Of a stretch of DNA of 64,000 bases, positions 1-64,000 are shown in pieces; within the stretch, counting starts at the first letter, position 1; each line of letters opens with the position of its first letter. The DNA comes from Desulfocapsaceae bacterium (GTDB lineage Bacteria; Desulfobacterota; Desulfobulbia; Desulfobulbales; Desulfocapsaceae): contig CAXXTV010000009.1 in assembly GCA_963674815.2 (NCBI GenBank), forward strand, positions 73,515 through 137,514. The letters run 5' to 3'. The position numbers and the translations under genes are program-made. The notes beneath the pieces are model-generated. The model saw nothing but the letters and a program-made list of their open reading frames with translations, was not told the origin of the DNA and did no database searches.

Positions 1-2
1 TG

Positions 3-1340
3 AGAAGCCAGGTTCCCTCGTTTCGCCTCCCCGAGGAGGTGCTCAACTGTGAGATCGATTACATTCTCGACATGGGAATAACAACCCACCTCAACACCTA
101 TGTCTCCGGCCTCAGGGAAATCTTCACCAAGAAATACGATGCGGTCTTTGTCGGCTGCGGGGCTCCGCGAGGCCGCGACCTGCCGGATCTTCCGGGGAGA
201 GAAGAGGCTGCCAAGTCTATCCATATCGGCATCGAGTGGCTTGCCGGAGTTGTTTTCGGCCACGTGGAGAAGACAAAAAAACGGGTTCTTGTCCTCGGTG
301 GCGGCAACACGGCCATGGACTGCTGCAGAACCGCTCGCCGGCTTGGCGGTGAAAACGTTTCTGTCATTGTCAGGAGCCCCCAGTCTGAAATGAAGGCCTC
401 AGAATGGGAAATCGAAGACGCCATCAAGGAAGACATCCCCATTATCGACAATCACGTACCTCTCGAATTTGTGCACGAGAACGGCAAGCTGACCGGAATG
501 ATGTTTGAGAAAGTGATGCCCCGCTATGACGACGAGGGCGGCAGAAAGCTTGTCTCAACCGGTGAAGACCCGGTTTTTTTTGAATGTGATGAGGTTCTTC
601 TGGCAATCGGCCAGCAGAATGCCTTCCCCTGGATTGAGGATGATATCGGCATTGCGTTCAACGAGCGGGGTTTGCCGGAACTTGACCCGGTAACGCTGCA
701 ATCATCGCTCCCTGAGGTTTTTTTCGGCGGCGACGCGGCCTTCGGCCCGGGCAATATTATCATAGCCGTAGCCCATGGCCACGAGGCCGCGATCTCAATA
801 GATCTTTTCTGCCAGGGCAAGGACCTCCATCAGCGGCCGAAGCCGGATGTCAGCCTTGCCGGTCAGAAACTCGGGTTCCAGGACTGGATTTATGACTCCG
901 ATATAACCGAAGACCAGCGTCAGATCGTACCGACTGTCGAAAAAGCAAAATCATTAAAAGACCGGCTGATCGAGGTTGAACTCGGGTTCGCTGTGGAAAG
1001 CGGCAAAACCGAGGCAAAGCGCTGTCTCAACTGTGATGTCCAGACGGTTTTTGACGTGGCCCTGTGCATCGAATGCGACGCCTGCGTTGATATCTGCCCG
1101 ACCAGCTGCATTACCTTTACCGAAAACGGCGAGGAAGATGAGCTCAGGGAGCGACTGCTGGCTCCCGCACGCAACAAGGAACAGGCACTCTACATTTCCG
1201 AGGAACTGCCCTCGGGCAGGATCATGGCTAAGGACGAGAATGTCTGCCTGCACTGCGGCTTGTGCGCCGAACGCTGTCCGACCGCAGCCTGGGACATGCT
1301 TAAATTCCTCTACAAATCTGCGGTTGCCGGAGACAAATGA
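3..1340 (+). CDS. GltD-like FAD/NAD(P)-dependent oxidoreductase with C-terminal 2x[4Fe-4S] ferredoxin domain (5' end outside window)
   Basis: Frame 3 is open from the window edge (FRLPEEVLNCEIDYI precedes the tracked Met at 39). Dinucleotide-binding motif VLVLGGGNTAMDCCRTA. Two CxxCxxCxxxCP clusters (CIECDACVDICP, CLHCGLCAERCP). The stop overlaps the next start (ATGA at 1337-1340). Confidence 0.8.
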   Translation, partial: RSQVPSFRLPEEVLNCEIDYILDMGITTHLNTYVSGLREIFTKKYDAVFVGCGAPRGRDLPDLPGREEAAKSIHIGIEWLAGVVFGHVEKTKKRVLVLGGGNTAMDCCRTARRLGGENVSVIVRSPQSEMKASEWEIEDAIKEDIPIIDNHVPLEFVHENGKLTGMMFEKVMPRYDDEGGRKLVSTGEDPVFFECDEVLLAIGQQNAFPWIEDDIGIAFNERGLPELDPVTLQSSLPEVFFGGDAAFGPGNIIIAVAHGHEAAISIDLFCQGKDLHQRPKPDVSLAGQKLGFQDWIYDSDITEDQRQIVPTVEKAKSLKDRLIEVELGFAVESGKTEAKRCLNCDVQTVFDVALCIECDACVDICPTSCITFTENGEEDELRERLLAPARNKEQALYISEELPSGRIMAKDENVCLHCGLCAERCPTAAWDMLKFLYKSAVAGDK

Positions 1341-3193
1341 TGAGATTAAAACGCGTAAACGACTTTGTCGTCCGCTTTGCCAATGTTAACGGCTCAGGCT
1401 CCGCCAGTGCCAACAACCTCTTTGCCAAGGTAATTTACCGTCTTGGTGTGCCGGTCAGCCCGAAGAACATTTTCCCCTCCAATATCCAGGGGCTGCCAAC
1501 CTGGTACGAAGTGCGAATAAGTGAACGGGGGTATTTGGGAAGGCGCGGCGGGGTGGATTTTATCATCGCCGTCAATGGCCAGACAATGAAGCAGGACTAC
1601 GAAATGTTGATCCCCGGCGGCTATTTTCTCTACGACTCTACCAGGCCGCTGCCAGAAGATTACCGCCGAGACGACATCACCGTCATTGGCGTCCCCCTGA
1701 CCCAGCTCTGCAACGACGAATTCAGTGATCCCCGACTCCGACAGCTGCTGAAAAACATCATCTACATCGGTGCACTCGCCTCTCTGCTCGACATCGGCCT
1801 TGAGCCGGTCGTCGAATCGATTCAGAAACAATTCAGCAAGAAACCGAAACTGGCGGAACCCAATGTCAGGGCGCTGGAAATCGGCTTCAACTATGCACAG
1901 GAGCATCATCGCGACAGCTGCGATCTTTCAATCCGCCCCTCCGATGCGGTCGGTGAGCGTATCCTGATAGACGGCAACACCGCGACCGGCATGGGCGCAC
2001 TCTATGCAGGCGCCACCGTCGCCGGCTGGTACCCGATCACCCCTTCAACCTCGGTGGTTGAGGCCTTTGAACGATATGCCGGGCGCTACCGGATTGAGCC
2101 TGAAACAGGAAAAAAACACTATGCGGTGATCCAGGCGGAAGACGAACTTGCGGCAATCGGAATCGCCATCGGCGGCGGCTGGAATGGTGCCCGCTCATTT
2201 ACCGCCACGTCCGGTCCCGGCGTGTCGCTGATGAATGAATTCCTCGGGCTTGCCTACTTCGCTGAAATTCCCGTGGTGCTGATCGATGTTCAGCGCAGCG
2301 GCCCAAGTACAGGCATGCCCACCAGGACGCAGCAGTCAGATATTTTATCCTGCGCCTATCTCTCCCACGGTGATACCAGAAACGTGCTGTTGATACCGAG
2401 TGACCCGTACGAGTGTTTCCAGATGACCGCAGATGCCTTTGACCTAGCAGACCGCCTGCAGACCCCGATAATCGTGCTCAGTGATCTTGACATCGGCATG
2501 AACGATCACCTCTGCAAACCGTTTGACTGGGACGACAGCCGGATCTATGACCGGGGCAAGGTCCTGAACTCAGCTGATCTCGACAAGATCAGCGCCAAGT
2601 GGGGCCGCTACCTGGACATCGACAGGGACGGTATCTGTTACCGGACCCTGCCCGGCACCCACCCGGAAAAAGGAGCCTACGTGACCCGCGGCACCTCCCA
2701 TAACGAATATGCCGCCTACACCGAAGAAAGCGCCGCCTACGAGCGCGGCATGAAACGGCTGCTGGTTAAATGGGAAACGGCCCGTCATCTCGTGCCTGCC
2801 CCGGAAATAATCATCAAGGACAAAACGGCTTCCATAGGGGCCCTGTTTTTTGGCTCGTCAACGTATGCGGCCCATGAAGCACTTGAGCGGCTCGAGGAGA
2901 ACGGCCTGGTCATCAACAGCATGAGAATCCGGTCATTTCCGTTCCAGCAGGAAGTCTTCGAGTTCATCGATCAGCATGAAATCGTTTTTGCCATCGAGCA
3001 GAACCGTGATTCCCAGATGAGGATACTGCTTGCCGGGGAATGCCAGGTCTCGCCGGGTAAACTGGTTGCGGTGACCAATTTTAACGGGCTGCCGATCACG
3101 GCAACGATGATCATCAACCAGATCCACACGAAGCTGCTTTCCAGAGGCAGCCAAAACCTTAAAATGGCGGTACAGGGGGAGATCATCGCATGA
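1337..3193 (+). CDS. korA: 2-oxoacid (2-oxoglutarate):ferredoxin oxidoreductase, fused gamma/alpha subunit
   Basis: 618 aa. N-terminal gamma-type domain (FANVNGSGSASANNLFAK) followed by an alpha-type pyruvate-flavodoxin OR core (GNTATGMGALYAGATVAGWYPITPST). Overlaps both neighbours. Confidence 0.85.
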   Translation: MMRLKRVNDFVVRFANVNGSGSASANNLFAKVIYRLGVPVSPKNIFPSNIQGLPTWYEVRISERGYLGRRGGVDFIIAVNGQTMKQDYEMLIPGGYFLYDSTRPLPEDYRRDDITVIGVPLTQLCNDEFSDPRLRQLLKNIIYIGALASLLDIGLEPVVESIQKQFSKKPKLAEPNVRALEIGFNYAQEHHRDSCDLSIRPSDAVGERILIDGNTATGMGALYAGATVAGWYPITPSTSVVEAFERYAGRYRIEPETGKKHYAVIQAEDELAAIGIAIGGGWNGARSFTATSGPGVSLMNEFLGLAYFAEIPVVLIDVQRSGPSTGMPTRTQQSDILSCAYLSHGDTRNVLLIPSDPYECFQMTADAFDLADRLQTPIIVLSDLDIGMNDHLCKPFDWDDSRIYDRGKVLNSADLDKISAKWGRYLDIDRDGICYRTLPGTHPEKGAYVTRGTSHNEYAAYTEESAAYERGMKRLLVKWETARHLVPAPEIIIKDKTASIGALFFGSSTYAAHEALERLEENGLVINSMRIRSFPFQQEVFEFIDQHEIVFAIEQNRDSQMRILLAGECQVSPGKLVAVTNFNGLPITATMIINQIHTKLLSRGSQNLKMAVQGEIIA

Positions 3194-4242
3194 GCGTCAA
3201 AAAGCCCGAATTCAGGCATCCGGATGCCCAGAAGAACAGGCTGGGCTATACCCGAAAAGACTACGAGGGAGCCATTTCTACCCTGTGCGCCGGCTGCGGC
3301 CATGACTCCATCAGCAGCGCCATCGTGACGGCATTCTTTGAAATGTCCATCGAGCCGCACCGGGTTGCCAAGCTCTCCGGCATCGGCTGTTCCTCCAAGA
3401 CCCCGGCATATTTTCTCGGCCGTTCACACGGCTTTAATTCCGTGCACGGGCGCATGCCGTCGGTGGCTACAGGGGCCAACATGGCCAACCGTGACCTCGT
3501 CTATCTCGGCGTCTCCGGCGACGGCGATACTGCCTCCATCGGTATGGGACAGTTTGCCCATGTGGTCAGGCGTAATCTCGATATGATATACGTGGTGATG
3601 AACAACGGCTGCTACGGCCTTACCAAGGGCCAGGACTCCGCCACTGCCGACAAAGGCTCCAAGAGCAAAAAAGGGGCGCCGGTCTCCCTTGAATCAATAG
3701 ATCTCTGCGAGATCGCCATCCAGCTCGGCGCAGGCTTTGTCGCCCGTGGTTTCTCCGGTGACAAGAAACAGCTTGTACCGATGCTCAAGGCTGCCATCGC
3801 GCACAAGGGGCTGGCCTTTGTGGATGTGATTTCGCCATGCGTGACCTTTAACAACGTTCCCACCTCGACAAAGAGTTACAGCTGGGTCCGCGATCACATG
3901 GAAGCCACCAGGTCTTTTGACTTCATTCCGCTCATGCAGGAAATTACCGCCGAGTATCCGCACGGTACCGCAATTCCGGTGGCGCTGCACGATGGCTCGA
4001 TCCTCAAACTCTACAAGCGGGAAGACAAGGAAATCATCACCAGCAGGCGTGAAGCGATTGCCGAGCTGGAAAAAACCAAGGAGAAGGAACAGATTCTCAC
4101 CGGCATCCTCTATCTTGATCCGGACAGCCAGGGCACCCACGAGATCCTGGGAACCACGGAAACGCCGCTTAACACGCTGGGAGAAAAAGAACTCTGCCCG
4201 GGCAATGAGATACTGCAGGCCTTCAACGAAAGTTTTCGCTGA
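3190..4242 (+). CDS. korB: 2-oxoacid:ferredoxin oxidoreductase beta subunit (TPP-binding)
   Basis: 350 aa. Cys motif CAGCGH. TPP-binding GDGD...NN signature (GVSGDGDTASIGMGQFAHVVRRNLDMIYVVMNNGCYGLTKGQ). Confidence 0.85.
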   Translation: MSVKKPEFRHPDAQKNRLGYTRKDYEGAISTLCAGCGHDSISSAIVTAFFEMSIEPHRVAKLSGIGCSSKTPAYFLGRSHGFNSVHGRMPSVATGANMANRDLVYLGVSGDGDTASIGMGQFAHVVRRNLDMIYVVMNNGCYGLTKGQDSATADKGSKSKKGAPVSLESIDLCEIAIQLGAGFVARGFSGDKKQLVPMLKAAIAHKGLAFVDVISPCVTFNNVPTSTKSYSWVRDHMEATRSFDFIPLMQEITAEYPHGTAIPVALHDGSILKLYKREDKEIITSRREAIAELEKTKEKEQILTGILYLDPDSQGTHEILGTTETPLNTLGEKELCPGNEILQAFNESFR

Positions 4243-4416
4243 CGGTTTTCGCTCCTGCCTCTACACCGTCTGTTTTGACGGGCCCCCTGCTGTTCGCACC
4301 TGTACCAAAAACATAATCGTGGAGAAAAACGGTGGAACGGGTTACTCTACACTCCAGTTGAGCCCACAGAGAAAATCGCACCACCGCGTTAACCCGAGAC
4401 CTCATTTGACCCGCTT

Positions 4417-6834
4417 GTGAACGTATTCCGGCTGTTCATCATCACACTGTTCAGTAGTGGACTGCTCCTTTTTTGCTCCCCTCCCGTAAAAGCTCTGTCC
4501 AACAACCCCGTCGAAACGACGCTGGCCTATTTCCGCCAGGTGCCGTGCCTGGAAGAAGAGCAGTATCACTATTACAAGGGCATAATCCGGGCACTTTCCT
4601 ACACCAGGATGAGAGCGTTCAGGGCTTTCTGCTCACTGCCGGAAATCAGCGCCGACGAGGCCATAGACTCGCTCCAGAAACTCGTTTTTTATCCGGTGCG
4701 CTTTGACCAGGTGGAAATCCTGGAAATGTTTTTTAAAACAGGGAATGCAACCTTTGACGGCGGCTGGACTGTCCTTGAAAAAACGGCTGGGATGAAATTC
4801 ACCGCCGGCCAGGCCGCAGCAGAACTGAAGGGCTCAGCCGAACTCGAGGCGGATCGTTTCCTTTCTATCATCGACACGCTGCGAACGCTTGACGACAGCG
4901 GCTGCTGGGCTGCCCGGGCCCTGTTCGGGGTTACGGGAATCAGCGGCCCGAGTGTAGTGCGCGGGCTGACGGTTATCAGTTCGATGAACGATCGACAGCA
5001 TCTGGCGGTTGAAAAAGCCTGCAGCCTGTTCAGCAAGGATCCGCAGCACATCCCGACACTGCTGGAGTCGCTGAAGTACCTCTCCGAAACCGAGGCAAAC
5101 ACGGTTGCAGCCCTGTTTTCCTCGGAACAGATTACTCCCCGGAACGGACTCGACTGGCTGCAAAACTATTTTGCCCTTCCGCCCGGCAATGGTGACCAGC
5201 ACTTTATCGAGCTTCCGGATACAAAAAAATCACAGCTCCTTGCCGCATTTTCAGACGGAGCAGATTACCTGATCTGGAAGCTCAACAACCTGCACAGTGT
5301 CACAGACGATTATGGAAGTGAAATCGGCACCGGCACACTGGTCAACAGCAGTCAGGAACGACTCCAGGAGCTGTTTGAAAAACTTCACCCGGCAGCCCGG
5401 CAGCACTATGAAACAAGATTCCAGGCGGCGCTGACACAAAAGCAGCGCTACGATGCGGCCGCCATCCTCAAGGATGCCACGGCCCGCGCGCGCAGGCTGA
5501 CGGCACAGGACCTCAGTTCTGCGACTGTCTACATCCTGCTGTCCCATGGCAGCGAACTCTACGATTCTTCTTTTCGTGATATCCTGGTGCCGGTCCTGCT
5601 CGAGCGAATCAACAGGATGCACCGCGGCAATCTGCTCGCTTTCCTGATGCAGACAGACCCCGAAAACGGCTACATCTCCGATTTCATCGTCAGCTGTGCG
5701 CAAAAAGGAAAACTGACCGCGTTTTTCCCGACAGATCCCGGCGAGCAGCGCGACATTCTTGACCTGGTGGCCAGCTCCGCCTTCCGTGACGAACAGAGCC
5801 TGATTTTATTTTCCGCCACATTCAGTGCGCTCCTTGAAAAAATTGAGCCGGAAGTGCGCACCTACCTGATTGAAAGGATCATTGCGGCTATCCGGCAGCA
5901 GGAATCAACCTTTGCCCTGCAGCTCCGGGTCATCCTTCAATATTACCGGATCGAACACCCGGATCTTCTCTCGGCGGGAGATCTTGAAAAAATAACAAAG
6001 GTCATCCGCCGCTATGGCGAAATTGACCTGTCACCATTTGTCTCCACCGATTTTTCCCGCTGGAAGGCGGACCGCCGTCTCGCCAGTCTGTCGGTATTTC
6101 AGCATGACGACGATGGCAATGTCTCCTATCGCTCAAACGGCCGAAACCTCCTGATGAACGGTTATCAACCCAGGCTTTCGCGTACGCTCTCACTGCTTCC
6201 CGAGGATGATGCCCGCCAGCTCAAGGCCCGGCAGCTGATCCGGCAGGCAAAACAAAACCCCGGCACCGTGATTGGCGAGCTCTTCGCCCTTTCAACCACG
6301 GCGCCGGTCGTTGTCGAATGGTACAAGACGGTCAACGACATTGAATTGTCCCATGCGGTTACGGTATACCAGAATGAGATCACCCAGCAGCAGCTGCTCA
6401 AACAGTTTCTTGAAGAGAAAATGGAAATGTTCGCCCAGCGCGGCCACAGTTACTGGAGGGCAGAGCAGCTCATTGAGCCGATGACAAAGATCATCGAGAG
6501 CGGGGCCGTGTCGAGAGACGCTATTTCGGCAATCAACCGCTTCCTGAGTATCGGCTCCTGCGGCGGATTGAAAATTTATACCCAGTTGAACAAATTATTC
6601 AACCATTCGGTCGACATCCTGGCGACGATCGGCACCGGCAAGGCAGTGGTTAATGACCCTTACAACCGAAAACTCTTTGAGATCATAGCCACAACCTCTG
6701 ATACTGTCGGCTGGAAGGAGATCAACCGCCAGTCGGCATCGATATTTGCCGAAGGCAGGGGTGCAGATTATCTGCAGCCCGGATCACTCCCGGCGATTCT
6801 CCATAAAATGATGGACACACGGAAACCCAACTGA
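4417..6834 (+). CDS. hypothetical secreted protein (805 aa)
   Basis: Long uninterrupted ORF with a GTG start. Hydrophobic N-terminal signal-like segment (FIITLFSSGLLLFCSPPVKALS). I recognise no family motif. The stop overlaps the holA start. Confidence 0.5.
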   Translation: MNVFRLFIITLFSSGLLLFCSPPVKALSNNPVETTLAYFRQVPCLEEEQYHYYKGIIRALSYTRMRAFRAFCSLPEISADEAIDSLQKLVFYPVRFDQVEILEMFFKTGNATFDGGWTVLEKTAGMKFTAGQAAAELKGSAELEADRFLSIIDTLRTLDDSGCWAARALFGVTGISGPSVVRGLTVISSMNDRQHLAVEKACSLFSKDPQHIPTLLESLKYLSETEANTVAALFSSEQITPRNGLDWLQNYFALPPGNGDQHFIELPDTKKSQLLAAFSDGADYLIWKLNNLHSVTDDYGSEIGTGTLVNSSQERLQELFEKLHPAARQHYETRFQAALTQKQRYDAAAILKDATARARRLTAQDLSSATVYILLSHGSELYDSSFRDILVPVLLERINRMHRGNLLAFLMQTDPENGYISDFIVSCAQKGKLTAFFPTDPGEQRDILDLVASSAFRDEQSLILFSATFSALLEKIEPEVRTYLIERIIAAIRQQESTFALQLRVILQYYRIEHPDLLSAGDLEKITKVIRRYGEIDLSPFVSTDFSRWKADRRLASLSVFQHDDDGNVSYRSNGRNLLMNGYQPRLSRTLSLLPEDDARQLKARQLIRQAKQNPGTVIGELFALSTTAPVVVEWYKTVNDIELSHAVTVYQNEITQQQLLKQFLEEKMEMFAQRGHSYWRAEQLIEPMTKIIESGAVSRDAISAINRFLSIGSCGGLKIYTQLNKLFNHSVDILATIGTGKAVVNDPYNRKLFEIIATTSDTVGWKEINRQSASIFAEGRGADYLQPGSLPAILHKMMDTRKPN

Positions 6835-8219
6835 TGCCAATCCGCAAACGCGCAGAGCTTCGCACGCTCCTCGGTGACATTGAGAAAGGCCGCCGCAAAC
6901 AGCTGTATCTCTGTTTCGGAGAACGCTATCTCTGCCGGCAGACAGCCGACCAGATCGAAGAGACGCTTCTCAAGGCTTCCACAGGTACGGTTCATACCAT
7001 TGACGGCAGCGCTGAAGAGAACAACAGGATTCTCTCACGCATCCTCAGTTTCAGCCTGCTGCCGGGCACTCAGATCTATCGGGTCAATGACACCAATCTC
7101 TTTCTCAGCAAAAATATCGGCTCCCAGATCTGGGACAAGGCAGTCCAGGCTCACCAGCAGAACGATCCCAGAAATGGCGCCCGCCATCTTCTTGACCTGC
7201 TCAACACTGCGTCAATCACCCCTGAGGGAGCACCTGTATTTTCGGGCATCTCCCGCGACCAGTGGCAGAAGCTCTTTGGTTTCGAGTATCCCGGCGACAA
7301 CCTTGGCTGGGCTGACGACCTGCTTGCCGACGCCGATTCGCAGCCTCCGTTGCCTCCAGGCACGGCTGCAGATCGTTTTTTTGCGGCAATCGAAGCCGGA
7401 CTGCCGGATCATAACATCCTGCTGCTCACCACGGAAAACATCGACAAACGCAAAAAGCTCTACGCCTCCATAAAAAAACATGGAGAAATCGTCGACTGCA
7501 GTGTCGCCCCCGGTTCATCACGCCATGCCGTCCGCGAGCAGAAAGACGTTGTCACGGAGATGGTCGCGACAACACTGGCGCAATACGGCAAGACCATTGA
7601 GCCGCGTGCGCTCGAGCTTCTTTTTGAGCGTGTCGGGTTTCATCCCGTGGCCGTGGTCATGGAGGTGGAGAAGCTCGCCCTTTATACCGACGAACGAAAA
7701 AAAATTTCACTCGGCGATATTGAACTGCTCGTTGCCAGGACCAGGGAAGATGCCATCTTTCAATTGACCGAAGCCCTGGGCAACAAGGACAGGGCGGCAA
7801 GCCTGTCCATCTTCAATAACCTGATCGGGGACGGCATACACAGCCTTGCCGTCCTTGCCTCAATCCGTAACTACTTCAGGAAACTGCTCATTTTTCGATC
7901 CCTGATGCTCGACTCAGACCCGCCATGGCTCAGAAACATGACTGCCAGCAGCTTCCAGAATCAATACCTCCCCGCCCTCAAGGAAAAAGAGGTGTGGACC
8001 GATCTTCTCGGAGGACACCCCTATGCGCTTTTCATGAGCTTCAGCAAAGCCTCCGAATTTTCAGTCTCTGTTTTGAAGAAATCACTCTGCCTCGTCCTCG
8101 AAGCAGAGTATCGCTTGAAAGGTTCTCCAATACCGCATACCATTGTACTGGAGACACTGCTGCTGTCACTGATTTCTCTGCTGAGCGGCCGGCAAAAGCA
8201 GCAGCAAATCTCGAATTAG
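6834..8219 (+). CDS. holA: DNA polymerase III delta subunit-like protein
   Basis: 461 aa. The N-terminus (LYLCFGERYLCRQTADQIEE) and the middle part (LELLFERVGFHPVAVVMEVEKLALYT) resemble HolA hallmarks. It is longer than the usual ~340 aa. Confidence 0.6.
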   Translation: MPIRKRAELRTLLGDIEKGRRKQLYLCFGERYLCRQTADQIEETLLKASTGTVHTIDGSAEENNRILSRILSFSLLPGTQIYRVNDTNLFLSKNIGSQIWDKAVQAHQQNDPRNGARHLLDLLNTASITPEGAPVFSGISRDQWQKLFGFEYPGDNLGWADDLLADADSQPPLPPGTAADRFFAAIEAGLPDHNILLLTTENIDKRKKLYASIKKHGEIVDCSVAPGSSRHAVREQKDVVTEMVATTLAQYGKTIEPRALELLFERVGFHPVAVVMEVEKLALYTDERKKISLGDIELLVARTREDAIFQLTEALGNKDRAASLSIFNNLIGDGIHSLAVLASIRNYFRKLLIFRSLMLDSDPPWLRNMTASSFQNQYLPALKEKEVWTDLLGGHPYALFMSFSKASEFSVSVLKKSLCLVLEAEYRLKGSPIPHTIVLETLLLSLISLLSGRQKQQQISN

Positions 8220-8323
8220 CGCATCGCAGGATTGAAAACAGACTGATGAAGATTATAATTTAGGCATTGAAGAAAGACAGGTCCTGAAGATTAACCATTT
8301 AAGTACAAAGATTTATAACAGGA

Positions 8324-8638
8324 ATGGCCGAAAAGAAAGGTGATCTGCAGGGATCGGTTATAACCGAAGAGGTGATAGAAACAAGAGAGCCTCCGTTATT
8401 CAAGGTTCTACTCCATAACGACGACTATACGACCATGGAGTTCGTTGTTTCGATACTGGTAAACATTTTTCAGAAATCCAGGCATGAGGCAACTGCAATC
8501 ATGTTGAATGTTCACAATGAGGGGATCGGTATTGCAGGGATTTTCACCAGAGAAGTTTGCGAGACCAAGATTGCCATCGTTCATGAACTTGCCAAGAAAA
8601 ATGGGTTCCCGTTGCGCTGCACGATGGAAAAAGAGTAA
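8324..8638 (+). CDS. clpS: ATP-dependent Clp protease adaptor ClpS
   Basis: 104 aa. PPLFKVLLHNDDYTTMEFVVSILVNIF...HNEGIGIAGIFTREVCETK is canonical ClpS. Lies directly upstream of clpA. Confidence 0.95.
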   Translation: MAEKKGDLQGSVITEEVIETREPPLFKVLLHNDDYTTMEFVVSILVNIFQKSRHEATAIMLNVHNEGIGIAGIFTREVCETKIAIVHELAKKNGFPLRCTMEKE

Positions 8639-8660
8639 CATAATCATATGAGTGAGACAC

Positions 8661-10931
8661 ATGCTGAGTAAAACATTAGAGGCGGCACTGATAAAGGCAA
8701 TCAGGGAAGCGAAAACCTACAATCACGAGTTTGTCACCGTCGAGCACATGCTCTACGGGCTGCTCCATGATGAACTGACCGCCTATATCATCAGCGAATG
8801 CGGTGGGTCTGTTGAGACGCTGAAGCACAAACTAGAAGCTTTCTTTGCTGCTGAAATCCCGACCATATCCAGCACGACAGGCGGTGATCCCACCCAGACC
8901 ATTGCTTTTAACCGGGTACTGCAGCGGGCGGTTGCCCACGTCCAGAGTTGCGGCAAAAAAGAGGTGGATTCCGGAGATGTGCTCGTTGCCATATTTTCCG
9001 AGGCGGAATCCCACGCGGTCTATTTTCTCAGCTCGATCGGCGTCGGCCGGATGGCGGTTGTTCATTTTGTTTCTCACGAACTGCCGGAAGGGCTGCAGCA
9101 GGCACCGCTGCCCAAAATGCCACCTCCCGGGGCAGACGGCCAGGAAGGTGCACCGCAAAAAGATGACAAGGCCCTGGCTGAATTCACCGTCAACTACTCA
9201 ACGCTTGCCGCCGAAGGCAAGATCGACCCGTTGATCGGCAGAAATGCAGAGATCAACCGCATGATGCAGGTACTCTGCCGCCGCAAAAAAAACAACCCGC
9301 TGCTTGTCGGCGAACCGGGGGTCGGCAAGACGGCTATGGCGGAGGGTCTTGCCCTGCGTATTCATGAAGACCGGGTGGCGCGTAATGAGGGTGCCAAGGG
9401 CGTGGTCCCCGAACTGCTGCAGGATGTCGAAATTTACCTGCTTGACATGGGTACGCTGGTGGCCGGCACCAAATATCGCGGCGACTTCGAGAAACGGCTG
9501 AAAAATGTTGTTGCAGCGATTGAGAAAAAAGACAATGCCATACTCTTTATCGATGAAATGCATACGCTCGTCGGGGCAGGTGCTACCAGCGGCGGTTCCA
9601 TGGATGCCTCCAACCTGCTCAAACCGGCCCTGCAATCGGGTATCCTGCGCTGCATCGGCTCGACGACCTACGAGGAGTACAAGAACCAGATAGAAAAAGA
9701 CCGGGCGCTCTCCAGGAGATTTCAGAAAATCGACATTGAAGAGCCGACGGTCGACGACACCTTTCACATCCTCAAAGGGCTGCAGACACGCTACGAGGAG
9801 CATCACCATATCCGTTACTCCAAGGCTGCCGTCCGCGCCACTGCTGAACTTGCCGACCGCTACATCAACGAGCGTTTTCTGCCGGACAAGGCCATTGATG
9901 TCATGGACGAAGTGGGCTCCCTGTTCAGGCTTGAGGGCAGGGAAAACGCAACGGTGAAGGTTGCCGATATCGAAAAAATCGTTTCCCGGATCGCGCGGAT
10001 ACCGGCACGCACGAGAAAGGCGTCGGAAAGAGATTCGCTGAAGAAGCTCAAGGAACGGCTGCAGACCGTCATCTTCGGGCAGGACAGAGCAATTGATGCG
10101 GTCGTCCAGGCGGTCAAGCGTTCATCCGCGGGCCTGGGCAATCCTGATTCGCCAACCGGCAGTTTCCTGTTTGCCGGCCCAACCGGCGTCGGCAAGACAG
10201 AAGTGGCCCGGCAGCTGGCCAAGGCCCTGTCCGTTCACTTTGAGCGATTCGACATGAGTGAGTACATGGAGAAGCATGCCGTTGCCAGGCTCATCGGGGC
10301 ACCCCCGGGATATGTAGGATTTGACCAGGGCGGGCTGCTGACGGAAGCCATCCGCAAGCACCCGTACTCGGTTCTGCTGCTTGATGAAATCGAAAAGGCT
10401 CACATGGATATTTACTCGATCCTGCTGCAGGTGATGGACCACTCCACACTCACCGACAACTCAGGCAGGAAGGCCGACTTCCGCAATGTCATCATCATCA
10501 TGACAACCAACGCGGGAGCCCGTGAAATGGCGGCCAATACCATCGGCTTTGTCGGCGACAAGAAAGGAAAGAGTGCGCAGGCGGTGGACAAATTATTTTC
10601 CCCCGAGTTCAGGAACCGGCTCGACGGCACCATTACTTTCGATTCACTTGATATCAACTCGATGAAATGCGTTGTCGACAAGCTGATCATCGAACTCGAA
10701 ACCCAACTCTCCGAGAAAAAAGTCGGTATCCGCCTGCAAAGCGGGGCCCGGGACTGGCTCGCCAAAAAAGGCTATGACCCCGACTACGGGGCCCGGCCGC
10801 TGCGACGCCTGATCATGAAGGAAATCGGCGATACCCTGTCGGAAGAGATTCTGTTCGGCCAACTGACAAGAGGCGGCATTGCCACCATTGACATGAAAGC
10901 GGACAAGCTGACCTTCACCTATGATCATTAA
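8661..10931 (+). CDS. clpA: ATP-dependent Clp protease ATP-binding subunit ClpA
   Basis: Two AAA+ modules with Walker [10 protein letters not shown] and GPTGVGKTE. The N-domain [10 protein letters not shown]...[14 protein letters not shown] aligns with ClpA N-termini. ATG at 8661 is preferred over the tracked GTG at 8652. Confidence 0.95.
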
Positions 10932-10975
10932 CAACGGCTCACACGAGTTCCTGAAAGCTTTGAGAGAGGTGCTGC

Positions 10976-11317
10976 ATGAGCAACTGCCTGTTCTGTAAAA
11001 TTGTTTCGGGCGAGATTCCCTCCGACAAACTCTATGAGGACGATGATCTGCTGGCATTCTGGGACATTGCACCCCAGGCCCCGAAACACTTCCTGGTCAT
11101 TCCCAAAAAGCATCTGAGCGGCCCTTCAGAGGTAACGGAAGCGGATGAAAAACTGATCGGGAAAATAATGCGGCTCGGTGCAAAACTGGCAGCAGATCAT
11201 GGAATCGGCGACGATTTCAGGGTGGTATTCAACAATGGAGCCGGTGCAGGGCAGACGGTTTTTCATATCCACATGCATATCCTCGGGGGCAGGCCGATGG
11301 GCTGGCCTCCCGGCTGA
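10976..11317 (+). CDS. HIT-family (histidine triad) nucleotide-binding protein
   Basis: 113 aa. CLFCKI N-terminus and the HIHMHILGG histidine triad. Confidence 0.9.
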   Translation: MSNCLFCKIVSGEIPSDKLYEDDDLLAFWDIAPQAPKHFLVIPKKHLSGPSEVTEADEKLIGKIMRLGAKLAADHGIGDDFRVVFNNGAGAGQTVFHIHMHILGGRPMGWPPG

Positions 11318-11485
11318 TAACGCCGTCTCCGCTGAGCCCCTTTCCTGATATATGGTGCGGTCCCCCCGGGTATCGCACTTTCCTTTCATCCTTATTCCTG
11401 CTACATTGCTATCCTATCCGTAAAAGCAGTCCCCCATTTGATCCAGGATTTTCCTGGCGAAACCACAGGTCATGAGTGAAACACC

Positions 11486-12716
11486 ATGATTGCAGAGCTT
11501 CTCAACAGCATCAACATGCTGTCCAGCCAGCAGCTGCTGGCCATCACTCCGGCAGCCATCTTCGGGCTGGCGTGTATCATTTTCGGACTGCTGGCCTCCA
11601 GGTGGAAACGGAAATACCGGTCGCTGCAGCGCGATCACCTACTTCTTGAGGAACGGCTGAGATTCGAACAGCAGTTCCGTCTGGAACGGGAAAACCAGCT
11701 TGAGGCGACGACCGCAGAGCTCAAAATGCAGTTCAGGGATCTGGCCCAGAAGATATTCGATGAAAAAAGCCGGACATTTTCATCCCAGAACAGTGAAAAG
11801 CTCGATATCCTGCTGCGGCCATTCAAAGAACAGATCGATTCATTCCGGGACCGCGTTGACACGATCTTTGTTGAAGAGACGAAAGAACGGGCATCGTTGA
11901 GACAGGAAATCCTTCACCTCCGAACCCTGAACCAGCAGATCAACGAAGAGGCTCGAAACCTCTACCCGGGCAATCGCAGGCAATCGCCAGACCCAGGGGG
12001 CCTGGGGAGAGCTCGTGCTGGAAAAACTGCTTGAACAGTCAGGGCTGCGAAAGGGCCATGAATATGATGCCCAGAAAGGAATGCGTGACAGCAGCAACCA
12101 CCTCTATAAACCGGACATCATTATTCACCTGCCGGACGGCAAGGATATCGTTATTGATTCCAAGGTCTCACTCTCTGCCTGGTCGCGTTACGTCTCTGCC
12201 GGAACTGCGGAACAGGCGTCGCAGGCCATGAAAGAGCATCTGCTGGCCCTGAAAAATCATATCAAGACCTTGAGCACAAAGGACTACAGCTCGCTGAAGG
12301 GACTGCAGTCGCTCGATTTCGTGCTGATGTTTTTGCCCATCGATGCCGCCTTTATCACCGCGACCCAGCAGGAGGAATCACTCATTGCCGAAATGTATTC
12401 CCGCAAGATCATCATTGTCACCCCGACAACCCTGCTCGCCACCCTGAGGATCATCGAGCATATCTGGCAGCTTGAACGGCAGAACCGCAATGCCGTTGAG
12501 ATTGCCAACCGGGCAAGCCTTCTGTACGACAAGCTGCGCGGCTTTATCGAGGATATGGACAAGCTCGGCACACAGCTCGACACCACCAGGGACACGTATG
12601 ACAGGGCAATGAACAAATTGAGCAGAGGCCGGGGAAACCTTGTCTCCCAGGCAAGCTGTTTTCCCGAGCTGGGCATACAGGTCAAAAAGGAAATCGCCAG
12701 AGAGCTGCTCCAGTGA
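11486..12716 (+). pseudogene. rmuC: DNA recombination protein RmuC, interrupted by a +1 frameshift as sequenced
   Basis: ORF 11486-12034 (N-terminal TM plus coiled coil) and ORF 12015-12716 (RmuC nuclease-like C-terminus) are two halves of one RmuC. The second frame reads TRAIAGNRQTQGAWGELVLEKLLEQSGL upstream of its tracked start. The frames join if one base near 11960-11963 is removed. Confidence 0.85.
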
Positions 12717-12897
12717 GCAACCCCCCGTATCAATCCGGTTTTCCTCCCAGCCTGCAGACATTCCGCCGCAGGACAGCAGGCCTCCCGTTTCTTGCCAAAT
12801 CAGGGCAAACATGGTACTCACATCTTCACATCGTACACCGTTGACTTTGAGCCGGACAGTAAACACTGTTTCCTGACAATCAAACCGGGGGATTATC

Positions 12898-14427
12898 ATG
12901 CTGCTGCATCATCACTTCATTGATGTCGCCAAGAGACTCGGCGACAAACTGGCAATCCATGATTTCACGACCAACAAAGAAGTCTCCTACAGCCGTGCGC
13001 TCCTGGCCTCCCTGCTGCTGGCCGGTGTTTTCAAAAAATATGACCGGGGATTCATCGGTGTCATGCTGCCCACCTCGGCAGGCTGTATTCTGACCAAGAT
13101 CGGGCTGATGATGAGCGGCCGCATTCCGGTCATGATCAACTACTCCACCGGGGCCGAACTCAATGCCGCCTACGCCCAGCGCAAATGCGACTTTCGTACC
13201 ATTATCACCTCGCGGACCCTGCTGGAAAAAATCAACTGTCCATTTGTCGAGGGTATGGTCTATATCGAAGACATCATGGAGCGCTTGAGCGGACTGCAGA
13301 AAGTGAAGGCCGCGCTCCTCTCAAAGCTGCCTGCAGCTGTTATCAAGAAACTGGTGCGCGGAGGCACTGACGATGATTCTGCAGTCATTCTTTTCACCAG
13401 CGGCAGTGAAAAAGACCCGAAAGCGGTGCTGCTGACCCACAGAAATATCAGCGCCAACATCATCTCTGCCAGCAAACGCTTCAATTTCGACGGCAGTGAC
13501 ACCTTTCTCTCCTCGCTGCCGTACTTCCACGTCTTTGGACTCACCGTCAACCTGTGGATTCCGCTGTACCATGGCGACACGATCCTGACCTATGCCAATC
13601 CGCTTGAATACAGGAAGATCTGTGAAATCGTCAGGGACCACAAGGCAACACTGATGGTAGGTACCCCGAGCTTTTTCTGGGGATACCTGAAAAAATCTGA
13701 AAAGGGTGATTTTGATTCACTGCGCATTGCCCTGGTCGGTGCGGACAAATGTCCGGACTCGCTGCGGGAAGCCTACCAGGAGAAGCATAACCAGACACTC
13801 TATGAAGGCTATGGGGCCACCGAATGCTCTCCGGTCATATCAGCCAATTCACCTGAGGACAATCGCCCAGGCAGCGTGGGAAAACCAATACCCGATGTCC
13901 AGGTACGGATCGAGAACTATGAAACAGGCGAGGAGTGCGGACCCGGCGAGGACGGCAGGATACTGGTGAAGGGCGACAACGTCATGAAAGGGTACTTCGA
14001 CGACTTTGAACAGACCTCACTGCATATCCGCAACGGCTGGTATGACACCGGAGACATGGGCAATATCGACAAGGACGGCTATCTCTGGCACGTTGGCAGG
14101 ATCAAGCGGTTCGTGAAAATCGGCGGAGAAATGGTTTCGCTCGTCAAGATTGAATCGGTGCTGGACAGCCTGCTGCCCGACGACGCCCACTGCTGTGTGG
14201 TCGAGATTCCCGACTCCACCAAGGGTGCCCGGATCGTTGCCGTCATCACCGAGAAGATCAATGAGAAAGCGATGTTGAAGCAGATGGCGGAACAGCTGCC
14301 CAAAATAGCGTTGCCGAAACAGTTCATTCACTTCGACGAGCTGCCGAAGATGGGAAGCGGGAAAATCGATTTCCGCACGATTACCGAAATGGTCAGGGAA
14401 CAGCGCGCGGAAAAGCGTAACAGTTAA
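12898..14427 (+). CDS. AMP-dependent synthetase/ligase (acyl-CoA/acyl-ACP synthetase-like)
   Basis: 509 aa. Adenylation core motifs ILFTSGSEKDPKAV, YGATE, GWYDTGDMG, GRIKRFVKIGGEMV and LPKMGSGKID. Confidence 0.8.
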   Translation: MLLHHHFIDVAKRLGDKLAIHDFTTNKEVSYSRALLASLLLAGVFKKYDRGFIGVMLPTSAGCILTKIGLMMSGRIPVMINYSTGAELNAAYAQRKCDFRTIITSRTLLEKINCPFVEGMVYIEDIMERLSGLQKVKAALLSKLPAAVIKKLVRGGTDDDSAVILFTSGSEKDPKAVLLTHRNISANIISASKRFNFDGSDTFLSSLPYFHVFGLTVNLWIPLYHGDTILTYANPLEYRKICEIVRDHKATLMVGTPSFFWGYLKKSEKGDFDSLRIALVGADKCPDSLREAYQEKHNQTLYEGYGATECSPVISANSPEDNRPGSVGKPIPDVQVRIENYETGEECGPGEDGRILVKGDNVMKGYFDDFEQTSLHIRNGWYDTGDMGNIDKDGYLWHVGRIKRFVKIGGEMVSLVKIESVLDSLLPDDAHCCVVEIPDSTKGARIVAVITEKINEKAMLKQMAEQLPKIALPKQFIHFDELPKMGSGKIDFRTITEMVREQRAEKRNS

Positions 14428-14438
14428 CGATCCCCGGC

Positions 14439-15258
14439 ATGTCAGCTGACCACCCCCCTCAGACGACAGGGCGAAGCGCAGGTATCCTGCGCTCACCGCT
14501 GTTTGATATAGCCCAGTTTGTCGGCCTGCTCCTCTTTCTGGGCTGGCTCTCGCTGCGCTCCATCGAAAATCTTGGCTATCACTGGTCCTGGTATCAGATT
14601 CCTGCACTCATTCTCAAATCCACGGCGGATGGCATTCAGCCCGGACCACTGCTTCTCGGCCTTGGAGTGACAATAAAAATTTCGGCGCTGAGCCTTGTTT
14701 TCGCCTTTGTCATCGGTCTGGTTACTGCTCTTTTCAGGTTGTCTCACTCACCTGTCGCCCGTTTTGTTGCCAGGATTTATCTGGAATTGAGCAGGAACAC
14801 GCCCCTGCTGATTCAGCTCTTCTTTATCTATTTTGTGATTGGACCACTCTTCGGGCTGGAACGTTTTCCTTCAGCGGTGCTTGCCTTGAGTCTTTTTGAA
14901 GGTGCCTACGCCTCGGAAATTTTCAGATCGGGTGTCCTCTCGGTTGACCAGGGCCAGATTGAGGCAGCAGCAAGCCTTGGCATGAAAAAAAGCTATATCT
15001 ACCGGCTCATTATTCTGCCCCAGGCGATCCGCACCATCCTGCCGCCGCTTACCAGCCAGGCAATATCGTTGATCAAGGATTCGGCACTTGTCTCGACCAT
15101 CGCCATATATGACCTGACGATGCAGGCACAAGCCCTGATTTCTGAAACCTTTCTTACCTTTGAAATATGGTTTACCGTTGCCATTCTCTATCTGATGATT
15201 ACAATTACCCTGTCTTTTTTTCGTCACGTATCTGGAAAAACGGCTCAAGATTTCCTGA
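14439..15258 (+). pseudogene. amino-acid ABC transporter permease (His/Glu/Gln/Arg/opine type), frameshifted in a T7 run as sequenced
   Basis: Typical permease body (NTPLLIQLFFIYF, EAAASLGM, ILPQAIRTILPPLTSQ). After the T7 run at 15215-15221 the tracked frame runs on to 15506. The adjacent frame gives the family-typical end VTYLEKRLKIS with a stop at 15256-15258. Confidence 0.8.
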
Positions 15259-15322
15259 CAAGCCGTCAGTCTTGTCACGTATCACGTCTACTACTAAACA
15301 GCACATTCACGGAGAGGAATCC

Positions 15323-16159
15323 ATGGTTACACGCATCAGACTGTTATATGTTTTTTTCATTTCCCTGCTGGCACTGTCACTGTCCGCCCAAGCGGCCCCT
15401 GCGGCAACACTCCAGCAGCAGCTGGTCCAGGAGAGCACTGTTGAAAAGATTGTCAAAAGCGGCGTTCTCCGGGTCGGCATGGACACCTTCCAGCCGTGGG
15501 CAATGAAGGACAAGAACGGCAAATTTATCGGGTTTGAAATCGATGTGGCGACCCGGCTCGCCGAAGATATGGGTGTAAAGGTGGAATTCGTGCCGACCGC
15601 CTGGTCAGGAATAATTCCGGCGCTGCTGACCGGAAAATTCGACGTGATCATCGGCGGCATGGGGATTCTGCCCAAGCGGGCGTTGAAGGTCAACTTCACG
15701 CAGCCCTATGATTTTTCCGGCATGTCCATTGTCGCCCACAAAGAAAAAGCGGCGGGATTTTCATCCCTTGAGGATTTCAACAAAGCCGACGTCCAGGTAG
15801 CAGTGAAGCTTGGCACCTCTGCGGTCGCCGCGGCCCAGAAATACCTGCCCAAGGCTACGCTGCGCATGTTTGAGAACGAAACCCAGACCTACCAGGAACT
15901 GAGAAACGGCAATGTCCATGCGGTTGTCGGCTCTGCTCCGAGACCGGCATACGAAGCCCTGCAATACAGCGACACTCTTTACCTGCCGCTCAAGGGAACC
16001 TTTACCAAGGAGCCGATCGGCTTTGCCCTGCGCAAGGGAGACCCGGACTCGCTGGCATTTTTCAATTCATGGATTACCGGGGTCTGGCTTGAAGGGTGGC
16101 TGAAGGAACGCCACGATTACTGGTTTGAAACACGGGAATGGGCCGACCAGGTCGAATAG
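15323..16159 (+). CDS. amino-acid ABC transporter substrate-binding protein
   Basis: Internal ATG at 15323 preceded by GGAGAGG. Signal peptide MVTRIRLLYVFFISLLALSLSAQAAP. SBP_bac_3-like body (LRVGMDTFQPWAMKD...GFEIDVA...DVIIGGMG). The tracked upstream extension from 15167 is read-through across the permease end. Confidence 0.85.
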   Translation: MVTRIRLLYVFFISLLALSLSAQAAPAATLQQQLVQESTVEKIVKSGVLRVGMDTFQPWAMKDKNGKFIGFEIDVATRLAEDMGVKVEFVPTAWSGIIPALLTGKFDVIIGGMGILPKRALKVNFTQPYDFSGMSIVAHKEKAAGFSSLEDFNKADVQVAVKLGTSAVAAAQKYLPKATLRMFENETQTYQELRNGNVHAVVGSAPRPAYEALQYSDTLYLPLKGTFTKEPIGFALRKGDPDSLAFFNSWITGVWLEGWLKERHDYWFETREWADQVE

Positions 16160-16246
16160 CCCGAAGCTTACAGCTACTCAGATACCCAGGATACTCCTCT
16201 GCACGCTGCCGCGAGAAGAGCGGCAGCGTGCTCCGGCCGCCTTCTC

Positions 16247-17131
16247 ATGGACAGACCCCGCTACCGGCTTACCGTGCTTGATATTTTTCTGGTCGCCGCT
16301 CTGGCGGGATCGTTGCTGTTCATCATCTATCGGCTTGTTTTTGTGCTCAACTACAATTGGAACTGGGCGATCATTCCAACCTATCTCGTCCGCTTTGACA
16401 GTGAGAGCGGCAGGTGGACGGCAAATGTCCTGCTTGAAGGACTTTTCACCACGATCAGGCTCTCTGCCTGGGGCATGCTGCTGGCCGCCGTCCTCGGCCT
16501 GCTCATGGGCCTTGCCAGAACATCCCGGCGGCTGTTCTTCAAACTCTGCGCCAGGACGTACGTTGAGCTGATACGCAACACCCCGCCGCTTGTCCTGGTG
16601 TTTATCTTTTACTTCTTTGTCAGTGACCAGGTGCTGCCGGCCATCGGTGCCGAAACCTTTGTTCGCGGGCTCTCAGAAAGGGGAAATTACTGGTTGCATA
16701 TTTTTGCCGCCCCGCCGGAGCTGTTTGTTGCCTTTCTCTCAGGGACAATCACCATCGGTATTTTTCAGGGTGCCTATATCACTGAAATTGTCAGGGCCGG
16801 CATACAGGCAATTGATATCGGACAGTGGGAAGCATCGCGCGCACTCGGCCTCAACCGTCTGCAGCAGATGCGGCTGGTTATCCTGCCGCAGGCTCTGCGC
16901 CTGATGCTGCCGCCGCTGGCAAATGAATTTATCAACACGATAAAATATTCCTCGATCGTCTCGATAATATCAATCCAGGAGCTCACCTTCCAGGGGATGC
17001 AGGTTATGTCCTCGACCCAGGTAACAATCGAGGTATGGCTTACCATCACCGGGATGTACCTGGTGCTCTGCCTGACTCTGTCGTTATGGGTGCAGTGGCT
17101 TGAGAACCGACTGAACGTGCAGTCCTCCTGA
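16247..17131 (+). CDS. amino-acid ABC transporter permease (second)
   Basis: 294 aa. NTPPLVLVFIFYF, EASRALGL, VILPQALRLMLPPLANEFI, and C-terminal WLENRL. Confidence 0.85.
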   Translation: MDRPRYRLTVLDIFLVAALAGSLLFIIYRLVFVLNYNWNWAIIPTYLVRFDSESGRWTANVLLEGLFTTIRLSAWGMLLAAVLGLLMGLARTSRRLFFKLCARTYVELIRNTPPLVLVFIFYFFVSDQVLPAIGAETFVRGLSERGNYWLHIFAAPPELFVAFLSGTITIGIFQGAYITEIVRAGIQAIDIGQWEASRALGLNRLQQMRLVILPQALRLMLPPLANEFINTIKYSSIVSIISIQELTFQGMQVMSSTQVTIEVWLTITGMYLVLCLTLSLWVQWLENRLNVQSS

Positions 17132-17159
17132 TGACGCCTTACCGGAAGACAGGAACCCC

Positions 17160-18541
17160 ATGAAAGCCACATCCCCATTTACCATCAGGAATATCCGCCT
17201 GTTTATCGCCTTCAGGATTTTTTTTTAATGCGCGCTTCTACTATCCGGTATTCACCATTCTTTTTCTCGATTACGGCTTGACCATAGAACAGTTTGCGCT
17301 GTTGAACACGGTCTGGGCGATCACCATCGTCTGCGCTGAAGTCCCCTCAGGTGCACTCGCCGATCTTCTCGGCCGCAAACGGCTGCTGGTTCTCACCTCG
17401 GTACTGATGATCGTCGAGATCAGCGTCATTGCTTTTGTGCCGATCAGCTCGATCACCGTGGTTTTCTGGGCCTTCCTCGTTAATCGTATAGTGAGCGGCC
17501 TGGCAGAGGCCATGGCGAGCGGGGCAGACGAGGCGATTGCCTATGATTCTCTGGTAGAGAACGGCAACCCGGAACACTGGCCGCAGGTGTTGAGTGTGCA
17601 GATGCGCCTCAAGGCCCTGGCGGGAATCATCTCCATGACGGCTGGAGCGATGCTCTATGACCCGGAATTGGTGAATAGACTGTTGGCATTACTGGGTATG
17701 GAGGCGGCGGTTTCCCAGCAGGTGAGCATGCGATTCCCAGTCTACCTCACCCTGGTTCTTGCCTTTCTTTCCCTCTGGACAACACTTGGACTCAAGGAAA
17801 CCGGGGATGAAGGGGAACCGGGTTCTCACCAGTTTTCCCTGGCAAACATCTTGCAGGCGGGCAGGCTTACCTGGCAGGCGGGTTTGTGGATCATGAAAAC
17901 TCCCTTTGCCATGGCAATCATTCTTTTCGGGATGATGTACGATCACGTCCTGCGCCTGATGATCACCCTGACCAGCCAGTATTTTCGCCTGATACTGCTG
18001 CCGGAAGCTAGCTTCGGGCTGATCATGGCCCCTGCTCTCTCTGCTCGGCCTGCTGATCCCGAAGATTGCCGAGCATATGGTGGAAAGATTCAGCCCACAG
18101 CAGAACTGTCTCTGGCTGGGGCTCATCTCCTTTCTGGCCCTCTGGGGGCTCACCGGCTTTGTCCCCTACTTCGGCATCATCCCCATTGCATTGGTGAGCG
18201 TCGGCCTGCAGTTAACCTCCTTTTTCACCAGCCATTATTTGAATCGGGTCACCTCCTCGAAACAGCGGGCAACCGTGCTAAGCTTCAAGGGAATGGCTTT
18301 CAATCTGGCCTATGGTCTCATCGGCATACTCTTTGCGCTGCTCATGCAGGTTCAGCGCAGCGCTGTTCATAGTGGTAATCCGGACCTGATCCCTGAACTG
18401 GTTGAAAATGAGGCTTTTCAGGCGACCATAAGCTGGTCTCCCTGGTACGCGGTGCTGCTGACGATACTGATTGCTCTTTATTCTCTGCACCTCTTGAAAA
18501 ACAGTGACATTCACCGCTCTATCCCCCGCCAGCAGGGATGA
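17160..18541 (+). pseudogene. MFS transporter, two +1 frameshifts as sequenced
   Basis: ATG 17160 gives MKATSPFTIRNIRLFIAFRIFF, then a stop. Removing one T from the T9 run (17218-17226) continues as NARFYYPVFTILFLDYGLTIEQFALLN, which joins ORF 17278. Removing one C from the C4 run (18029-18032) joins ...FGLIMA to LLSLLGLLIPKIAEHMVERF (ORF 18077-18541). Confidence 0.8.
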
Positions 18542-19656
18542 TGGAACCGTTCTCGATCTTCCGGTGATACAGCGTTCGCTCGGTCACCCCCTGCCGGTTG
18601 AAGGCGATGGTGCCCTGCAATCCCTGAAAAACGCCGATCTCGCGGATAAGCCGGCCAAGATTCTGTCTCCTTTTCAACTGTCCCAGCGCTGTCAGCACGA
18701 TCTGTGCTGATTCGTACCCATAGAGTGCACCATAAGCAGGCGCCTGGTGAAAGCGGTTTTTCATAATGATGGAGAAATGTCCGGTACCCCTCAGCCGTAT
18801 TCGTCAAGATCATAGGACTGGAAAAATTCCATTCCCTCGACCGCCGCGCCAGCCTGACGAACAAGCTCCGGTGTGACCGACCAGCCATTCGTCAGCACCG
18901 GGATATCATGTCCCTGTTGCTTCTATTTGACTGCAGATACGGGCCAGATCCGACGCGGAGGCAAGAATGTAAACAGCATCAGGATCATCCTCTGCGGCCT
19001 GGCTAGCGAGCAGGCCGAAGTCGGTATCGTCCCTGGTTGTGTATGATGTTGCCTGGACAATCGAACCACCCAGGGCTTCGATGAAATCGATGAAATAACG
19101 TACCCGGTTCTCGGCAAACTCCCGGTTGGTCAAATCATAGAGTATCGAGATAAAACGATATCCCCTTTGAGTAAAAGCCAGCTCCGCCAGCATCTGCGCT
19201 TCGCTTCTGTCTGCCGGGGAAACCCGGTAAAAAAAAATCCCCCCGTTCCGGGAAGTCCGCACTGTTTGCAGTAGGACTGATCATCATTATTCTCTTCAGC
19301 TCAGCCAGCGGTGCGGCGACCCGCGCCATTTCGGCGGTCACCGGCCCGACAACGCCGACGACGCGCTCCCTGTCAAAATATTCCATACCTCTCATGGCAC
19401 TCTCGGGGTCTCCTCTATCGTCCATGATCAACAGCTCCAGCCTGCGTCCGGAAATACCGCCCGTTCTGTTCACCTCCTCGATTGCCAGGATAACACCATT
19501 CCTTGCCGCAATGCTGATATCACTGACGCCACCGGTAAAACTCCCCATAAAGCCGATTTTACAGGGATTGAGAGTCGAGCACGACAAGGTGGAAAGAAGA
19601 AGAACGCCTATGATCATACTGCCAGATGTCCTGAGGCCTGCTGTTCTGCCTTTCAT
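18519..19656 (-). pseudogene. LivK-type (Peripla_BP_6) ABC substrate-binding protein, at least four frameshifts as sequenced
   Basis: The pieces 19656-19135, 19262-18906, 18888-18511 and 18764-18519 concatenate into one binding protein. It has a signal peptide, KIGFMGSFTGG, FFYRVSPADRSEAQMLAE, HDIPVLTNGW, TAEGYRTFLHHYEK and RFHQAPAYGALYGYESAQIVL. The breaks are at A9 19229-19237, CCC 18912-18914, about 18802, and T5 18757-18761. Confidence 0.75.
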
Positions 19657-19912
19657 CTTAACCCACCGGAATCAACATGAAGAACCTTCAATTGAGAAAA
19701 CGTATTTTTACTGCAGTACCTGTAAAAAAACACAATGACCGCCAATACTCAACACAGAGTTCAAAATTTCGACTCATTGTGGTATAGTTGTCTGATTCAA
19801 AATATGACAAATATGACATCCCTGCAAATCATATGATAAGACGGTATCACGCGTGCAGCAGACCAGCCAGGCACGCCCGTGTGTTCTCCCATCAACCTGC
19901 GCCCTCACCGCT

Positions 19913-21610
19913 ATGAAAACCATCCCGTCGCAACTGATCTATTTTCTCCAGAACAAGACGACCCGGCGAAATTTTGGCATGCTCCGGAAGTTTCTCCTCT
20001 TTCTGGCACTTATCATCTGCCTCTACTCGGTGCTGTTTCATGTGCTGATGAATTATGAGGGCCGTTATTACAGCTGGATTACCGGTTTTTACTGGACCAT
20101 GACCGTGATGTCGACCCTGGGTTTTGGAGATATTACCTTTCACACCGATATCGGGCTGCTGTTTACCATGGCCGTCCTGCTCTCCGGGGTCCTCTTCCTG
20201 CTGATACTGCTGCCCTTCACATTTATCCAATTCTTTTATGCCCCCTGGCTGGAAGCCCAGGAAAAAGCACGCACCCCGCGTGAACTGCCGGAGGATATCA
20301 GAGGTCATGTCATCATGACCAGTTTTGACCCGATCACGACCAGGCTCATCGAACGCCTCGATAAACAGGGGATTCCCTATGTCATTGTCACCGCAGACCT
20401 CGGGCTGGCAAACGATTTAATCGACCAGGGATTTCGGATTGTCGTCGGAGAACCTGACCGGCCTTCGACATATCGGGCGCTGAGGATTGAAAACGCGGCG
20501 ATGGCCGTACTCACCAATGACGACCTGACCAACACCAATCTTTCTTTTACCATACGCGAAGTGAACCGGGATGTGCCGATCATCACCAACGCAGAGCACG
20601 AACATTCTATCGATATTCTTGAATTTTCCGGAAACATTCAGGTGTTCCAGTTTATGAGGATGCTCGGAGAATCATTGAGCCGGAGAACGCTCGGCGTCGG
20701 GATGACGACCAATATCATCGGCAGGTTCAACGATATTCTTATTTCCGAAATGACCGCTCTTGAGACAGCGCTGGTCGGTAAATCACTGACCGAGGCAAAT
20801 ATCAGGCAGAAGACCGGTGTCACCGTTATCGGCATCATGGAGGAGGGAAAGTTTATCGCCTCCTCCCCCCATACCGTAATCACCCCGAAATCCATTCTGA
20901 TGCTGGCCGGGTCAGCCAGGCAGCTGGCCTCCTTTGATCAGATGTACATGGTAAAGAGATTTACGAAAGAGAACGAAGTGCAGGTCGTCATCCTCGGGGG
21001 CGGGCGTGTCGGCCATGCAGCAGCCGACACACTTGCCCAGCATGGCGTGCAGTATCGAATCGTCGAAAAACGAACGATCAGGACAGAGGGGGTGGCCGAT
21101 ATCAACAATTTCATTATCGGCGATGCGGCTGATATCTCTACCCTCAAGGCAGCCGGTATCGAAACGGCTCGATCGGTGATCGTCACGACCCACAGTGATG
21201 AAATGAACATTTATCTTACCTTCTATTGCCGGCAACTGCGGCCGGACATCCAGATTATCAGCCGCTCGACACTTGAACGAAATGTGTCAAAACTGCACAT
21301 GGCCGGTGCTGACCTGGTCATGTCCTATGCATCGCTTGGGGCCGGAACCATCTACCAGATCCTCCAGCCGGATGGAATCTCCGTGTTCAGCGAAGGCCTG
21401 GCGGTACTGTCCATTACTGCCGGTGTTCAATTCGGCGGTAAATCGATCAAGCACAGCACCATCCGTGAGAAAACAGGATGTTCGATCCTCGCCATCAAAC
21501 GGGAGGAACAAATGATAATCAGCCCGGAACCGGATTTCGAGATAACAGAAACGGACGAGCTGATCATTATCGGCACGACGGAGAATGAAAAACGAATCCA
21601 CAATTTATAA
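19913..21610 (+). CDS. potassium channel with two RCK/TrkA domains
   Basis: TM helices plus the selectivity filter MSTLGFGDITF. Rossmann motif VVILGGGRVGHAAADTL and a TrkA-C-like end. ATG 19913 is preferred; the tracked GTG 19853 is possible. Confidence 0.85.
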   Translation: MKTIPSQLIYFLQNKTTRRNFGMLRKFLLFLALIICLYSVLFHVLMNYEGRYYSWITGFYWTMTVMSTLGFGDITFHTDIGLLFTMAVLLSGVLFLLILLPFTFIQFFYAPWLEAQEKARTPRELPEDIRGHVIMTSFDPITTRLIERLDKQGIPYVIVTADLGLANDLIDQGFRIVVGEPDRPSTYRALRIENAAMAVLTNDDLTNTNLSFTIREVNRDVPIITNAEHEHSIDILEFSGNIQVFQFMRMLGESLSRRTLGVGMTTNIIGRFNDILISEMTALETALVGKSLTEANIRQKTGVTVIGIMEEGKFIASSPHTVITPKSILMLAGSARQLASFDQMYMVKRFTKENEVQVVILGGGRVGHAAADTLAQHGVQYRIVEKRTIRTEGVADINNFIIGDAADISTLKAAGIETARSVIVTTHSDEMNIYLTFYCRQLRPDIQIISRSTLERNVSKLHMAGADLVMSYASLGAGTIYQILQPDGISVFSEGLAVLSITAGVQFGGKSIKHSTIREKTGCSILAIKREEQMIISPEPDFEITETDELIIIGTTENEKRIHNL

Positions 21611-21796
21611 CAATTTCCGGAAACACAAAACTTTTTTTCCAGTTATCCAGAAAACTCCGCTGGCCCGACTTCACCTGCCGACTTAACCTACTGTAATACC
21701 AAGACAAAATACATCCCTTGCCGGGAATAGTACTTGCATGTCCAATGGAACCGGATGTCCATTTATGGCGGGAAGATGTCGTATGCGGGGGGGAGA

Positions 21797-22240
21797 ATGA
21801 CCTCTATTTCGATTCGTCAGCTGGCTGTGGCGATGTGCAGAAAGAATTTTGCCGAACTGGTCAGCTACCAGATAGACAAGCGATCACTCGCTGATCTGGA
21901 TGCAGCCATTGAAGAAGCAAAGCGCTGCCTGCCTCCTGAAATTCAGCTTGAAATTGACGAAATCATAAAATACAGCGATACAATAACGGCTGACAGAGGT
22001 TTCTGGAGCACTGACTGCGGCAAGGCCCTGCGGTTTTTTACCTCCAAGACTGAAAAACATCTCGCAGATCGTTTCATCCGCGTGACAGAAAAAGAGCTGA
22101 TCGAGATTTTCCATATCATTGTCATGCACGCTGCATGGCTGGCCCGGAAAGAGCCCCGGCAGATCGGTCTGCTGCGCAAAAGAGCACTCCGGTCACACAG
22201 CAGCGACATCTACCCCCAGCAGCGTCCCTGCCACGCCTGA
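21797..22240 (+). CDS. hypothetical protein
   Basis: ORF with an internal ATG at 21797 preceded by GGGGGGAGA. No recognisable motif. Confidence 0.4.
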   Translation: MTSISIRQLAVAMCRKNFAELVSYQIDKRSLADLDAAIEEAKRCLPPEIQLEIDEIIKYSDTITADRGFWSTDCGKALRFFTSKTEKHLADRFIRVTEKELIEIFHIIVMHAAWLARKEPRQIGLLRKRALRSHSSDIYPQQRPCHA

Positions 22241-22267
22241 GTGCCTGTCGGAGTCTGCACTTCAGCT

Positions 22268-22531
22268 TCAGAGATCCCGGCTTTCTCCACCACCGTTTCT
22301 GCTCCTGAGATAGGCAATGATATCATCACTCTCATACATGGCGGTCTGACCATCGACAAGAAACGGCACCATCTGGCTGCCCCCCCGCGCCTCAACAGCT
22401 GACTGCCCCGCTGTCCCGGGTCCTGCAGGGATAACCTCAAAATCCTCTCCTTCGACGAGACCGAGTTCAACGGCAGCCCTGCTGACTTTTCTGCAGAATG
22501 GGCAGCTGTCCCATAAATAAAGTTGAATCAC
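22268..22531 (-). CDS. glutaredoxin-like thiol-disulfide protein
   Basis: 87 aa. N-terminal beta-strand plus the CPFC active site (LYLWDSCPFCRKV), and VPFLVDG...YESDDIIAYL. Confidence 0.8.
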   Translation of the reverse strand: MIQLYLWDSCPFCRKVSRAAVELGLVEGEDFEVIPAGPGTAGQSAVEARGGSQMVPFLVDGQTAMYESDDIIAYLRSRNGGGESRDL

Positions 22532-22570
22532 CTGTGCACCTTGTTGAATTTTCCTGTTACACGGGACCGA

Positions 22571-23341
22571 TCAGCTTCGAATCCCAATTCCTTTTTTCAG
22601 CAGATAGAGATTGACGGAAAACAGCACGACCGAAAAAAGAAGCAGCATGCCGAGTCCTGAGACCACGGGAATGTCTGAAATTCCCAGGAAACCGTAGCGA
22701 AATCCGTCAATCATATAGACAATCGGGTTTGCCCGGGATAATGTCTGCCAGAAGTCTGGCAGCAGGGATATCGAATAAAATACGCCGCCAAAATAGGTGA
22801 GCGGCGTGATAACAAACGTGGGGATAATGGAAATATCATCGAATTTTCGGGCAAAGATACCGTTGATCATTCCGGCAAGCGAGAAAACAAAACTTGTCAA
22901 AATCGCAAAGAGTATCACATAGCCGAGGTTAAACAGCGGTATCCCGGTAAAAAACAAGCTGACGAAGGACACCAGAAGACCGACACAGAGACCGCGGACC
23001 ATCCCCCCGGAGACATAGCCGAGCACAATGATGTAATCCGGTGTCGGACTCACCAGCAGCTCCTCGATGTTGCGCTGGAATTTCGCACTGAAAAAACTTG
23101 AAACCGTATTGGTATAGGAATTGGTTATTATCGACATCATGATCAGGCCCGGGGCAATAAAAGCCATGTAGTCATAACCGCCGACATCCCGCAGCTGAGA
23201 GCCGATCAGTCGCCCGAAGATGATAAAATAAAGCGTCATCGTGATAACAGGCGGAACGAGCGTCTGAACCCAGATCCGAAAAATCCTGGTCGACTCCTTC
23301 CGGGTAATGCTGAACAGCGAAATAAGATTTGGACTCATCAC
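22571..23341 (-). CDS. ABC-2 type exporter permease
   Basis: 256 aa with six predicted TM segments. ABC-2 family look (RIFRIWVQTLVPPVITMTLYFIIFG). Overlaps the upstream ATPase gene by 4 nt. Confidence 0.8.
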   Translation of the reverse strand: MMSPNLISLFSITRKESTRIFRIWVQTLVPPVITMTLYFIIFGRLIGSQLRDVGGYDYMAFIAPGLIMMSIITNSYTNTVSSFFSAKFQRNIEELLVSPTPDYIIVLGYVSGGMVRGLCVGLLVSFVSLFFTGIPLFNLGYVILFAILTSFVFSLAGMINGIFARKFDDISIIPTFVITPLTYFGGVFYSISLLPDFWQTLSRANPIVYMIDGFRYGFLGISDIPVVSGLGMLLLFSVVLFSVNLYLLKKGIGIRS

Positions 23342-24243
23342 TCCACCAGCTCCAGGAACAGCTCTTCGAGCCTGTTGCTCTTGTTCCTCATACTCTCGAT
23401 AACGATGTTCTGGCTGCTGAGATGCGCAAAGAGATGGTTGAGCGACTCTTCCTTGCCAAGCGTCACTTCAATGGTCGTCTCATCGACCACTGAAAACTGG
23501 AACGGTTCAAGGGGCATCAATTCGGTCACGGTATCTCTGGTATCAAGGACAAAGGTCTCTTTATCGAGTTTTCTCAAAAGCTCACGCTTGCTGGTGTTTT
23601 CGATCAGTTTCCCGTCGGCGATGATCCCGATCCGGTCACAGAGCCGTTCTGCTTCTTCGAGGTAATGGGTGGTCAAGATGATGGTTTTTCCCGAGGCGTT
23701 GAATTCTTCCAGAAATTCCCACATTCCCCTGCGCAGCTCGACGTCCACTCCGGCCGTCGGCTCATCAAGGACCAGCAGGCGGGGCTCATGCACGAGCCCG
23801 CGGGCAATCATCAGGCGCCGCTTCATGCCTCCGGATAGTTCACGGGCTGCAACATTTCTTTTTTCCCAGAGGCCGAGCTTGCGCAGATATTTCTCACTAC
23901 TCTGCCTGGCCTGCTGCCGTGGAATGCCATAATACCCGGCCTGCTGACAGACGATATCCTGAACTTTTTCGAAAATTGAAAAATTGTATTCCTGCGGCAC
24001 AACACCAATGAGCCGTTTGGCCGCAGAAAAATCAACATCGATATCGATGCCGAAAATTTTTACGGTACCGGCCGTCTTGGTAACCAGGGAGGTAATAATT
24101 CCGATCGTTGTTGTCTTTCCCGCACCATTCGGGCCGAGCAGTCCGAAGAAATCGCCCTCCCCAACCGTCAGTGAGATGCCGTCAAGGGCCTGAACACCGC
24201 CGCCGTAGCGTTTGTAAAGATTGTCTATTTCCAGCGCCTTCAT
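23338..24243 (-). CDS. ABC transporter ATP-binding protein
   Basis: Walker A GLLGPNGAGKTT, signature LSGGMKRRL, Walker B LLVLDEPTAGVD. Start taken at ATG 24243 (MKALEIDNLYKRYGG) rather than the tracked 24282. Confidence 0.9.
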   Translation of the reverse strand: MKALEIDNLYKRYGGGVQALDGISLTVGEGDFFGLLGPNGAGKTTTIGIITSLVTKTAGTVKIFGIDIDVDFSAAKRLIGVVPQEYNFSIFEKVQDIVCQQAGYYGIPRQQARQSSEKYLRKLGLWEKRNVAARELSGGMKRRLMIARGLVHEPRLLVLDEPTAGVDVELRRGMWEFLEEFNASGKTIILTTHYLEEAERLCDRIGIIADGKLIENTSKRELLRKLDKETFVLDTRDTVTELMPLEPFQFSVVDETTIEVTLGKEESLNHLFAHLSSQNIVIESMRNKSNRLEELFLELVE

Positions 24244-24253
24244 ACATCGCCTT

Positions 24254-25141
24254 TTAATGCTGCGCGCTGCAGAGAGCAGCAAAATAGTCGACCATCTCCT
24301 GAGCCAGGTTTCTCCCCTCGAGCTGTGAGACCTGCATGATGCCGGTCGGGCAGGTAATGTTGATTTCCGTCAGTGTTTCGCCAATGAAATCAAGCCCTGC
24401 AAAGTGGATTCCGCGGGCCGCCAGCCAGGGGCCGAGTTCATTGACAATCTGCTGCTCCCTGGCGGTAAGCGTGGTTGCCAGCGCATCACTCATGGCAAAA
24501 TTGGCGTGATATCCTTCTTTTGGCCGGCGCAGGGATGCGCCGATGCACTTTTCGCCAAGCATCAGGACACGCTTGTCACCATCATAGACCGAGTCGAGAA
24601 ACTCCTGGGCCATAACCGGCCGCGACCCGCCTGCGGTGAACTGATCTATCAGTTTCAGGTCTGCTGAGCTGACCCGCTGCACTGATTTCCCCTGAAAACT
24701 GTCGAGCGCCTTGACAATGCCGCCATCATGCTGTCTGAAAAATTCAATGAGCTGGTCCACACTGGAGCTTACCAGAGTCGCAGGCATGTATCGGTGGAAG
24801 GGCAGGGTTATCAGTTTTTCATTAAAGTCACGCAGCGCCGATGGATCGTTCACAACCAGGGTTGCCGACAGCGAGAGCAGCTGTGTGGCGTAATGAAAGG
24901 CCATGTCATAGGGAGGTTCCTTGCGCATCAGGATCAGGTTATAATCGTCCAGCTTCCGGCACTGCTGGGCGCCGCTTGAATCCTCGGCGATCACGGCGGC
25001 CTCTCTGTCAAAAAACAGTTTGTCAATTGTTGCGGTATCGACCCTGAAATTGCTCTTTCTTCCCTGGTTAATCAAAGCAAGGGATGTATCGGTCTTTGGA
25101 TTCAGCCCCTCAACCGAATCAAGCACAACCAGCCACTGCAT
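24254..25141 (-). CDS. gshB: glutathione synthetase (prokaryotic ATP-grasp type)
   Basis: Collinear with E. coli GshB as I recall it (ILMRKEPPYDMAFHYAT, NDPSALRDFNEKL, GDKRVLMLGE, GLDFIGETLTEINITCPTGI). Start at ATG 25141, preceded by AAGGAGAG. Confidence 0.9.
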   Translation of the reverse strand: MQWLVVLDSVEGLNPKTDTSLALINQGRKSNFRVDTATIDKLFFDREAAVIAEDSSGAQQCRKLDDYNLILMRKEPPYDMAFHYATQLLSLSATLVVNDPSALRDFNEKLITLPFHRYMPATLVSSSVDQLIEFFRQHDGGIVKALDSFQGKSVQRVSSADLKLIDQFTAGGSRPVMAQEFLDSVYDGDKRVLMLGEKCIGASLRRPKEGYHANFAMSDALATTLTAREQQIVNELGPWLAARGIHFAGLDFIGETLTEINITCPTGIMQVSQLEGRNLAQEMVDYFAALCSAQH

Positions 25142-25756
25142 CTCTTCTCTCTCCTTTGTTCCTGTCAAACCGACGAGTGAATCGCTCTGCCGCGAGCCAG
25201 ACTGCCGCGATGAGCTTCTTCTCTCACTTTTGTCGGGTAACAATAACCTTGAACATCGTTAAATCCACCCCGGGGACCATGTTTTTTTCCTGAATTATTA
25301 CCGTAAGTTCAAATCAGCACGCGCCGGTCGGACAGAACCATGACCAGTGCAGGGATCGCGGGCTCTGCTCAACCATAATGTATCCTGTTATTACAACAGC
25401 ATTTTCTTCATTTTGGCCTCGTTGACTACTCTTTCACGTTCAACTAGGTTCCCATAAACCCTGCGGTCCGGACTCCTTTTTTTGCAGACAACTCAGGAGC
25501 ATGGTCAAGAAGTACAAAAAGACCTGCAGGAAGACGGGACTCAATGACAGATACGGCCAGGTGCAGGTTGTACCGGAAGCCGACAGGAACAGGGCAAAGC
25601 AAGGCAAAATAAAACATCAATTGCTCAACAATCTTGTCCGAATAGATTTTTAGGGGTAGATTGGCACTGGTAAACCAATCTCATGATAGAGGATCGTGAC
25701 ATGTTCCAGACACGCAAGCTCCATAACAGCAATCTTCAGCCCCGGGCTTTTCAACT

Positions 25757-26512
25757 ATGATACAGCGTCAACAGAAATCAATCCCTGCCAGCGGCCAGGG
25801 TCTAGCGTCGTTAGCACCGGCAGTCGTGATAGCACTTTTCCTGCAGCTCGTTACAATACCCGTGCTGTCTTCCCAGCTCCGGGCTGAAAGCCAGTATGTC
25901 ATCCCCACCGCAGAAATTCCCTTACGCCGAGGCCAGGGAACAGACTACAAGATTGTTGCCCTGGTCAGTGACGGTACCCGGGTCGAAGTTGTCGAACGGG
26001 GCGAATCATACAGCCTGGTCCGTCTGGACAATGACAAGGAGGGGTGGATTCTCACCCGGTTTCTCAGTGACAAACCGCCGCTGACCCAGGTTGTTGATGA
26101 ATTGACCAGGGAAAACGAAGCACTCAAGGTGCTGCAGGAGCAGAGCGAGGAGAAACTGGTCGTACAGCAACAGCAGAGCAGTCAAAAGCTTGACGAACTC
26201 AGTCAGACGCTTATGGAAACAGATCAGGCACTGAAAGCAACCCAGGCTGAAAAATCCGCCCTCGCCGCCTCCTTTGAAAAACTGAGAAACGATACCGCCA
26301 ATGTAATTGAAATCAAGCAGGAACTGACAGACGTCACAGCCGAAAACAAAGCAATAAAAGAGAAACTCACGGTCCTTGCCAGGGAAAATGAAGAGTTGAA
26401 AAACGATGAAAAAATCAACTGGTTTCTCGCCGGGGGAGGCGTTCTTTTGCTCGGCATCATTATCGGCAAGATTACCAGCAGATCGCGCAAGCGCAAGCCG
26501 TCACTCCTGTAA
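25757..26512 (+). CDS. SH3-domain membrane protein (YgiM/TIGR04211-like)
   Basis: Signal/TM segment, bacterial SH3 segment (LRRGQGTDYKIVALVSDGTRVEVVERGESYSLVRL...GWI), long coiled coil, and a C-terminal TM followed by a basic tail. Confidence 0.75.
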   Translation: MIQRQQKSIPASGQGLASLAPAVVIALFLQLVTIPVLSSQLRAESQYVIPTAEIPLRRGQGTDYKIVALVSDGTRVEVVERGESYSLVRLDNDKEGWILTRFLSDKPPLTQVVDELTRENEALKVLQEQSEEKLVVQQQQSSQKLDELSQTLMETDQALKATQAEKSALAASFEKLRNDTANVIEIKQELTDVTAENKAIKEKLTVLARENEELKNDEKINWFLAGGGVLLLGIIIGKITSRSRKRKPSLL

Positions 26513-26669
26513 CCCGCCGATTCTCGCGCCGAGATCCGGGAGCAGATTCATCTTCGCTCCTCAGGCCCGATTAATTTTTTGAGCCGGGAACCATCCAGAG
26601 AAGAAAATGATTATACATAGAGATAGATGCAGGGAAGCTGTCTCTTTATTCTCGCACGGGTGAATTCGA

Positions 26670-28242
26670 GTGAATGTTTCTTCATCAGGGCAACGATGGC
26701 TGATCGACCTCCTGCAGGACCCGGAACTCTACGATCATCCGGTACGCTGTTTTGAGGTTATCGAAACCCACATTTCCTGGGTCATTCTCACCGGCGACTT
26801 CGCCTACAAAATCAAGAAACCGCTCGATTTTGGCTTCCTTGATTTCTCCTCACTAGAAAAGCGGCATCTCAACTGCCGCGAAGAATTACGCCTGAATCGC
26901 CGGCTGGCACCGCACTTATATCTTGAACTGGTGAAGATCAGCGGCTCAACAAAGCGCATAGAGCTGAACGGGCCCGGGCCTGCCCTCGAATATGCGGTGA
27001 AAATGGCCCAGTTCCCGCAAACAGCGCAGCTTGACTGTCTACCTCCTGAAAACGGGCTGAGCGATGAGATTATGGCCCGGCTTGCTGAGAAAGTTGCGCA
27101 GTTTCATCTGTCAGTGGCGGCCGCCCCGAAGAGCAGTGCGTGGGGCGGAGTAGAACATGTTCGAAAAACGGTGCTGGAGAATTTCGAGCATATTCGCCGC
27201 TCTGTCCAGGATCCTGCACACTCGGCGCAGCTCACTGAACTGGAGCACTGGAGCAGAACGCAGCTCGAAAACCTTGGCGCAGAAATCGCCGAGCGTAAAG
27301 CGCTCGGGTTCGTGCGGGAGTGCCACGGGGACATGCATTTACGAAATATCGCCTGGTGGAAGGACGACATTATCATCTTTGACTGTATCGAATTCAATGC
27401 CGGGCTTCGTTTCATCGACGTCGTCAGCGAGATCGCTTTTCTGATCATGGATCTCGAAGTCCGCCGGAAAAAAACACAGGCCAGCCATTTTCTCAACAGC
27501 TACCTGAGACTGACCGGCGATTTCGCAGGTCTGAAACTTCTCCGTTTCTACAAGGTGTACCGCGCGCTCGTGCGGGCCAAGGTCGATATCCTGCTTTCGG
27601 TTCAGGAGCAGCCCGGTTCAAAAGCACAGGTCCAGACACTTGCTGACTTCGACCGGTATCTCGACCTGGCTGGGAATTACACGCGCCCGCCCTCGCCGCT
27701 TCTGCTTGTCAGCCACGGGATGTCGGGAACAGGGAAATCTTCCGGAGCCCGTTTAATCGCCGACAGGATGCCGGCGATCGTGGTCAGTTCCGATGTCGAG
27801 CGCAAGCGTATTTTCAATGATACAGACAGCAGCACAGCTGCTTTTGAAAAAGGGATCTACACGCCCGAGAATAACTGGCAAGACGTACGCCCGGCTTGGT
27901 GAACTGGCGCGCTGCCTGCTGGCCGCAGGCTATAGTGTTATCATCGATGCAGCAAACCTGAAACGTGCGCAAAGAGAGATCTTTGCCAACCTGGCAAAAT
28001 CACTCTCTGTGCCGCTTCTCATTCTCTCCTATACCGCCGCTGCCGCAACGCTGAGAAGCCGGGTGGACAAACGTGCCCGCAGCGGCAGTGATATTTCCGA
28101 TGCGACGGTTGCGATTCTTGAGCACCAGCTGGTCGCCCGTGAGCCGCTCACGGCTGATGAGCGACTCTGTGACCTTGAAATCGACACGGAGCAAACCATC
28201 GACATTGAGCAGCTACTGGCTCAGATTGACAACGCCCGTTAA
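26670..28242 (+). pseudogene. bifunctional aminoglycoside-phosphotransferase-like kinase / P-loop ATP-binding protein, +1 frameshift as sequenced
   Basis: APH-type catalytic loop HGDMHLRNI in ORF 26670-27902. P-loop SHGMSGTGKSS near its end. The AAA_33-like remainder (GKTYARLGELARCLLAAGYSVIIDAANLKRAQRE) lies in ORF 27793-28242. The frames join if one base is removed in 27864-27873. Confidence 0.75.
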
Positions 28243-28282
28243 TGCCGGGAAAGATCTGACGACCTGAACCCGTGCCAGCACA

Positions 28283-28687
28283 CTATTTCTTTTCTTTCAG
28301 CAGGTCCCGTATCTCGGTTAGGAGCAATTCTTCCTTGCTCGGCTCGGGAGGCGCTGCCGGCGCCTCTTCTTCCTGTTTTTTCAGGCTGTTCATAAACTTG
28401 ATGGCCATGAATATAGCAAAAGCGATGATGGTAAAATCAACCATCGTCTGGATGAAATTCCCGTAACTCAGTACCACTGCAGGCACGTCTCCTGCTGCCT
28501 CCTTCAGCGTTATCGCCAGGCTGGTGAAATCCACTCCGCCGAGAAGGACGCCGATAGGGGGCATGATCACATCGGCAACAAATGACGAGACAATTTTTCC
28601 AAACGCGCCGCCGATGATGATACCGACAGCCATATCAACGACATTTCCCTTTACTGCAAAATCCTTGAACTCCTGCATCATTCCCAT
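28283..28687 (-). CDS. mscL: large-conductance mechanosensitive channel
   Basis: 134 aa. [40 protein letters not shown] is canonical MscL. Confidence 0.95.
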
Positions 28688-29073
28688 GATAATTTCTCCT
28701 TCCAGGATAATTAATCAACACTGTTTTGAGGATACCACCGACTCGTCAGCTGACAGTCAGAAAAACTCTCATACGCTGAAACCGCAACACAGCTTCAATT
28801 TGAAACCTACCCTAAGAACGTGACAGGAATAAATCAAGAGAACAGCCCAGCTTTTCTGGCTTTTCTCTTTAGGCAAGATCGTTTATGGCCGGGATTTTTT
28901 TAACGCCAGCCTGGTCGATTTGCCTGTAAAAGCGTGGTTCTGCTGGTCAACAGCACAACTCCCCTGTTTGTTGAGGTTTGGAGACAAATCATCTCCCCAC
29001 TCAGTGCCTTTCAACGACAACCTTAAAATAATAATTTACAAGTTACTTGACATCTATTTTTTAAGATATTATT

Positions 29074-29102
29074 CCATATATAAGAATATCGTCCATATAT
29101 GG
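29074..29102. promoter_or_regulatory. candidate operator: two CCATATAT boxes, the second forming the 10-bp palindrome CCATATATGG over the iclR-family gene RBS
   Basis: CCATATAT at 29074-29081 and CCATATATGG at 29093-29102, directly abutting GGAG (29101-29104) and ATG 29110. TTGACA at 29047-29052 lies upstream. Confidence 0.3.
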
Positions 29103-29109
29103 AGAATAA

Positions 29110-29883
29110 ATGAATCCGCTGCATAAGATTTTCTCCGTTATTGAGATTGTGGTTGCCTGGCAGGAGAGAGGCGCGACCTACTCCGACATAGTAAAAGCCT
29201 CAGACCTTCCAAAGTCCTCGGTTCATCGGATACTCAAAGATCTCACCGAACTCAGATATCTCAAGTTTAACCCGACGACAAGACGGTATTTCGGCAGTCT
29301 CCGCCTTGCTGCACTCGGTGCGGAGGTAATGGCCCATTTTCAGTTGCGCGATCATATCCATCCCTTTCTTCTCGATCTTCACCAGGAAACAGAACATACC
29401 GCTAATTTTGGCGTTCTCGATGGCAACCATGGAGTGTTCGCAGACAAAGTGGAGTCCCGTGATTTCGGCGTCAAACTTTTTTCTGCAATCGGCAAAACAT
29501 TCCCCCTGCATTGCACAGGCCTCGGCAAGGTATTGCTCGCATTTTCACCTGTGGAAACCCTCGACCAATTTCTGGAGGCGCCGCTCGTCCCTGTAACAAA
29601 GAAAACAATCACTGATCCTGGGCAATTAAGAAAGGAGCTAGCTGCAGTTGCTGAACAGGGCTATGCACTTGATAACGAAGAGATTACCCGGGGAATCATG
29701 TGCCTTGCCGGGCCTGTCTTCGGATTTGAGCACGACCTGGTCGGTGCCGTAAGTATCGCATTTCCAGCCTCCGTCAAGCATGACCGAGGAATTGAGCGGG
29801 AGATAACAGCAATAAAAAAATATTCGGCCGTGATATCGCAATCCTTAAGCGGCAATAAGGCCGCAATTTATAATAAAATTTAA
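29110..29883 (+). CDS. IclR-family transcriptional regulator (KdgR-like context)
   Basis: 257 aa. N-terminal wHTH (YSDIVKASDLPKSSVHRILKDL) and an IclR effector domain (LHCTGLGKVLLAF, GIMCLAGPVF). Confidence 0.85.
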   Translation: MNPLHKIFSVIEIVVAWQERGATYSDIVKASDLPKSSVHRILKDLTELRYLKFNPTTRRYFGSLRLAALGAEVMAHFQLRDHIHPFLLDLHQETEHTANFGVLDGNHGVFADKVESRDFGVKLFSAIGKTFPLHCTGLGKVLLAFSPVETLDQFLEAPLVPVTKKTITDPGQLRKELAAVAEQGYALDNEEITRGIMCLAGPVFGFEHDLVGAVSIAFPASVKHDRGIEREITAIKKYSAVISQSLSGNKAAIYNKI

Positions 29884-29902
29884 TTATTGAGGAGGGATCG
29901 TC

Positions 29903-30901
29903 ATGAAAAAACATCTGCTGGCTGGATTATTTGTCCTTTTGGGTCTGGCCCTTCTGCTCGTTGGTCATGCCGGAGCCGAAGATTTCGTTTTTAAATATTC
30001 AAACTCTCAGTCTGATACTCATCCACGATCAGTATCAATGTACTATTTCAAGGATCTGCTGGAAGCAGCTTCAGGAGGCAGGATAAAGGTCGAGCTCTAC
30101 ACGTCAGGAGTACTCGGCAAGGAAGCCGAGGTCCTTGATATGGTAAAAACCGGCAACCTGCAGGGTTGCCGCGGCGGTCTTTTCGAGCGGGCCAACAAGA
30201 TGTATCTGCTCTATACACTGCCGTTCATGTTTGACAATACAGACCAGGTGCTCAATCTCATGCGCGGTGACTTCGGTACAAAGGTCAACGAGGGCGCCAA
30301 AGAAAACGGCTATTACATCCCGGCCTGCGGAGTTGCTGGAGGATTCCGGAACATTACCAATAATGTCAGGCCAATCAAGATGCCTGAGGATATCAAGGGG
30401 CTCAAGATGAGGACACCACCCATCGATATGACCATCAAGACCTTTAAAACACTTGGTGCAAATCCGCAGATGGTCGCCTACACCGAGACCTACATGGCAT
30501 TGAAATCGGGGGTGGTTGACGGCCAGGAAAATCCATTTTCCAACACCGTGGATATGAAATTTTATGAAGCACAAAAATACCTGTCGGTGGTGAACTGGCA
30601 GATTCATCCTGATCCGTTTTATGTCAACCCAGACTGGTATCAGTCTCTCCCGGCTGACCTGAAGCAGGTTTTTGACGCCTCAGCCAAGGCTGCAATGATT
30701 TACAGCGACACCATCTGGCTCAATTCCGAAAATAATTATTACAGTTTTCTGCAGACAAAACTGGAAACCAACACCCTTGCACCCGAGGTTACGGCCAAAT
30801 TCGCTGAGGCGGCCAGGCCGGTCTGGCAACAGTATGTCGATGACGGCTATTTTTCCTGGGATGATGTTAATGCCGCCCAAAAAGCAGCAAAGAGTAATTA
30901 G
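29903..30901 (+). CDS. dctP: TRAP transporter substrate-binding protein
   Basis: 332 aa. Signal peptide and DctP-family body (HPRSVSMYYFKDLLEAASGGRIKVELYTSGVLG...). Followed by the Q and M subunits. Confidence 0.85.
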   Translation: MKKHLLAGLFVLLGLALLLVGHAGAEDFVFKYSNSQSDTHPRSVSMYYFKDLLEAASGGRIKVELYTSGVLGKEAEVLDMVKTGNLQGCRGGLFERANKMYLLYTLPFMFDNTDQVLNLMRGDFGTKVNEGAKENGYYIPACGVAGGFRNITNNVRPIKMPEDIKGLKMRTPPIDMTIKTFKTLGANPQMVAYTETYMALKSGVVDGQENPFSNTVDMKFYEAQKYLSVVNWQIHPDPFYVNPDWYQSLPADLKQVFDASAKAAMIYSDTIWLNSENNYYSFLQTKLETNTLAPEVTAKFAEAARPVWQQYVDDGYFSWDDVNAAQKAAKSN

Positions 30902-30992
30902 GCTCTTTAATAATACCGCAAATGTCCTGCCTGCGTCTCTTCAGGAGGCTGCTGTAAGACATTTGCGGCAATTTCTGCTGAAACGGTGACAC

Positions 30993-31493
30993 ATGGATTC
31001 TCTGAAACGGGTATCATACCTGTTAAGCCTCATCCTTGACGGGATCATCGCCTCCTTTTTTACCTTCATTCTCCTGATTACCATCCTGCAGGTGATCCTG
31101 CGTTATGTATTCAACACCTCTGTCCTGGGGGGCAACGAGGCCATGGAGACGCTTTTCATCTATACCACTGCGGTAGGAGCTGCAGTAGCTGTGCGAAGGA
31201 GACAGCACATCAATATCGGTTACTTCGTACAATTGCTGCCCCCACTTCTTCAGCGCCTGGCGGATATTGCTGTCCATGTCCTGGTCGCTTTTTTAAACGG
31301 TGTAATTATCTATTACAGCATTACCTGGATCAGCAAGGTCGGAACCAACGAGTCACCTGTCCTGAGGGTTCCGGAGTGGATATTCCAGTTCAGCATTCCC
31401 ATCGGCTGCAGCCTCGTCATCATCTTCTGCCTGGTGAATATCTCTCTAGTAATACATAATGAACAGCCGGATCAGGGAGATGAAACATGCTGA
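30993..31493 (+). CDS. dctQ: TRAP transporter small permease
   Basis: 166 aa with four TM segments. Overlaps the dctM start. Confidence 0.8.
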   Translation: MDSLKRVSYLLSLILDGIIASFFTFILLITILQVILRYVFNTSVLGGNEAMETLFIYTTAVGAAVAVRRRQHINIGYFVQLLPPLLQRLADIAVHVLVAFLNGVIIYYSITWISKVGTNESPVLRVPEWIFQFSIPIGCSLVIIFCLVNISLVIHNEQPDQGDETC

Positions 31494-32764
31494 TACTTCT
31501 TGGCAGTCTGCTGTTTTTTCTGATTCTTGGTGTGCCGATTGCCTATTCCCTCGGGTTATCCGCTTTTGCCTATTTCTGGATGGTTCATCCCGAGCTGCTT
31601 TCCATACTGCCTGCAAGATTTTATGCGGGGATGAACTCCTACGCGATGATTGCCATGCCGCTCTTTGTGTTCATGGGGCTGCTGATGAATTCAGGCGGTA
31701 TTACCGCCCGCCTGATTGACTTCAGCCTCATGTTTGTCGGACGTTTGCGGGGAGGTCTCGGGCTGGTGAATGTTATTGCCAGCATGATCTTTGGCGGCAT
31801 ATCCGGCTCATCGGTTTCAGATACAGCCTCTGTCGGAGCCGTCCTTATTCCAGAAATGAATAAAAAGGGGTATTCCCTCGAGTTTGCCAGCGGTATTACC
31901 GTCGCGTCGTCAACCATGGGGATGATCATTCCACCGAGTGTTCCGATGGTCATCTACGCATATATTTCCGAAGAAAGTGTCGGACGCCTTTTCCTGGGAG
32001 GTTTGATTCCAGGCGTGTTGATTGGCCTGTTAATGCTCATTATCACAGTGGTTGTTTCCTATTACAAGAAATTCCCCAAGGTGGAAGTAAGCCTTTCGGG
32101 TAAGGAGAAGATAGCCCTGACGGGCCGTGCCATCCCCGCACTCATCATGCCTGTTTTCGTCGTTGGTGCCGTGGTGCTTGGTTTGGCCACGGCGACTGAA
32201 TCGGCCGGTCTGGGAGTGCTGTATGCATTTTTTGTCGGGCTGCTGCTGTTGAGAGAGCTCGAGCTGAAAGCAGTTCCAAAACTATTGCGCGACTCGATCC
32301 AGACCAGTGCCACGGTGATGATCATTATCGCTCTTTCAAAACTCTATGTCTGGATTCTTGCCCTGGAGAGAATTCCGCAAAGTCTGGCCCTGTTTGTTTC
32401 CGGGCTCGAGCTGCCGATATTCGTGATCCTGTCTGTTGTACTTTTGATCATACTGCTGGTCGGCACCTTCGTTGATGTAAGCCCGGCAATATTACTGCTG
32501 ACCCCGGTTTTCCTGCCAGCCATGAAACTGCTGGGAATCAACGGTATCCAGTTCGGCGTGATCCTCATTACCGGGCTTGCAATGGGACTGGTGACCCCTC
32601 CGGTTGGCATGTGTCTAAATGTATGTTCGGCAATTTCCAAAGTTCAGATTGGCACAATATTCAAGGCTGCATTACCTTTTCTACTGGCAAATCTGATAAC
32701 GCTGATCCTGATTACCTATATCCCTCTACTCAGCCTCTGGTTGCCCTCATTGCTCATGGACTGA
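31487..32764 (+). CDS. dctM: TRAP transporter large permease
   Basis: 425 aa polytopic membrane protein with a DctM-type N-terminus (LGVPIAYSLGLSAFAYF). Confidence 0.9.
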   Translation: MLILLGSLLFFLILGVPIAYSLGLSAFAYFWMVHPELLSILPARFYAGMNSYAMIAMPLFVFMGLLMNSGGITARLIDFSLMFVGRLRGGLGLVNVIASMIFGGISGSSVSDTASVGAVLIPEMNKKGYSLEFASGITVASSTMGMIIPPSVPMVIYAYISEESVGRLFLGGLIPGVLIGLLMLIITVVVSYYKKFPKVEVSLSGKEKIALTGRAIPALIMPVFVVGAVVLGLATATESAGLGVLYAFFVGLLLLRELELKAVPKLLRDSIQTSATVMIIIALSKLYVWILALERIPQSLALFVSGLELPIFVILSVVLLIILLVGTFVDVSPAILLLTPVFLPAMKLLGINGIQFGVILITGLAMGLVTPPVGMCLNVCSAISKVQIGTIFKAALPFLLANLITLILITYIPLLSLWLPSLLMD

Positions 32765-32867
32765 GACCGCGAAGCAGGAAGCAAAAGAAGATAATTGCAA
32801 CAAAAATTTACCGGCACCATTGAAGAACAGAAGATAATCTAAAAAATATCATAAGGAGACAGGAATC

Positions 32868-33698
32868 ATGGAGGTTCGCAACGCAATACACCCCGACCAC
32901 GCAGCTATCCTCGATACAGACGAACTGAGAGAACATTTTTTAATTGAAGACCTGTTCACCTCAGGGGAGCCAAAACTGGTCTACACCTTCTATGACCGGC
33001 TTATTGTCGGCGGTGTCGAACCCACAAACCCCGTTGAGCTCAACATTGATCCTGGCGTTATCGGAGCCGAATATCTGCTTGAGCGCCGGGAGATGGGTGT
33101 AATCAATATCGGTGGACCTGGCAACATAACCGTCGAGGGGAAGAAAATTGATATGGCCCGGCGTGACGGTTTATACATCGGCAAGGGAAACAGAGAAATC
33201 GTCTTCAACAGCAGCGACACTGCCGACCCTGCACGCTTTTATATACTCAGTACCCCCGCTCACAGTGAATTTCCCATTGAAAAGATAACCTTTGCAGACG
33301 CCGAACCTGTAGAGATGGGTGCAATGGAGAACTCAAACAAGCGCACGATTCGCAAGTACATTTATCCGGGCGGGGTAGAAAGCTGCCAACTCGTCATGGG
33401 CATGACAACGCTTGAGACCGGCAGCATCTGGAACACCATGCCACCCCACTCGCACCAGCGCCGCATGGAAGCATACCTCTATTTTGACATGACCGATGAG
33501 GATCTTGTATTTCACTTCATGGGCGAAGCCAGACAGACGAGACACCTGGTAGTCCGCGAGGGGCAGGCAGTGCTCTCCCCGAGTTGGTCTATTCATGCAG
33601 GCGCGGGTACCGGCAGCTACACGTTCATCTGGGGCATGGCCGGTGAAAACCAGGCCTTTACCGATATGGACCATATCGCCATGGCGGAAATAAGATAG
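32868..33698 (+). CDS. kduI: 5-dehydro-4-deoxy-D-glucuronate isomerase
   Basis: 276 aa. MEVRNAIHPDHAAILDTDELREHFLIEDLF and the cupin His motif region (PPHSHQRRMEAYLYF) are typical KduI. Confidence 0.9.
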   Translation: MEVRNAIHPDHAAILDTDELREHFLIEDLFTSGEPKLVYTFYDRLIVGGVEPTNPVELNIDPGVIGAEYLLERREMGVINIGGPGNITVEGKKIDMARRDGLYIGKGNREIVFNSSDTADPARFYILSTPAHSEFPIEKITFADAEPVEMGAMENSNKRTIRKYIYPGGVESCQLVMGMTTLETGSIWNTMPPHSHQRRMEAYLYFDMTDEDLVFHFMGEARQTRHLVVREGQAVLSPSWSIHAGAGTGSYTFIWGMAGENQAFTDMDHIAMAEIR

Positions 33699-33794
33699 GA
33701 TTTTCCTGGATTTGACAGGGAAGCCTTGCGCCTGAGCATCTTTTCAGGCTCACCTGGAAAAACCCATTATGAACCCAATTTGCAAAGGAATATT

Positions 33795-34592
33795 ATGCCT
33801 AAAGTATCATTTGATTTAACTGGAAAAGTGGCTCTTGTCACAGGCGGGACGCATGGTATTGGAATGGCCGTTGCCAGGGGCCTTGCCCAGTATGGCGCAA
33901 AGATATGCGTGAATGACATCGACGATGCCAAGCTGGCAGCCTGTAAAGAAGAATACAAGAAAGACGGCATCGAGGCCTATACACTCAATTTCGATGTGAC
34001 ATCCGAGAAAGATGTTGATCGGGGGGTCTCCCAGATTGAAAAGGAGGTCGGGCCGGTTGATATACTTGTGAATAATGCGGGCATCATAAAACGCATTCCC
34101 ATCCTTGAAATGGCTGTGGAAGATTTCAGACAAGTCGTCGAGGTTGATTTGATTTCTCCGCTCATTGTAAGCAGGCGTGTTGCTCCCTCGATGATCAAAC
34201 GTCGTGCCGGAAAAATCATTAACATGTGTTCAATGATGAGCATTTATGGCCGCCAAAACGTCTCAGCGTATGCTGCTGCAAAGGGTGGTTTGAAACTCCT
34301 GACTCAGAATATGTGCTGTGAATGGGCGAAATACAACCTCAATATCAACGGTATCGGCCCCGGCTATATCGCCACGGCCCAGACTGCCCCGATCCGTGTC
34401 GACGGCCATCCGTTCAATGACCTCGTCATGACCCGCACTCCTGCAAATCGCTGGGGCGCGCCCGATGACCTGGCCGGCGCGGCGGTTCTTCTGGCTTCTG
34501 ATGCCGGCCGCTTTATAAACGGTCAGGTGATCTACGTTGATGGCGGGATTGCCGCCAATTTTGGTTACGTCAAAGGGGAAAACGAAGTGTAG
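33795..34592 (+). CDS. kduD: 2-dehydro-3-deoxy-D-gluconate 5-dehydrogenase-like SDR
   Basis: SDR motifs TGGTHGIG, NNAG and YAAAKGG. Lies adjacent to kduI. Start at ATG 33795 rather than the tracked 33726. Confidence 0.8.
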   Translation: MPKVSFDLTGKVALVTGGTHGIGMAVARGLAQYGAKICVNDIDDAKLAACKEEYKKDGIEAYTLNFDVTSEKDVDRGVSQIEKEVGPVDILVNNAGIIKRIPILEMAVEDFRQVVEVDLISPLIVSRRVAPSMIKRRAGKIINMCSMMSIYGRQNVSAYAAAKGGLKLLTQNMCCEWAKYNLNINGIGPGYIATAQTAPIRVDGHPFNDLVMTRTPANRWGAPDDLAGAAVLLASDAGRFINGQVIYVDGGIAANFGYVKGENEV

Positions 34593-34729
34593 TTCGCTTC
34601 TTTTTCAGAAAGCGGGGCCTGATGTTTGGGAATCCAGGCCCCATCGTCCTGTTCGCGCAAATTGCCTGGCTGATCCCTTAATAAAGAAAGTAATGGAGAT
34701 TAATCAGCAGACCCTGGGGAGGAAACAGT

Positions 34730-35296
34730 ATGTTTTTCAAAGGTCTTGCAGTTGCGTCAGCGTTCTTGTTCTGTATGTTGCTTCAGGCTCCTCACATTTT
34801 TTCAGCTGGGACAGACACTTCAGCTGGCTCCACTGTTAGCGGGAACCAGGATGATCCCGGACTGCCTACAACACCTATAGCACCAGAGGGGTATTTTGAA
34901 TTGCTCCAAAAGCTGGACAAGCTGGAAGAGTTGCAAAAGTTTGAAAAATGTTACCGGGATACTATCTCGATTTGTACCAAAGAATACGAGCAATGCTCCC
35001 AGGAACCGGATATCAGGCATCCGGGTCTGAACGCCTGTCTGGAAATAAAGTTTGATTGTCTGGAAACATGTAAAAGGGATTGCAGCATATGCTGCAACCG
35101 CGATGGAACGCCCGAGTGTTCCACAGATTGTCGAAAAACAAGAGCTTCATGTGAAAAAAAATGTGAAGAGGATGGAACGAGATGTACAATGGGGGCGATG
35201 ATGGGCAAGCCTGTAAAACCCATAGATAAAAATTGTGAAGAGCGGCTTGAACAGTGTAAAAAGGTTGTTGAAGAATTGTGTGTCGAAGACCTTTGA
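34730..35296 (+). CDS. secreted cysteine-rich hypothetical protein
   Basis: 188 aa. Signal peptide (LAVASAFLFCMLLQAPHIFSA), then a domain with many spaced Cys (CYRDTISICTKEYEQC...CLEIKFDCLETCKRDCSICCNRDGTPECSTDC...). Confidence 0.5.
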   Translation: MFFKGLAVASAFLFCMLLQAPHIFSAGTDTSAGSTVSGNQDDPGLPTTPIAPEGYFELLQKLDKLEELQKFEKCYRDTISICTKEYEQCSQEPDIRHPGLNACLEIKFDCLETCKRDCSICCNRDGTPECSTDCRKTRASCEKKCEEDGTRCTMGAMMGKPVKPIDKNCEERLEQCKKVVEELCVEDL

Positions 35297-35426
35297 TAAC
35301 AGTGGTGGAGATCTGGCCCGGATATTCAAACACCAGACCTGTTTCTATGGTGATTATATGCAAGAGCGCCGAGTATAGAACTGTTCAGTCCGATACAGTC
35401 CACAAAGAGCAAAACATAAATCTGTA

Positions 35427-37763
35427 TCACGGGAACACGGCTTCCAATGTCTTTGTTTCTCCAGTATTAATCAGCACACCTTCAAAGGCTTTCGTCGAAT
35501 GTTCTTTTAATTCGATCACAGAAACCGTGTAGACCCCGGGCGGCAGCTGAACAATCCGGGACCCGTTTTGGGGCCAGTTCGTCCAGTTTTTGAAAACCTT
35601 CTTCCCCTGCTCATCCAGGACTTCGATCGGCGTTGCAATCGGCGCTCCATTAGAGGTCGCATGAATGACCAGCTCCCCGGAAAAAAACGCTGCTGTCTTT
35701 TTCACTGTCTGGCCCGGAGCAATTTCAAGAGGATCAAAAACGATGAAGGGTTTGCCTGCAATTTCGTCATCGACCACCTCTATTCTGTAGCTTCCCGGCA
35801 GCAGTTTACGCTCGACAACTCCCGTTTTAAAATGGGTCTGCTCACTGTGAAAGCTTTTTGTCTCTCCCTGTCGATAGTAGCGGACCGTGGTTTTTTGGGG
35901 TTTGCCGTTCCGCAATGCAGTCAGCAGGATACTGCCATCAGAAAAATCGGCTGTCCGCGTCACCGTTTCGCCAGCGATTATCTCGATATTTTCGAGCCTC
36001 ACCTCAGGAGCGGAACCACCGCTCACGCTTGAATCTTTCACGCTGACACTGTATTTCCCCGGGGTCAACCTGATTTCGGCCAGCCCTGTTTGTGCTGAAG
36101 AGCTGGCAGGCACCCAGCGCTCACCGGTCTCTCCAGCTTTCAGCTCTATTTGAGCGCGAAACGGCTTTGAATTCTTGGTAACCGTTATCTCCAGTAATCC
36201 GTGCGGTGGCGTATGTTTCTTTACCACTTCAGCTGCGGCAGCAGAAAACTCCGAGGCGTTGTCAGCCGTGAAATAGGTTCCACCGCCCTCTCTGGCCATG
36301 CACTCTAATTCTTCTTTTTCTTCTTTGGTCACATCAAAACCGATAACGTGCATGATGAATCTGATCCCCGATTCCTTGAGGGTTTTAACGAGCCCACAGG
36401 GATCGGGATCACAGGTCTCCTTACCGTCGGAGACCAGAATAATGGTGGCCGTCTCTTCCAGGTCCCTGAGGCGCTCGGCAGTCAGGCGGACCGACCGGCT
36501 GATTGGGGTTTTACCTTTCGGCTTCAGCTTTTGTATTTCGGAAATCAGCCTGTTTTTATCCAAACGCTTCAGGGCGATAATCTCTTCGACATCATCGCAA
36601 TCCCCTTTGCGCCGATGGCCATATGCCACGAACCCTACAGCAGAATCTTGCGGCAGTTTTTCGATCAGATCAGTGAGCACTTCTTTGGCAATTTCAATTT
36701 TCGTCTTGCCGTCGATCTGGCCCCACATGGATCCCGAGGCATCAAGAATCAGGACAATATTCCCGGGATATTCCGGCGGATTCTCAGCGGGTGCAACACT
36801 GGCAGCAACACCAGGCCCGTCTTCTTTGCTTCCGGGAGACTCAACCTGCTGCTCCACGGTAACCTCAATCTCACCCGTTTCACCTGTTACATAGAGATCA
36901 TACGGCAATTTCTCAGGTGAAATCTCCCAGAACATGCTTTCACCACTCTCCAGGGATATACGCTCAGAGATCAGGATTGTTTTATCCTGACTCCTCACTT
37001 TTACCTCGGCAGATGCGGGTGTCTGGCCTGCAACAACTGCTTGAGCGGTAATAATAACATAGCGGTCAGGTTCCAGGCCGACAGCATGAGAAAATGTCGG
37101 TTTGATCAGGATCTTGTTGGTTATTTTGGCTTTGCGGGGTCTCGGTTTTTCCTCGCTGCTTTTTAGTTGATTCTTTGCGGAATCGATCTTTCTGTAACCA
37201 TCTGGAATTTCGAACAATAAATGATCAACAGGACCGGGAATAATATCCTTGATCTCCATTACCGGGCTGACATTCATGCCGTAGGTAATTTCCCTGAGGA
37301 CAAAATTGAGATCTTCTGAAAACCATACGCGACTTGCAAGCCGTGAATCTCCTTTCTTTCTGTATTCAATCACCTGGCATTCATACCCTGCGACAGTCTC
37401 TTGTCCAGCGGCAACCGCATCCATCTCCCTGCGCATGAACGCCCAGCCGGCAACGGGGTTCATCATCATGGTTTTGGTTAGGTCCCTTTCCTCCACGTAC
37501 TTTTTTTCCTGTGGGATCAAGCCGATGCAGACCTGGGTTTCCTGGTCGCAGATGGTGGGTGCAGAGGGTATATCAACAGGGCCCGCTGTCTTCTCGAGGC
37601 GATAGACGCTGTCTTTGACATTGAGCTGGTAGACCAGGGTTTCCAGCGAGGACGTAATCGAGAGCAGCGCCGAAAACTCCGCTCCTCTGGCGCAGGGCTG
37701 GATAATTGATAAACAGAGTATAGTTATGACAAAGAGCAGGCAGCGGCAAGAAAAAAACTGCAT
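35427..37763 (-). CDS. secreted von Willebrand factor A (vWA) domain protein
   Basis: 778 aa. Signal peptide. MIDAS motif in VLILDASGSMWG and the vWA body (ATIILVSDGKETC). Repeated beta-rich C-terminal modules. Confidence 0.8.
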   Translation of the reverse strand: MQFFSCRCLLFVITILCLSIIQPCARGAEFSALLSITSSLETLVYQLNVKDSVYRLEKTAGPVDIPSAPTICDQETQVCIGLIPQEKKYVEERDLTKTMMMNPVAGWAFMRREMDAVAAGQETVAGYECQVIEYRKKGDSRLASRVWFSEDLNFVLREITYGMNVSPVMEIKDIIPGPVDHLLFEIPDGYRKIDSAKNQLKSSEEKPRPRKAKITNKILIKPTFSHAVGLEPDRYVIITAQAVVAGQTPASAEVKVRSQDKTILISERISLESGESMFWEISPEKLPYDLYVTGETGEIEVTVEQQVESPGSKEDGPGVAASVAPAENPPEYPGNIVLILDASGSMWGQIDGKTKIEIAKEVLTDLIEKLPQDSAVGFVAYGHRRKGDCDDVEEIIALKRLDKNRLISEIQKLKPKGKTPISRSVRLTAERLRDLEETATIILVSDGKETCDPDPCGLVKTLKESGIRFIMHVIGFDVTKEEKEELECMAREGGGTYFTADNASEFSAAAAEVVKKHTPPHGLLEITVTKNSKPFRAQIELKAGETGERWVPASSSAQTGLAEIRLTPGKYSVSVKDSSVSGGSAPEVRLENIEIIAGETVTRTADFSDGSILLTALRNGKPQKTTVRYYRQGETKSFHSEQTHFKTGVVERKLLPGSYRIEVVDDEIAGKPFIVFDPLEIAPGQTVKKTAAFFSGELVIHATSNGAPIATPIEVLDEQGKKVFKNWTNWPQNGSRIVQLPPGVYTVSVIELKEHSTKAFEGVLINTGETKTLEAVFP

Positions 37764-37829
37764 CGTCTATCCTCCATGTAAGGTGGGATAATACAGCCCT
37801 GTCCAGGGCAGACTCAGTAAATCCTGCTG

Positions 37830-38246
37830 CTAGGGGCAGTCGCCAATACGCCGGCCCTCCATATGGCTCTTCATCTGCATCACCTGCTGCCCGCTGATTG
37901 TCATCAGCATGTCGCCTGAAAAAGTGTTCCCTCTGTATGTTATATCACCGCTTCCTTCCATATTTCCTCCGGGAGTGGTACACCGCAAGGTCCACTTGAC
38001 CCTGTCGCCTTCCTGGCTGACGCTTTCTACACTACACTTCTGGCCCGGTTGATTGTTCTGAGGCACAAGATCCTGTTTAGTGATACACTGTTCAAAAGAT
38101 GTTGGAGGCAGGCTCATTCCGGACATATCTACTGTCGTGGTGATTTGCCACAAACCCTCCTTCATGTTGAGTCCGGCGGCTCCGGCAACAGCTGTTATGA
38201 AACATGACCAGAAAACAACAGAAACGATAATCCATGTTTTTTTCAT
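37830..38246 (-). CDS. DUF3617-like small secreted protein
   Basis: Start at ATG 38246 after AAGGAGGA. Signal peptide. EGLWQITT... with conserved Cys spacing, as in DUF3617 proteins. Confidence 0.6.
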   Translation of the reverse strand: MKKTWIIVSVVFWSCFITAVAGAAGLNMKEGLWQITTTVDMSGMSLPPTSFEQCITKQDLVPQNNQPGQKCSVESVSQEGDRVKWTLRCTTPGGNMEGSGDITYRGNTFSGDMLMTISGQQVMQMKSHMEGRRIGDCP

Positions 38247-38548
38247 TTCATCCTCCTTTGCTTGTCTTCGTCCTGCCTGCTGAATTAACGAAAAATTAAG
38301 AATCAAAATGATCAGACCAGTTCACAAGTCACTCGTTTTATGTTCATTGGATGCTGCATTTAAATAGGCCTCGGAATATGATTTTCATTACTTCATCATA
38401 AAAGCAGAATACCACCAGACCGTCTAAAAAACGATATATATATCGATATTTCAGCTATATACCACGCTGTTAACCATATCAAACCGGAGATCGACCAGAC
38501 ATTTGAAACTTCGAAAAAATTATATGCTCTCATTCATTTTTCAAAAGC

Positions 38549-39430
38549 ATGTATTACGGTTGCCTTATGAACTCTCATCTCAACATCGGAACCTGCTCCT
38601 GGAAATACGACTCCTGGAGAGGCCTGATCTACCCTGAACAAGGTCCCGTCAACTACCTCAGGGAGTACAGCCGTTACTATGACACTGTCGAGATTGACCA
38701 ATGGTTCTGGTCCCTGTTCAAGGGTGACAAGGTTGTCCTGCCAAAACCTGACACGGTGCGGGACTACGCCCGTTCAGTGCCGGAACATTTTATCTTTTCA
38801 ATCAAGATTCCAAACAGCATCACCCTGACACATCACTACAACAGGGACAAGAAAGCAGCCCTGCAGCCCAATCCCTGCTTCCTGTCGATCGAGCTGCTGC
38901 ACCGGTTCATCGATTGCCTTGAACCGTTGTCCGGCCATATTGGGCCGTTGATCTTCCAGTTTGAATATCTGAACAAGAAAAAGATGGCGACAAAGGAAGC
39001 GTTCTTCGAGCGATTTCATGAATTTGCAGAAAAGCTGCCAAAGGGATTCAGCTATTGTCTGGAGCTGAGGAATCCGAATTATCTCTGTTCAGACTATTTC
39101 AGTTTTCTCTCGGCGAGCAATCTGCATCACGTATTTTTGCACGGCTATTACATGCCCTCAATCTTTGCTGTCTACGAGGAGTATAAAGAGCTGCTGGGCA
39201 ATCTGGCGGTAATAAGGCTCCACGGCCCTGACAGAGAAGCTATTGAAAAGCGGAGCGAGAATACATGGAACCAGATTATCGCCCCCAAAGACACCGATCT
39301 TGCGAGCCTGAAAGAGATGATCGCTGGGCTCAGGGCTGCCCAAGCAAGGATATTTCTCTATGTCAACAATCACTTTGAGGGCTCGGCCCCCAGGACAATC
39401 TCCAGAATCCACGAGATGCTCGAGTCATAG
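38549..39430 (+). CDS. DUF72 (UPF0759) family protein
   Basis: IGTCSWKYDSWRGLIYP...YLREYSRYYDTVEIDQWFW is the DUF72 N-terminal signature. Alternative start at ATG 38567. Confidence 0.8.
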   Translation: MYYGCLMNSHLNIGTCSWKYDSWRGLIYPEQGPVNYLREYSRYYDTVEIDQWFWSLFKGDKVVLPKPDTVRDYARSVPEHFIFSIKIPNSITLTHHYNRDKKAALQPNPCFLSIELLHRFIDCLEPLSGHIGPLIFQFEYLNKKKMATKEAFFERFHEFAEKLPKGFSYCLELRNPNYLCSDYFSFLSASNLHHVFLHGYYMPSIFAVYEEYKELLGNLAVIRLHGPDREAIEKRSENTWNQIIAPKDTDLASLKEMIAGLRAAQARIFLYVNNHFEGSAPRTISRIHEMLES

Positions 39431-39832
39431 CCCCAGGGACTTCTACCCCTCCTGCTGCAGCGGCCTCATTACCCGTGCCGGCCCCTGTCAAAATGCGCCC
39501 TCCCTCAACAGCCCGGCACATCGTCTTGAGGAGACCTTCTGCCATTCTCCCGGGATGATAAAAAGCCCGCATATAATGCAGGATAAGCAGCTTCTGCAGT
39601 GATACGGATACGAATTGAAGAGGAATGGCTGTCTGTTCACGAGTTGTCTCTGCCAGGAACAGCAAAGGAGATGATTCGAGCCCGGAGGACAGAGCCCTCT
39701 GGCAACGGATCCAGTGTTTTTCAGGGACAGCCAGTCACCTCAGCTCAACAGCCCATTTCCTCTTCAATTGGTGGTACTTTTAAACTGTTTACTCCTCCGC
39801 AGCAATTGCATTCTACGGTTCAGCCCCTGTGT

Positions 39833-40165
39833 CTACTTGCCGAAAAGACTGAAAAGAGCTTTTCTGGCAGAGCCCAACGCTGGCTGATGGGCGATCAATT
39901 CTTTTAACTCGCCCGGGTCAAGGTGGACAGCTCCGCAGTCTTTATTGACACAGATATCTATTTTGACATGCCCTTCGTCTATTTCAGCAAGGCTCTGCGT
40001 ACCACACCTGAAACAGTGGTATTTGTGTTCTTCGCAGTACTTCTCGCTGCACTCTTTGGCTGCTTTCTCGCGCAGTGCCTCGAGCAGTTTTTTGTCACGC
40101 TCTGCAAAAAAGGCTTCCTCTGATCCTTTGTGCACTACCTTTACTTTGACATCTTTTTGTGCCAT
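39833..40165 (-). CDS. zinc-ribbon (zf-TFIIB-like) domain protein
   Basis: 110 aa. CFRCGTQ...CVNKDCGAVHLDPGELKEL matches the CxxC...C..CgGvwlD.gEl pattern. Confidence 0.6.
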   Translation of the reverse strand: MAQKDVKVKVVHKGSEEAFFAERDKKLLEALREKAAKECSEKYCEEHKYHCFRCGTQSLAEIDEGHVKIDICVNKDCGAVHLDPGELKELIAHQPALGSARKALFSLFGK

Positions 40166-40759
40166 GACTCCTCTCCTCTGTGCTTATTCATGTGATTTTA
40201 TAACCTTGTAAGAAAAAAGGCCGCTTCCTAAAAGACGCTGATCTGGTATTTTTTAACCCCCTCTGCGCTTCGCTCTTCATGACGGTAAACATGATAATGA
40301 TGCGCTGCAAATCCTGTGCAATGGTATAAAACCTCACCAACACGTGTTTCTACGTTCAGCCTCTTTGTCAAGCAGGCGCCTTCTTTTACCGGATAACGAC
40401 GCCCGGCCAGTCAGAAGCCCGCTCCGGACGTATATAATACTGTCTTGTGTAAAAATATCAATCATCTAAGAACGATTTGCTCCGGCTGTTTTCAGTTTTG
40501 AAATAGTCACCATGGCAGTGTCTTTCTCGGTGTGCTCAGCTTGTTATTGGTCAAAACAGCTTGTCTCATGCCCGATCACGCCGATCAAGCCAGTCGCGTT
40601 ATGCCCAATTGAACCTTTATTCCCAGCGCTGCAAGTAACGGAGAGCACAGTTCTTGATATAGCATCAAACCGTGCTAATAATAGTGTCTACAGGTTGACT
40701 TTCTGCCTTATCACGGAAGAAGAGCAGGTGTAAATCTCAAAACCTCCAAGGAGAAGATT

Positions 40760-41044
40760 ATGACAACCCCGGAAGAAACAGTACCTGAAAAGACAAGTCT
40801 CGATAAAACGGTGGATATGCTCTCTGGTTTGAAGGAAATGATTCATTATGCAAAATCAAATATCGAAAAATTGTCTGAATTCTGGCTGTTTATGGAAGAT
40901 GAGGTAAAAAGAAAAGAATTTGCAGAAAAGATAGATGACCTCCTGGACAAGCAATCTTCCCTCCACAGTGATCTGGAGGAAACGGCCAATGAAATCCAGG
41001 CGGAGATAACCCGTATCAAAAATGAAGGGGGAACTTCACTGTAG
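40760..41044 (+). CDS. hypothetical coiled-coil protein
   Basis: 94-aa ORF preceded by AAGGAGAAG. No recognisable motif. Confidence 0.35.
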   Translation: MTTPEETVPEKTSLDKTVDMLSGLKEMIHYAKSNIEKLSEFWLFMEDEVKRKEFAEKIDDLLDKQSSLHSDLEETANEIQAEITRIKNEGGTSL

Positions 41045-41173
41045 CAACGCGCTGCAGTCGAGCGAAACAACAGCTGAGCACACCTGGACATAACCGGCAC
41101 TCTCTTGAGTATCAGCTTGGTGCCGGATCAAAACGACAGTGCGATTATGCCAGGCAGTCACTCTCTTCCACCA

Positions 41174-41201
41174 GGCCCGTAACCAGTCAAAGTTACGGGC
41201 C
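41174..41201. repeat. copy A of the leuU-terminator-like hairpin (GGCCCGTAAC-8 nt-GTTACGGGCC)
   Basis: Perfect 10-bp stem. The arms are identical to the hairpin at 50557-50584 and only the loop differs. It is followed by GCCGAA..ACTC, which resembles a collapsed tRNA-Leu 3' end. Confidence 0.6.
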
Positions 41202-41714
41202 GCCGAAACTCAGCCTTCTGTCTAGCCTGTTCTATCCACTCAAATCATGTGCTGATTCGATTCCGGAGTCACACCAACTGCGGCATCCAGGACAGGACCG
41301 GCGTCACTTGCCTTTTACCGATACTCCTTTCAGACAAGCAAAAGAGGCATGCCCGGCGCCGGGCAACGGGCTTCTGCTGGACAACTGAGTGATGATTACA
41401 GCAAACAGGTACTCATTTACCGGAAGAGCCGTGTAATCGACGTTTATCTTTCATGTATCACCCCGACCGAATCCCTTTTGTCTGGTATTGTGGATAATGT
41501 TTCCGGAAATCCGGATAAAAAAAGAGTTTTATTTCCAGTCAATTAGTTGACAAGATGCACATATTGACTGGAATCTCTGTGGGTTACCATAAATACCACA
41601 ATGTGGTGCAATAATTGCATAATTGTAATTACGTTTAGGCAACCCTAATTGATTATCGGTACATGATGTCTAATCGAACAAAGTCACATTAACTAGGCTC
41701 TGGAGATATATGTT

Positions 41715-42338
41715 ATGAAAAAGGTACTCGCACTACTGGTGAGCACACTCTTGCTGTCGATTGGCAGCGTTGCCTCAGCAGACCCGATTAACACCTTTAC
41801 CAGTTCGTTAACCTTCGAAGGATTCGCTGTCTATGCAGACCACCGAAGTGGTCCAGCATTCGGCCCGCTCTACGGAATCGGTTACGCCGAATATTATGGA
41901 GATGAAAACCTGCCAAGCGATTTGTCCATGGAGTATGACTGGACACTGAGCTATGATTTTCATGCCCAGGGCGTGTATACCACAGGTAGATCCTGGGATT
42001 ACTTTGATTACAATGTTTCCAGAAGTTTTGATCTAGGCAGTTTTGCCCTCGGTGACAGTGGAAATCCTGTCACATCTGGCAGGAGATTCATTGAGAATCT
42101 CGATCCATTTGCGTTCAGTCCCGGACTTGGCGGATACATGCATTTTGGTGACTGGGAACATGGTGTCGTGCTAGCAGGACTTTCTCTTCCCATCGCTAAT
42201 CTGAAGAGTGCACTTGTACGGTTCAATGGTGATGTCCAGTTAACGGCGGCGAGCCCTGTGCCCGAACCAGCAACAATGCTCCTGTTCGGAACAGGGTTAG
42301 CCGGTCTTGCCGGCGCGGCATTTAGAAAAAAGAAGTAA
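41715..42338 (+). CDS. PEP-CTERM sorting-domain secreted protein
   Basis: Signal peptide. C-terminal VPEPATMLLFGTGLAGLAGAAFRKKK (PEP motif, TM, basic tail). Confidence 0.85.
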   Translation: MKKVLALLVSTLLLSIGSVASADPINTFTSSLTFEGFAVYADHRSGPAFGPLYGIGYAEYYGDENLPSDLSMEYDWTLSYDFHAQGVYTTGRSWDYFDYNVSRSFDLGSFALGDSGNPVTSGRRFIENLDPFAFSPGLGGYMHFGDWEHGVVLAGLSLPIANLKSALVRFNGDVQLTAASPVPEPATMLLFGTGLAGLAGAAFRKKK

Positions 42339-42616
42339 AACCATAACACACACATCTGGAAGGATTTTCGGGCAGGGTATACACATATACCCTGCCTTTT
42401 TTAATTCAGCCGGACAGCTGGCTATCCCTTCATACCAGAGATAAAACGATAATTTTAATATGCATATTTGAACACATTGAACAATATTATTGCCATTAGT
42501 GATACTATTTCTGTACTTTACTAAACCAATTGCTATTCGTTATTATAGGTATTAATGTGCTTATATATACATCTTAAATAGGATAATATCGTTCAATGTG
42601 ATCAAATGGTAACATT

Positions 42617-42955
42617 ATGAAACATGAAAACATGTCTCCGCGTGCCATGGCGCAAGAGCTAGGCAACAGGGTGAGGCAGGCCAGGCTCCGGGCTGACCTG
42701 ACCCAGTCTGAGGTAGCGTCACGATCCGGCCTGAGCAGGAGGACCATCCTCAACGCTGAAAAAGGCAAGGTCCAGCTGGAGAATCTTGTCGCTATCCTGG
42801 CAGCGATGGATATGATCGCACACCTTGATATGTTTTTACCTGTGCAGGAAATATCCCCGATCCAGCTGGCAAAACTCAAAGGGCAGCAGCGGCAGCGGGC
42901 GTCAGGCACCAAGGACAAGAAAGCTCCAGGCAAGGAGTATAAACCATCATGGTAA
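42617..42955 (+). CDS. hipB: XRE-family HTH antitoxin (HipB-like)
   Basis: 112 aa. HTH (LGNRVRQARLRADLTQSEVASRSGLSRRTILNAEKG). Overlaps the hipA start by 7 nt. Confidence 0.75.
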   Translation: MKHENMSPRAMAQELGNRVRQARLRADLTQSEVASRSGLSRRTILNAEKGKVQLENLVAILAAMDMIAHLDMFLPVQEISPIQLAKLKGQQRQRASGTKDKKAPGKEYKPSW

Positions 42956-44268
42956 TGGATGTCGCCCGGGTAAAATACAGGGGACATACGATTGGTGCTG
43001 TCAGTTTTGACACTGAAACGGGCAGAGGCTCTTTTGAATTTGAGCCTCGTTTTATCGAAACAGGAATCGAGCTGTCGCCCATAAAAATGCCGTTGTCCCG
43101 AAAAATATATTCATTCCCGGAAGCTGACCCGGCAGCGTTTCATGGTCTGCCTGGAATGATCGCCGACTCGTTGCCTGACGATTTCGGCACCGCTGTATTA
43201 AATAGTTGGGCGGCCAGCCAGGGTATATCGCCCGCTGCTATTACCCCACTGCAACGCTTGAAATACACAGGCAAACGCGGCATGGGCGCCTTAACCTACC
43301 ATCCCGCTGTCCGCAAGAAAAACCTGAATGCTTCACAGCATGTCGAAATTCAGTCTCTGATTGCCATTGCCCAGGAAATCCTGGATAAGCGAGAGCATTT
43401 CCAGGTAAACCTTGGCACCCGGGGCCGGGAAGACAAAGAAGCAATGCTGGCCTTATTGTCGGTGGGTGTCAGCGCGGGTGGTGCCAGGCCAAAAGCGGTA
43501 CTCGCGTTTAACCGTGATTTCACACAGGTGCGCTCAGGGCAGACAGATGCTCCGGAAGGGTTTACTCATTATATAATGAAATTTGATGGCGTCAGTGAAC
43601 ACAATACAGACAGGGAGACCTTTGGCGACCCGCTCGGATATGGAGCGATGGAGTATGTCTATTACCTCTTGGCGACTGCTTGTGAAATAGAAATGATGCC
43701 GTGCCGCCTGCTCGATGAAGGGAAAAGGCGACATTTTGTCACCCAGCGCTTTGACCGGCAGGGAAATAAAAAGAACCATGTACAAACGTTAAATGGCCTG
43801 GTGCATGTCAGCTACAGGCAGGTAGGCTCCTTCTCGTATGCTGAACTGCTTGCGACCGCAAGAGAGCTTAAGTTAGGCGCCGATGACGCAATGCAGCTGT
43901 TCAGACGCATGGTGTTCAATGTTGTGGCACGAAACCATGATGATCATTCAAAAAACGTTTCATTCATGCTCGATGATCAACATCAATGGAAATTAGCCCC
44001 CGCTTACGACCTGGCCTACAGCTACAAGCCCGGCAGCCGTTGGGTAGATAGTCACTGGATGACGCTCAATGGGAAACGGGACAATTTCACCCGGGAAGAT
44101 TTTTACAGCTTTGAATCACTGAGTCCGTTATTCAGCAAGCGAACAATTGACGGGATAATAGATGAGGTTACAGAGCATGTTTCAAAATGGAAAACCTTGG
44201 CCACCGAGCACAGCGTGCCGAAATCATTGGTCAAGCTGATAGGAAGCAATTTACGCCTGTTGCTCTAG
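42949..44268 (+). CDS. hipA: HipA-family serine/threonine kinase toxin
   Basis: 439 aa. HipA N-terminal coupling region (GSFEFEPRF, LPGMIADSLPD) and kinase core (GGARPKAVL, ARNHDDHSKNVSFM, LAPAYDL). Confidence 0.85.
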   Translation: MVMDVARVKYRGHTIGAVSFDTETGRGSFEFEPRFIETGIELSPIKMPLSRKIYSFPEADPAAFHGLPGMIADSLPDDFGTAVLNSWAASQGISPAAITPLQRLKYTGKRGMGALTYHPAVRKKNLNASQHVEIQSLIAIAQEILDKREHFQVNLGTRGREDKEAMLALLSVGVSAGGARPKAVLAFNRDFTQVRSGQTDAPEGFTHYIMKFDGVSEHNTDRETFGDPLGYGAMEYVYYLLATACEIEMMPCRLLDEGKRRHFVTQRFDRQGNKKNHVQTLNGLVHVSYRQVGSFSYAELLATARELKLGADDAMQLFRRMVFNVVARNHDDHSKNVSFMLDDQHQWKLAPAYDLAYSYKPGSRWVDSHWMTLNGKRDNFTREDFYSFESLSPLFSKRTIDGIIDEVTEHVSKWKTLATEHSVPKSLVKLIGSNLRLLL

Positions 44269-44525
44269 CAATAGCTTGAGAGTACAGTTTTCTGAGGCCG
44301 TCCTGCGAAAACAAATAAAAAACCGAGTGTGATTCCATAAACGATATCTCACTCGGCCATTCTTCACCGGCGAACCTGCCTGGCAATCATTAACAGCATA
44401 TACGACATTGTAGTGTTGTTTATCTCGACACCAGCTATATCAGGGTAATCTTGAATAAACGCAATGAACAGAGACCCAACAGCTACAAATGAAAAACTTA
44501 TCGGAAATCCAGATGTTACTCAGAC

Positions 44526-44599
44526 AAAAAACACGAAAGACCCGTAACTATCTAAAGTTACATGTTTTTACGTCAATGGTGCGAAGACGGAAGGTGAAC
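44526..44599 (-). repeat. degenerate duplicate of the tRNA-Leu 3' end plus its terminator hairpin (att-like remnant, copy B)
   Basis: 44526-44599 aligns by eye, with roughly three quarters identity, to 50545-50620. Shared parts are the A-run, CGAAAG, the CCCGTAAC...AAAGTTAC hairpin, then TGGTGCGAAGACGGAAGGTGAAC versus TGGTGCCGAAGGCGAGACTCGAAC. Confidence 0.65.
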
Positions 44600-44845
44600 A
44601 GGTCATTCTGCATTGACGTTGGTTCATCGAGGAACAGTATCCCGCCCACATGATCTGCTAGGAAACTGGAGTCGTTGATTCTTCGGCAGCCACCGCATCA
44701 GTTACTAAAAAAGAAGAAAGGAAGTGTTTCTATGGATTTCTGAGCATGCACTTGATATCGTGGAGAAACAAAAGATACAAGCTATAGAGAGCCCAGAACT
44801 TCTCTATGAGAATCCCATAATTAAAATGCAAATAGATTTCCTCTC

Positions 44846-45922
44846 GTGAATACAAAACAAAAACTCCACGACTCTTTCATATTCTGCGTGTTCATGATGC
44901 TGGGGTCAATGCTGCCCGGTTGTATCATGGTACATGAACAGATTATCCCACATACTTTTTACACCCTTCTTGATCTCAAAGTTGAGGACGGGGATGTCCT
45001 GTGCTTACTAAAAAAACAAGAGACTCGATCGGAATTATCAGTAATGCACGCTATCATGAGTGAACCTTCAAAAACAGCTTACTCAAGTCAATCGGTCGCT
45101 CTTTTATCGTTTGGCCTGGAAGAGCTAATGAACGTGGATGAAGAAACAATAGAGGTTAAAACGCAGACAGAGGTAATTCATCGCAAAAGCATATTTGGAA
45201 ATATCCATCTAAGCATAATCAATGGAAGCTTACTGTTCGGAAGAGATGTCGTAAATGATTTAAAATATTTTGCTTTTATAGAGTTGTACGGAGAGAAGAA
45301 ATCCTACCCTCTATATGAGGATCCTAACGTCAGAGTGAAAATGAAGTCGCTGGACAATGAAAGAATGTATTATACGACCAACGACACGGATTATTACGTT
45401 TATTTCATCAAAGAGAAGAAATCCCAAAAACTTGAGTATACATTGGCTTCGCCTGATCCGGACAATGCAAACCTTGGCCCCGTCGAGTCATTAAGAGAAG
45501 ACCTTTTCATAGAATATGTCGGCGAGGATGCCAGTGTATTTAATAATGGAGTTCAAACGCCATACAAGGTGAAAATTGTAAATACGAGAACTAATCAGAC
45601 TTATTCCAATTTCATGCTCCCAAGCTACAGGTTGATATATGATTATCAGAACATTGAGCAGCATGAGGAGATACTTTCGAGGGCAGATTTCAGGGGAATT
45701 GCTATTTCAGATACATACGGTAATGTCTTACACTATTTATCTAAAGAGAAAATTCCGGAATATAGCAGAGCAATGTTCTACGAGGGTAAAGTAATCGCAG
45801 CAGGAACATCTGTACATCATGATCGTCTAGGGGATTTTCAATATATCGACATATTTATTTGGGACTATAAAAACGACAAACTGATCACTAAAAGTTATCG
45901 TTGCGGCAGGGCCGGCTTATAA
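44846..45922 (+). CDS. hypothetical protein, possible lipoprotein (AT-rich island)
   Basis: 358-aa ORF with a GTG start. N-terminal hydrophobic segment ending in LPGC. No recognisable family. Confidence 0.5.
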   Translation: MNTKQKLHDSFIFCVFMMLGSMLPGCIMVHEQIIPHTFYTLLDLKVEDGDVLCLLKKQETRSELSVMHAIMSEPSKTAYSSQSVALLSFGLEELMNVDEETIEVKTQTEVIHRKSIFGNIHLSIINGSLLFGRDVVNDLKYFAFIELYGEKKSYPLYEDPNVRVKMKSLDNERMYYTTNDTDYYVYFIKEKKSQKLEYTLASPDPDNANLGPVESLREDLFIEYVGEDASVFNNGVQTPYKVKIVNTRTNQTYSNFMLPSYRLIYDYQNIEQHEEILSRADFRGIAISDTYGNVLHYLSKEKIPEYSRAMFYEGKVIAAGTSVHHDRLGDFQYIDIFIWDYKNDKLITKSYRCGRAGL

Positions 45923-45927
45923 AGACG

Positions 45928-46009
45928 GTTAGTCTGAAAAGCACCTATCAAGAAATAGCACCATATGTGACATTGTGGTGCTTCTGAGCAAATCCTCTAA
46001 CGGTGTCGA
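45928..46009 (+). repeat. about 80-bp imperfect-palindromic repeat, copy 1
   Basis: Shares CCTATCAA...AGCACCAT.TG.GACATTGTGGTG.TT.GA.CAA.TCCTCTAA.GG.GTCGA with 50286-50361. Contains the hairpin 45957-45982 and outer GTTAG/CTAAC arms. Confidence 0.7.
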
Positions 46010-46115
46010 TAAGATAACGTATAATATTTTTCGCACATTTTTTTGAAGAGGTGGCCTCAACGTGGTTAATTGGCAGTCGCCAAACAAACCATAAACCACT
46101 TGAGGAGAGGCCACC

Positions 46116-46388
46116 ATGAAGGAACAATACACTAAGAAGCTTGGCAATGTCATTGAGATTAACGAATCTGAAGTACAGAATCACTTGGGTGAGTTGGTTC
46201 GCACGACGGTCGAAGAAACATTAAATTCAATGCTTGACGCCGAAGCTGATGCTTTATGTAACGCAACGAGGTATGAGCGAACCGAATCTCGCACTGATAC
46301 AAGGGCTGGTTACTATGAGCGTGATCTGCATACCCGCGCTGGAGAGGTAAAGTTGAAAGTCCCCAAACTGTCGATCAGCGTGCAATAA
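46116..46388 (+). mobile_element. IS256-family transposase, N-terminal remnant only (about 85 of about 400 aa)
   Basis: LNSMLDAEADALCNATRYERTESRTDTRAGYYERDLHTRAGEVKLKVPKL parallels IS256 Tnp (...EYERTENRQSQRNGYYERSFTTRVGTLELKVPR...). It terminates inside the 32-bp tandem duplication. The DDE core is absent. Confidence 0.8.
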
Positions 46389-46424
46389 TGAGCCCCAAAC
46401 TGTCGATCAGCGTGCAATAATGAG
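46361..46424. repeat. perfect 32-bp tandem duplication (2 copies) at the IS256-remnant junction
   Basis: CCCCAAACTGTCGATCAGCGTGCAATAATGAG occurs at 46361-46392 and again at 46393-46424. Confidence 0.95.
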
Positions 46425-46833
46425 CCCTTTGCAAGGGGATCTCGTCTAATCTTTTTTTCCGTGTTAATGCTCTATCACTTGATTCGTCTATAATCGGTTT
46501 ACTTATAGAGATATCACTATCATCGATAATGAATTTAGATGTCTCCCAGTTATTTGATATTTCTTTTGAGAGTCTGTACTGATGAATGGGATTTGGTATT
46601 TCCAAGGTTCGCCTTAATGTTCCAACCCTTGCAAGATTATATTTGATTGTGCTAGCAGATTTTTTAACACTAGTAATAGCTTCAGGTAGACCTAATATAT
46701 CAACAAAATCGCCAGCCACTGCTTCTGCAAATGAATCTGTATTGAAAGGAGGTGGTAATTCTGCTGGAAAATATCCAAATTTTAACAAGTCCGGAATGTC
46801 GATCATATTTTCGCCTAAATGTAATTTTCCCAT
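46375..46833 (-). pseudogene. N-terminal fragment of an Abi/UG-type reverse-transcriptase-like gene (truncated)
   Basis: GYFPAELPPPF plus YNLARVGTLRRTLEIPNPIHQYRLSKEI resembles the pre-RT and RT motif 1-2 region (IPK..G..R.L.IP...) of defence-associated RTs. The ORF stops in the 32-bp duplication before any YxDD motif. Confidence 0.4.
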
Positions 46834-47133
46834 TATGATGATGTATTTGTATTAATTATATTATCAGATCACTTGATAGGTTACTGCAATAGTTAGGGGT
46901 AACCCAACCAAAACAAATTTGCAAAGTAATTTCTAATAGTTAAGAATCATTCTTATAACAATCAGAATTGACATATTCCTATAAGAATGCAATGAAGCGT
47001 TTCTTAACATAGCAGACATACCACAATGTAACCTAACAAATTGTCCCTCGACTTTTCCAACTCTATCCTGCTAAAATAATAAGATTATTCCAGTTGAATC
47101 TTAATCACCAACTCCCAAAAGCGGAGATCAGGA

Positions 47134-47712
47134 ATGAAATGGGCTTTCGTTGACTACGAAAACACAGGTTCCCTTAAGGAGCTTAAACTCTCAGATTACG
47201 GTCGGATACTGGTTTTCTGTGGACCAAAGAACACTCAAATAAAATTCGGCTCAATACCGACAAATGAATTTTGTAGTATTGAAATCATTGGGGTCAGCAC
47301 AATGGGCTCAAACAACCTTGACTTCCATATAGCATTTCAACTTGGTCGATTCCATGAATCTGCAGGACCTGAAATAGAGTTCAATATTATTTCAAACGAC
47401 CATGGCTTTAATGGCCTTATAAGCCACCTCAAGAAGATTGGCCGCAAATGCAAAAGAATTCCTACCAAAACGATAGTTGAACCACCAAAAAAGAATGTGG
47501 TTTTAAGTGAGTGCGCATCTATTGTTATTACTCGGCTCACAGTATTAGATGGCAGAAAACGCCCGAGAAAAAAAGCAGGGTTAGTTAACTGGATAAAGTC
47601 GCAGTGCAATGGCATTTCCAATGGATCCAAACCTAGCCATGTATTCAAGGAATTAACCACTGCTAACCTGATTGGAGAAGATCAGAACAATATTCGTTAC
47701 AATCTTAAATAA
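47134..47712 (+). CDS. NYN/PIN-like nuclease-domain protein with C-terminal winged-helix-like region
   Basis: 192 aa. WAFVDYEN, NNLDFHI and IISNDHGFNGLISHLKKIG match the acidic-residue pattern of NYN/LabA-type domains (D.eN ... D ... SgD.DF). RBS GGAG is upstream. Confidence 0.5.
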   Translation: MKWAFVDYENTGSLKELKLSDYGRILVFCGPKNTQIKFGSIPTNEFCSIEIIGVSTMGSNNLDFHIAFQLGRFHESAGPEIEFNIISNDHGFNGLISHLKKIGRKCKRIPTKTIVEPPKKNVVLSECASIVITRLTVLDGRKRPRKKAGLVNWIKSQCNGISNGSKPSHVFKELTTANLIGEDQNNIRYNLK

Positions 47713-47714
47713 TC

Positions 47715-48272
47715 ATGCTATTCGAACGAGAATCTCTCCACTGTGGAAAGGCGTTGTTGGCATCGCTTGCTAAAGAGATTGAAGAAGTTGAGTCTGTCCT
47801 ATCCATTCAACAATGGGCACCTGATTTTTCTTATCCATCCAAGTCAACAACACTTCGTAATCAAGCCGCTTACAATAAGTCCCTATCAACATCTCTAGAT
47901 GAACTGGGATGGCAACTACAACCACGTCTTAGTCATTGTCCAAGCCTAATAGGAGATTTTGCAAAGAGACTTGTTTTTGGTGAAATTCAATTTGGAAACA
48001 GTACGACTCTATATCGAGACTTCTACAAATTTCAGTATGGGCTTCAAAATGGTTTATTGAGTCTTGCAATATTGGTTGTACCTTACGACGAATATTCGTT
48101 CTTTCCAACCCGTTCTGCAAGCGTTAAGAACATGGCTAATTTTTCTTTAGCAAAAAGATATTTCACTGTTTTACCGATATCAGTACCTACGATTATCTAT
48201 GGATTACACTCAAATGGACATAAAACATCTGCTGAAAAAACCTCTACAAGAGCACCACAGATGTTGCTCTAA
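47715..48272 (+). CDS. BglII-fold restriction-endonuclease-like protein
   Basis: 185 aa. GDFAKRLVFGEIQFGN parallels BglII DFGKRDTLVEVQFSN (D-x8-E-x-Q). LAILVVPYDEYSFFPTRSA...LPISVPTIIYGL parallels VAIIITKGHMFPASNS...VPIRLVGL. Confidence 0.55.
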   Translation: MLFERESLHCGKALLASLAKEIEEVESVLSIQQWAPDFSYPSKSTTLRNQAAYNKSLSTSLDELGWQLQPRLSHCPSLIGDFAKRLVFGEIQFGNSTTLYRDFYKFQYGLQNGLLSLAILVVPYDEYSFFPTRSASVKNMANFSLAKRYFTVLPISVPTIIYGLHSNGHKTSAEKTSTRAPQMLL

Positions 48273-48275
48273 ATT

Positions 48276-49232
48276 ATGATAGAAATGGCATCAAATAAAT
48301 TTTCAAACTTAACTTCCATTATCCTCTCCTTTGCTATCCTTATAGTAACAGGTTCAGCACTCATAATTGGTGCCGGGTCTGATGGTTTTATGTGGATACT
48401 AGCTGCAATATTTCTGTACTGCTCTGTCCATGCTTTTATCATTACTACCCTCCACGAAAAGAAAACGAGCATCTCTTCTCAAATATTTAAACGATTATTC
48501 CCAGACAAAGCACCTACTCCAAGACATAAGGCTAGAGAGCCATCACACGCCGGATCTTTTGCCAGTAAACAAAAGAGGAGTGACTCGACAAACTCAACAA
48601 GCAAAAGCAACAATTCCTCACTATCGATAAGAGATTACCTTTTCAAAAACCACCACCAGCTTAATGATGAAATCATTCATGCTATTGAATGGAAACGATT
48701 CGAGTTGTTATGCCATTTGATTTTCGAGGCATCAGGATACAATTCGGAATTAACTGGAGATGGGGCTGATGAAGGCATAGATATACGGATATACGATACA
48801 AGCGTTCCTCGGAAACCACTCTATCTTGTCCAATGTAAGAAATATCGAGGTAATCAGAAAATAAGCAGAGAGAATATCCAACAGTTGAGAGGACAGATGG
48901 CTACCGAGAATGTTGAGAAAGGTGGCTACTGCTCAACTGGAAGCTTTACTGGTCCTGCCAGAGAATACGCAAAGACTAACAATATTGAGATATTCGACCA
49001 AAAGAAAATCATCAAGTCATTCAATAAACTGAACAATTTTGACAGAGAAATTACCCTGAGGAGATTACTTAATGGAGATTACTGGACTCCTTCCTGCGCG
49101 ACGTGCGGTGAGAAATTTAGACCCAAGAAGACCAAGAAAGGCAATATGATCTGGTGGTGTAAAAGCTCTCATACGCACGGCTGGAGTAGTATTTCCTATT
49201 ACGAAGCGGCACCAATAAAGAACGTTCATTAA
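48276..49232 (+). CDS. membrane-anchored Mrr-like PD-(D/E)xK restriction endonuclease with C-terminal zinc ribbon
   Basis: 318 aa. Two N-terminal TM helices. Mrr_cat pattern FELLCHLIFEASGY...GDGADEGIDIRIY...LYLVQCKKYRGNQKISRENIQQLRG...GGYCSTGSFTGPAREYA. C-terminal CATCGEKF...WWCKSSHTHGW. Confidence 0.7.
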   Translation: MIEMASNKFSNLTSIILSFAILIVTGSALIIGAGSDGFMWILAAIFLYCSVHAFIITTLHEKKTSISSQIFKRLFPDKAPTPRHKAREPSHAGSFASKQKRSDSTNSTSKSNNSSLSIRDYLFKNHHQLNDEIIHAIEWKRFELLCHLIFEASGYNSELTGDGADEGIDIRIYDTSVPRKPLYLVQCKKYRGNQKISRENIQQLRGQMATENVEKGGYCSTGSFTGPAREYAKTNNIEIFDQKKIIKSFNKLNNFDREITLRRLLNGDYWTPSCATCGEKFRPKKTKKGNMIWWCKSSHTHGWSSISYYEAAPIKNVH

Positions 49233-49625
49233 TTGGAATTCATCACAATGAAATTACCAGTTTTTTTATATAATTTTTCAAAAACTTACGTACCCTCTGT
49301 ACTTTTTCTATGTATCTCGTATTTGCTGACGAACAATTTTGCAAATATTCCTAAAATCATTTTCCCTTTTCAATCTACTGAGCGATATCAACATGCAGTA
49401 CCCCTAAACAAGCAAACACCAGAGGAAAATCATCCCAGACCCTCAGCAAAACCTATACCAACAGCTCCCAAGTACTACTATATAGTTGAATTTACTAATG
49501 GTGGAAGTATGAAAGCCAAAGAGATCAAGACAAACAATAATATCGTCAAAATTATTATCAGTGATAGTTATGATATGACCATGTCAAAAAGTGATATTAG
49601 ATCGATCAACAAATACAGTTTATAA
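49233..49625 (+). CDS. small hypothetical membrane protein
   Basis: TTG 49233 abuts the previous stop; ATG 49248 is an alternative. One hydrophobic helix (YVPSVLFLCISYLL). No known motif. Confidence 0.4.
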   Translation: MEFITMKLPVFLYNFSKTYVPSVLFLCISYLLTNNFANIPKIIFPFQSTERYQHAVPLNKQTPEENHPRPSAKPIPTAPKYYYIVEFTNGGSMKAKEIKTNNNIVKIIISDSYDMTMSKSDIRSINKYSL

Positions 49626-49671
49626 TTACACACCGAACCTAATAGTATCTGAAGCTCTAGGTACATAAACT

Positions 49672-49899
49672 ATGACCACCTATTCATATGACAACAGGCC
49701 TTCTATGACCAAAGGAGCCATTTCAAGCCGTATCAGGCATATTGCGAAAGAAAACGAGTATCATGTTCGAAAAAGTAAGGGGCTCTGGTATATCGGAAAT
49801 ATGGCCTGCCCTCCAAGAGCTACTCCTCACGAAGGCTTAACTGACGAGCAAGCAATAGAGTGGATAAAAGAGAACGGCTATTTCAAATATCCGGTCTGA
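49672..49899 (+). CDS. small hypothetical protein (75 aa)
   Basis: ORF in the same orientation within the operon. No recognisable motif. Confidence 0.35.
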   Translation: MTTYSYDNRPSMTKGAISSRIRHIAKENEYHVRKSKGLWYIGNMACPPRATPHEGLTDEQAIEWIKENGYFKYPV

Positions 49900-49914
49900 C
49901 TAAAAGCAAGTTAT

Positions 49915-50253
49915 ATGGCCGAATCGAAAGTATTTGAATGTACTAATTGTGGGAAAACCGTTGAGTCTTGGTCTGACGGAAATCCATACTATTATGATTG
50001 GGAAACAGGAAAGAAGAAATATGCCTATCACCCCAATCACGAGGGTCTCGCGCTTTGCATAGGAAATGATGAAGAGCATCTCTGCCTATCTTGCGGACAG
50101 GAATTCAAAATAGATAATCAAACCCCAATTTCCAAATGTCCAGACTGCTCATCGAATCAAATATCAAAGACAATTTTTCTTGATGACGAAGAGTGTCCAT
50201 TCTGCAAGAATGGATTGTTCAAATATTACCCGAAGCGAAGTTCAATTTCTTAA
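49915..50253 (+). CDS. double zinc-ribbon protein (112 aa)
   Basis: Four CxxC pairs (CTNC, CLSC, CPDC, CPFC). Confidence 0.45.
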   Translation: MAESKVFECTNCGKTVESWSDGNPYYYDWETGKKKYAYHPNHEGLALCIGNDEEHLCLSCGQEFKIDNQTPISKCPDCSSNQISKTIFLDDEECPFCKNGLFKYYPKRSSIS

Positions 50254-50285
50254 TAGAAAAAGTAACCTTCTTAATCCATCACCAT

Positions 50286-50361
50286 CACAGAAAACGCCTA
50301 TCAACCAGTAGCACCATGTGCGACATTGTGGTGTTTTGAACAAGTCCTCTAATGGGGTCGA
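50286..50361 (+). repeat. about 80-bp imperfect-palindromic repeat, copy 2
   Basis: Same orientation and architecture as 45928-46009, including the hairpin 50310-50335. Lies directly after the last operon gene. Confidence 0.7.
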
Positions 50362-50544
50362 GGATTGTTTCTCTCAAAAAGAAATCCAACTAAAGAAATC
50401 CAACTAATCCAAGCATGGTCGATCATTCAAATACCATAGCAACATTTATCCGAGCTAAAAATCGGTTAGGGCACAACTAATAGTCAAAGACTACCAGGTA
50501 AAACAATTAAGGAAAATGGTACTTGCCGGAAGATTTAAAGGGGC

Positions 50545-50584
50545 AAAAAAACGAAAGGCCCGTAACCAATTAAAGTTACGGGCC
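50545..50584 (-). terminator. rho-independent terminator of tRNA-Leu (copy C of the repeated hairpin)
   Basis: GGCCCGTAAC/GTTACGGGCC 10-bp stem at 50557-50584. On the minus strand it is followed by TTTCGTTTTTTT (50545-50556). Confidence 0.8.
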
Positions 50585-50595
50585 TTTTATGTAAA

Positions 50596-50681
50596 TGGTG
50601 CCGAAGGCGAGACTCGAACTCGCACGACCGTGGGCCACTACCCCCTCAAGATAGCGTGTCTACCAGTTCCACCACTTCGGC
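50596..50681 (-). tRNA. leuU: tRNA-Leu (anticodon GAG), CCA encoded
   Basis: The reverse complement reads GCCGAAGTGGTGGAACTGGTAGACACGCTATCTTGAGGGGGTAGTGGCCCACGGTCGTGCGAGTTCGAGTCTCGCCTTCGGCACCA. It has a 7-bp acceptor stem, anticodon loop TTGAGGG, a long variable arm and a GTTCGAGTC T-loop. It lies 12 nt after secG, as in the E. coli secG-leuU arrangement. Confidence 0.95.
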
Positions 50682-50693
50682 ACTATATCTGCT

Positions 50694-51080
50694 CTATTGG
50701 GCCGGTTTCTCCTCTTCTGCCGGCTGGACAGCCTGCTCTGCTGTCTTTACTGCCTCCTGCTCTTCAGGTACGATGAGTTCCGCTTCCTTCTGGACCGGCT
50801 GTTCCGCTGCCGGCTGTTCACTGGTCAGCGAGCTCATTACCGAGCCGGAACCGCTTTGCGCCGACAGGTAGGCAAGAGATATCGAGGTGACCATGAAGAC
50901 AACCGCCGCAAATGTGGTGATCTTGTTCAACAGCGGCAGCGGTCCTTCAGTGCCGAAAAGAGACTGGCTTGAACCACCGAAGGTGGCACCTATGTCAGCT
51001 CCCTTTCCGTGCTGAAGAAGCACGATGCCTATCAGGAACAGGCACACAATAACATGGACGATGATCAGTATGGTCTGCAT
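50694..51080 (-). CDS. secG: preprotein translocase subunit SecG
   Basis: MQTILIIVHVIVCLFLIGIVLLQHGKGADIGATFGG is canonical SecG. It has an acidic, Pro/Glu-rich C-terminal tail. Confidence 0.95.
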   Translation of the reverse strand: MQTILIIVHVIVCLFLIGIVLLQHGKGADIGATFGGSSQSLFGTEGPLPLLNKITTFAAVVFMVTSISLAYLSAQSGSGSVMSSLTSEQPAAEQPVQKEAELIVPEEQEAVKTAEQAVQPAEEEKPAQ

Positions 51081-51082
51081 CT

Positions 51083-51859
51083 CTATTTTTTCTGCTTGAA
51101 ATTAATAATCCGCCCGAATGATTCACTATCCAGGGCGGCTCCGCCAACCAGCGCTCCATCGATATCGGGTTGGGCCATCAGCTCATCGATGTTGACAGGT
51201 TTGACCGAGCCACCATACAATATTCTCAAACCCTCGGCAACACCTTTTTCAAAAAGACTCTCAACCAGCCCCCGGATGAAGGCGTGGGCCTCCTGGGCCT
51301 GCTCGTTTGAGGCAATCTTGCCGGTGCCGATAGCCCAGACCGGCTCATAGGCGATGACAACCTTTTCCATCTGTCTGGCGCTGACCTGGGCAAGCCCGGT
51401 TTTAATCTGTTTCTCGAGGACCGAAAATGTCGTGCCGCCCTCCCGTTCTTCGAGGGCCTCGCCGACACAGAGGATCACCTGCAATTTGAATTTAAGCGCT
51501 CCCCGTACCCGCTTGTTGACAAGCTCATCGGTTTCGCCAAAAATCTGGCGACGCTCCGAGTGGCCGACAATCGCGGCCGAAGCTCCGGCATCCCTGAGCA
51601 TGGTCGGGGAAATCTCCCCGGTAAAGGCGCCGGAAGTCTCCCAACAGACGTTCTGGCCGGCAACGATCACCCCGGAATCACCGATGACATGAGACACTTC
51701 ACTGATGATGGTATAGGGAGGCGCAATCAGCACTTCACGGTCCTGCCGATCTGTAAACGCTTTGGCAACGCCGGCGGCAAGGGCACAGCCATCGACCAGG
51801 GTCGTGTGCATTTTCCAGTTTCCGGCGATAAGGGCTTTTCTCTTCATCCTGTTCTCCAC
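51083..51859 (-). CDS. tpiA: triosephosphate isomerase
   Basis: AGNWKMH, VGHSERR and IAYEPVWAIGTG motifs. Alternative ATG start at 51847. Confidence 0.95.
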   Translation of the reverse strand: MENRMKRKALIAGNWKMHTTLVDGCALAAGVAKAFTDRQDREVLIAPPYTIISEVSHVIGDSGVIVAGQNVCWETSGAFTGEISPTMLRDAGASAAIVGHSERRQIFGETDELVNKRVRGALKFKLQVILCVGEALEEREGGTTFSVLEKQIKTGLAQVSARQMEKVVIAYEPVWAIGTGKIASNEQAQEAHAFIRGLVESLFEKGVAEGLRILYGGSVKPVNIDELMAQPDIDGALVGGAALDSESFGRIINFKQKK

Positions 51860-51868
51860 TCTCTATAG

Positions 51869-53044
51869 TTATTGCAGCGCTTCAACGCCGGGCAGTTTTT
51901 TGCCTTCCATCAATTCCAGAAAAGCGCCCCCACCAGTTGACATATAACTGATATTCCCGCTTTCCCCAGCCTTCTTGACCGCTGCATTTGAGTCCCCGCC
52001 GCCGGTAATCGACAGCGCATGCGAGGCAGCAACCGCATGGCAGAGCGCCATAGTCCCACGGGCAAACGGATCCATCTCAAAAGCTCCCATCGGACCGTTC
52101 CAGACGATTGTCCTGGCGTCAGCCAGCGCCTCCTGGAAGTAGGTGGTGGTCGCCGGGCCGATGTCCAGTGCCAGCCAGCCCTGCGGGATATCCCGGAAGG
52201 TGACGCACTTTGTCACCGCGTCGGCTGCAAATCGGTCTGCAACGACAAAATCAAAGGGCATGTAGATTTTAACCCCTTTCTTCTCGGCTGCATCGACCAG
52301 TGTCCGCGCCGCATCCAGCAGATCCTCCTCGACGAGCGAGCCGCCCATGTCGACTCCCTGGCTTTTCAGGAATGTGTTGGCCATTGCCCCGCCGATTATC
52401 AGTTTGTCGACACGGTCGAGCATATTCTGCAGGGCTCCGAGTTTCGATGACACCTTGGCCCCGCCGATCAGGGCGACGAGCGGCCTGACCGGATCACCCA
52501 TGGCCCTGGCGAAATAATCAAGCTCTTTCTGCAGCAGCAGGCCGGCACCTTTTTCGGCGACATGGGCGGTAACCCCGCTTACCGAGGCGTGGGCGCGGTG
52601 GGAGACGGCAAAGGCATCATTGATGTAGACATCGCCGAGCCGGGCAAGATCTTTTGAAAACTGGGGATCATTTTTCGTTTCCTGCCCGTAAAACCTCAGG
52701 TTCTCGAGAAGAAGCAGATCTCCGGGCTGGAGAGCCGCAGCCTTTGCTTCGACCTCCTTGCCGACACAGTCCGGCACAAACTGCACCTCGGTGTCCATCA
52801 GGCGGCCGAGGTGCGCCGCCACCGGAGCCATGCTGAAAGACTCAACCCGCTTGCCTCCAGGCCGCCCGAAATGGGAGCAGATGACGGCCTTTCCGCCCTG
52901 TGCCCGGATATATTCAAGGGTCGGCAGAGCCATTTTCATGCGGATATCATCGGTGATGTTCTTCTCGTCATCCATCGGCACGTTAAAATCCACCCGGACC
53001 AGTACACGCTTGTTTTTCAGGTCGATATCACGAATACTTTTCAT
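51869..53044 (-). CDS. pgk: phosphoglycerate kinase
   Basis: 391 aa. VRVDFNVP, SHFGRP and STGGGAFLE motifs. Confidence 0.95.
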   Translation of the reverse strand: MKSIRDIDLKNKRVLVRVDFNVPMDDEKNITDDIRMKMALPTLEYIRAQGGKAVICSHFGRPGGKRVESFSMAPVAAHLGRLMDTEVQFVPDCVGKEVEAKAAALQPGDLLLLENLRFYGQETKNDPQFSKDLARLGDVYINDAFAVSHRAHASVSGVTAHVAEKGAGLLLQKELDYFARAMGDPVRPLVALIGGAKVSSKLGALQNMLDRVDKLIIGGAMANTFLKSQGVDMGGSLVEEDLLDAARTLVDAAEKKGVKIYMPFDFVVADRFAADAVTKCVTFRDIPQGWLALDIGPATTTYFQEALADARTIVWNGPMGAFEMDPFARGTMALCHAVAASHALSITGGGDSNAAVKKAGESGNISYMSTGGGAFLELMEGKKLPGVEALQ

Positions 53045-53523
53045 TTTGCCTGTCCTTCCCCGCCAAGGTTTAGAATTTTTTTCAATACCAGTGCATCATC
53101 GGAGGGCTGTCTGTAATAGTTAATTCGCCTGCCGACTTCTGTAAAGCCGTGGCCCAGATAAAAAGTGATGGCAGCGTGGTTGCGGGACCGCACTTCAAGA
53201 TACATCTCGCCGACGCTCTGCTGCCGGTACAAACTGAAAAAGCCTTCCAGCAGCATGGAGCCAAGCCCCCGGCGCCGCACTGACGGCCGGACCGAAATCC
53301 TCAACAGCTCTGCTTCAAAGGTGCTGTGGCGGCAGCACCCCCAGCCAGCGACGGAGGTGCCGTCACAAACAACAAGCGCTGCACCATCGAAGCGCCCGAG
53401 CTCTGCTGCGATCGATGCTTCAGACCAGGCCGAAAGCTCAGCGCTTTCAAGAGCCGCAACAACGGGAATATCGGCTGCTGCCAGGCGTCTGATCGAGCAA
53501 TTCTCAGACCATGCTGTCTGCAA
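53041..53523 (-). CDS. rimI: GNAT acetyltransferase, RimI-like (ribosomal-protein-alanine N-acetyltransferase)
   Basis: 160 aa. RRRGLGSMLL acetyl-CoA motif and an EVRSRNHAAITFYLGHGF end. Confidence 0.7.
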   Translation of the reverse strand: MQTAWSENCSIRRLAAADIPVVAALESAELSAWSEASIAAELGRFDGAALVVCDGTSVAGWGCCRHSTFEAELLRISVRPSVRRRGLGSMLLEGFFSLYRQQSVGEMYLEVRSRNHAAITFYLGHGFTEVGRRINYYRQPSDDALVLKKILNLGGEGQAK

Positions 53524-54715
53524 CTTTTTCCGTCAGGTCGCCGAGCATGTTGGTATAACTGCCAAGCTCGTTGTCGTACCATCCGTAAATAACTGCCTGG
53601 GTTACCGGTACTTCGAGCATTTCCCCACCGCTCACTGCCGAGGCCTCGGTCCTGGACAGGTTCACCCGGATCGTGGCAGTCCGCGTGTGGGTTTCACTCC
53701 CCTCGATAACCGCGGCGGCTTTCGGCAGTCCGATGATATCGGAAGAAACATTCTGCTTTTCGGTAAATACCAGGTAATCATTGCTCACTGCGTAATCCCG
53801 GTACACGGCGTTGATGAATTCCCGCCTGGTCGGGTTCCCCGGCTCATCCTGGATATTGATGACGAGCACGATCAATGACCCGGTCGATGTCGGAATCCGG
53901 ACCGACTCGGCAATAAAGCCGATATTCTTCATCTCCGGGATAACAAGTCCCAGCGCCTTGGCAGCTCCTGTTGTGGTAAGAATGATGTTGTTCAAAATTG
54001 AACGATTCTTCCTCAGATCAGCGGCGCCCGCCTTGGGCAGGCGGTCGAGCACCTGCTGGCTGCCTGTCGCGGCATGAACGGTCACCATGGAGGCGCTGAG
54101 CAGGTTCTCGGCCCCGATCGTTTCCAGCAGCGGTTTGATCATGTATGACAGGCAGGTGGTCGTGCACGATGCTGCCGAAATAATGTGGTGCCGGGAGGGA
54201 ATGTAGTCATCATCATTTATGCCCATGACCGTGGTCACTGCATCGCCCGGCATGTCGAGCCCTTTTGACTTGATCTTGAAAGGGGCCGAAAGCATCACCT
54301 TGACGGCACCTGCCTCGAGATGGCCCCGCAGCGCACCGCCGGGGTCGCCGGGGTCGGTCGTCGGATCATTGAAGGCGCCGGTCGTGTCGACCACCAACCC
54401 GACTCCATTTTGTCGCCAGGCGATATCTTTGGGGTTCCGGGATTTTCTCAGGATTTTTACCGGAACGCCATCGATCAGCATCGAGCCGTGCTCCTCGTCC
54501 AGTCCTTCAATAACACGCCCGCCGCGATGCCCATGGAGGTAGGAACCAAGTCGGCCATAAGTTGAATCCCGTTCGATAGAGGCCGCCAGGTCTTCGAGAT
54601 TGTTGCCGACATTACGGCCGATATTCACAACAATTTCCGAGAAATGTTTGCGCGACACATGGCTCCACAAAGAAAGTTTGCCAATGCGTCCGAGACCGTT
54701 GATACCTAATTTCAT
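53504..54715 (-). CDS. gap: glyceraldehyde-3-phosphate dehydrogenase (long form, about 403 aa)
   Basis: MKLGINGLGRIGKL N-terminus, active site SAASCTTTC, and WYDNE near the C-terminus. Start taken at ATG 54715, 6 nt after AGGGGGAGG. The tracked 5' extension to 54913 is not credible. Confidence 0.9.
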   Translation of the reverse strand: MKLGINGLGRIGKLSLWSHVSRKHFSEIVVNIGRNVGNNLEDLAASIERDSTYGRLGSYLHGHRGGRVIEGLDEEHGSMLIDGVPVKILRKSRNPKDIAWRQNGVGLVVDTTGAFNDPTTDPGDPGGALRGHLEAGAVKVMLSAPFKIKSKGLDMPGDAVTTVMGINDDDYIPSRHHIISAASCTTTCLSYMIKPLLETIGAENLLSASMVTVHAATGSQQVLDRLPKAGAADLRKNRSILNNIILTTTGAAKALGLVIPEMKNIGFIAESVRIPTSTGSLIVLVINIQDEPGNPTRREFINAVYRDYAVSNDYLVFTEKQNVSSDIIGLPKAAAVIEGSETHTRTATIRVNLSRTEASAVSGGEMLEVPVTQAVIYGWYDNELGSYTNMLGDLTEKVADSMV

Positions 54716-54907
54716 GGTCATCCTCCCCCTTTTTGAGTAGGTTGTACTGTCCGGCGGCTGTTCGTCATACAAAGAAAAGTCGTCACTTGTCATGTTACTG
54801 TTCAGCTGGGCCTGCACGTCGCCCGGCCCTGGACGAAAAGGCCAACAGCGCTGCAGCCCACAGCCTCCATTAATAGCACACACAGCACAAAATTCCAGTT
54901 CATTATC

Positions 54908-55621
54908 ATGCAATTTGCAACGAAATTACAGCAGGCGACCCTGATCCGCCGCTACAAGAGATTCCTCGCCGACGTACGCTGTCCCGACGGCAGCGAGATG
55001 ACCATACACTGCCCCAACTCCGGTTCGATGCGTTCATGTTCGGAGCCCGGCAGTGTTATCTGCTACTCGTTTTCGGACAACCCGAAGCGGAAATACCCGC
55101 ACACCCTTGAAATGGTCCAGGTAAATAGTACCTGGGTCGGCGTCAATACCTCACTGACCAACCGCATCGTCGCCGAGGCCTGCAAAAGTGGAGGAATCAG
55201 TGAATTCAAGACATTTGACAGCCTCAGCCGGGAGGTCACAACCTCCGAGGGCAACCGGCTGGACCTGCTGCTGGTCTCGGCAGGCCGCAAAACCTATATA
55301 GAGATAAAGAGCAGTACGCTGGTGACGGACCGGTGCGCGCAGTTCCCTGATGCCGTCACCGCCCGCGGGACCAGGCATCTCCAGGAACTGGTCCGGCTTG
55401 TTGAGCTGGGCCATTCCGGGGTGATATTCTTCCTCGTCCAGAGAGACGACGCCGACCGCTTTGAACCGGCAGCCGCCATCGACCCGCGCTATGCCCGGAC
55501 GCTTGTCGAGGCTCACGAAAAAGGCGTCAAAATTCTTGTCTACCAGGCATCCGTCACGCCGCAGTCGATCACGATAGTCCGCCCGCTGCCCTGCACGTTG
55601 CCGGATATCAGCGACATCTAA
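54908..55621 (+). CDS. sfsA: sugar fermentation stimulation protein SfsA
   Basis: 237 aa. LIRRYKRFLADV...HCPNSGSM is the SfsA N-terminal signature. Confidence 0.9.
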   Translation: MQFATKLQQATLIRRYKRFLADVRCPDGSEMTIHCPNSGSMRSCSEPGSVICYSFSDNPKRKYPHTLEMVQVNSTWVGVNTSLTNRIVAEACKSGGISEFKTFDSLSREVTTSEGNRLDLLLVSAGRKTYIEIKSSTLVTDRCAQFPDAVTARGTRHLQELVRLVELGHSGVIFFLVQRDDADRFEPAAAIDPRYARTLVEAHEKGVKILVYQASVTPQSITIVRPLPCTLPDISDI

Positions 55622-55972
55622 AACCGATGCTGCTGCTGAAACGAACAGACAGGCCGTCCATGGCCTGCCGTCAGTTGCGGACGTCCTGTCCGCAACCCTC
55701 CGGGCCCGTTGCAGCTCCACGGCGGGCCTCCGCGATGCGTCCGGAAGCAATGCCCGCCGCCTCCCTGGTCGCAGATATCTGCGATTGAGGCCGACGAACC
55801 TTTTTTTAACAATAATCAGTGTATGAGAACCTCGTAGAAACAGAATCGATGGCTAAGTAAAAACTTCGATAAACAAGAAGTGGTGTTTTTTCAAGTGTGA
55901 AGGCATACATATGGTATGTCGAGTGCTTGAAAAAGTGCCACGACGCAGGAGATCGGACTTTTTACGACGCCA

Positions 55973-56644
55973 TCAACGTATGATGTCAGCCAGACGCCCC
56001 CACCGTATCGAGGAGAGGCGATCGATGGAGAACAGCGGTTTCTGGATATCCCAGGACCAGTAGATGATAAGGGCCTTGCCGAGTACGTCCCGACTATCAA
56101 CATACCCCCAGAACCGGCTGTCATAGCTGTTGTCCCGATTGTCACCCATAACAAAGAGTTTCCCCTGCGGGACGACAATCGGCCCGAAATTATCCTTCGG
56201 GCTCATCCCCGCAGGCAGATTTTCTGTTGAGGCAAAATGGGCATGAGGATCTTCCACTTTCTTGCCGTTTATCATCAGTGACTTGTTGATGATCTCTATC
56301 TTGTCACCAGGTACGCCGATTACCCGCTTGATGTAATCGATCTTGCGGTCCTCGGGAAAGCGGAAGACAACGACATCGCCATGTTTCGGATCCTTTATGG
56401 GAATCAGCTGCGTACCGGTAAACGGCACCTTGATGCCATAGAGAAACTTGTTTACCAGGAGATGATCACCGATCTGCAGCGTTGGCAGCATGGACCCGGA
56501 TGGTATTTTAAATGCCTGAATGACAAACGTTCTGATAAAGAGGGCGAGCAGGACGGCGATGATGATCGCCTCCGCGTATTCCCTGAAAACTGATTTCTTC
56601 TTTTCTTCCCTGTTCACCTGCGCATCCCCGTAACGTTCTGTCAT
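55973..56644 (-). CDS. lepB: signal peptidase I
   Basis: IPSGSMLPTL (catalytic Ser box), GDHLLVNKF, and GDNRDNSYDSRFWG. Start at ATG 56644 after AGGGGA. Confidence 0.95.
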   Translation of the reverse strand: MTERYGDAQVNREEKKKSVFREYAEAIIIAVLLALFIRTFVIQAFKIPSGSMLPTLQIGDHLLVNKFLYGIKVPFTGTQLIPIKDPKHGDVVVFRFPEDRKIDYIKRVIGVPGDKIEIINKSLMINGKKVEDPHAHFASTENLPAGMSPKDNFGPIVVPQGKLFVMGDNRDNSYDSRFWGYVDSRDVLGKALIIYWSWDIQKPLFSIDRLSSIRWGRLADIIR

Positions 56645-56899
56645 ATGATTTCCCCTGAGCCAATTCTTCCCGGCCAAGCTACTTGAAAATGGTGGATATT
56701 ACAAGAGAGATCAGGTATTCTCTGCGTGGAGTGAATGTTTTCTCTTTTCCATCAGTAATTTACAGCGTTACAAGGCCTGCTGACCAGGGCCCGCTTACAT
56801 GGTCGATATATCGTGGTAATCCAGTTTCGAAATGGTTATTGAGGCGAATAAATACCTGTTAAATGTAAGAAAATTTTTTGTACTTTTTTCGCGTTTTTC

Positions 56900-56929
56900 T
56901 TGACAATTGATTTATTTTATGTCCTAAAT
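56900..56929 (+). promoter_or_regulatory. possible sigma70-like promoter upstream of pilM
   Basis: TTGACA at 56900-56905, an 18-nt spacer, then CTAAAT at 56924-56929 in an AT-rich leader. The -10 match is weak. Confidence 0.25.
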
Positions 56930-57012
56930 GTAATTTAGTATGGAAAGTCTATTACTTACTGGCTCTTCCCGCTCTTTGTACAAAAATTGATACTCAAATA
57001 CTGGTCGTTACA

Positions 57013-58071
57013 ATGAAACTGCCGTTTTTATCTTCAGAGCAATTGGTCGTCGGGGTGGACATCGGTTCTCATGCAGTCAAGGTGTGCCAGCTCAAGCGAA
57101 CGGATAAGGCCTATTCGGTCCTCAGTGTCGGCAGCGCCCTGCTTCCGGAAGGTGCGGTTGACGACGGCACACTGAACGAACCTGAGGTTGTCGGCGAAGC
57201 AATTGCCGGCTTGTTCAAAAACCTGAAAATCAAAAGCAAGAAGGTTGGTTTCTCGATTTCCGGCTACTCGGTAATCGTTAAAAAGGTTAATCTGGCCGTG
57301 ATGGACGACAGCACCCTTGAAGAACACATCATGGCAGAGGCCGAACAATACATCCCGTTTGACATCCAGGACGTCTATCTCGATTTCCAGGATCTCAAGA
57401 CCAGCACCGAGGAAAATGAACGTACCGACGTCATGCTCGTCGCCGCCAAGAAAGACATCGTCGACGACTACCTCGAGATGCTCGAAAACATAGGGTTGCA
57501 GGCAACAATTGTTGATGTTGACGGTTTTGCGCTGGAGAACACCTACGAATACAACACCCCGAAAACAGAAAATGTCGCCCTGGTGGACATCGGCGCCTCC
57601 AAGATGAACATCAACATCATCTCTTCCGGCATGTCGGTGGTGGCCCGTGATATCGTCGTCGGAAGCCGGCAGTTGACCGAGCACATCCAGAATCGATTTG
57701 ATCTCGATTTTGATGAAGCGGAGGCGATCAAACTCGGACACCAGCCTGCCGAAGACAGGAAGGATGAAATTGAGAAGATTTTCTCAACCGTCTGCACGCA
57801 ATGGGTTCTCGAGATCAAAAAGGCGATCGATCTCTACCATTCCAACTATCCAGAATCGCCGCTGAAAAAACTCGTGCTCAGCGGCGGTGGTTCCAAGGTT
57901 ACCGGGCTTACCGATTTCCTGGCGAATGAGACGGGTCTTGAGGTTGAACTGTTCAATCCATTCGTCAACATGACGTCCAACGATAAGAAAATAGACCGCG
58001 ATTACCTAAAAATTGTCGGACCGGAGATGGCCATTGCCTCAGGCATAGCCATCAGGCCGTCAGCAATATAG
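57013..58071 (+). CDS. pilM: type IV pilus assembly protein PilM
   Basis: 352 aa. Actin-like ATPase fold signature (VGVDIGSHAVKV, LVDIGASKMNI, LSGGGSKV). Heads the pilMNOP order. Confidence 0.9.
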   Translation: MKLPFLSSEQLVVGVDIGSHAVKVCQLKRTDKAYSVLSVGSALLPEGAVDDGTLNEPEVVGEAIAGLFKNLKIKSKKVGFSISGYSVIVKKVNLAVMDDSTLEEHIMAEAEQYIPFDIQDVYLDFQDLKTSTEENERTDVMLVAAKKDIVDDYLEMLENIGLQATIVDVDGFALENTYEYNTPKTENVALVDIGASKMNINIISSGMSVVARDIVVGSRQLTEHIQNRFDLDFDEAEAIKLGHQPAEDRKDEIEKIFSTVCTQWVLEIKKAIDLYHSNYPESPLKKLVLSGGGSKVTGLTDFLANETGLEVELFNPFVNMTSNDKKIDRDYLKIVGPEMAIASGIAIRPSAI

Positions 58072-58095
58072 GAAATCCCTGAAACCAGGTGCCCT

Positions 58096-58710
58096 ATGCT
58101 AAAAATTAACCTGCTTCCGATAAGGCAACTCAAGAAACGTGCGAAAGCACGCAACCAGATTGCTGCCGGCATCGTTGTCTTTATCAGTGTCCTCGTTCTG
58201 CTTGGCCTGGTCGGCATGCTCCAGGCGGGAAGAATTTCAAATCTCAAAGATGATATTGCCGCAAAAACCGTAGAAAAGAAATCCTTCGACAAGGTTGTCC
58301 AGGAGCTTGCTGATCTTGAAAAGAAGCGTCTGGACCTGAACAACAAGATACAGATCATCAATCAATTAAAATCCGACTCGTCCTTGACGGTGCATGTTCT
58401 TGATGAAGTTGCAAAGCTTATCGACAACAACCGAATGTGGCTGACTGCCCTCAACCAGCGGGGGAGCAGCCTCAAACTTACCGGTTACGCCCTTGACAAC
58501 CAGACCGTGGCCCAGTTCATGGATGAGCTGGAGACGTCGCCCTTCATCAAGTCGGTGAGCCTCAATAACTCATCGCTGAAACAGGTATCGGGCACGGACC
58601 TCAAAGAGTTCGGTCTGTCCTGCGTCGTATCCATGCCGCAACCGGAAGGGGCACAGGCAGAAACCGAAGCAGATTCGCCGTCATCATCTCCTGAAAGTGT
58701 CGACTCATGA
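58096..58710 (+). CDS. pilN: type IV pilus assembly protein PilN
   Basis: 204 aa. MLKINLLP N-terminus, single TM and a coiled coil. Confidence 0.85.
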   Translation: MLKINLLPIRQLKKRAKARNQIAAGIVVFISVLVLLGLVGMLQAGRISNLKDDIAAKTVEKKSFDKVVQELADLEKKRLDLNNKIQIINQLKSDSSLTVHVLDEVAKLIDNNRMWLTALNQRGSSLKLTGYALDNQTVAQFMDELETSPFIKSVSLNNSSLKQVSGTDLKEFGLSCVVSMPQPEGAQAETEADSPSSSPESVDS

Positions 58711-59336
58711 AAAAGAGTAACTCAAAATTTGCGGCCTTCATCGACGAAAAATATATACCGATGGGGAAAAATGTTAAGATCGCGCTTCTCGCGCTCTTTA
58801 TCCTTGTCCCCATCGCGCTGTTCTATTTCCTGTTTTATCAGCCGAACAGCGATAAAATCGCCGGGCTTGCAAAAAACCGTGACCAGCTGCACCAGGAAAT
58901 TCAGGACCTGAAGCAGAAAGAACGGGACAAACCGAGGCTGCTCGCCGAGGTTGCCAAGGTCGAGGAAGAGTTTGAGGAGGCGGCAAAAATGCTGCCGAAA
59001 GACCAGGAAATACCAAAACTTCTCAAGGACATATCCGCACTTGGCCGCAATGCGGGGCTCGACTTTCTCACCTTTGTGCCGCGACCGGTCACCCCGAGGG
59101 ATTTCTATGACGAGATCCCGGTGGACATCGATATTCGCGGCCCGTATCACTCGATGGGATTTTTCTTCGATCAGGTGAGCAAGCTTGATCGAATCGTTTC
59201 TGTGACAAATACCAATATGACATCACCGCAAAAAGTGCAGGGTGAAATGCTGCTCAGCTCGAATTGTCAGCTGATGACGTATCGGTTTACCAATAAACCG
59301 CTGCCGACAGACGATAAGAAGAAAAAGAAAAAGTAA
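58707..59336 (+). CDS. pilO: type IV pilus assembly protein PilO
   Basis: 209 aa. TM, coiled coil, and C-terminal PilO-like domain (IPVDIDIRGPYHSMGFFFDQVSKLDRIV). Confidence 0.85.
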   Translation: MKKSNSKFAAFIDEKYIPMGKNVKIALLALFILVPIALFYFLFYQPNSDKIAGLAKNRDQLHQEIQDLKQKERDKPRLLAEVAKVEEEFEEAAKMLPKDQEIPKLLKDISALGRNAGLDFLTFVPRPVTPRDFYDEIPVDIDIRGPYHSMGFFFDQVSKLDRIVSVTNTNMTSPQKVQGEMLLSSNCQLMTYRFTNKPLPTDDKKKKKK

Positions 59337-59359
59337 CCATTTATTCCGAGAAAAGACTT

Positions 59360-59887
59360 ATGTATACAACATCCAGACATAATAGGTTCAGGCGCGCTTC
59401 TTGCGCAGCCTGCTTATTTTTTCTTTTCGGATCACTCTCGGTATCCGTTGCCCAGCAAACACCAGCAGAGAGTCAGGATGTAAATCAGGTACCGCTTGAA
59501 ATCAGAAAAAGCGCAAGCACCTTCGAATACCAGATCGAGGGTCGCCCCGATCCCTTCCTGCCGTTTATAACAGAACGTGTGAATACCAACGAAAACCCTG
59601 ATGAGATTATTGACAGAGACCAGATCCTGAGCGGCATGCAGCTTTTCGAGCCCGGCCAGTTGACGCTCGTCGCCCTGATGGTTGCTGGCAGCAACAAGTA
59701 TGCCATGGTGCAGGATTTCACCGGCAAGGGATATGTCATAGAAGAAGGGACCAAGATCGGCAGGCGCGGTGTTGTCGCAGATATCGTAGAAAACAAAGTC
59801 ATCATAGAAGAACAAGCACTTACCCGTGGCGGAAGAACCTTAATCAACAAAATTGCCATGGTTTTAAAGAAAGAGGGAGAAGAATAA
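59360..59887 (+). CDS. pilP: type IV pilus assembly protein PilP
   Basis: 175 aa. Signal sequence, RPDPFLPF motif, and C-terminal beta domain (YAMVQDFTGKGYVIEEGTKIG). Confidence 0.8.
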   Translation: MYTTSRHNRFRRASCAACLFFLFGSLSVSVAQQTPAESQDVNQVPLEIRKSASTFEYQIEGRPDPFLPFITERVNTNENPDEIIDRDQILSGMQLFEPGQLTLVALMVAGSNKYAMVQDFTGKGYVIEEGTKIGRRGVVADIVENKVIIEEQALTRGGRTLINKIAMVLKKEGEE

Positions 59888-59890
59888 ACA

Positions 59891-61381
59891 ATGTATACTC
59901 GGCTTACCACTACATTCTTGACCATATTCTCCATCGTCTGTCTCACCTTGACCTTCCTGGTATCACCGGTGCCCGCCGCCCCGGGAGACACCTATGTGGT
60001 CACGGCTATAAATACTGATATTCAATCAGATGGCTTTGTGATGACGATCTCCGGTGAAGCGGTTCCGGTCTATACGGTCACTGAACGGTTCGATCCCTTC
60101 CGGGTCATCGTCGATGTCGCCGGGGTTCAGTTCAGCGACACAGTCCAGCTCGACAAGGTTTTACCGGCCAACAAATTTGCCAGCCTGAAGATAGCCGAGA
60201 TCAGCAACCAGCAGCCGCAGATCGGCCGATTCGAGTTTACCGTCGCGGAAAACATTGTCTACGACGTAAAACAGACCAACAACGACCTGAGTATATCCCT
60301 CAAGGCCCAGGCAGAGACAGCCGCTGCACCGTCCCCCGGCCCCACCGACAAGGTGGCCGAGTCGGTTTTTGCCGTGCCCGACCAGGCCGTGAGCATGCTG
60401 AACCCCGAGGAACAGAAGAGAGCCGACGAGATGCAGAAACTCAAGGACAGCTTCTCCTTCTCCGGATACAACAATGAGAGAATCAGCGTCGATTTCTACA
60501 AGATAGACCTCCACAACGTCTTCAGGCTGTTCCGCCAGATCACCGACCTCAACATCATTGTAGATGAAGCCGTGAACGGCTCGATCACCCTGGCGCTGAC
60601 CGATGTTCCCTGGGACTTCGCCCTTGACATCATTTTAAACCTTGCGGACCTGAAGAAGGAAGAGCGCTACAACACTATCGTCATTTACCCGAAGGACAAG
60701 GAATTCCTCTGGCCCCAGCGGGCTGTCGACAACCTCTCGTTTGAAGCCGATGTCGAAGTGGTCCAGGAAGAGGCCCTGATCATCGAACAGTCGACAAACC
60801 AGCCGGCCGAGATCATGCAGGCGAAGGAACTCCTGCTCAAGGGTGCGCGGCTCGAGAAAAAAGATGATTATGAAGAAGCAGTTGCCCTCTACGAAGAGGC
60901 CCACGCACTATGGCCCGAAAACACCAGGATATCAAACAGGATTGCCAACATCTACCTGGGCCGGCTGAACCTCAACGCCAAAGCGTTTCATTACGCCCAG
61001 AAAACGCTCCAGAAAGATCCCGCCGACACCAAGGCCGCGCTTTACTGCGCCATTTCAGCTGCCAACATGAATAAAATCGCCGAGGCCACCGAATATTTCG
61101 GCCAGAGCGTCAGTGACAACCCGCCGAGGAAAGAAGCGCTTATCAGCTTCGCCGCTTTCAGTGAAAACAATGACCAGAAGGACGTGGCACTGAAACTGCT
61201 CGACGCCTACAGTTCAAATTATGGGGACACCCTGCATGTAATGGTGAGCAGGGCCCGCATATACGACAGCATCGGCCAGAAAGACAAAGCGGCCGCCCAG
61301 TATCGTGCGCTCTTAACATCCGGTTTCCAAATGCGACCAGATCTCAAGCAATACGTTACGGATCGAGTGTCTGCTGAATAA
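59891..61381 (+). CDS. AMIN-domain / secretin-N0-like / TPR protein (PilQ N-terminal module fused to TPR repeats)
   Basis: Signal peptide. AMIN-like VVTAINTDIQSDGFVMTISGEAVPVYTVTERFDPFRVIVDVAGVQF. N0-like ISVDFYKIDLHNVFRLFRQITDLNIIVDEAVNGSITLALTDVPWDFALDIILNLADL. TPR-like C-terminal third. No secretin C-domain. Confidence 0.7.
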   Translation: MYTRLTTTFLTIFSIVCLTLTFLVSPVPAAPGDTYVVTAINTDIQSDGFVMTISGEAVPVYTVTERFDPFRVIVDVAGVQFSDTVQLDKVLPANKFASLKIAEISNQQPQIGRFEFTVAENIVYDVKQTNNDLSISLKAQAETAAAPSPGPTDKVAESVFAVPDQAVSMLNPEEQKRADEMQKLKDSFSFSGYNNERISVDFYKIDLHNVFRLFRQITDLNIIVDEAVNGSITLALTDVPWDFALDIILNLADLKKEERYNTIVIYPKDKEFLWPQRAVDNLSFEADVEVVQEEALIIEQSTNQPAEIMQAKELLLKGARLEKKDDYEEAVALYEEAHALWPENTRISNRIANIYLGRLNLNAKAFHYAQKTLQKDPADTKAALYCAISAANMNKIAEATEYFGQSVSDNPPRKEALISFAAFSENNDQKDVALKLLDAYSSNYGDTLHVMVSRARIYDSIGQKDKAAAQYRALLTSGFQMRPDLKQYVTDRVSAE

Positions 61382-61455
61382 TGATAACCATAGTTCTAAT
61401 GGCAAATTAAATGCTCAAACATCAGCTATCATCTTTGCCGAAGAGGTTCTGAAAC

Positions 61456-63168
61456 ATGAAGTTAACCAACCGTTTTTCACGCTCTTTTGCCGTCCTTCTG
61501 TTCCTGGTTTTTCTAGCATCCTGCGCTCATCAACAGCAGGCTGTCACCGAGAAGCCGATTACACCTCCAGAGCAGCAGGCAGCAGCGATGCCGGACTTCA
61601 AGAAAGCACCGGCAACGCTTCCCGTCATGTATCAGAATCCCGCCTACATGGTTGATTCTGATGAGCAGGACGAATTGTTCTCGGGTAGCGAGGATTCCGT
61701 CCTCAAGGTCGGCGCCACCATCAAGTCAACCCGGGGGCCGCAGCCGCTGTGGGATATTCTCAAGCGCCTCGCCGCCCTGAAGAAGATGAATGTCTCCTGG
61801 GCCAGCGACGTCGACCAGAATGTCCTCGTCGATGTCGATATCAGCGCCGGCGATGATTTTTACGGGGCCATCGACAACCTGCTCCGCCAGGTTGACTATT
61901 TTCATGAGATGCAGGGCAACACCATCGTCGTCAAATACAAGGAAGTCAGGCAGTTCCGTATTGCCATGCCGTTTGTTAAATCAAACTACAAGACCGGGAC
62001 CGGCGGCAATGTCCTGGGCAGCAACGATGCCTCGAACAATATCGACGGCACCATCGAGCTCAAGAGTGACGATAACACCTTCGACATCTGGGATAATGTC
62101 CGGACGAACATGGACAGCATCATCGCTCTCTGGAACACTGAAGCAGTTACCCCGGAAGCTGCTGCTGAAGAGGGTGCCGAAGAAGCACCGGTTCCGGCAG
62201 AGACCCCGCAGCAGGCAACACGCCGCGTCTCATCGGGGGGCGTCACCTACCTGATTGACAGGCCGGTCGGCATTATCACGGTAACCGCACCAAGACCGCT
62301 TCTTGACGAACTGCAGCGCTATTTTGACAGTCTCACCAGTGAACTGTACAAGCAGATAGCCATTGAGGCCAAAATCATAGAGGTGCAGCTCACCGACAAT
62401 TCGTCTCTTGGCATTAACTGGACGAGTATGCTGAAGAACAAGAGCCTGACCGGGCTGGTCACCTTCGGCGCCACCGGCAGCGACGCCAGCGGAAATTACA
62501 CCCAGGGGCAGGTCTGGCCGTATGTGTTTTCAAATGAAGACTCATACAACAACGGTACCGACCACGGCAACATCTACGATCCTACCCGCTTCGTCTCCAA
62601 GATCACCATGGACGCTCTCGGCTTTGAGGTATTTCTCAATGCCCTGAACGAGGAGGGGGATGCCAAGATTCTCTCCAATCCGAAACTTTCCGTGATGAAC
62701 GGGCAGCCTTCGCTGTTGACCGTTGGCCGCAACGTCACCTACATAGAGTCGGTCGAGGTCGATATAGACAATGAAACCGGCGTGAGAACCTATAGCGCTG
62801 AAACAGCCCGTATTCTCTCGGGTGTCGGCCTGGCGCTCACCGCGACAATACTCGACGACCAGGAGATCGTCATGAATCTTGTCCCGGTCACCTCCGAACT
62901 CGAGGGGGAAATCGAGTACAGACAGTTCGGGGATGGCGGTGAAGTGGGCCTGCCGATTGTCAACGTCCGGGAGATGAGTACCACCGTCAGGGTCAGAAAC
63001 GGGGAAATGCTCGTCATCGGCGGACTCATCAGCGAGGTAGAGGACACCCAGGGCGAGTTCGCGCCGGTTGTCGGATCGATACCGATTGTCCGCTACCTGT
63101 TTGGCTACGAACAGAAAATAAAGCAAAAACGTGAGCTGATCATTCTGCTGAGGCCGCGAATCATATAA
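61456..63168 (+). CDS. secretin, MshL/PilQ-family lipoprotein
   Basis: Lipobox LASC. Secretin C-domain blocks (LSNPKLSVMNGQPSLLTVG, GLALTATILDDQEIVMNLVP, LPIVNVREMSTTVRVRNGEMLVIGGLI, IPIVRYLFGYEQKIKQKRELIILLRPRII). Confidence 0.85.
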   Translation: MKLTNRFSRSFAVLLFLVFLASCAHQQQAVTEKPITPPEQQAAAMPDFKKAPATLPVMYQNPAYMVDSDEQDELFSGSEDSVLKVGATIKSTRGPQPLWDILKRLAALKKMNVSWASDVDQNVLVDVDISAGDDFYGAIDNLLRQVDYFHEMQGNTIVVKYKEVRQFRIAMPFVKSNYKTGTGGNVLGSNDASNNIDGTIELKSDDNTFDIWDNVRTNMDSIIALWNTEAVTPEAAAEEGAEEAPVPAETPQQATRRVSSGGVTYLIDRPVGIITVTAPRPLLDELQRYFDSLTSELYKQIAIEAKIIEVQLTDNSSLGINWTSMLKNKSLTGLVTFGATGSDASGNYTQGQVWPYVFSNEDSYNNGTDHGNIYDPTRFVSKITMDALGFEVFLNALNEEGDAKILSNPKLSVMNGQPSLLTVGRNVTYIESVEVDIDNETGVRTYSAETARILSGVGLALTATILDDQEIVMNLVPVTSELEGEIEYRQFGDGGEVGLPIVNVREMSTTVRVRNGEMLVIGGLISEVEDTQGEFAPVVGSIPIVRYLFGYEQKIKQKRELIILLRPRII

Positions 63169-63233
63169 TACCAGTGACACTATCGTTAAATTTGTCGTAC
63201 TCAATCATCACTACATTTGGCAGGGAGATTATT

Positions 63234-64000
63234 ATGAACAGGCTGAAATATCTGATCATCGGAATTTTAGCGTTGATCATGGCCGGTTGCGGCCACACCG
63301 TTGTTGAAACACTGAACGTTCCTGAAGGGGCCGGGCCGAACGCCCCCGGTTTCGGGAAGCGCGTCGTGATTCTGCCGTTTGCTGACTATTCCTACGCAGA
63401 CTCGCTTGTCTCCGCCCACCGGCGCTACCTGCAGGTAGGCGAATCATTGAGTGATCGCCTGGCAGTAAACGGCTTCAACCAGCCGATTCAGGAAGATGTC
63501 TTCAGGTATCTGATCGAGCAGGAGTTGATTGCTCTGGTTGCCTATCAAGACAGCAGCTCGACCTCTCTCAACCAGGAGCTGAGCAACGAGTGGTCCGAAA
63601 AGATGAAGGGAATCCTCCAGGGATACCTCCAGGAAGAGCGGATGGAACGCACCAACCGGGTAATGCAGAGTCCCGGCACGCACGGGTTGACAGAAAAGAC
63701 CATCCGCAAGATCGGCAGGCATTTTAATGCCGATTACGTGGTCAGGGGACGAATCCTCGAGTACAAGACCCGCCAGGATCCTTCCTGGGAGCCCTGGAAA
63801 AAAGGTATCCTGCCGTTCGTCACCGGCGGAACCAGCCGGATTGCCTACGGATTTGCCGGCTCTGACCAGTACGATGTCTGGAATCAGATGTCCGCCGGTG
63901 CATCAATCGGCGCCCTTGTCGGCTATGACACCGTCTGGCCGTTTGACGACAAGACCCTGTTCGGGGCCAGCAGCGCAACCTCCAACGCAATATTCTGGGG
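63234..64000 (+). CDS. hypothetical lipoprotein (3' end outside window)
   Basis: ATG 63234 after GGGAG. MNRLKYLIIGILALIMAGCGH lipoprotein signal. The frame stays open to the window end. It is not in the ORF track because no stop is reached. Confidence 0.6.
   Translation, partial: MNRLKYLIIGILALIMAGCGHTVVETLNVPEGAGPNAPGFGKRVVILPFADYSYADSLVSAHRRYLQVGESLSDRLAVNGFNQPIQEDVFRYLIEQELIALVAYQDSSSTSLNQELSNEWSEKMKGILQGYLQEERMERTNRVMQSPGTHGLTEKTIRKIGRHFNADYVVRGRILEYKTRQDPSWEPWKKGILPFVTGGTSRIAYGFAGSDQYDVWNQMSAGASIGALVGYDTVWPFDDKTLFGASSATSNAIFW

Follow-up and report, generated by a model that had tools for sequence, protein, structure and literature searches.

Independent nuclease modules probably stacked in an AT-rich tRNA-Leu island of a Desulfocapsaceae bacterium, including a rare two-gene TM-Mrr/ORF4 candidate

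SNIPE is a nuclease bound to the membrane, where it cleaves phage DNA during injection, and its membrane anchor was concluded to spare host DNA from cleavage (PMC13190303). Mrr, from the type IV restriction enzymes, carries an N-terminal winged-helix DNA reader, and PADLOC contains a single-gene Mrr-like candidate, PDC-S02, whose only representative assayed so far failed to protect against T4, T5 or T7 (10.1101/2024.09.26.614923). The type II endonucleases BglII, BstYI (203 aa) and BamHI (213 aa) form a fold family, and PIN_7 is a family within the NYN group, one branch of the PIN-like nucleases (Matelska et al., 2017; PMC5499597). A locus encoding relatives of these proteins was found in a 64,000-nt stretch of DNA from a Desulfocapsaceae bacterium (the window), where six co-oriented and tightly packed ORFs occupy positions 47134-50253 of the + strand. 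A preliminary description of the window had proposed them as a candidate undescribed defence system. That reading fails, since beyond a narrow lineage the three nuclease genes are not found together. We consider the block, with good though not full confidence, to be a stack, specific to this lineage, of nuclease modules that are independent of each other and have accumulated at a variable, AT-rich site flanked by two tRNA-Leu(GAG) copies, and not a six-component machine.

The six ORFs and their coordinates were as first described. Comparison with homologs moves the most likely start of ORF4 from the TTG at 49233, where the mechanical ORF begins, to the ATG at 49248, and the true start of ORF3 is probably 48285. 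With ORF4 starting at 49248, the intergenic gaps from ORF1 to ORF6 are 2, 3, 15, 46 and 15 nt, which revises the spacing to 2-46 nt. A search for + strand terminators inside the block found none, and its genes are probably transcribed together as one transcript; a promoter-like site lies at 47048-47077, between a reverse transcriptase fragment and ORF1. The tight spacing of ORF1 to ORF3 and the lack of an internal terminator would also fit a functional operon, co-regulation or lineage-specific coupling. The window shares four genes with its relative L001, and their dN/dS values of 0.10-0.20, together with their invariant catalytic residues, indicate that ORF1 to ORF4 are real, functional genes under purifying selection.

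ORF3 (48276-49232, +) shows a clear relationship to the Mrr-family type IV enzymes: it has a full Mrr_cat domain (PF04471, E = 6.9e-27) with the conserved E...D...QxK, is not accompanied by a methyltransferase, and occurs in a variable region as a solitary nuclease gene. Residues E138-E143, D165, D169, Q186-C-K188, C274, C277 and C295 are invariant, with D169 and Q186-x-K188 unchanged in 18 homologs, the three zinc-ribbon cysteines forming a CxxC...C zinc ribbon. Nevertheless, ORF3 differs from Mrr in that a two-helix membrane hairpin replaces the winged-helix reader, with hydrophobic segments at residues ~9-35 and 37-60 followed by a low-complexity basic linker containing 10 K/R and with no match to Mrr_N, as well as in its extra C-terminal Topo-type zinc ribbon and its obligate small partner gene, ORF4. 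The first reading of ORF3, as a protein with two predicted TM segments, an Mrr-type nuclease domain and a zinc ribbon, thus held. Its best PADLOC match was PDC-S02 (E = 7.4e-17), aligned over the nuclease domain only (residues 100-249 against profile positions 157-306 of 334, i.e., 150 positions). PDC-S02 is by definition a single gene, whereas ORF3 always has a partner, and the N-terminal part of ORF3 is unmatched. Zorya was rejected, because the ZorD matches cover only profile positions 937-1062 of 1071, corresponding to the C-terminal nuclease part, and the island contains neither a helicase nor ZorAB.

ORF4 (49248-49625, +; ~125 aa) did not match any family. Its hydrophobic N-terminal helix is joined by a disordered, Pro-rich linker to a small Sm-like beta-barrel at the C-terminus, with an AF2 pLDDT of 81 overall and about 96 at residues 81-129; in Foldseek, it matched Hfq and DUF903/YgdI-type lipoproteins, e.g., 2rb6 (TMt 0.75, rmsd 1.4). 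ORF4 had been described as a small membrane protein; the hydrophobic helix is indeed present, but it falls below the Kyte-Doolittle threshold of 1.6, so that a membrane location is only probable. The gene is rare, with only 20 representative clusters among 1.84 billion proteins. In each of the ten distinct loci inspected, an ORF4 homolog follows ORF3 at a distance of 14-18 nt; these loci comprise the window and its close relatives L001, L113 and L114, and the distant L004, L006, L106, L107, L108 and L115. This is the only invariant linkage in the block, and ORF3 plus ORF4 its only true multi-gene unit.

These features make the TM-Mrr/ORF4 pair a rare, uncharacterized two-gene candidate, possibly an anti-invader nuclease acting at the membrane. 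ORF3 would be held at the inner membrane by its N-terminal hairpin, with the catalytic domain and the zinc ribbon predicted on the cytoplasmic side, and could there cut DNA arriving at the membrane, such as that injected by phages or that of plasmids entering by conjugation, while tethering, or control by ORF4, would keep it off the chromosome. A defence function, for this pair as for any gene of the block, and the interaction between ORF3 and ORF4 are inferred. The closest functional analog for how ORF3 might work, and an analog only, is SNIPE: in SNIPE, and by prediction in ORF3, a single polypeptide carries a membrane anchor at its N-terminus and, on the cytoplasmic side, an element that binds DNA as well as the nuclease domain. 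The two are not homologous, since SNIPE contains DUF4041 and GIY-YIG in place of the Mrr_cat and zinc ribbon of ORF3, and the available text presents SNIPE as a single polypeptide with no mention of a partner gene (PMC13190303), whereas ORF3 always occurs with ORF4. ORF3 was therefore rejected as a SNIPE protein: it has an anchor but matches neither DUF4041 nor GIY-YIG.

The genomic contexts of the pair are mixed, and among the alternatives the one that survives best, albeit as an unlikely one, is a role outside immunity. Here, ORF3 and ORF4 would constitute a membrane DNA-processing nuclease involved, for example, in DNA uptake/competence or surface exclusion of conjugative DNA, or an addiction-type toxin with ORF4 as its regulator, and the other nucleases of the block would be selfish or addictive passengers. 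In L106, L108 and L115, the pair is found among housekeeping genes, so that context does not back a defence assignment everywhere, and in L107 it is carried by a mobilizable element (Tn3/relaxase). A role in plasmid biology over phage defence is also favored by distant PIN_7 relatives, which are core-adjacent, in the order traX-finO-PIN, in more than 3000 conjugative plasmid records, and the lack of phage protection by the PDC-S02 representative likewise speaks for a role outside immunity. On the other hand, the positive-inside charge predicts a cytoplasmic nuclease for ORF3, in contrast to known uptake nucleases of the EndA/NucA type, and Mrr_cat is typical of restriction-type enzymes. Furthermore, the sites that the pair occupies in the window, L001, L004 and L006 are variable ones next to tRNA genes, and on the L107 element it is situated between a GmrSD_C-like gene and an HNH-HIT gene. 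A distant relative of ORF3, on a Vibrio plasmid, adjoins AbiE.

ORF2 (47715-48272, +) was correctly recognized at first as BglII-fold endonuclease-like. It only just exceeds the cut-off for Endonuc-BglII (PF09195; 26.3 bits, cut-off 26), and its family profile matches BstYI (1sdo) with E = 1.9e-4, aligned over the catalytic motif D-F-x-K-x5-E-V-Q-F-G. The catalytic D-x8-E-x-Q, common to ORF2, BstYI and BglII, is intact; in the alignment of homologs D81 and E90 never vary and Q92 hardly does. ORF2 is shorter than BstYI and BamHI (about 167-185 aa) and, unlike type II restriction-modification endonucleases, lies beside no DNA methyltransferase at any of about 80 loci. The families listed for the 78 immediate neighbors of its homologs included no DNA methyltransferase, only a single Methyltransf_11/25 small-molecule enzyme. 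Consequently, membership of a type II restriction-modification pair was rejected for want of a cognate adjacent methyltransferase, the fold and motif notwithstanding. The homologs of ORF2 (~300 clusters) are unusually conserved between distant metagenomes, at 50-70% identity, and elsewhere lie among other solitary nucleases, to which they are often translationally coupled: around one quarter of the 78 neighbors contained Mrr_cat, HNH_2, DpnI, MrcB_N, NucS_C, NOV_C, REase-ARP, HEPN_AbiU2, SIR2_2 or EVE. From its motif and neighborhoods, ORF2 appears to be a second module, a stand-alone predicted endonuclease without a methyltransferase.

ORF1 (47134-47712, +) is a clear member of the PIN_7 family (PF18475, E = 1.7e-23), in agreement with its earlier designation as NYN/PIN-like, and 16 homologs all share its residues D7, E9, N10, D63, N88 and D89. 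Its AF2 model (pLDDT 82) has a C-terminal three-helix plus beta-hairpin region that resembles a winged helix, so that ORF1, as modeled, would append a small helical domain, like those that bind nucleic acids, to a minimal NYN fold, as do the NYN plus OST-HTH (LabA-like) proteins. The best Foldseek matches in the PDB, to the NYN domain of MARF1 (probability 1.0, E 0.016) and to CARF/PIN folds, were weak, with E values of about 0.01. No conserved neighbor of PIN_7 genes was found in 16 independent loci, where the adjacent genes are chiefly housekeeping or GNAT genes and not defence genes. A VapBC-type toxin was discarded because ORF1 belongs to the NYN and not the VapC group and because these 16 loci lack a conserved neighbor gene. 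As part of the stack, ORF1 is thus probably a stand-alone predicted nuclease of the PIN_7/NYN type, from a family tied to no partner gene.

ORF5 (49672-49899, +), of 75 aa, forms a singleton cluster and did not match any entry in Pfam, PADLOC, NCBIfam or PHROGs. ORF6 (49915-50253, +; 112 aa) contains, as reported for a double zinc-ribbon protein, four CxxC pairs, which are read from the translation and would correspond to two zinc ribbons; its zinc-ribbon matches were weak, all under the cut-off. Both genes are missing from L001/L008, where an unrelated 154-aa ORF occupies the place of ORF6 and, in L001, replaces both. ORF5 and ORF6 are therefore local, lineage-specific orphans, and ORF5 is outside any conserved unit.

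Evaluating the linkage of the remaining genes bears on a further alternative, that ORF1 to ORF6, or at least ORF1 to ORF4, constitute one new multi-nuclease defence system, for instance a membrane sensor/effector with RNA- and DNA-targeting nucleases. Its appeal derives from the common orientation, the 2-46 nt gaps and the absence of internal terminators, as well as from the purifying selection acting on all four genes and from the fact that neither PADLOC nor NCBIfam assigns the gene combination to a named system, as previously noted. L001/L008 also retain the order ORF1-ORF2-ORF3-ORF4, as does L113 in a changed form, and the 2-3 nt spacing of ORF1-ORF2-ORF3 is kept in three related genomes; the order is, however, shared only by relatives with 71-90% identity. 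No ORF2, TM-Mrr or ORF4 genes were found within ±8 kb of PIN_7 in 16 independent loci, nor was PIN_7 found near BglII-like genes in 81 independent loci, and neither PIN_7 nor BglII-like genes occurred near TM-Mrr in seven distinct loci (L004/5, L006/7, L106, L107, L108, L115 and L114, the last with a reach of only 2.1 kb). The samples behind these counts are limited, with 16 loci for PIN_7 and many short metagenome contigs; among 82 BglII-like loci scanned, 49 extended at least 1 kb upstream and 40 at least 1 kb downstream. Of the synteny that one system would entail, the ORF3-ORF4 pair survives, whereas the grouping of NYN-like, BglII-like and TM-Mrr genes does not extend outside the lineage. 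Moreover, even within the lineage the block comes apart: the nearest relative lacks ORF5 and ORF6; in L113, which has an additional 148-aa ORF, an in-frame deletion has removed residues 66-129 of ORF2, its catalytic core, but ORF1, ORF3 and ORF4 are kept; and in L114 a different gene precedes ORF3-ORF4. The dS values against L001 are likewise unequal, being 0.46 and 0.79 for ORF1 and ORF2 and 1.65 and 1.95 for ORF3 and ORF4. A single system is thus very unlikely.

The setting of the stack corresponds to the island initially reported, an AT-rich block between a tRNA-Leu gene and a degenerate copy of its 3′ end. The GC content is 0.38-0.41 across 44-50 kb, compared to 0.50-0.57 in the flanks. 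The right boundary is tRNA-Leu(gag) (50596-50681, -), with a terminator hairpin at 50554-50587, and the left boundary is a decayed second copy that comprises the terminator and ~25 nt of the 3′ end (44538-44600, -); relative L008 still has a complete tRNA-Leu gene at each of the two equivalent positions. The neighboring genes were also identified correctly. They include hipB (42617-42955) and hipA (42949-44268), the N-terminal remnant of an IS256-family transposase (46116-46388, +; Transposase_mut E = 5e-15, profile positions 5-83 of 379), which is missing from L008, and a 152-aa N-terminal fragment of a Drt4-type reverse transcriptase (46375-46833, -; PADLOC Drt4 E = 2.3e-33), a pseudogene remnant that is likewise truncated in L001. 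Since the match covers only Drt4 profile positions 2-122 of 542, a type 4 DRT was rejected. In the scanned ORFs of the island, neither a DNA methyltransferase nor a specificity subunit, helicase or ATPase domain was found, as expected from the first reading, and no integrase was found in the island. The truncated Drt4, the transposase remnant, the decayed tRNA copy and the missing integrase indicate an eroding island, and ORF2 can be lost, as in L113, but that the block is now functionless cargo, in decay since the integration of an old island, is highly improbable given that ORF1 to ORF4 are intact, with all catalytic residues kept, and have the low dN/dS values against L001 cited above.

An integron cassette array (CALIN) was dismissed because there is no integrase in the island and the attC hits in the window and 112 loci did not exceed those in shuffled sequences, in what was a crude and insensitive scan. 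A repeated motif of ~45 nt delimits the island's gene blocks, with its right-hand copy at 50291-50336 (+) and further copies at 45938-45983 and 44373-44418. Inverted copies of its core are located at 47013-47035 (-), in the 300-nt gap from the Drt4 fragment to ORF1, and at 41585-41604. The motif is kept at equivalent positions in L008 in spite of the different cargo that adjoins it there.

The block consists of six open reading frames on the + strand (47134–50253), exactly at the coordinates given in the preliminary description, whose domain calls also agreed with our profile searches. ORF1 (47134–47712) matched PIN7 (PF18475, E = 1.7e-23), ORF2 (47715–48272) matched Endonuc-BglII (26.3 bits, for a threshold of 26), and ORF3 (48276–49232) contains a full Mrr_cat domain (E = 6.9e-27) together with a weak zinc-ribbon match. 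Profile searches found no family match for ORF4 or ORF5; zinc-ribbon matches to ORF6 were all below threshold, and four CxxC pairs can be read in its sequence. Scans, which are weak evidence, placed a promoter-like site at 47048–47077 and found no + strand terminator inside the block, whose genes are probably co-transcribed.

The surroundings are likewise as first described. The GC content is 0.38–0.41 at 44–50 kb versus 0.50–0.57 around it, and the island is bounded on the right by tRNA-Leu(gag) (50596–50681, − strand) and on the left by a decayed copy of the terminator and 3′ end of this tRNA gene (44538–44600). Its neighbours include an IS256-family remnant, comprising the N-terminal part of the transposase, a Drt4 gene that is a fragment (122 of 542 profile positions covered), and hipB and hipA; no methyltransferase, S subunit, helicase or ATPase domains were found in the island. 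In L008, from a close relative, both tRNA-Leu(gag) genes are complete and flank the island (5400–5483 and 11224–11309). The tRNA terminator hairpin occurs a third time to the left of hipBA (41173–41201, 93 % identity); together with the left copy being decayed here and intact in L008, this suggests that the tRNA-Leu site has been hit by repeated insertions. A perfect 32-nt tandem duplication (46361–46424, two copies of CCCCAAACTGTCGATCAGCGTGCAATAATGAG) lies exactly where the IS256 transposase remnant meets the truncated Drt4 gene. The island also contains a 358-aa ORF (44846–45922) without family match and with a lipobox-like N-terminus (…MLPGC…), which is conserved in the close relative L001; in L114, another close relative, the 358-aa lipoprotein-like gene is found directly 3′ of ORF4.

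Scans of all six proteins with PADLOC, NCBIfam, Pfam and PHROGs assigned them to no named system, and the lack of a methyltransferase indicates that the block is not a type I–III restriction-modification system. The preliminary description went further and took the six genes as one undescribed defence system, naming co-occurrence of its genes elsewhere as the test; the predicted folds and the absence of both a methyltransferase and a name stood, but the six-gene system did not. With each species represented by one genome, a scan yielded 18 PIN_7 loci which, after removing one close relative and two C-terminal fragments and adding the Nitrosococcus locus L003, left 16 independent loci, none of which (0/16) carried BglII-like, TM-Mrr or ORF4 homologues within ±8 kb of the PIN_7 gene. 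No PIN_7 gene was found near the BglII-like gene in any of 81 loci (80 from metagenomes and one from a genome), and neither PIN_7 nor BglII-like genes occurred at ORF3 loci outside the close relatives (nor in L114, as far as its reach of 2.1 kb).

Gene content drifts even within the window's own lineage: an unrelated 154-aa ORF takes the place of ORF5 and ORF6 in L001/L008, the close relative L113 keeps ORF1, ORF3 and ORF4 with an extra 148-aa ORF before the TM-Mrr gene, and in L114 ORF3–ORF4 is preceded by a different gene. ORF1 to ORF4 are under purifying selection, with dN/dS values against L001 of 0.10–0.20 (0.07–0.20 counting hipA). The corresponding dS values are uneven (ORF1, 0.46; ORF2, 0.79; ORF3, 1.65; ORF4, 1.95, the two highest being near saturation; hipA, 1.30), which hints at separate histories and suggests different ages or recombination histories within the block. 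The block is thus most likely an accumulation of distinct modules at a variable site flanked by two copies of tRNA-Leu, and should not be pursued as a single system. Two of the modules would be stand-alone enzymes, namely a PIN_7/NYN-type nuclease and a BglII/BstYI-fold endonuclease lacking a methyltransferase; a third would be the unit formed by ORF3 and ORF4, and the remaining two ORFs would be local orphans. The novelty resides in the ORF3–ORF4 pair, plus two conserved but unexplained families of solo nucleases; all three extend known classes incrementally and introduce no new principle.

An ORF4 homologue lies 14–18 nt downstream of ORF3 in every distinct locus, including those of close relatives (L001, L113 and L114) and the distant ones (L004/5, L006/7, L106, L107, L108 and L115). 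From these homologues, ORF3 most likely starts at 48285 and ORF4 at the ATG at 49248, 15 nt past the ORF3 stop codon. Homologues are scarce: among 1.84 billion proteins, those of ORF4 form only 20 representative clusters, and the ORF3 family is similarly small (32 clusters). ORF3 contains two hydrophobic segments and then a stretch with ten K/R residues, which argues for a cytoplasmic location of its nuclease domain; the Mrr residues E138–E143, D165, D169 and Q186-C-K188 and the ribbon residues C274, C277 and C295 are invariant. In the ORF4 model, a long helix at the N-terminus, which bears the motif FLYNFSKxYIP, is joined by a disordered Pro-rich linker to a small six-stranded barrel (barrel pLDDT ~96) that can be superposed on Hfq and on lipoproteins of the DUF903/YgdI type (for example 2rb6, TM 0.75, rmsd 1.4 Å).

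ORF3 matches the profiles of the candidate system PDC-S02, of ZorD and of mREase_IV over the nuclease domain only. It shares the catalytic domain of the Mrr family but lacks the Mrr N-terminal reader and has an obligate partner, and should therefore be considered a variant and not an ordinary member of either the Mrr family or PDC-S02. The sole PDC-S02 representative tested left E. coli unprotected against T4, T5 and T7 (10.1101/2024.09.26.614923). The genomic context of the pair gives mixed support for an immune role. Three contexts are favourable to such a role: in L107 the pair rides a Tn3/relaxase element, flanked by a GmrSD_C-like and an HNH-HIT gene; in two further distant loci it adjoins tRNA-Arg(acg) (L004, 4957–5033; L006, 7835–7911), between RNase E/G and LptD, in what is also a tRNA-adjacent variable spot; and a distant solo relative of ORF3 adjoins AbiE on a Vibrio plasmid. 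Against it stand the housekeeping contexts of the pair in L106, L108 and L115 and the lack of protection by the PDC-S02 representative.

The architecture of the two proteins and the precedent of SNIPE are the basis for a possible mechanism. ORF3 would be a membrane-tethered Mrr-type DNA endonuclease with its catalytic domain and zinc ribbon toward the cytoplasm. ORF4, itself associated with the membrane, would act as a partner that gates it or holds it in position, and the pair would cleave DNA as it reaches the membrane and spare the nucleoid. SNIPE combines a TM segment with DUF4041 and GIY-YIG domains (PMC13190303); it is an analogue, not a homologue. That ORF3 and ORF4 form an undescribed two-gene immune module, in which an inner-membrane Mrr-type nuclease gated by an Sm-like partner destroys foreign DNA at entry, is a tentative proposal by analogy that we regard as rather improbable. 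The pair is rare, strictly linked and compact, and a testable candidate for restriction of DNA at the entry site; if the proposal were true, the strategy that SNIPE was recently shown to use would have a second, non-homologous solution.

The family of ORF2 is larger, with ca. 300 clusters showing 50–86 % identity, invariant D81 and E90 and a nearly invariant Q92. Its profile matches BstYI (1sdo, E = 1.9e-4) and BamHI, aligned on the catalytic motif D-F-x-K-x5-E-V-Q-F-G, and the generic type II profile REase_II gave a weak match to ORF2. ORF2 has, then, the fold and motif of the BglII/BstYI type II enzymes, but no adjacent methyltransferase. The neighbours of BglII-like genes are heterogeneous, and about a quarter of 78 immediate neighbours contain domains typical of solitary nucleases or of defence (Mrr_cat, HNH_2, DpnI, MrcB_N, NucS_C, NOV_C, REase-ARP, HEPN_AbiU2, SIR2_2, EVE and SRA-HNH), several of them showing translational coupling with the BglII-like gene; the families listed for these neighbours include no DNA methyltransferase. 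Given this constant absence, ORF2 cannot act on unmodified host-type DNA in the manner of a conventional type II enzyme, and it may be modification-dependent or otherwise regulated. The methyltransferase-less family, which is large, highly conserved and found among solitary nucleases, could represent a new and widespread kind of stand-alone restriction nuclease.

The BglII-like gene is often within 35 nt of, or overlaps, another solitary nuclease gene in the same orientation, and the partner varies by locus: HNH_2 in L030, L074, L081, L090 and L092, REase-ARP in L103, a NucS_C-like protein in L038, an HNH-HIT fusion in L043, NOV_C in L062 and HEPN_AbiU2 in L051. The HNH-HIT fusion protein adjoins the BglII-like gene in L043 (1038–2048) and the TM-Mrr/ORF4 pair in L107 (6614–7591). 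In L113, the BglII-like gene (2696–3019) has an in-frame deletion of residues 66–129 that removes D81, E90 and Q92, and with them the catalytic core.

The PIN_7 family shows 53–69 % identity among the sampled Gamma-, Delta- and Epsilonproteobacteria, a conservation equal to that of the ORF2 family, with the acidic or polar residues D7, E9, N10, D63, N88 and D89 invariant. The AF2 model of ORF1 (pLDDT 82) has an N-terminal Rossmann-like domain and a C-terminal part of three helices plus a hairpin. A PDB sequence search with the PIN_7 profile returned zero matches, and Foldseek found weak matches led by the NYN domain of MARF1, which agrees with the assignment of PIN_7 to the NYN group in the literature (PMC5499597). 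ORF1 is a PIN_7 member, not a VapBC-type toxin. No neighbour family recurs in the 16 independent loci, where most neighbours are housekeeping genes, with GNATs, transposases and, once, a SIR2_2 protein. Distant homologues (35–38 % identity) occur in 3161 plasmid records, mostly IncF, 2727 of them conjugative. In the one IncF example inspected, from Klebsiella (L109, 6977–7579), the gene lies immediately after traX-finO, and in a Marinobacter plasmid (L110, 6001–6546) it is one hypothetical gene downstream of the MobH relaxase gene; these positions point to plasmid biology at least as much as to defence.

We also considered that the genes might be integron cassettes, because homologues are found together with GNATs in runs of small genes that share one orientation, but a crude attC scan gave no excess over shuffled sequences and there is no integrase. 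A plasmid origin was rejected, since on plasmids ORF2 and ORF4 had no match and ORF3 had distant solo relatives only. So was a phage origin, the block genes being essentially absent from viral contigs: IMG/VR contained no relative of ORF3 and a single contig with a BglII-like relative, GenBank phages had no match to the BglII-like gene, and PIN_7 had distant matches only (ca. 33 % identity) in large uncultured phage contigs.

A motif of ca. 45 nt (…TAGCACCAyGTrCGACATTGTGGTG) borders the gene blocks of the island, with + strand copies at 44373–44418, 45938–45983 and 50291–50336 and inverted core copies at 47013–47035 and 41585–41604. It is not an IS256 end, because L008 has the motif without the IS, and an identity as structured RNA was rejected as it showed no Rfam match, a weak hairpin and folding z-scores of −1.9 to +0.5. 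The motif could be a recombination site. L008 keeps it at equivalent positions (7106–7142, ca. 7887 and 11026–11065), and the cargo next to the right-hand copy differs.

Follow-up and report, generated by a model that had tools for sequence, protein, structure and literature searches.

A compact orphan BglII-fold nuclease of bacteria and archaea, possibly dependent on DNA modification

The window analyzed here is a stretch of 64,000 nucleotides from a Desulfocapsaceae genome. At its center of interest is an open reading frame of 185 aa on the forward strand, which is present as the original prediction described it and which forms an operon with a PIN7-domain gene and an Mrr-type gene. The features of the locus are as follows.

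47134..47712, + strand: PIN7-domain gene, 192 aa (PF18475 at 1.7e-23), the upstream operon gene
47715..48272, + strand: compact BglII/BamHI-fold nuclease gene, 185 aa, assigned from the ORF, Pfam PF09195, an AlphaFold2 (AF2) model, Foldseek and the family alignment
47955..47990, + strand: catalytic motif D81-x8-E90-I-Q92, of the BglII type, with Q replacing the canonical K
47991..48017, + strand: F93-G94-N95-S96 ... Y100-R101, invariant columns at the start of helix 98-111
48276..49232, + strand: Mrr_cat (Type IV-like) nuclease gene, 318 aa (PF04471 at 6.9e-27), the downstream operon gene
49233..50253, + strand: three small trailing ORFs of 130, 75 and 112 aa, the third with a zinc ribbon, given as context
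50596..50681, - strand: tRNA-Leu(GAG), the right edge of a low-GC island

The nuclease gene sits tightly between its neighbors. The stop codon of the PIN7 gene falls 2 nt before its start, no separate ribosome-binding site is obvious there, and the Mrr_cat gene starts 3 nt past its stop. The Mrr_cat protein carries a hydrophobic N-terminal region and a C-terminal zinc ribbon, and PADLOC assigns PDC-S02 and mREase_IV matches to its gene. All three genes stand in an old island adjoining tRNA-Leu, which extends over about 44.5-50.4 kb and has a GC content of 0.36-0.40 against 0.55 in the flank. Relative to a syntenic relative, the nucleotide identity of this island (~78%) is that of the flanking secG-tpiA-pgk genes, and the nuclease, 86% identical to its syntenic ortholog, shows a dN/dS of 0.10 at a dS of 0.78. 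Together, these values indicate that the nuclease has been under purifying selection and has been retained since the two genomes diverged.

The nuclease, of which the host genome has one copy, consists of one domain (167-185 aa), for which Pfam gives nothing beyond PF09195 (Endonuc-BglII). Residues 1-168 form the family core; the tail that follows, 169-185, is not conserved and has low model confidence. Its match to PF09195 (E 7.1e-6) reaches 26.3 bits, a borderline pass of the gathering cut-off of 26 bits; PADLOC gives a weak REase_II match, and a phmmer search picked out BamHI at E 0.009. Homologs of the nuclease carry precomputed matches to PF09195 and often to PF02923 too. The AF2 model built from the family alignment has a pLDDT of 88.8 and a pTM of 0.84, with disorder limited to the tail 169-185. 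When this model was compared with the PDB by Foldseek, 14 chains matched at E 4e-8 to 1.1e-5, and every one of them was BglII, BstYI, BamHI or OkrAI; the best was BglII (1d2i_A, E 4.2e-8, TMq 0.71) and the next match came at E 0.5. The match of the nuclease to the BglII group is far beyond chance, and the kinship with BglII that had been proposed from the letters holds at the level of both profile and structure.

The active site is conserved in the same register. Nuclease residues 80-95 (nt 47952-47999) read GDFAKRLVFGEIQFGN, with D81 encoded at 47955-47957 (gat), E90 at 47982-47984 (gaa) and Q92 at 47988-47990 (caa), so that the nucleotide range first given for the motif, 47955-47990, is exact by codon positions. 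The original prediction had placed D81/E90/Q92 on D84/E93/Q95 of BglII, and the same register is reproduced when a family profile of 39 members is aligned to PDB sequences: BglII DFGKRDTLVEVQFSN aligns on 'DFrKglvFvEiQFGN', and BstYI DFVKDRVAIEVQFGK falls in equal register, with D119/E128/Q130 on the same three residues. BamHI E111-F-E113-T-G-N116 aligns on nuclease E90-I-Q92-F-G-N95, and the C-terminal strands of the nuclease, already described as collinear with those of BglII, align along BamHI residues 108-184. Within the family D81 is invariant, while E90 and Q92 are retained in at least 90% of the 39 aligned members, with K at the E90 position in two and H at the Q92 position in one. R133 and N139 are invariant as well, and there are near-invariant stretches such as FGEIQFGNSxTLYRDFYKFQYGLQNGLLSLAVLIVP. 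Q in the place of the canonical K is also what BglII has, with one metal ion at its active site (PMC4081073). The nuclease is a BglII-fold protein with an intact BglII-type active site, and by analogy with BglII it would be a Mg2+-dependent homodimeric DNA endonuclease.

The alignment also bears on what site such an enzyme might recognize. F93-G94-N95-S96 ... Y100-R101 aligns with BamHI T114-G115-N116 ... H121-R122, in which we take G115-N116 and R122 to be base contacts to the inner GATC of the BamHI-DNA structure. A GATC-like core site is plausible for the nuclease because its G94-N95 and R101 align with these residues. Helices 98-111 and 143-152, which presumably correspond to the dimer-interface helices of BamHI, appear retained in the AF2 model.

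A word-indexed search recovered 303 homologs, most of them between 161 and 186 aa long and sharing 53-86% identity with the nuclease; the typical length of this compact clade is ~167 aa. When 1.84 billion cluster representatives were searched exhaustively with an HMM, just 26 reached E <= 1e-30, many being fragmentary, and matches weaker than about E 1e-13 were mostly canonical-sized BglII/BstYI-like proteins of 190-260 aa that match profile positions ~45-168 only. Because the strong representatives are so few and give way to proteins of canonical size, we regard the compact form as a tight, rare clade within PF09195. Its members are named 'BglII/BstYI family type II restriction endonuclease' in the databases, and we found no paper describing the compact orphan clade; PF09195 itself has been given as bacterial only (PMC3424549).

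A pattern scan of about 185,000 species genomes, one genome per species, yielded 48 loci. The bacterial ones fall in Thermodesulfobacteriota, Chloroflexota, Planctomycetota, Latescibacterota, Bacillota, Bacteroidota, Pseudomonadota and others, and the archaeal ones in Methanosarcinales, Methanoperedens, ANME-2, Methanomicrobiaceae and Bathyarchaeia, including the cultured Methanococcoides alaskense DSM 17273 and Methanolobus vulcani B1d (loci L037 and L042). The maximum-likelihood tree intersperses archaeal among bacterial sequences, its well-supported branches force at least two changes, and single phyla occur in both of its major clades. This interleaving of domains and splitting of phyla makes horizontal transfer of the compact clade clear. 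Transfer apparently takes place within anaerobic sediment communities: sequencing runs containing the locus come from sediment, salt-marsh and marine samples, and are of DNA or of unlabeled kind, none being labeled RNA. Within the host's order the compact form occurs in 1 of 151 genomes, that is, in the host alone. That this is a phage or plasmid gene is rejected, as it had no match among 72,556 plasmids or 50,697 phage records and only one in 2.9 million viral contigs.

No methyltransferase accompanies the nuclease, as had been claimed for its vicinity. Pfam and PADLOC found none in the operon or in the island within the window, and the host genome (92.5% complete) has no match to PF02086 (D12), PF01555 (N4/N6) or PF00145 (C5); the same methyltransferase-family searches were positive in 5-10 of 14 control genomes. 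The two host matches to PF02384 (N6_Mtase) are PrmC (242 bits, above the cut-off) and a small TrmN-like tRNA methyltransferase. The absence extends to the family. All ORFs of 140 aa or more within about 3.5 kb around the 48 loci were scanned for motifs, and a DNA methyltransferase turned up near the nuclease in 1 of 48, the sole case being L033, where a D12 enzyme lies 0.9 kb downstream on the opposite strand, as a whole-genome search confirmed. PADLOC did report single-member 'MTase_II', 'IIG' and 'type I' matches among the neighbors, but these could not be traced to any protein with a DNA-methyltransferase catalytic motif, and the large neighbors inspected are not methyltransferases.

Elsewhere in the carrier genomes methyltransferases are common, and whole-genome searches located them away from the nuclease locus: D12 enzymes occur somewhere in 12 of the 48 carriers, N4/N6 enzymes in 37 and C5 enzymes in 18. 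One carrier genome has dozens of methyltransferase matches, and five carriers besides the host are without the D12, N4/N6 and C5 families. By comparison, canonical-length PF09195 relatives (227-248 aa), which served as the control, have an adjacent convergent methyltransferase in three of four cases; two of these are C5 enzymes and the third, a fragment at the end of a contig, shows the N4/N6 signature HPCQFPEEL...DPFLGSGTT. The fourth control lies at a contig end, and the contrast is 1/48 against at least 3/4. Being an orphan is a genuine trait of the compact clade as a whole, and the protein should be filed as a BglII-fold nuclease that is not a member of a Type II restriction-modification system.

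Orphan status raises the problem of self-toxicity. BamHI and BglII are textbook restriction enzymes, lethal to a cell without their methylases. For both, cloning succeeded only once the methylase had been cloned (PMC4081073). The host genome offers such enzymes abundant targets, with 621 GGATCC, 951 AGATCT and 23,482 GATC sites. Each 6-bp palindrome is found at least 63 times in it, no 8-bp palindrome is missing and the sixteen GATC-core 8-mers are all close to Markov expectation; GGATCC is mildly depleted, at 0.74 of expectation. There is no site avoidance, and the idea that the nuclease has a long or rare recognition site missing from the host is rejected by the presence of all 8-bp palindromes and by GATC-core words at expectation. 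Because the host has no DNA methyltransferase and yet is full of sites, a constitutively active cutter of unmodified palindromes is not tenable in it.

The original prediction had allowed that the nuclease might be activated by its operon partners. This does not hold as a family rule, since PIN7 and Mrr accompany the nuclease only in the window (L001) and in one close syntenic relative (L008). Elsewhere the PIN7 family is a conserved but promiscuous island gene, with partners that include SIR2_2, an REase-ARP protein of the PD-(D/E)XK type and an uncharacterized protein of 664 aa. An obligate PIN7-BglII-Mrr system is therefore rejected as a rule for the family, and PIN7 and Mrr are not obligate partners of the nuclease. 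Over the 48 loci a same-strand ORF ends at most 250 nt upstream in 32, but the adjacent same-strand neighbors have essentially no mutual similarity. Those that can be identified upstream are PIN7, DUF1353, a NucS_C-like nuclease, McrB_N-HNH, a TPR protein, an 1801-aa PD40/CARDB surface protein, a hisD-hisC operon, Cas1 and a SHOCT/bPH protein. BamHI and BglII systems have a controller (C) protein upstream. Ten small upstream ORFs of the compact clade were scanned, and none has an HTH or controller-protein domain or resembles another, so that a role for them as controller proteins or antitoxins is rejected. Because its neighbors are mutually unrelated across loci, the nuclease behaves as a self-contained single-gene unit.

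The company it keeps is nevertheless of a recognizable kind. Its neighborhoods are rich in defense and mobility genes, among them HNH proteins (seven), integrases, SLFN-type helicases, ResIII, DndB/PbeA, PLD and Cas1, and PADLOC matches in them include AbiO, Nhi, PDC-S11, MADS and SspH. Across the 48 loci the commonest recognizable immediate neighbors are modification-dependent nucleases. Mrr lies directly downstream of the nuclease in the window and in L008, SRA-HNH directly downstream in L047, and in L031 a homolog of the latter, clustered with it by BLAST, lies directly downstream with its HNH part alone reaching the Pfam threshold. SRA-HNH is also found two genes downstream in L002 and L009, McrB_N-HNH directly upstream in L012 and an Mrr_cat_2-helicase adjoining the nuclease in L013, while additional loci have DpnI_C and mREase_IV matches.

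We propose, tentatively, that the nuclease is a stand-alone, modification-dependent (Type IIM/IV-like) restriction nuclease. The original prediction listed modification dependence, tight regulation and activation by operon partners as escapes from self-toxicity; of these, modification dependence is the best fit with the gene context, and tight regulation is conceivable. Under this hypothesis the nuclease would cut only DNA bearing a modification that is absent from the host, which would thus be spared, and would work without a cognate methyltransferase, likely attacking chemically modified foreign DNA. The catalytic domain would itself read the modification inside the recognition site, as BisI-family enzymes do, and the gene would spread horizontally as a one-gene accessory unit among anaerobic sediment bacteria and archaea. 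A bolder form of the hypothesis, which we regard as possible but hold more loosely, is that with the compact clade the BamHI/BglII structural family would have its first Type IIM branch: a ~167-aa single-domain homodimer that reads a modified base directly inside a GATC-type palindrome, needing neither base flipping nor a reader domain, and that spreads through Bacteria and Archaea as immunity encoded by one gene.

Several observations weigh against modification dependence or narrow it. Most modification-dependent enzymes possess a separate modification-reader domain, whereas the nuclease has none, and to our knowledge no characterized member of the BamHI/BglII group is modification-dependent. 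The clustering with Type IV genes may be mere general clustering in defense islands. Furthermore, no methyltransferase class is depleted among the 48 carriers, which makes dependence on the methylation of a whole class unlikely and would point instead to a specific methylated sequence or to an unusual phage hypermodification as the target. A Gm6ATC-dependent, DpnI-like enzyme would predict carriers without Dam-class enzymes; it is unsupported, with D12 in 12/48 carriers and in 5/14 control genomes, although D12 specificities vary. Whole-class dependence on 5mC or N4mC is likewise unsupported, given C5 enzymes in 18/48 and N4/N6 enzymes in 37/48 carriers.

Two other hypotheses keep the nuclease active and find its safety elsewhere. 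It could be a latent or gated effector that cuts unmodified DNA, including that of its host, and is restrained by low expression, translational coupling or an infection cue, acting in an abortive-infection-type or regulated defense. The intact active site and the defense-rich surroundings (AbiO, Nhi, SLFN-helicase, HNH, PLD, Cas1, DndB) are in keeping with such an effector, as are the tight spacing behind an upstream ORF (at most 250 nt in 32/48 loci) and, in the window, a start 2 nt after PIN7 with no obvious ribosome-binding site. We nonetheless consider it unlikely: no conserved partner, antitoxin or sensor accompanies the gene, whose neighbors are dissimilar and whose ten scanned upstream ORFs lack an HTH; one 167-aa domain leaves scant room for a sensor; and long vertical retention at a dN/dS of 0.10 in a site-filled genome suggests an enzyme that is intrinsically safe. 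Somewhat less probable still is that the substrate is not a short palindrome in ordinary duplex at all, and that the protein is a rare-site or a structure- or damage-specific nuclease (nicking, repair-type) or the product of a selfish, homing-like gene. A solitary gene between unrelated genes, housekeeping operons included, would suit this explanation, as would a sequence strongly conserved across domains with a tree dominated by horizontal transfer. However, neither an insertion target nor a flanking gene is conserved, the distribution is too sporadic for a repair function (1/151 genomes in the host's order, 48 loci in about 185,000 species genomes), cutters of palindromic duplex are all that the fold group is known for, and the enriched defense and Type IV neighbors favor defense.

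The remaining hypotheses either restore the methyltransferase or give up the nuclease activity. If the protein were a conventional Type IIP enzyme, the host would have to be shielded by an unlinked or unrecognized methyltransferase or by a non-methyl modification. The canonical PF09195 relatives are indeed ordinary restriction-modification nucleases, 37/48 carriers have some N4/N6 methyltransferase elsewhere, L033 has its D12 methyltransferase 0.9 kb off, and assemblies are incomplete, the host's being 92.5% complete. Set against this, unlinked cognate pairs are rare in Type II systems, the host and five carriers are without any D12, N4/N6 or C5 enzyme, and a methyltransferase is adjacent in 1/48 loci as opposed to 3/4 controls. 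The failure of BamHI and BglII to be cloned without prior methylation (PMC4081073) counts against it as well, and we judge a conventional enzyme improbable. Least probable of all, to the point of being hardly credible, is that the protein descends from a restriction enzyme but binds DNA without catalysis. In favor of this, the nuclease is shorter than BglII, BstYI and BamHI, and K stands at the E90 position in two members and H at the Q92 position in one, but an invariant D81 with E90/Q92 kept in at least 90% of sequences across bacteria and archaea is what an active enzyme predicts.

The self-toxicity paradox is real and general to the compact clade, while the function of the nuclease is what we infer. 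A relative of BamHI and BglII with the same catalytic machinery persists without a methylase, even in genomes free of DNA methylases, and either the scaffold has come to sense foreign DNA that is modified, or its carriers are kept safe in another way. Were it a sensor, the clade would provide a compact new class of reagents for mapping DNA modifications, and would represent a new single-gene defense module common to bacteria and archaea.

Among known systems the closest in structure are the Type IIP enzymes BglII/BstYI (PF09195) and BamHI/OkrAI (PF02923), which have the BamHI-like alpha/beta/alpha fold in common with the nuclease (TMq 0.66-0.71); BglII and BstYI also share its D-x8-E-x-Q register and its 'DFxK' and 'QFGN/QFSN' context. 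The nuclease differs in being 35-55 residues shorter and in ending right after the last core strand (~BamHI residue 184). Unlike BglII/BamHI-type systems, the compact clade has no adjacent controller gene and an adjacent methyltransferase in only 1/48 loci, and it is far more conserved across phyla, in archaea and bacteria, than ordinary Type II enzymes are.

In its proposed way of life the nuclease resembles enzymes of other folds. Mrr, SRA-HNH (TagI/ScoA3IV) and McrB_N-HNH are solitary modification-dependent nucleases and frequent immediate neighbors of the compact clade, but they are built from unrelated folds and domains, each with a dedicated modification-binding domain. END nucleases such as END-PaCF1 are methylase-less, Type IIS-like restriction nucleases directed against hypermodified phage DNA (PMC12191111). 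Like the nuclease they are restriction-like and lack the expected methyltransferase, but they sense with a separate domain, an inactive EndoIII, where the nuclease is a single BglII-fold domain. The BisI family (BisI, NhoI, Eco15I) consists of small, homodimeric, orphan Type IIM enzymes of the PD-(D/E)XK class, whose recognition of methyl groups in duplex DNA involves neither base flipping nor a separate reader domain (PMC11347163). Its catalytic signature is that of the PD-QxK Mrr-like subgroup, and PDB sequence and fold searches with the nuclease gave no significant match to the BisI family, only to the BamHI group. Modification dependence, demonstrated in BisI enzymes, is at present our proposal for the nuclease. 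Both are nonetheless small, single-domain proteins without a methyltransferase, BisI cuts within a short palindrome, and we therefore propose the BisI family as the working analogy for the nuclease.

The host genome of the BglII-fold nuclease (4.34 Mb, 92.5% complete, with the window at C9:73515-137514) holds no detectable D12, N4/N6 or C5 DNA methyltransferase across its whole 92.5%-complete assembly, and its only N6_Mtase-like matches are PrmC and a TrmN-like protein. We suggest that the host may lack DNA methylation altogether, yet it carries Mrr-type and BglII-fold nucleases, a combination that is noteworthy on its own. Among the proteins neighbouring the nuclease family at its various loci, PADLOC returned single-member matches to MTase_II, REase_MTase_IIG and type I systems; behind these matches, no neighbouring ORF with a DNA-methyltransferase catalytic motif was found. 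The sole locus with a DNA methyltransferase close by is from Methanoperedens (L033:3533-6692), where the nuclease gene has a D12 methyltransferase nearby, along with a DndB-domain protein of 770 aa.

Elsewhere in the family, at four Methanosarcinales/Methanoperedens loci (L025, L030, L032 and L038), the next ORF after the nuclease gene, about 55 nt downstream, is a conserved one of 60 aa, the only small neighbour seen to recur. In Methanolobus vulcani (L042:4774-5973), a Cas1 gene precedes the nuclease gene by 19 nt.

The other genes and remnants in or beside the island are as follows (window positions).

42617-44268, HipB-like/HipA toxin-antitoxin pair (Couple_hipA and HipA_C), on the island's left side
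44846-45922, low-GC ORF of 358 aa, at the left edge of the island
within 46116-46833, + strand, Mutator/IS256-family transposase remnant (90-aa N-terminal stub)
within 46116-46833, - strand, truncated Drt4/Drt6-type defence reverse transcriptase (152-aa N-terminal fragment)
47134-47712, PIN7 protein, upstream of the nuclease gene
48276-49232, Mrr_cat nuclease (hydrophobic region at the N-terminus, zinc ribbon at the C-terminus), downstream of the nuclease gene

When window positions 40000-56000 were compared with L008, a second locus with the PIN7-nuclease-Mrr trio, the two islands (PIN7, BglII-like, Mrr and a 130-aa ORF) were ~78% identical in nucleotide sequence. Because the flanking secG-tpiA-pgk genes share this same ~78% identity, the comparison indicates that the island is older than the split of the two genomes, its low GC (0.36-0.40 vs 0.55) notwithstanding. 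The syntenic relative L001 has kept the HipB-like/HipA pair, with HipA split between two ORFs. The 358-aa ORF has no match in Pfam, NCBIfam or PADLOC, and its L001 counterpart likewise has no recorded Pfam match. The transposase stub directly adjoins the reverse transcriptase fragment, and the segment looks like a defence gene wrecked by insertion and deletion.

The PIN7 protein belongs to a tightly conserved family of its own (~193 aa, 55-60% identity over many taxa), whose cultured carriers include Nitrosococcus wardiae and Desulfosarcina ovata. Neighbouring genes differ among loci: SIR2_2 can lie downstream, REase-ARP/PDDEXK_13 upstream with overlapping stop and start codons, and GmrSD_N occurs close by. 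This family may be a recurring defence-island module. The hydrophobic region of the Mrr_cat nuclease is possibly transmembrane, and the protein's top PADLOC matches are to the candidate system PDC-S02.
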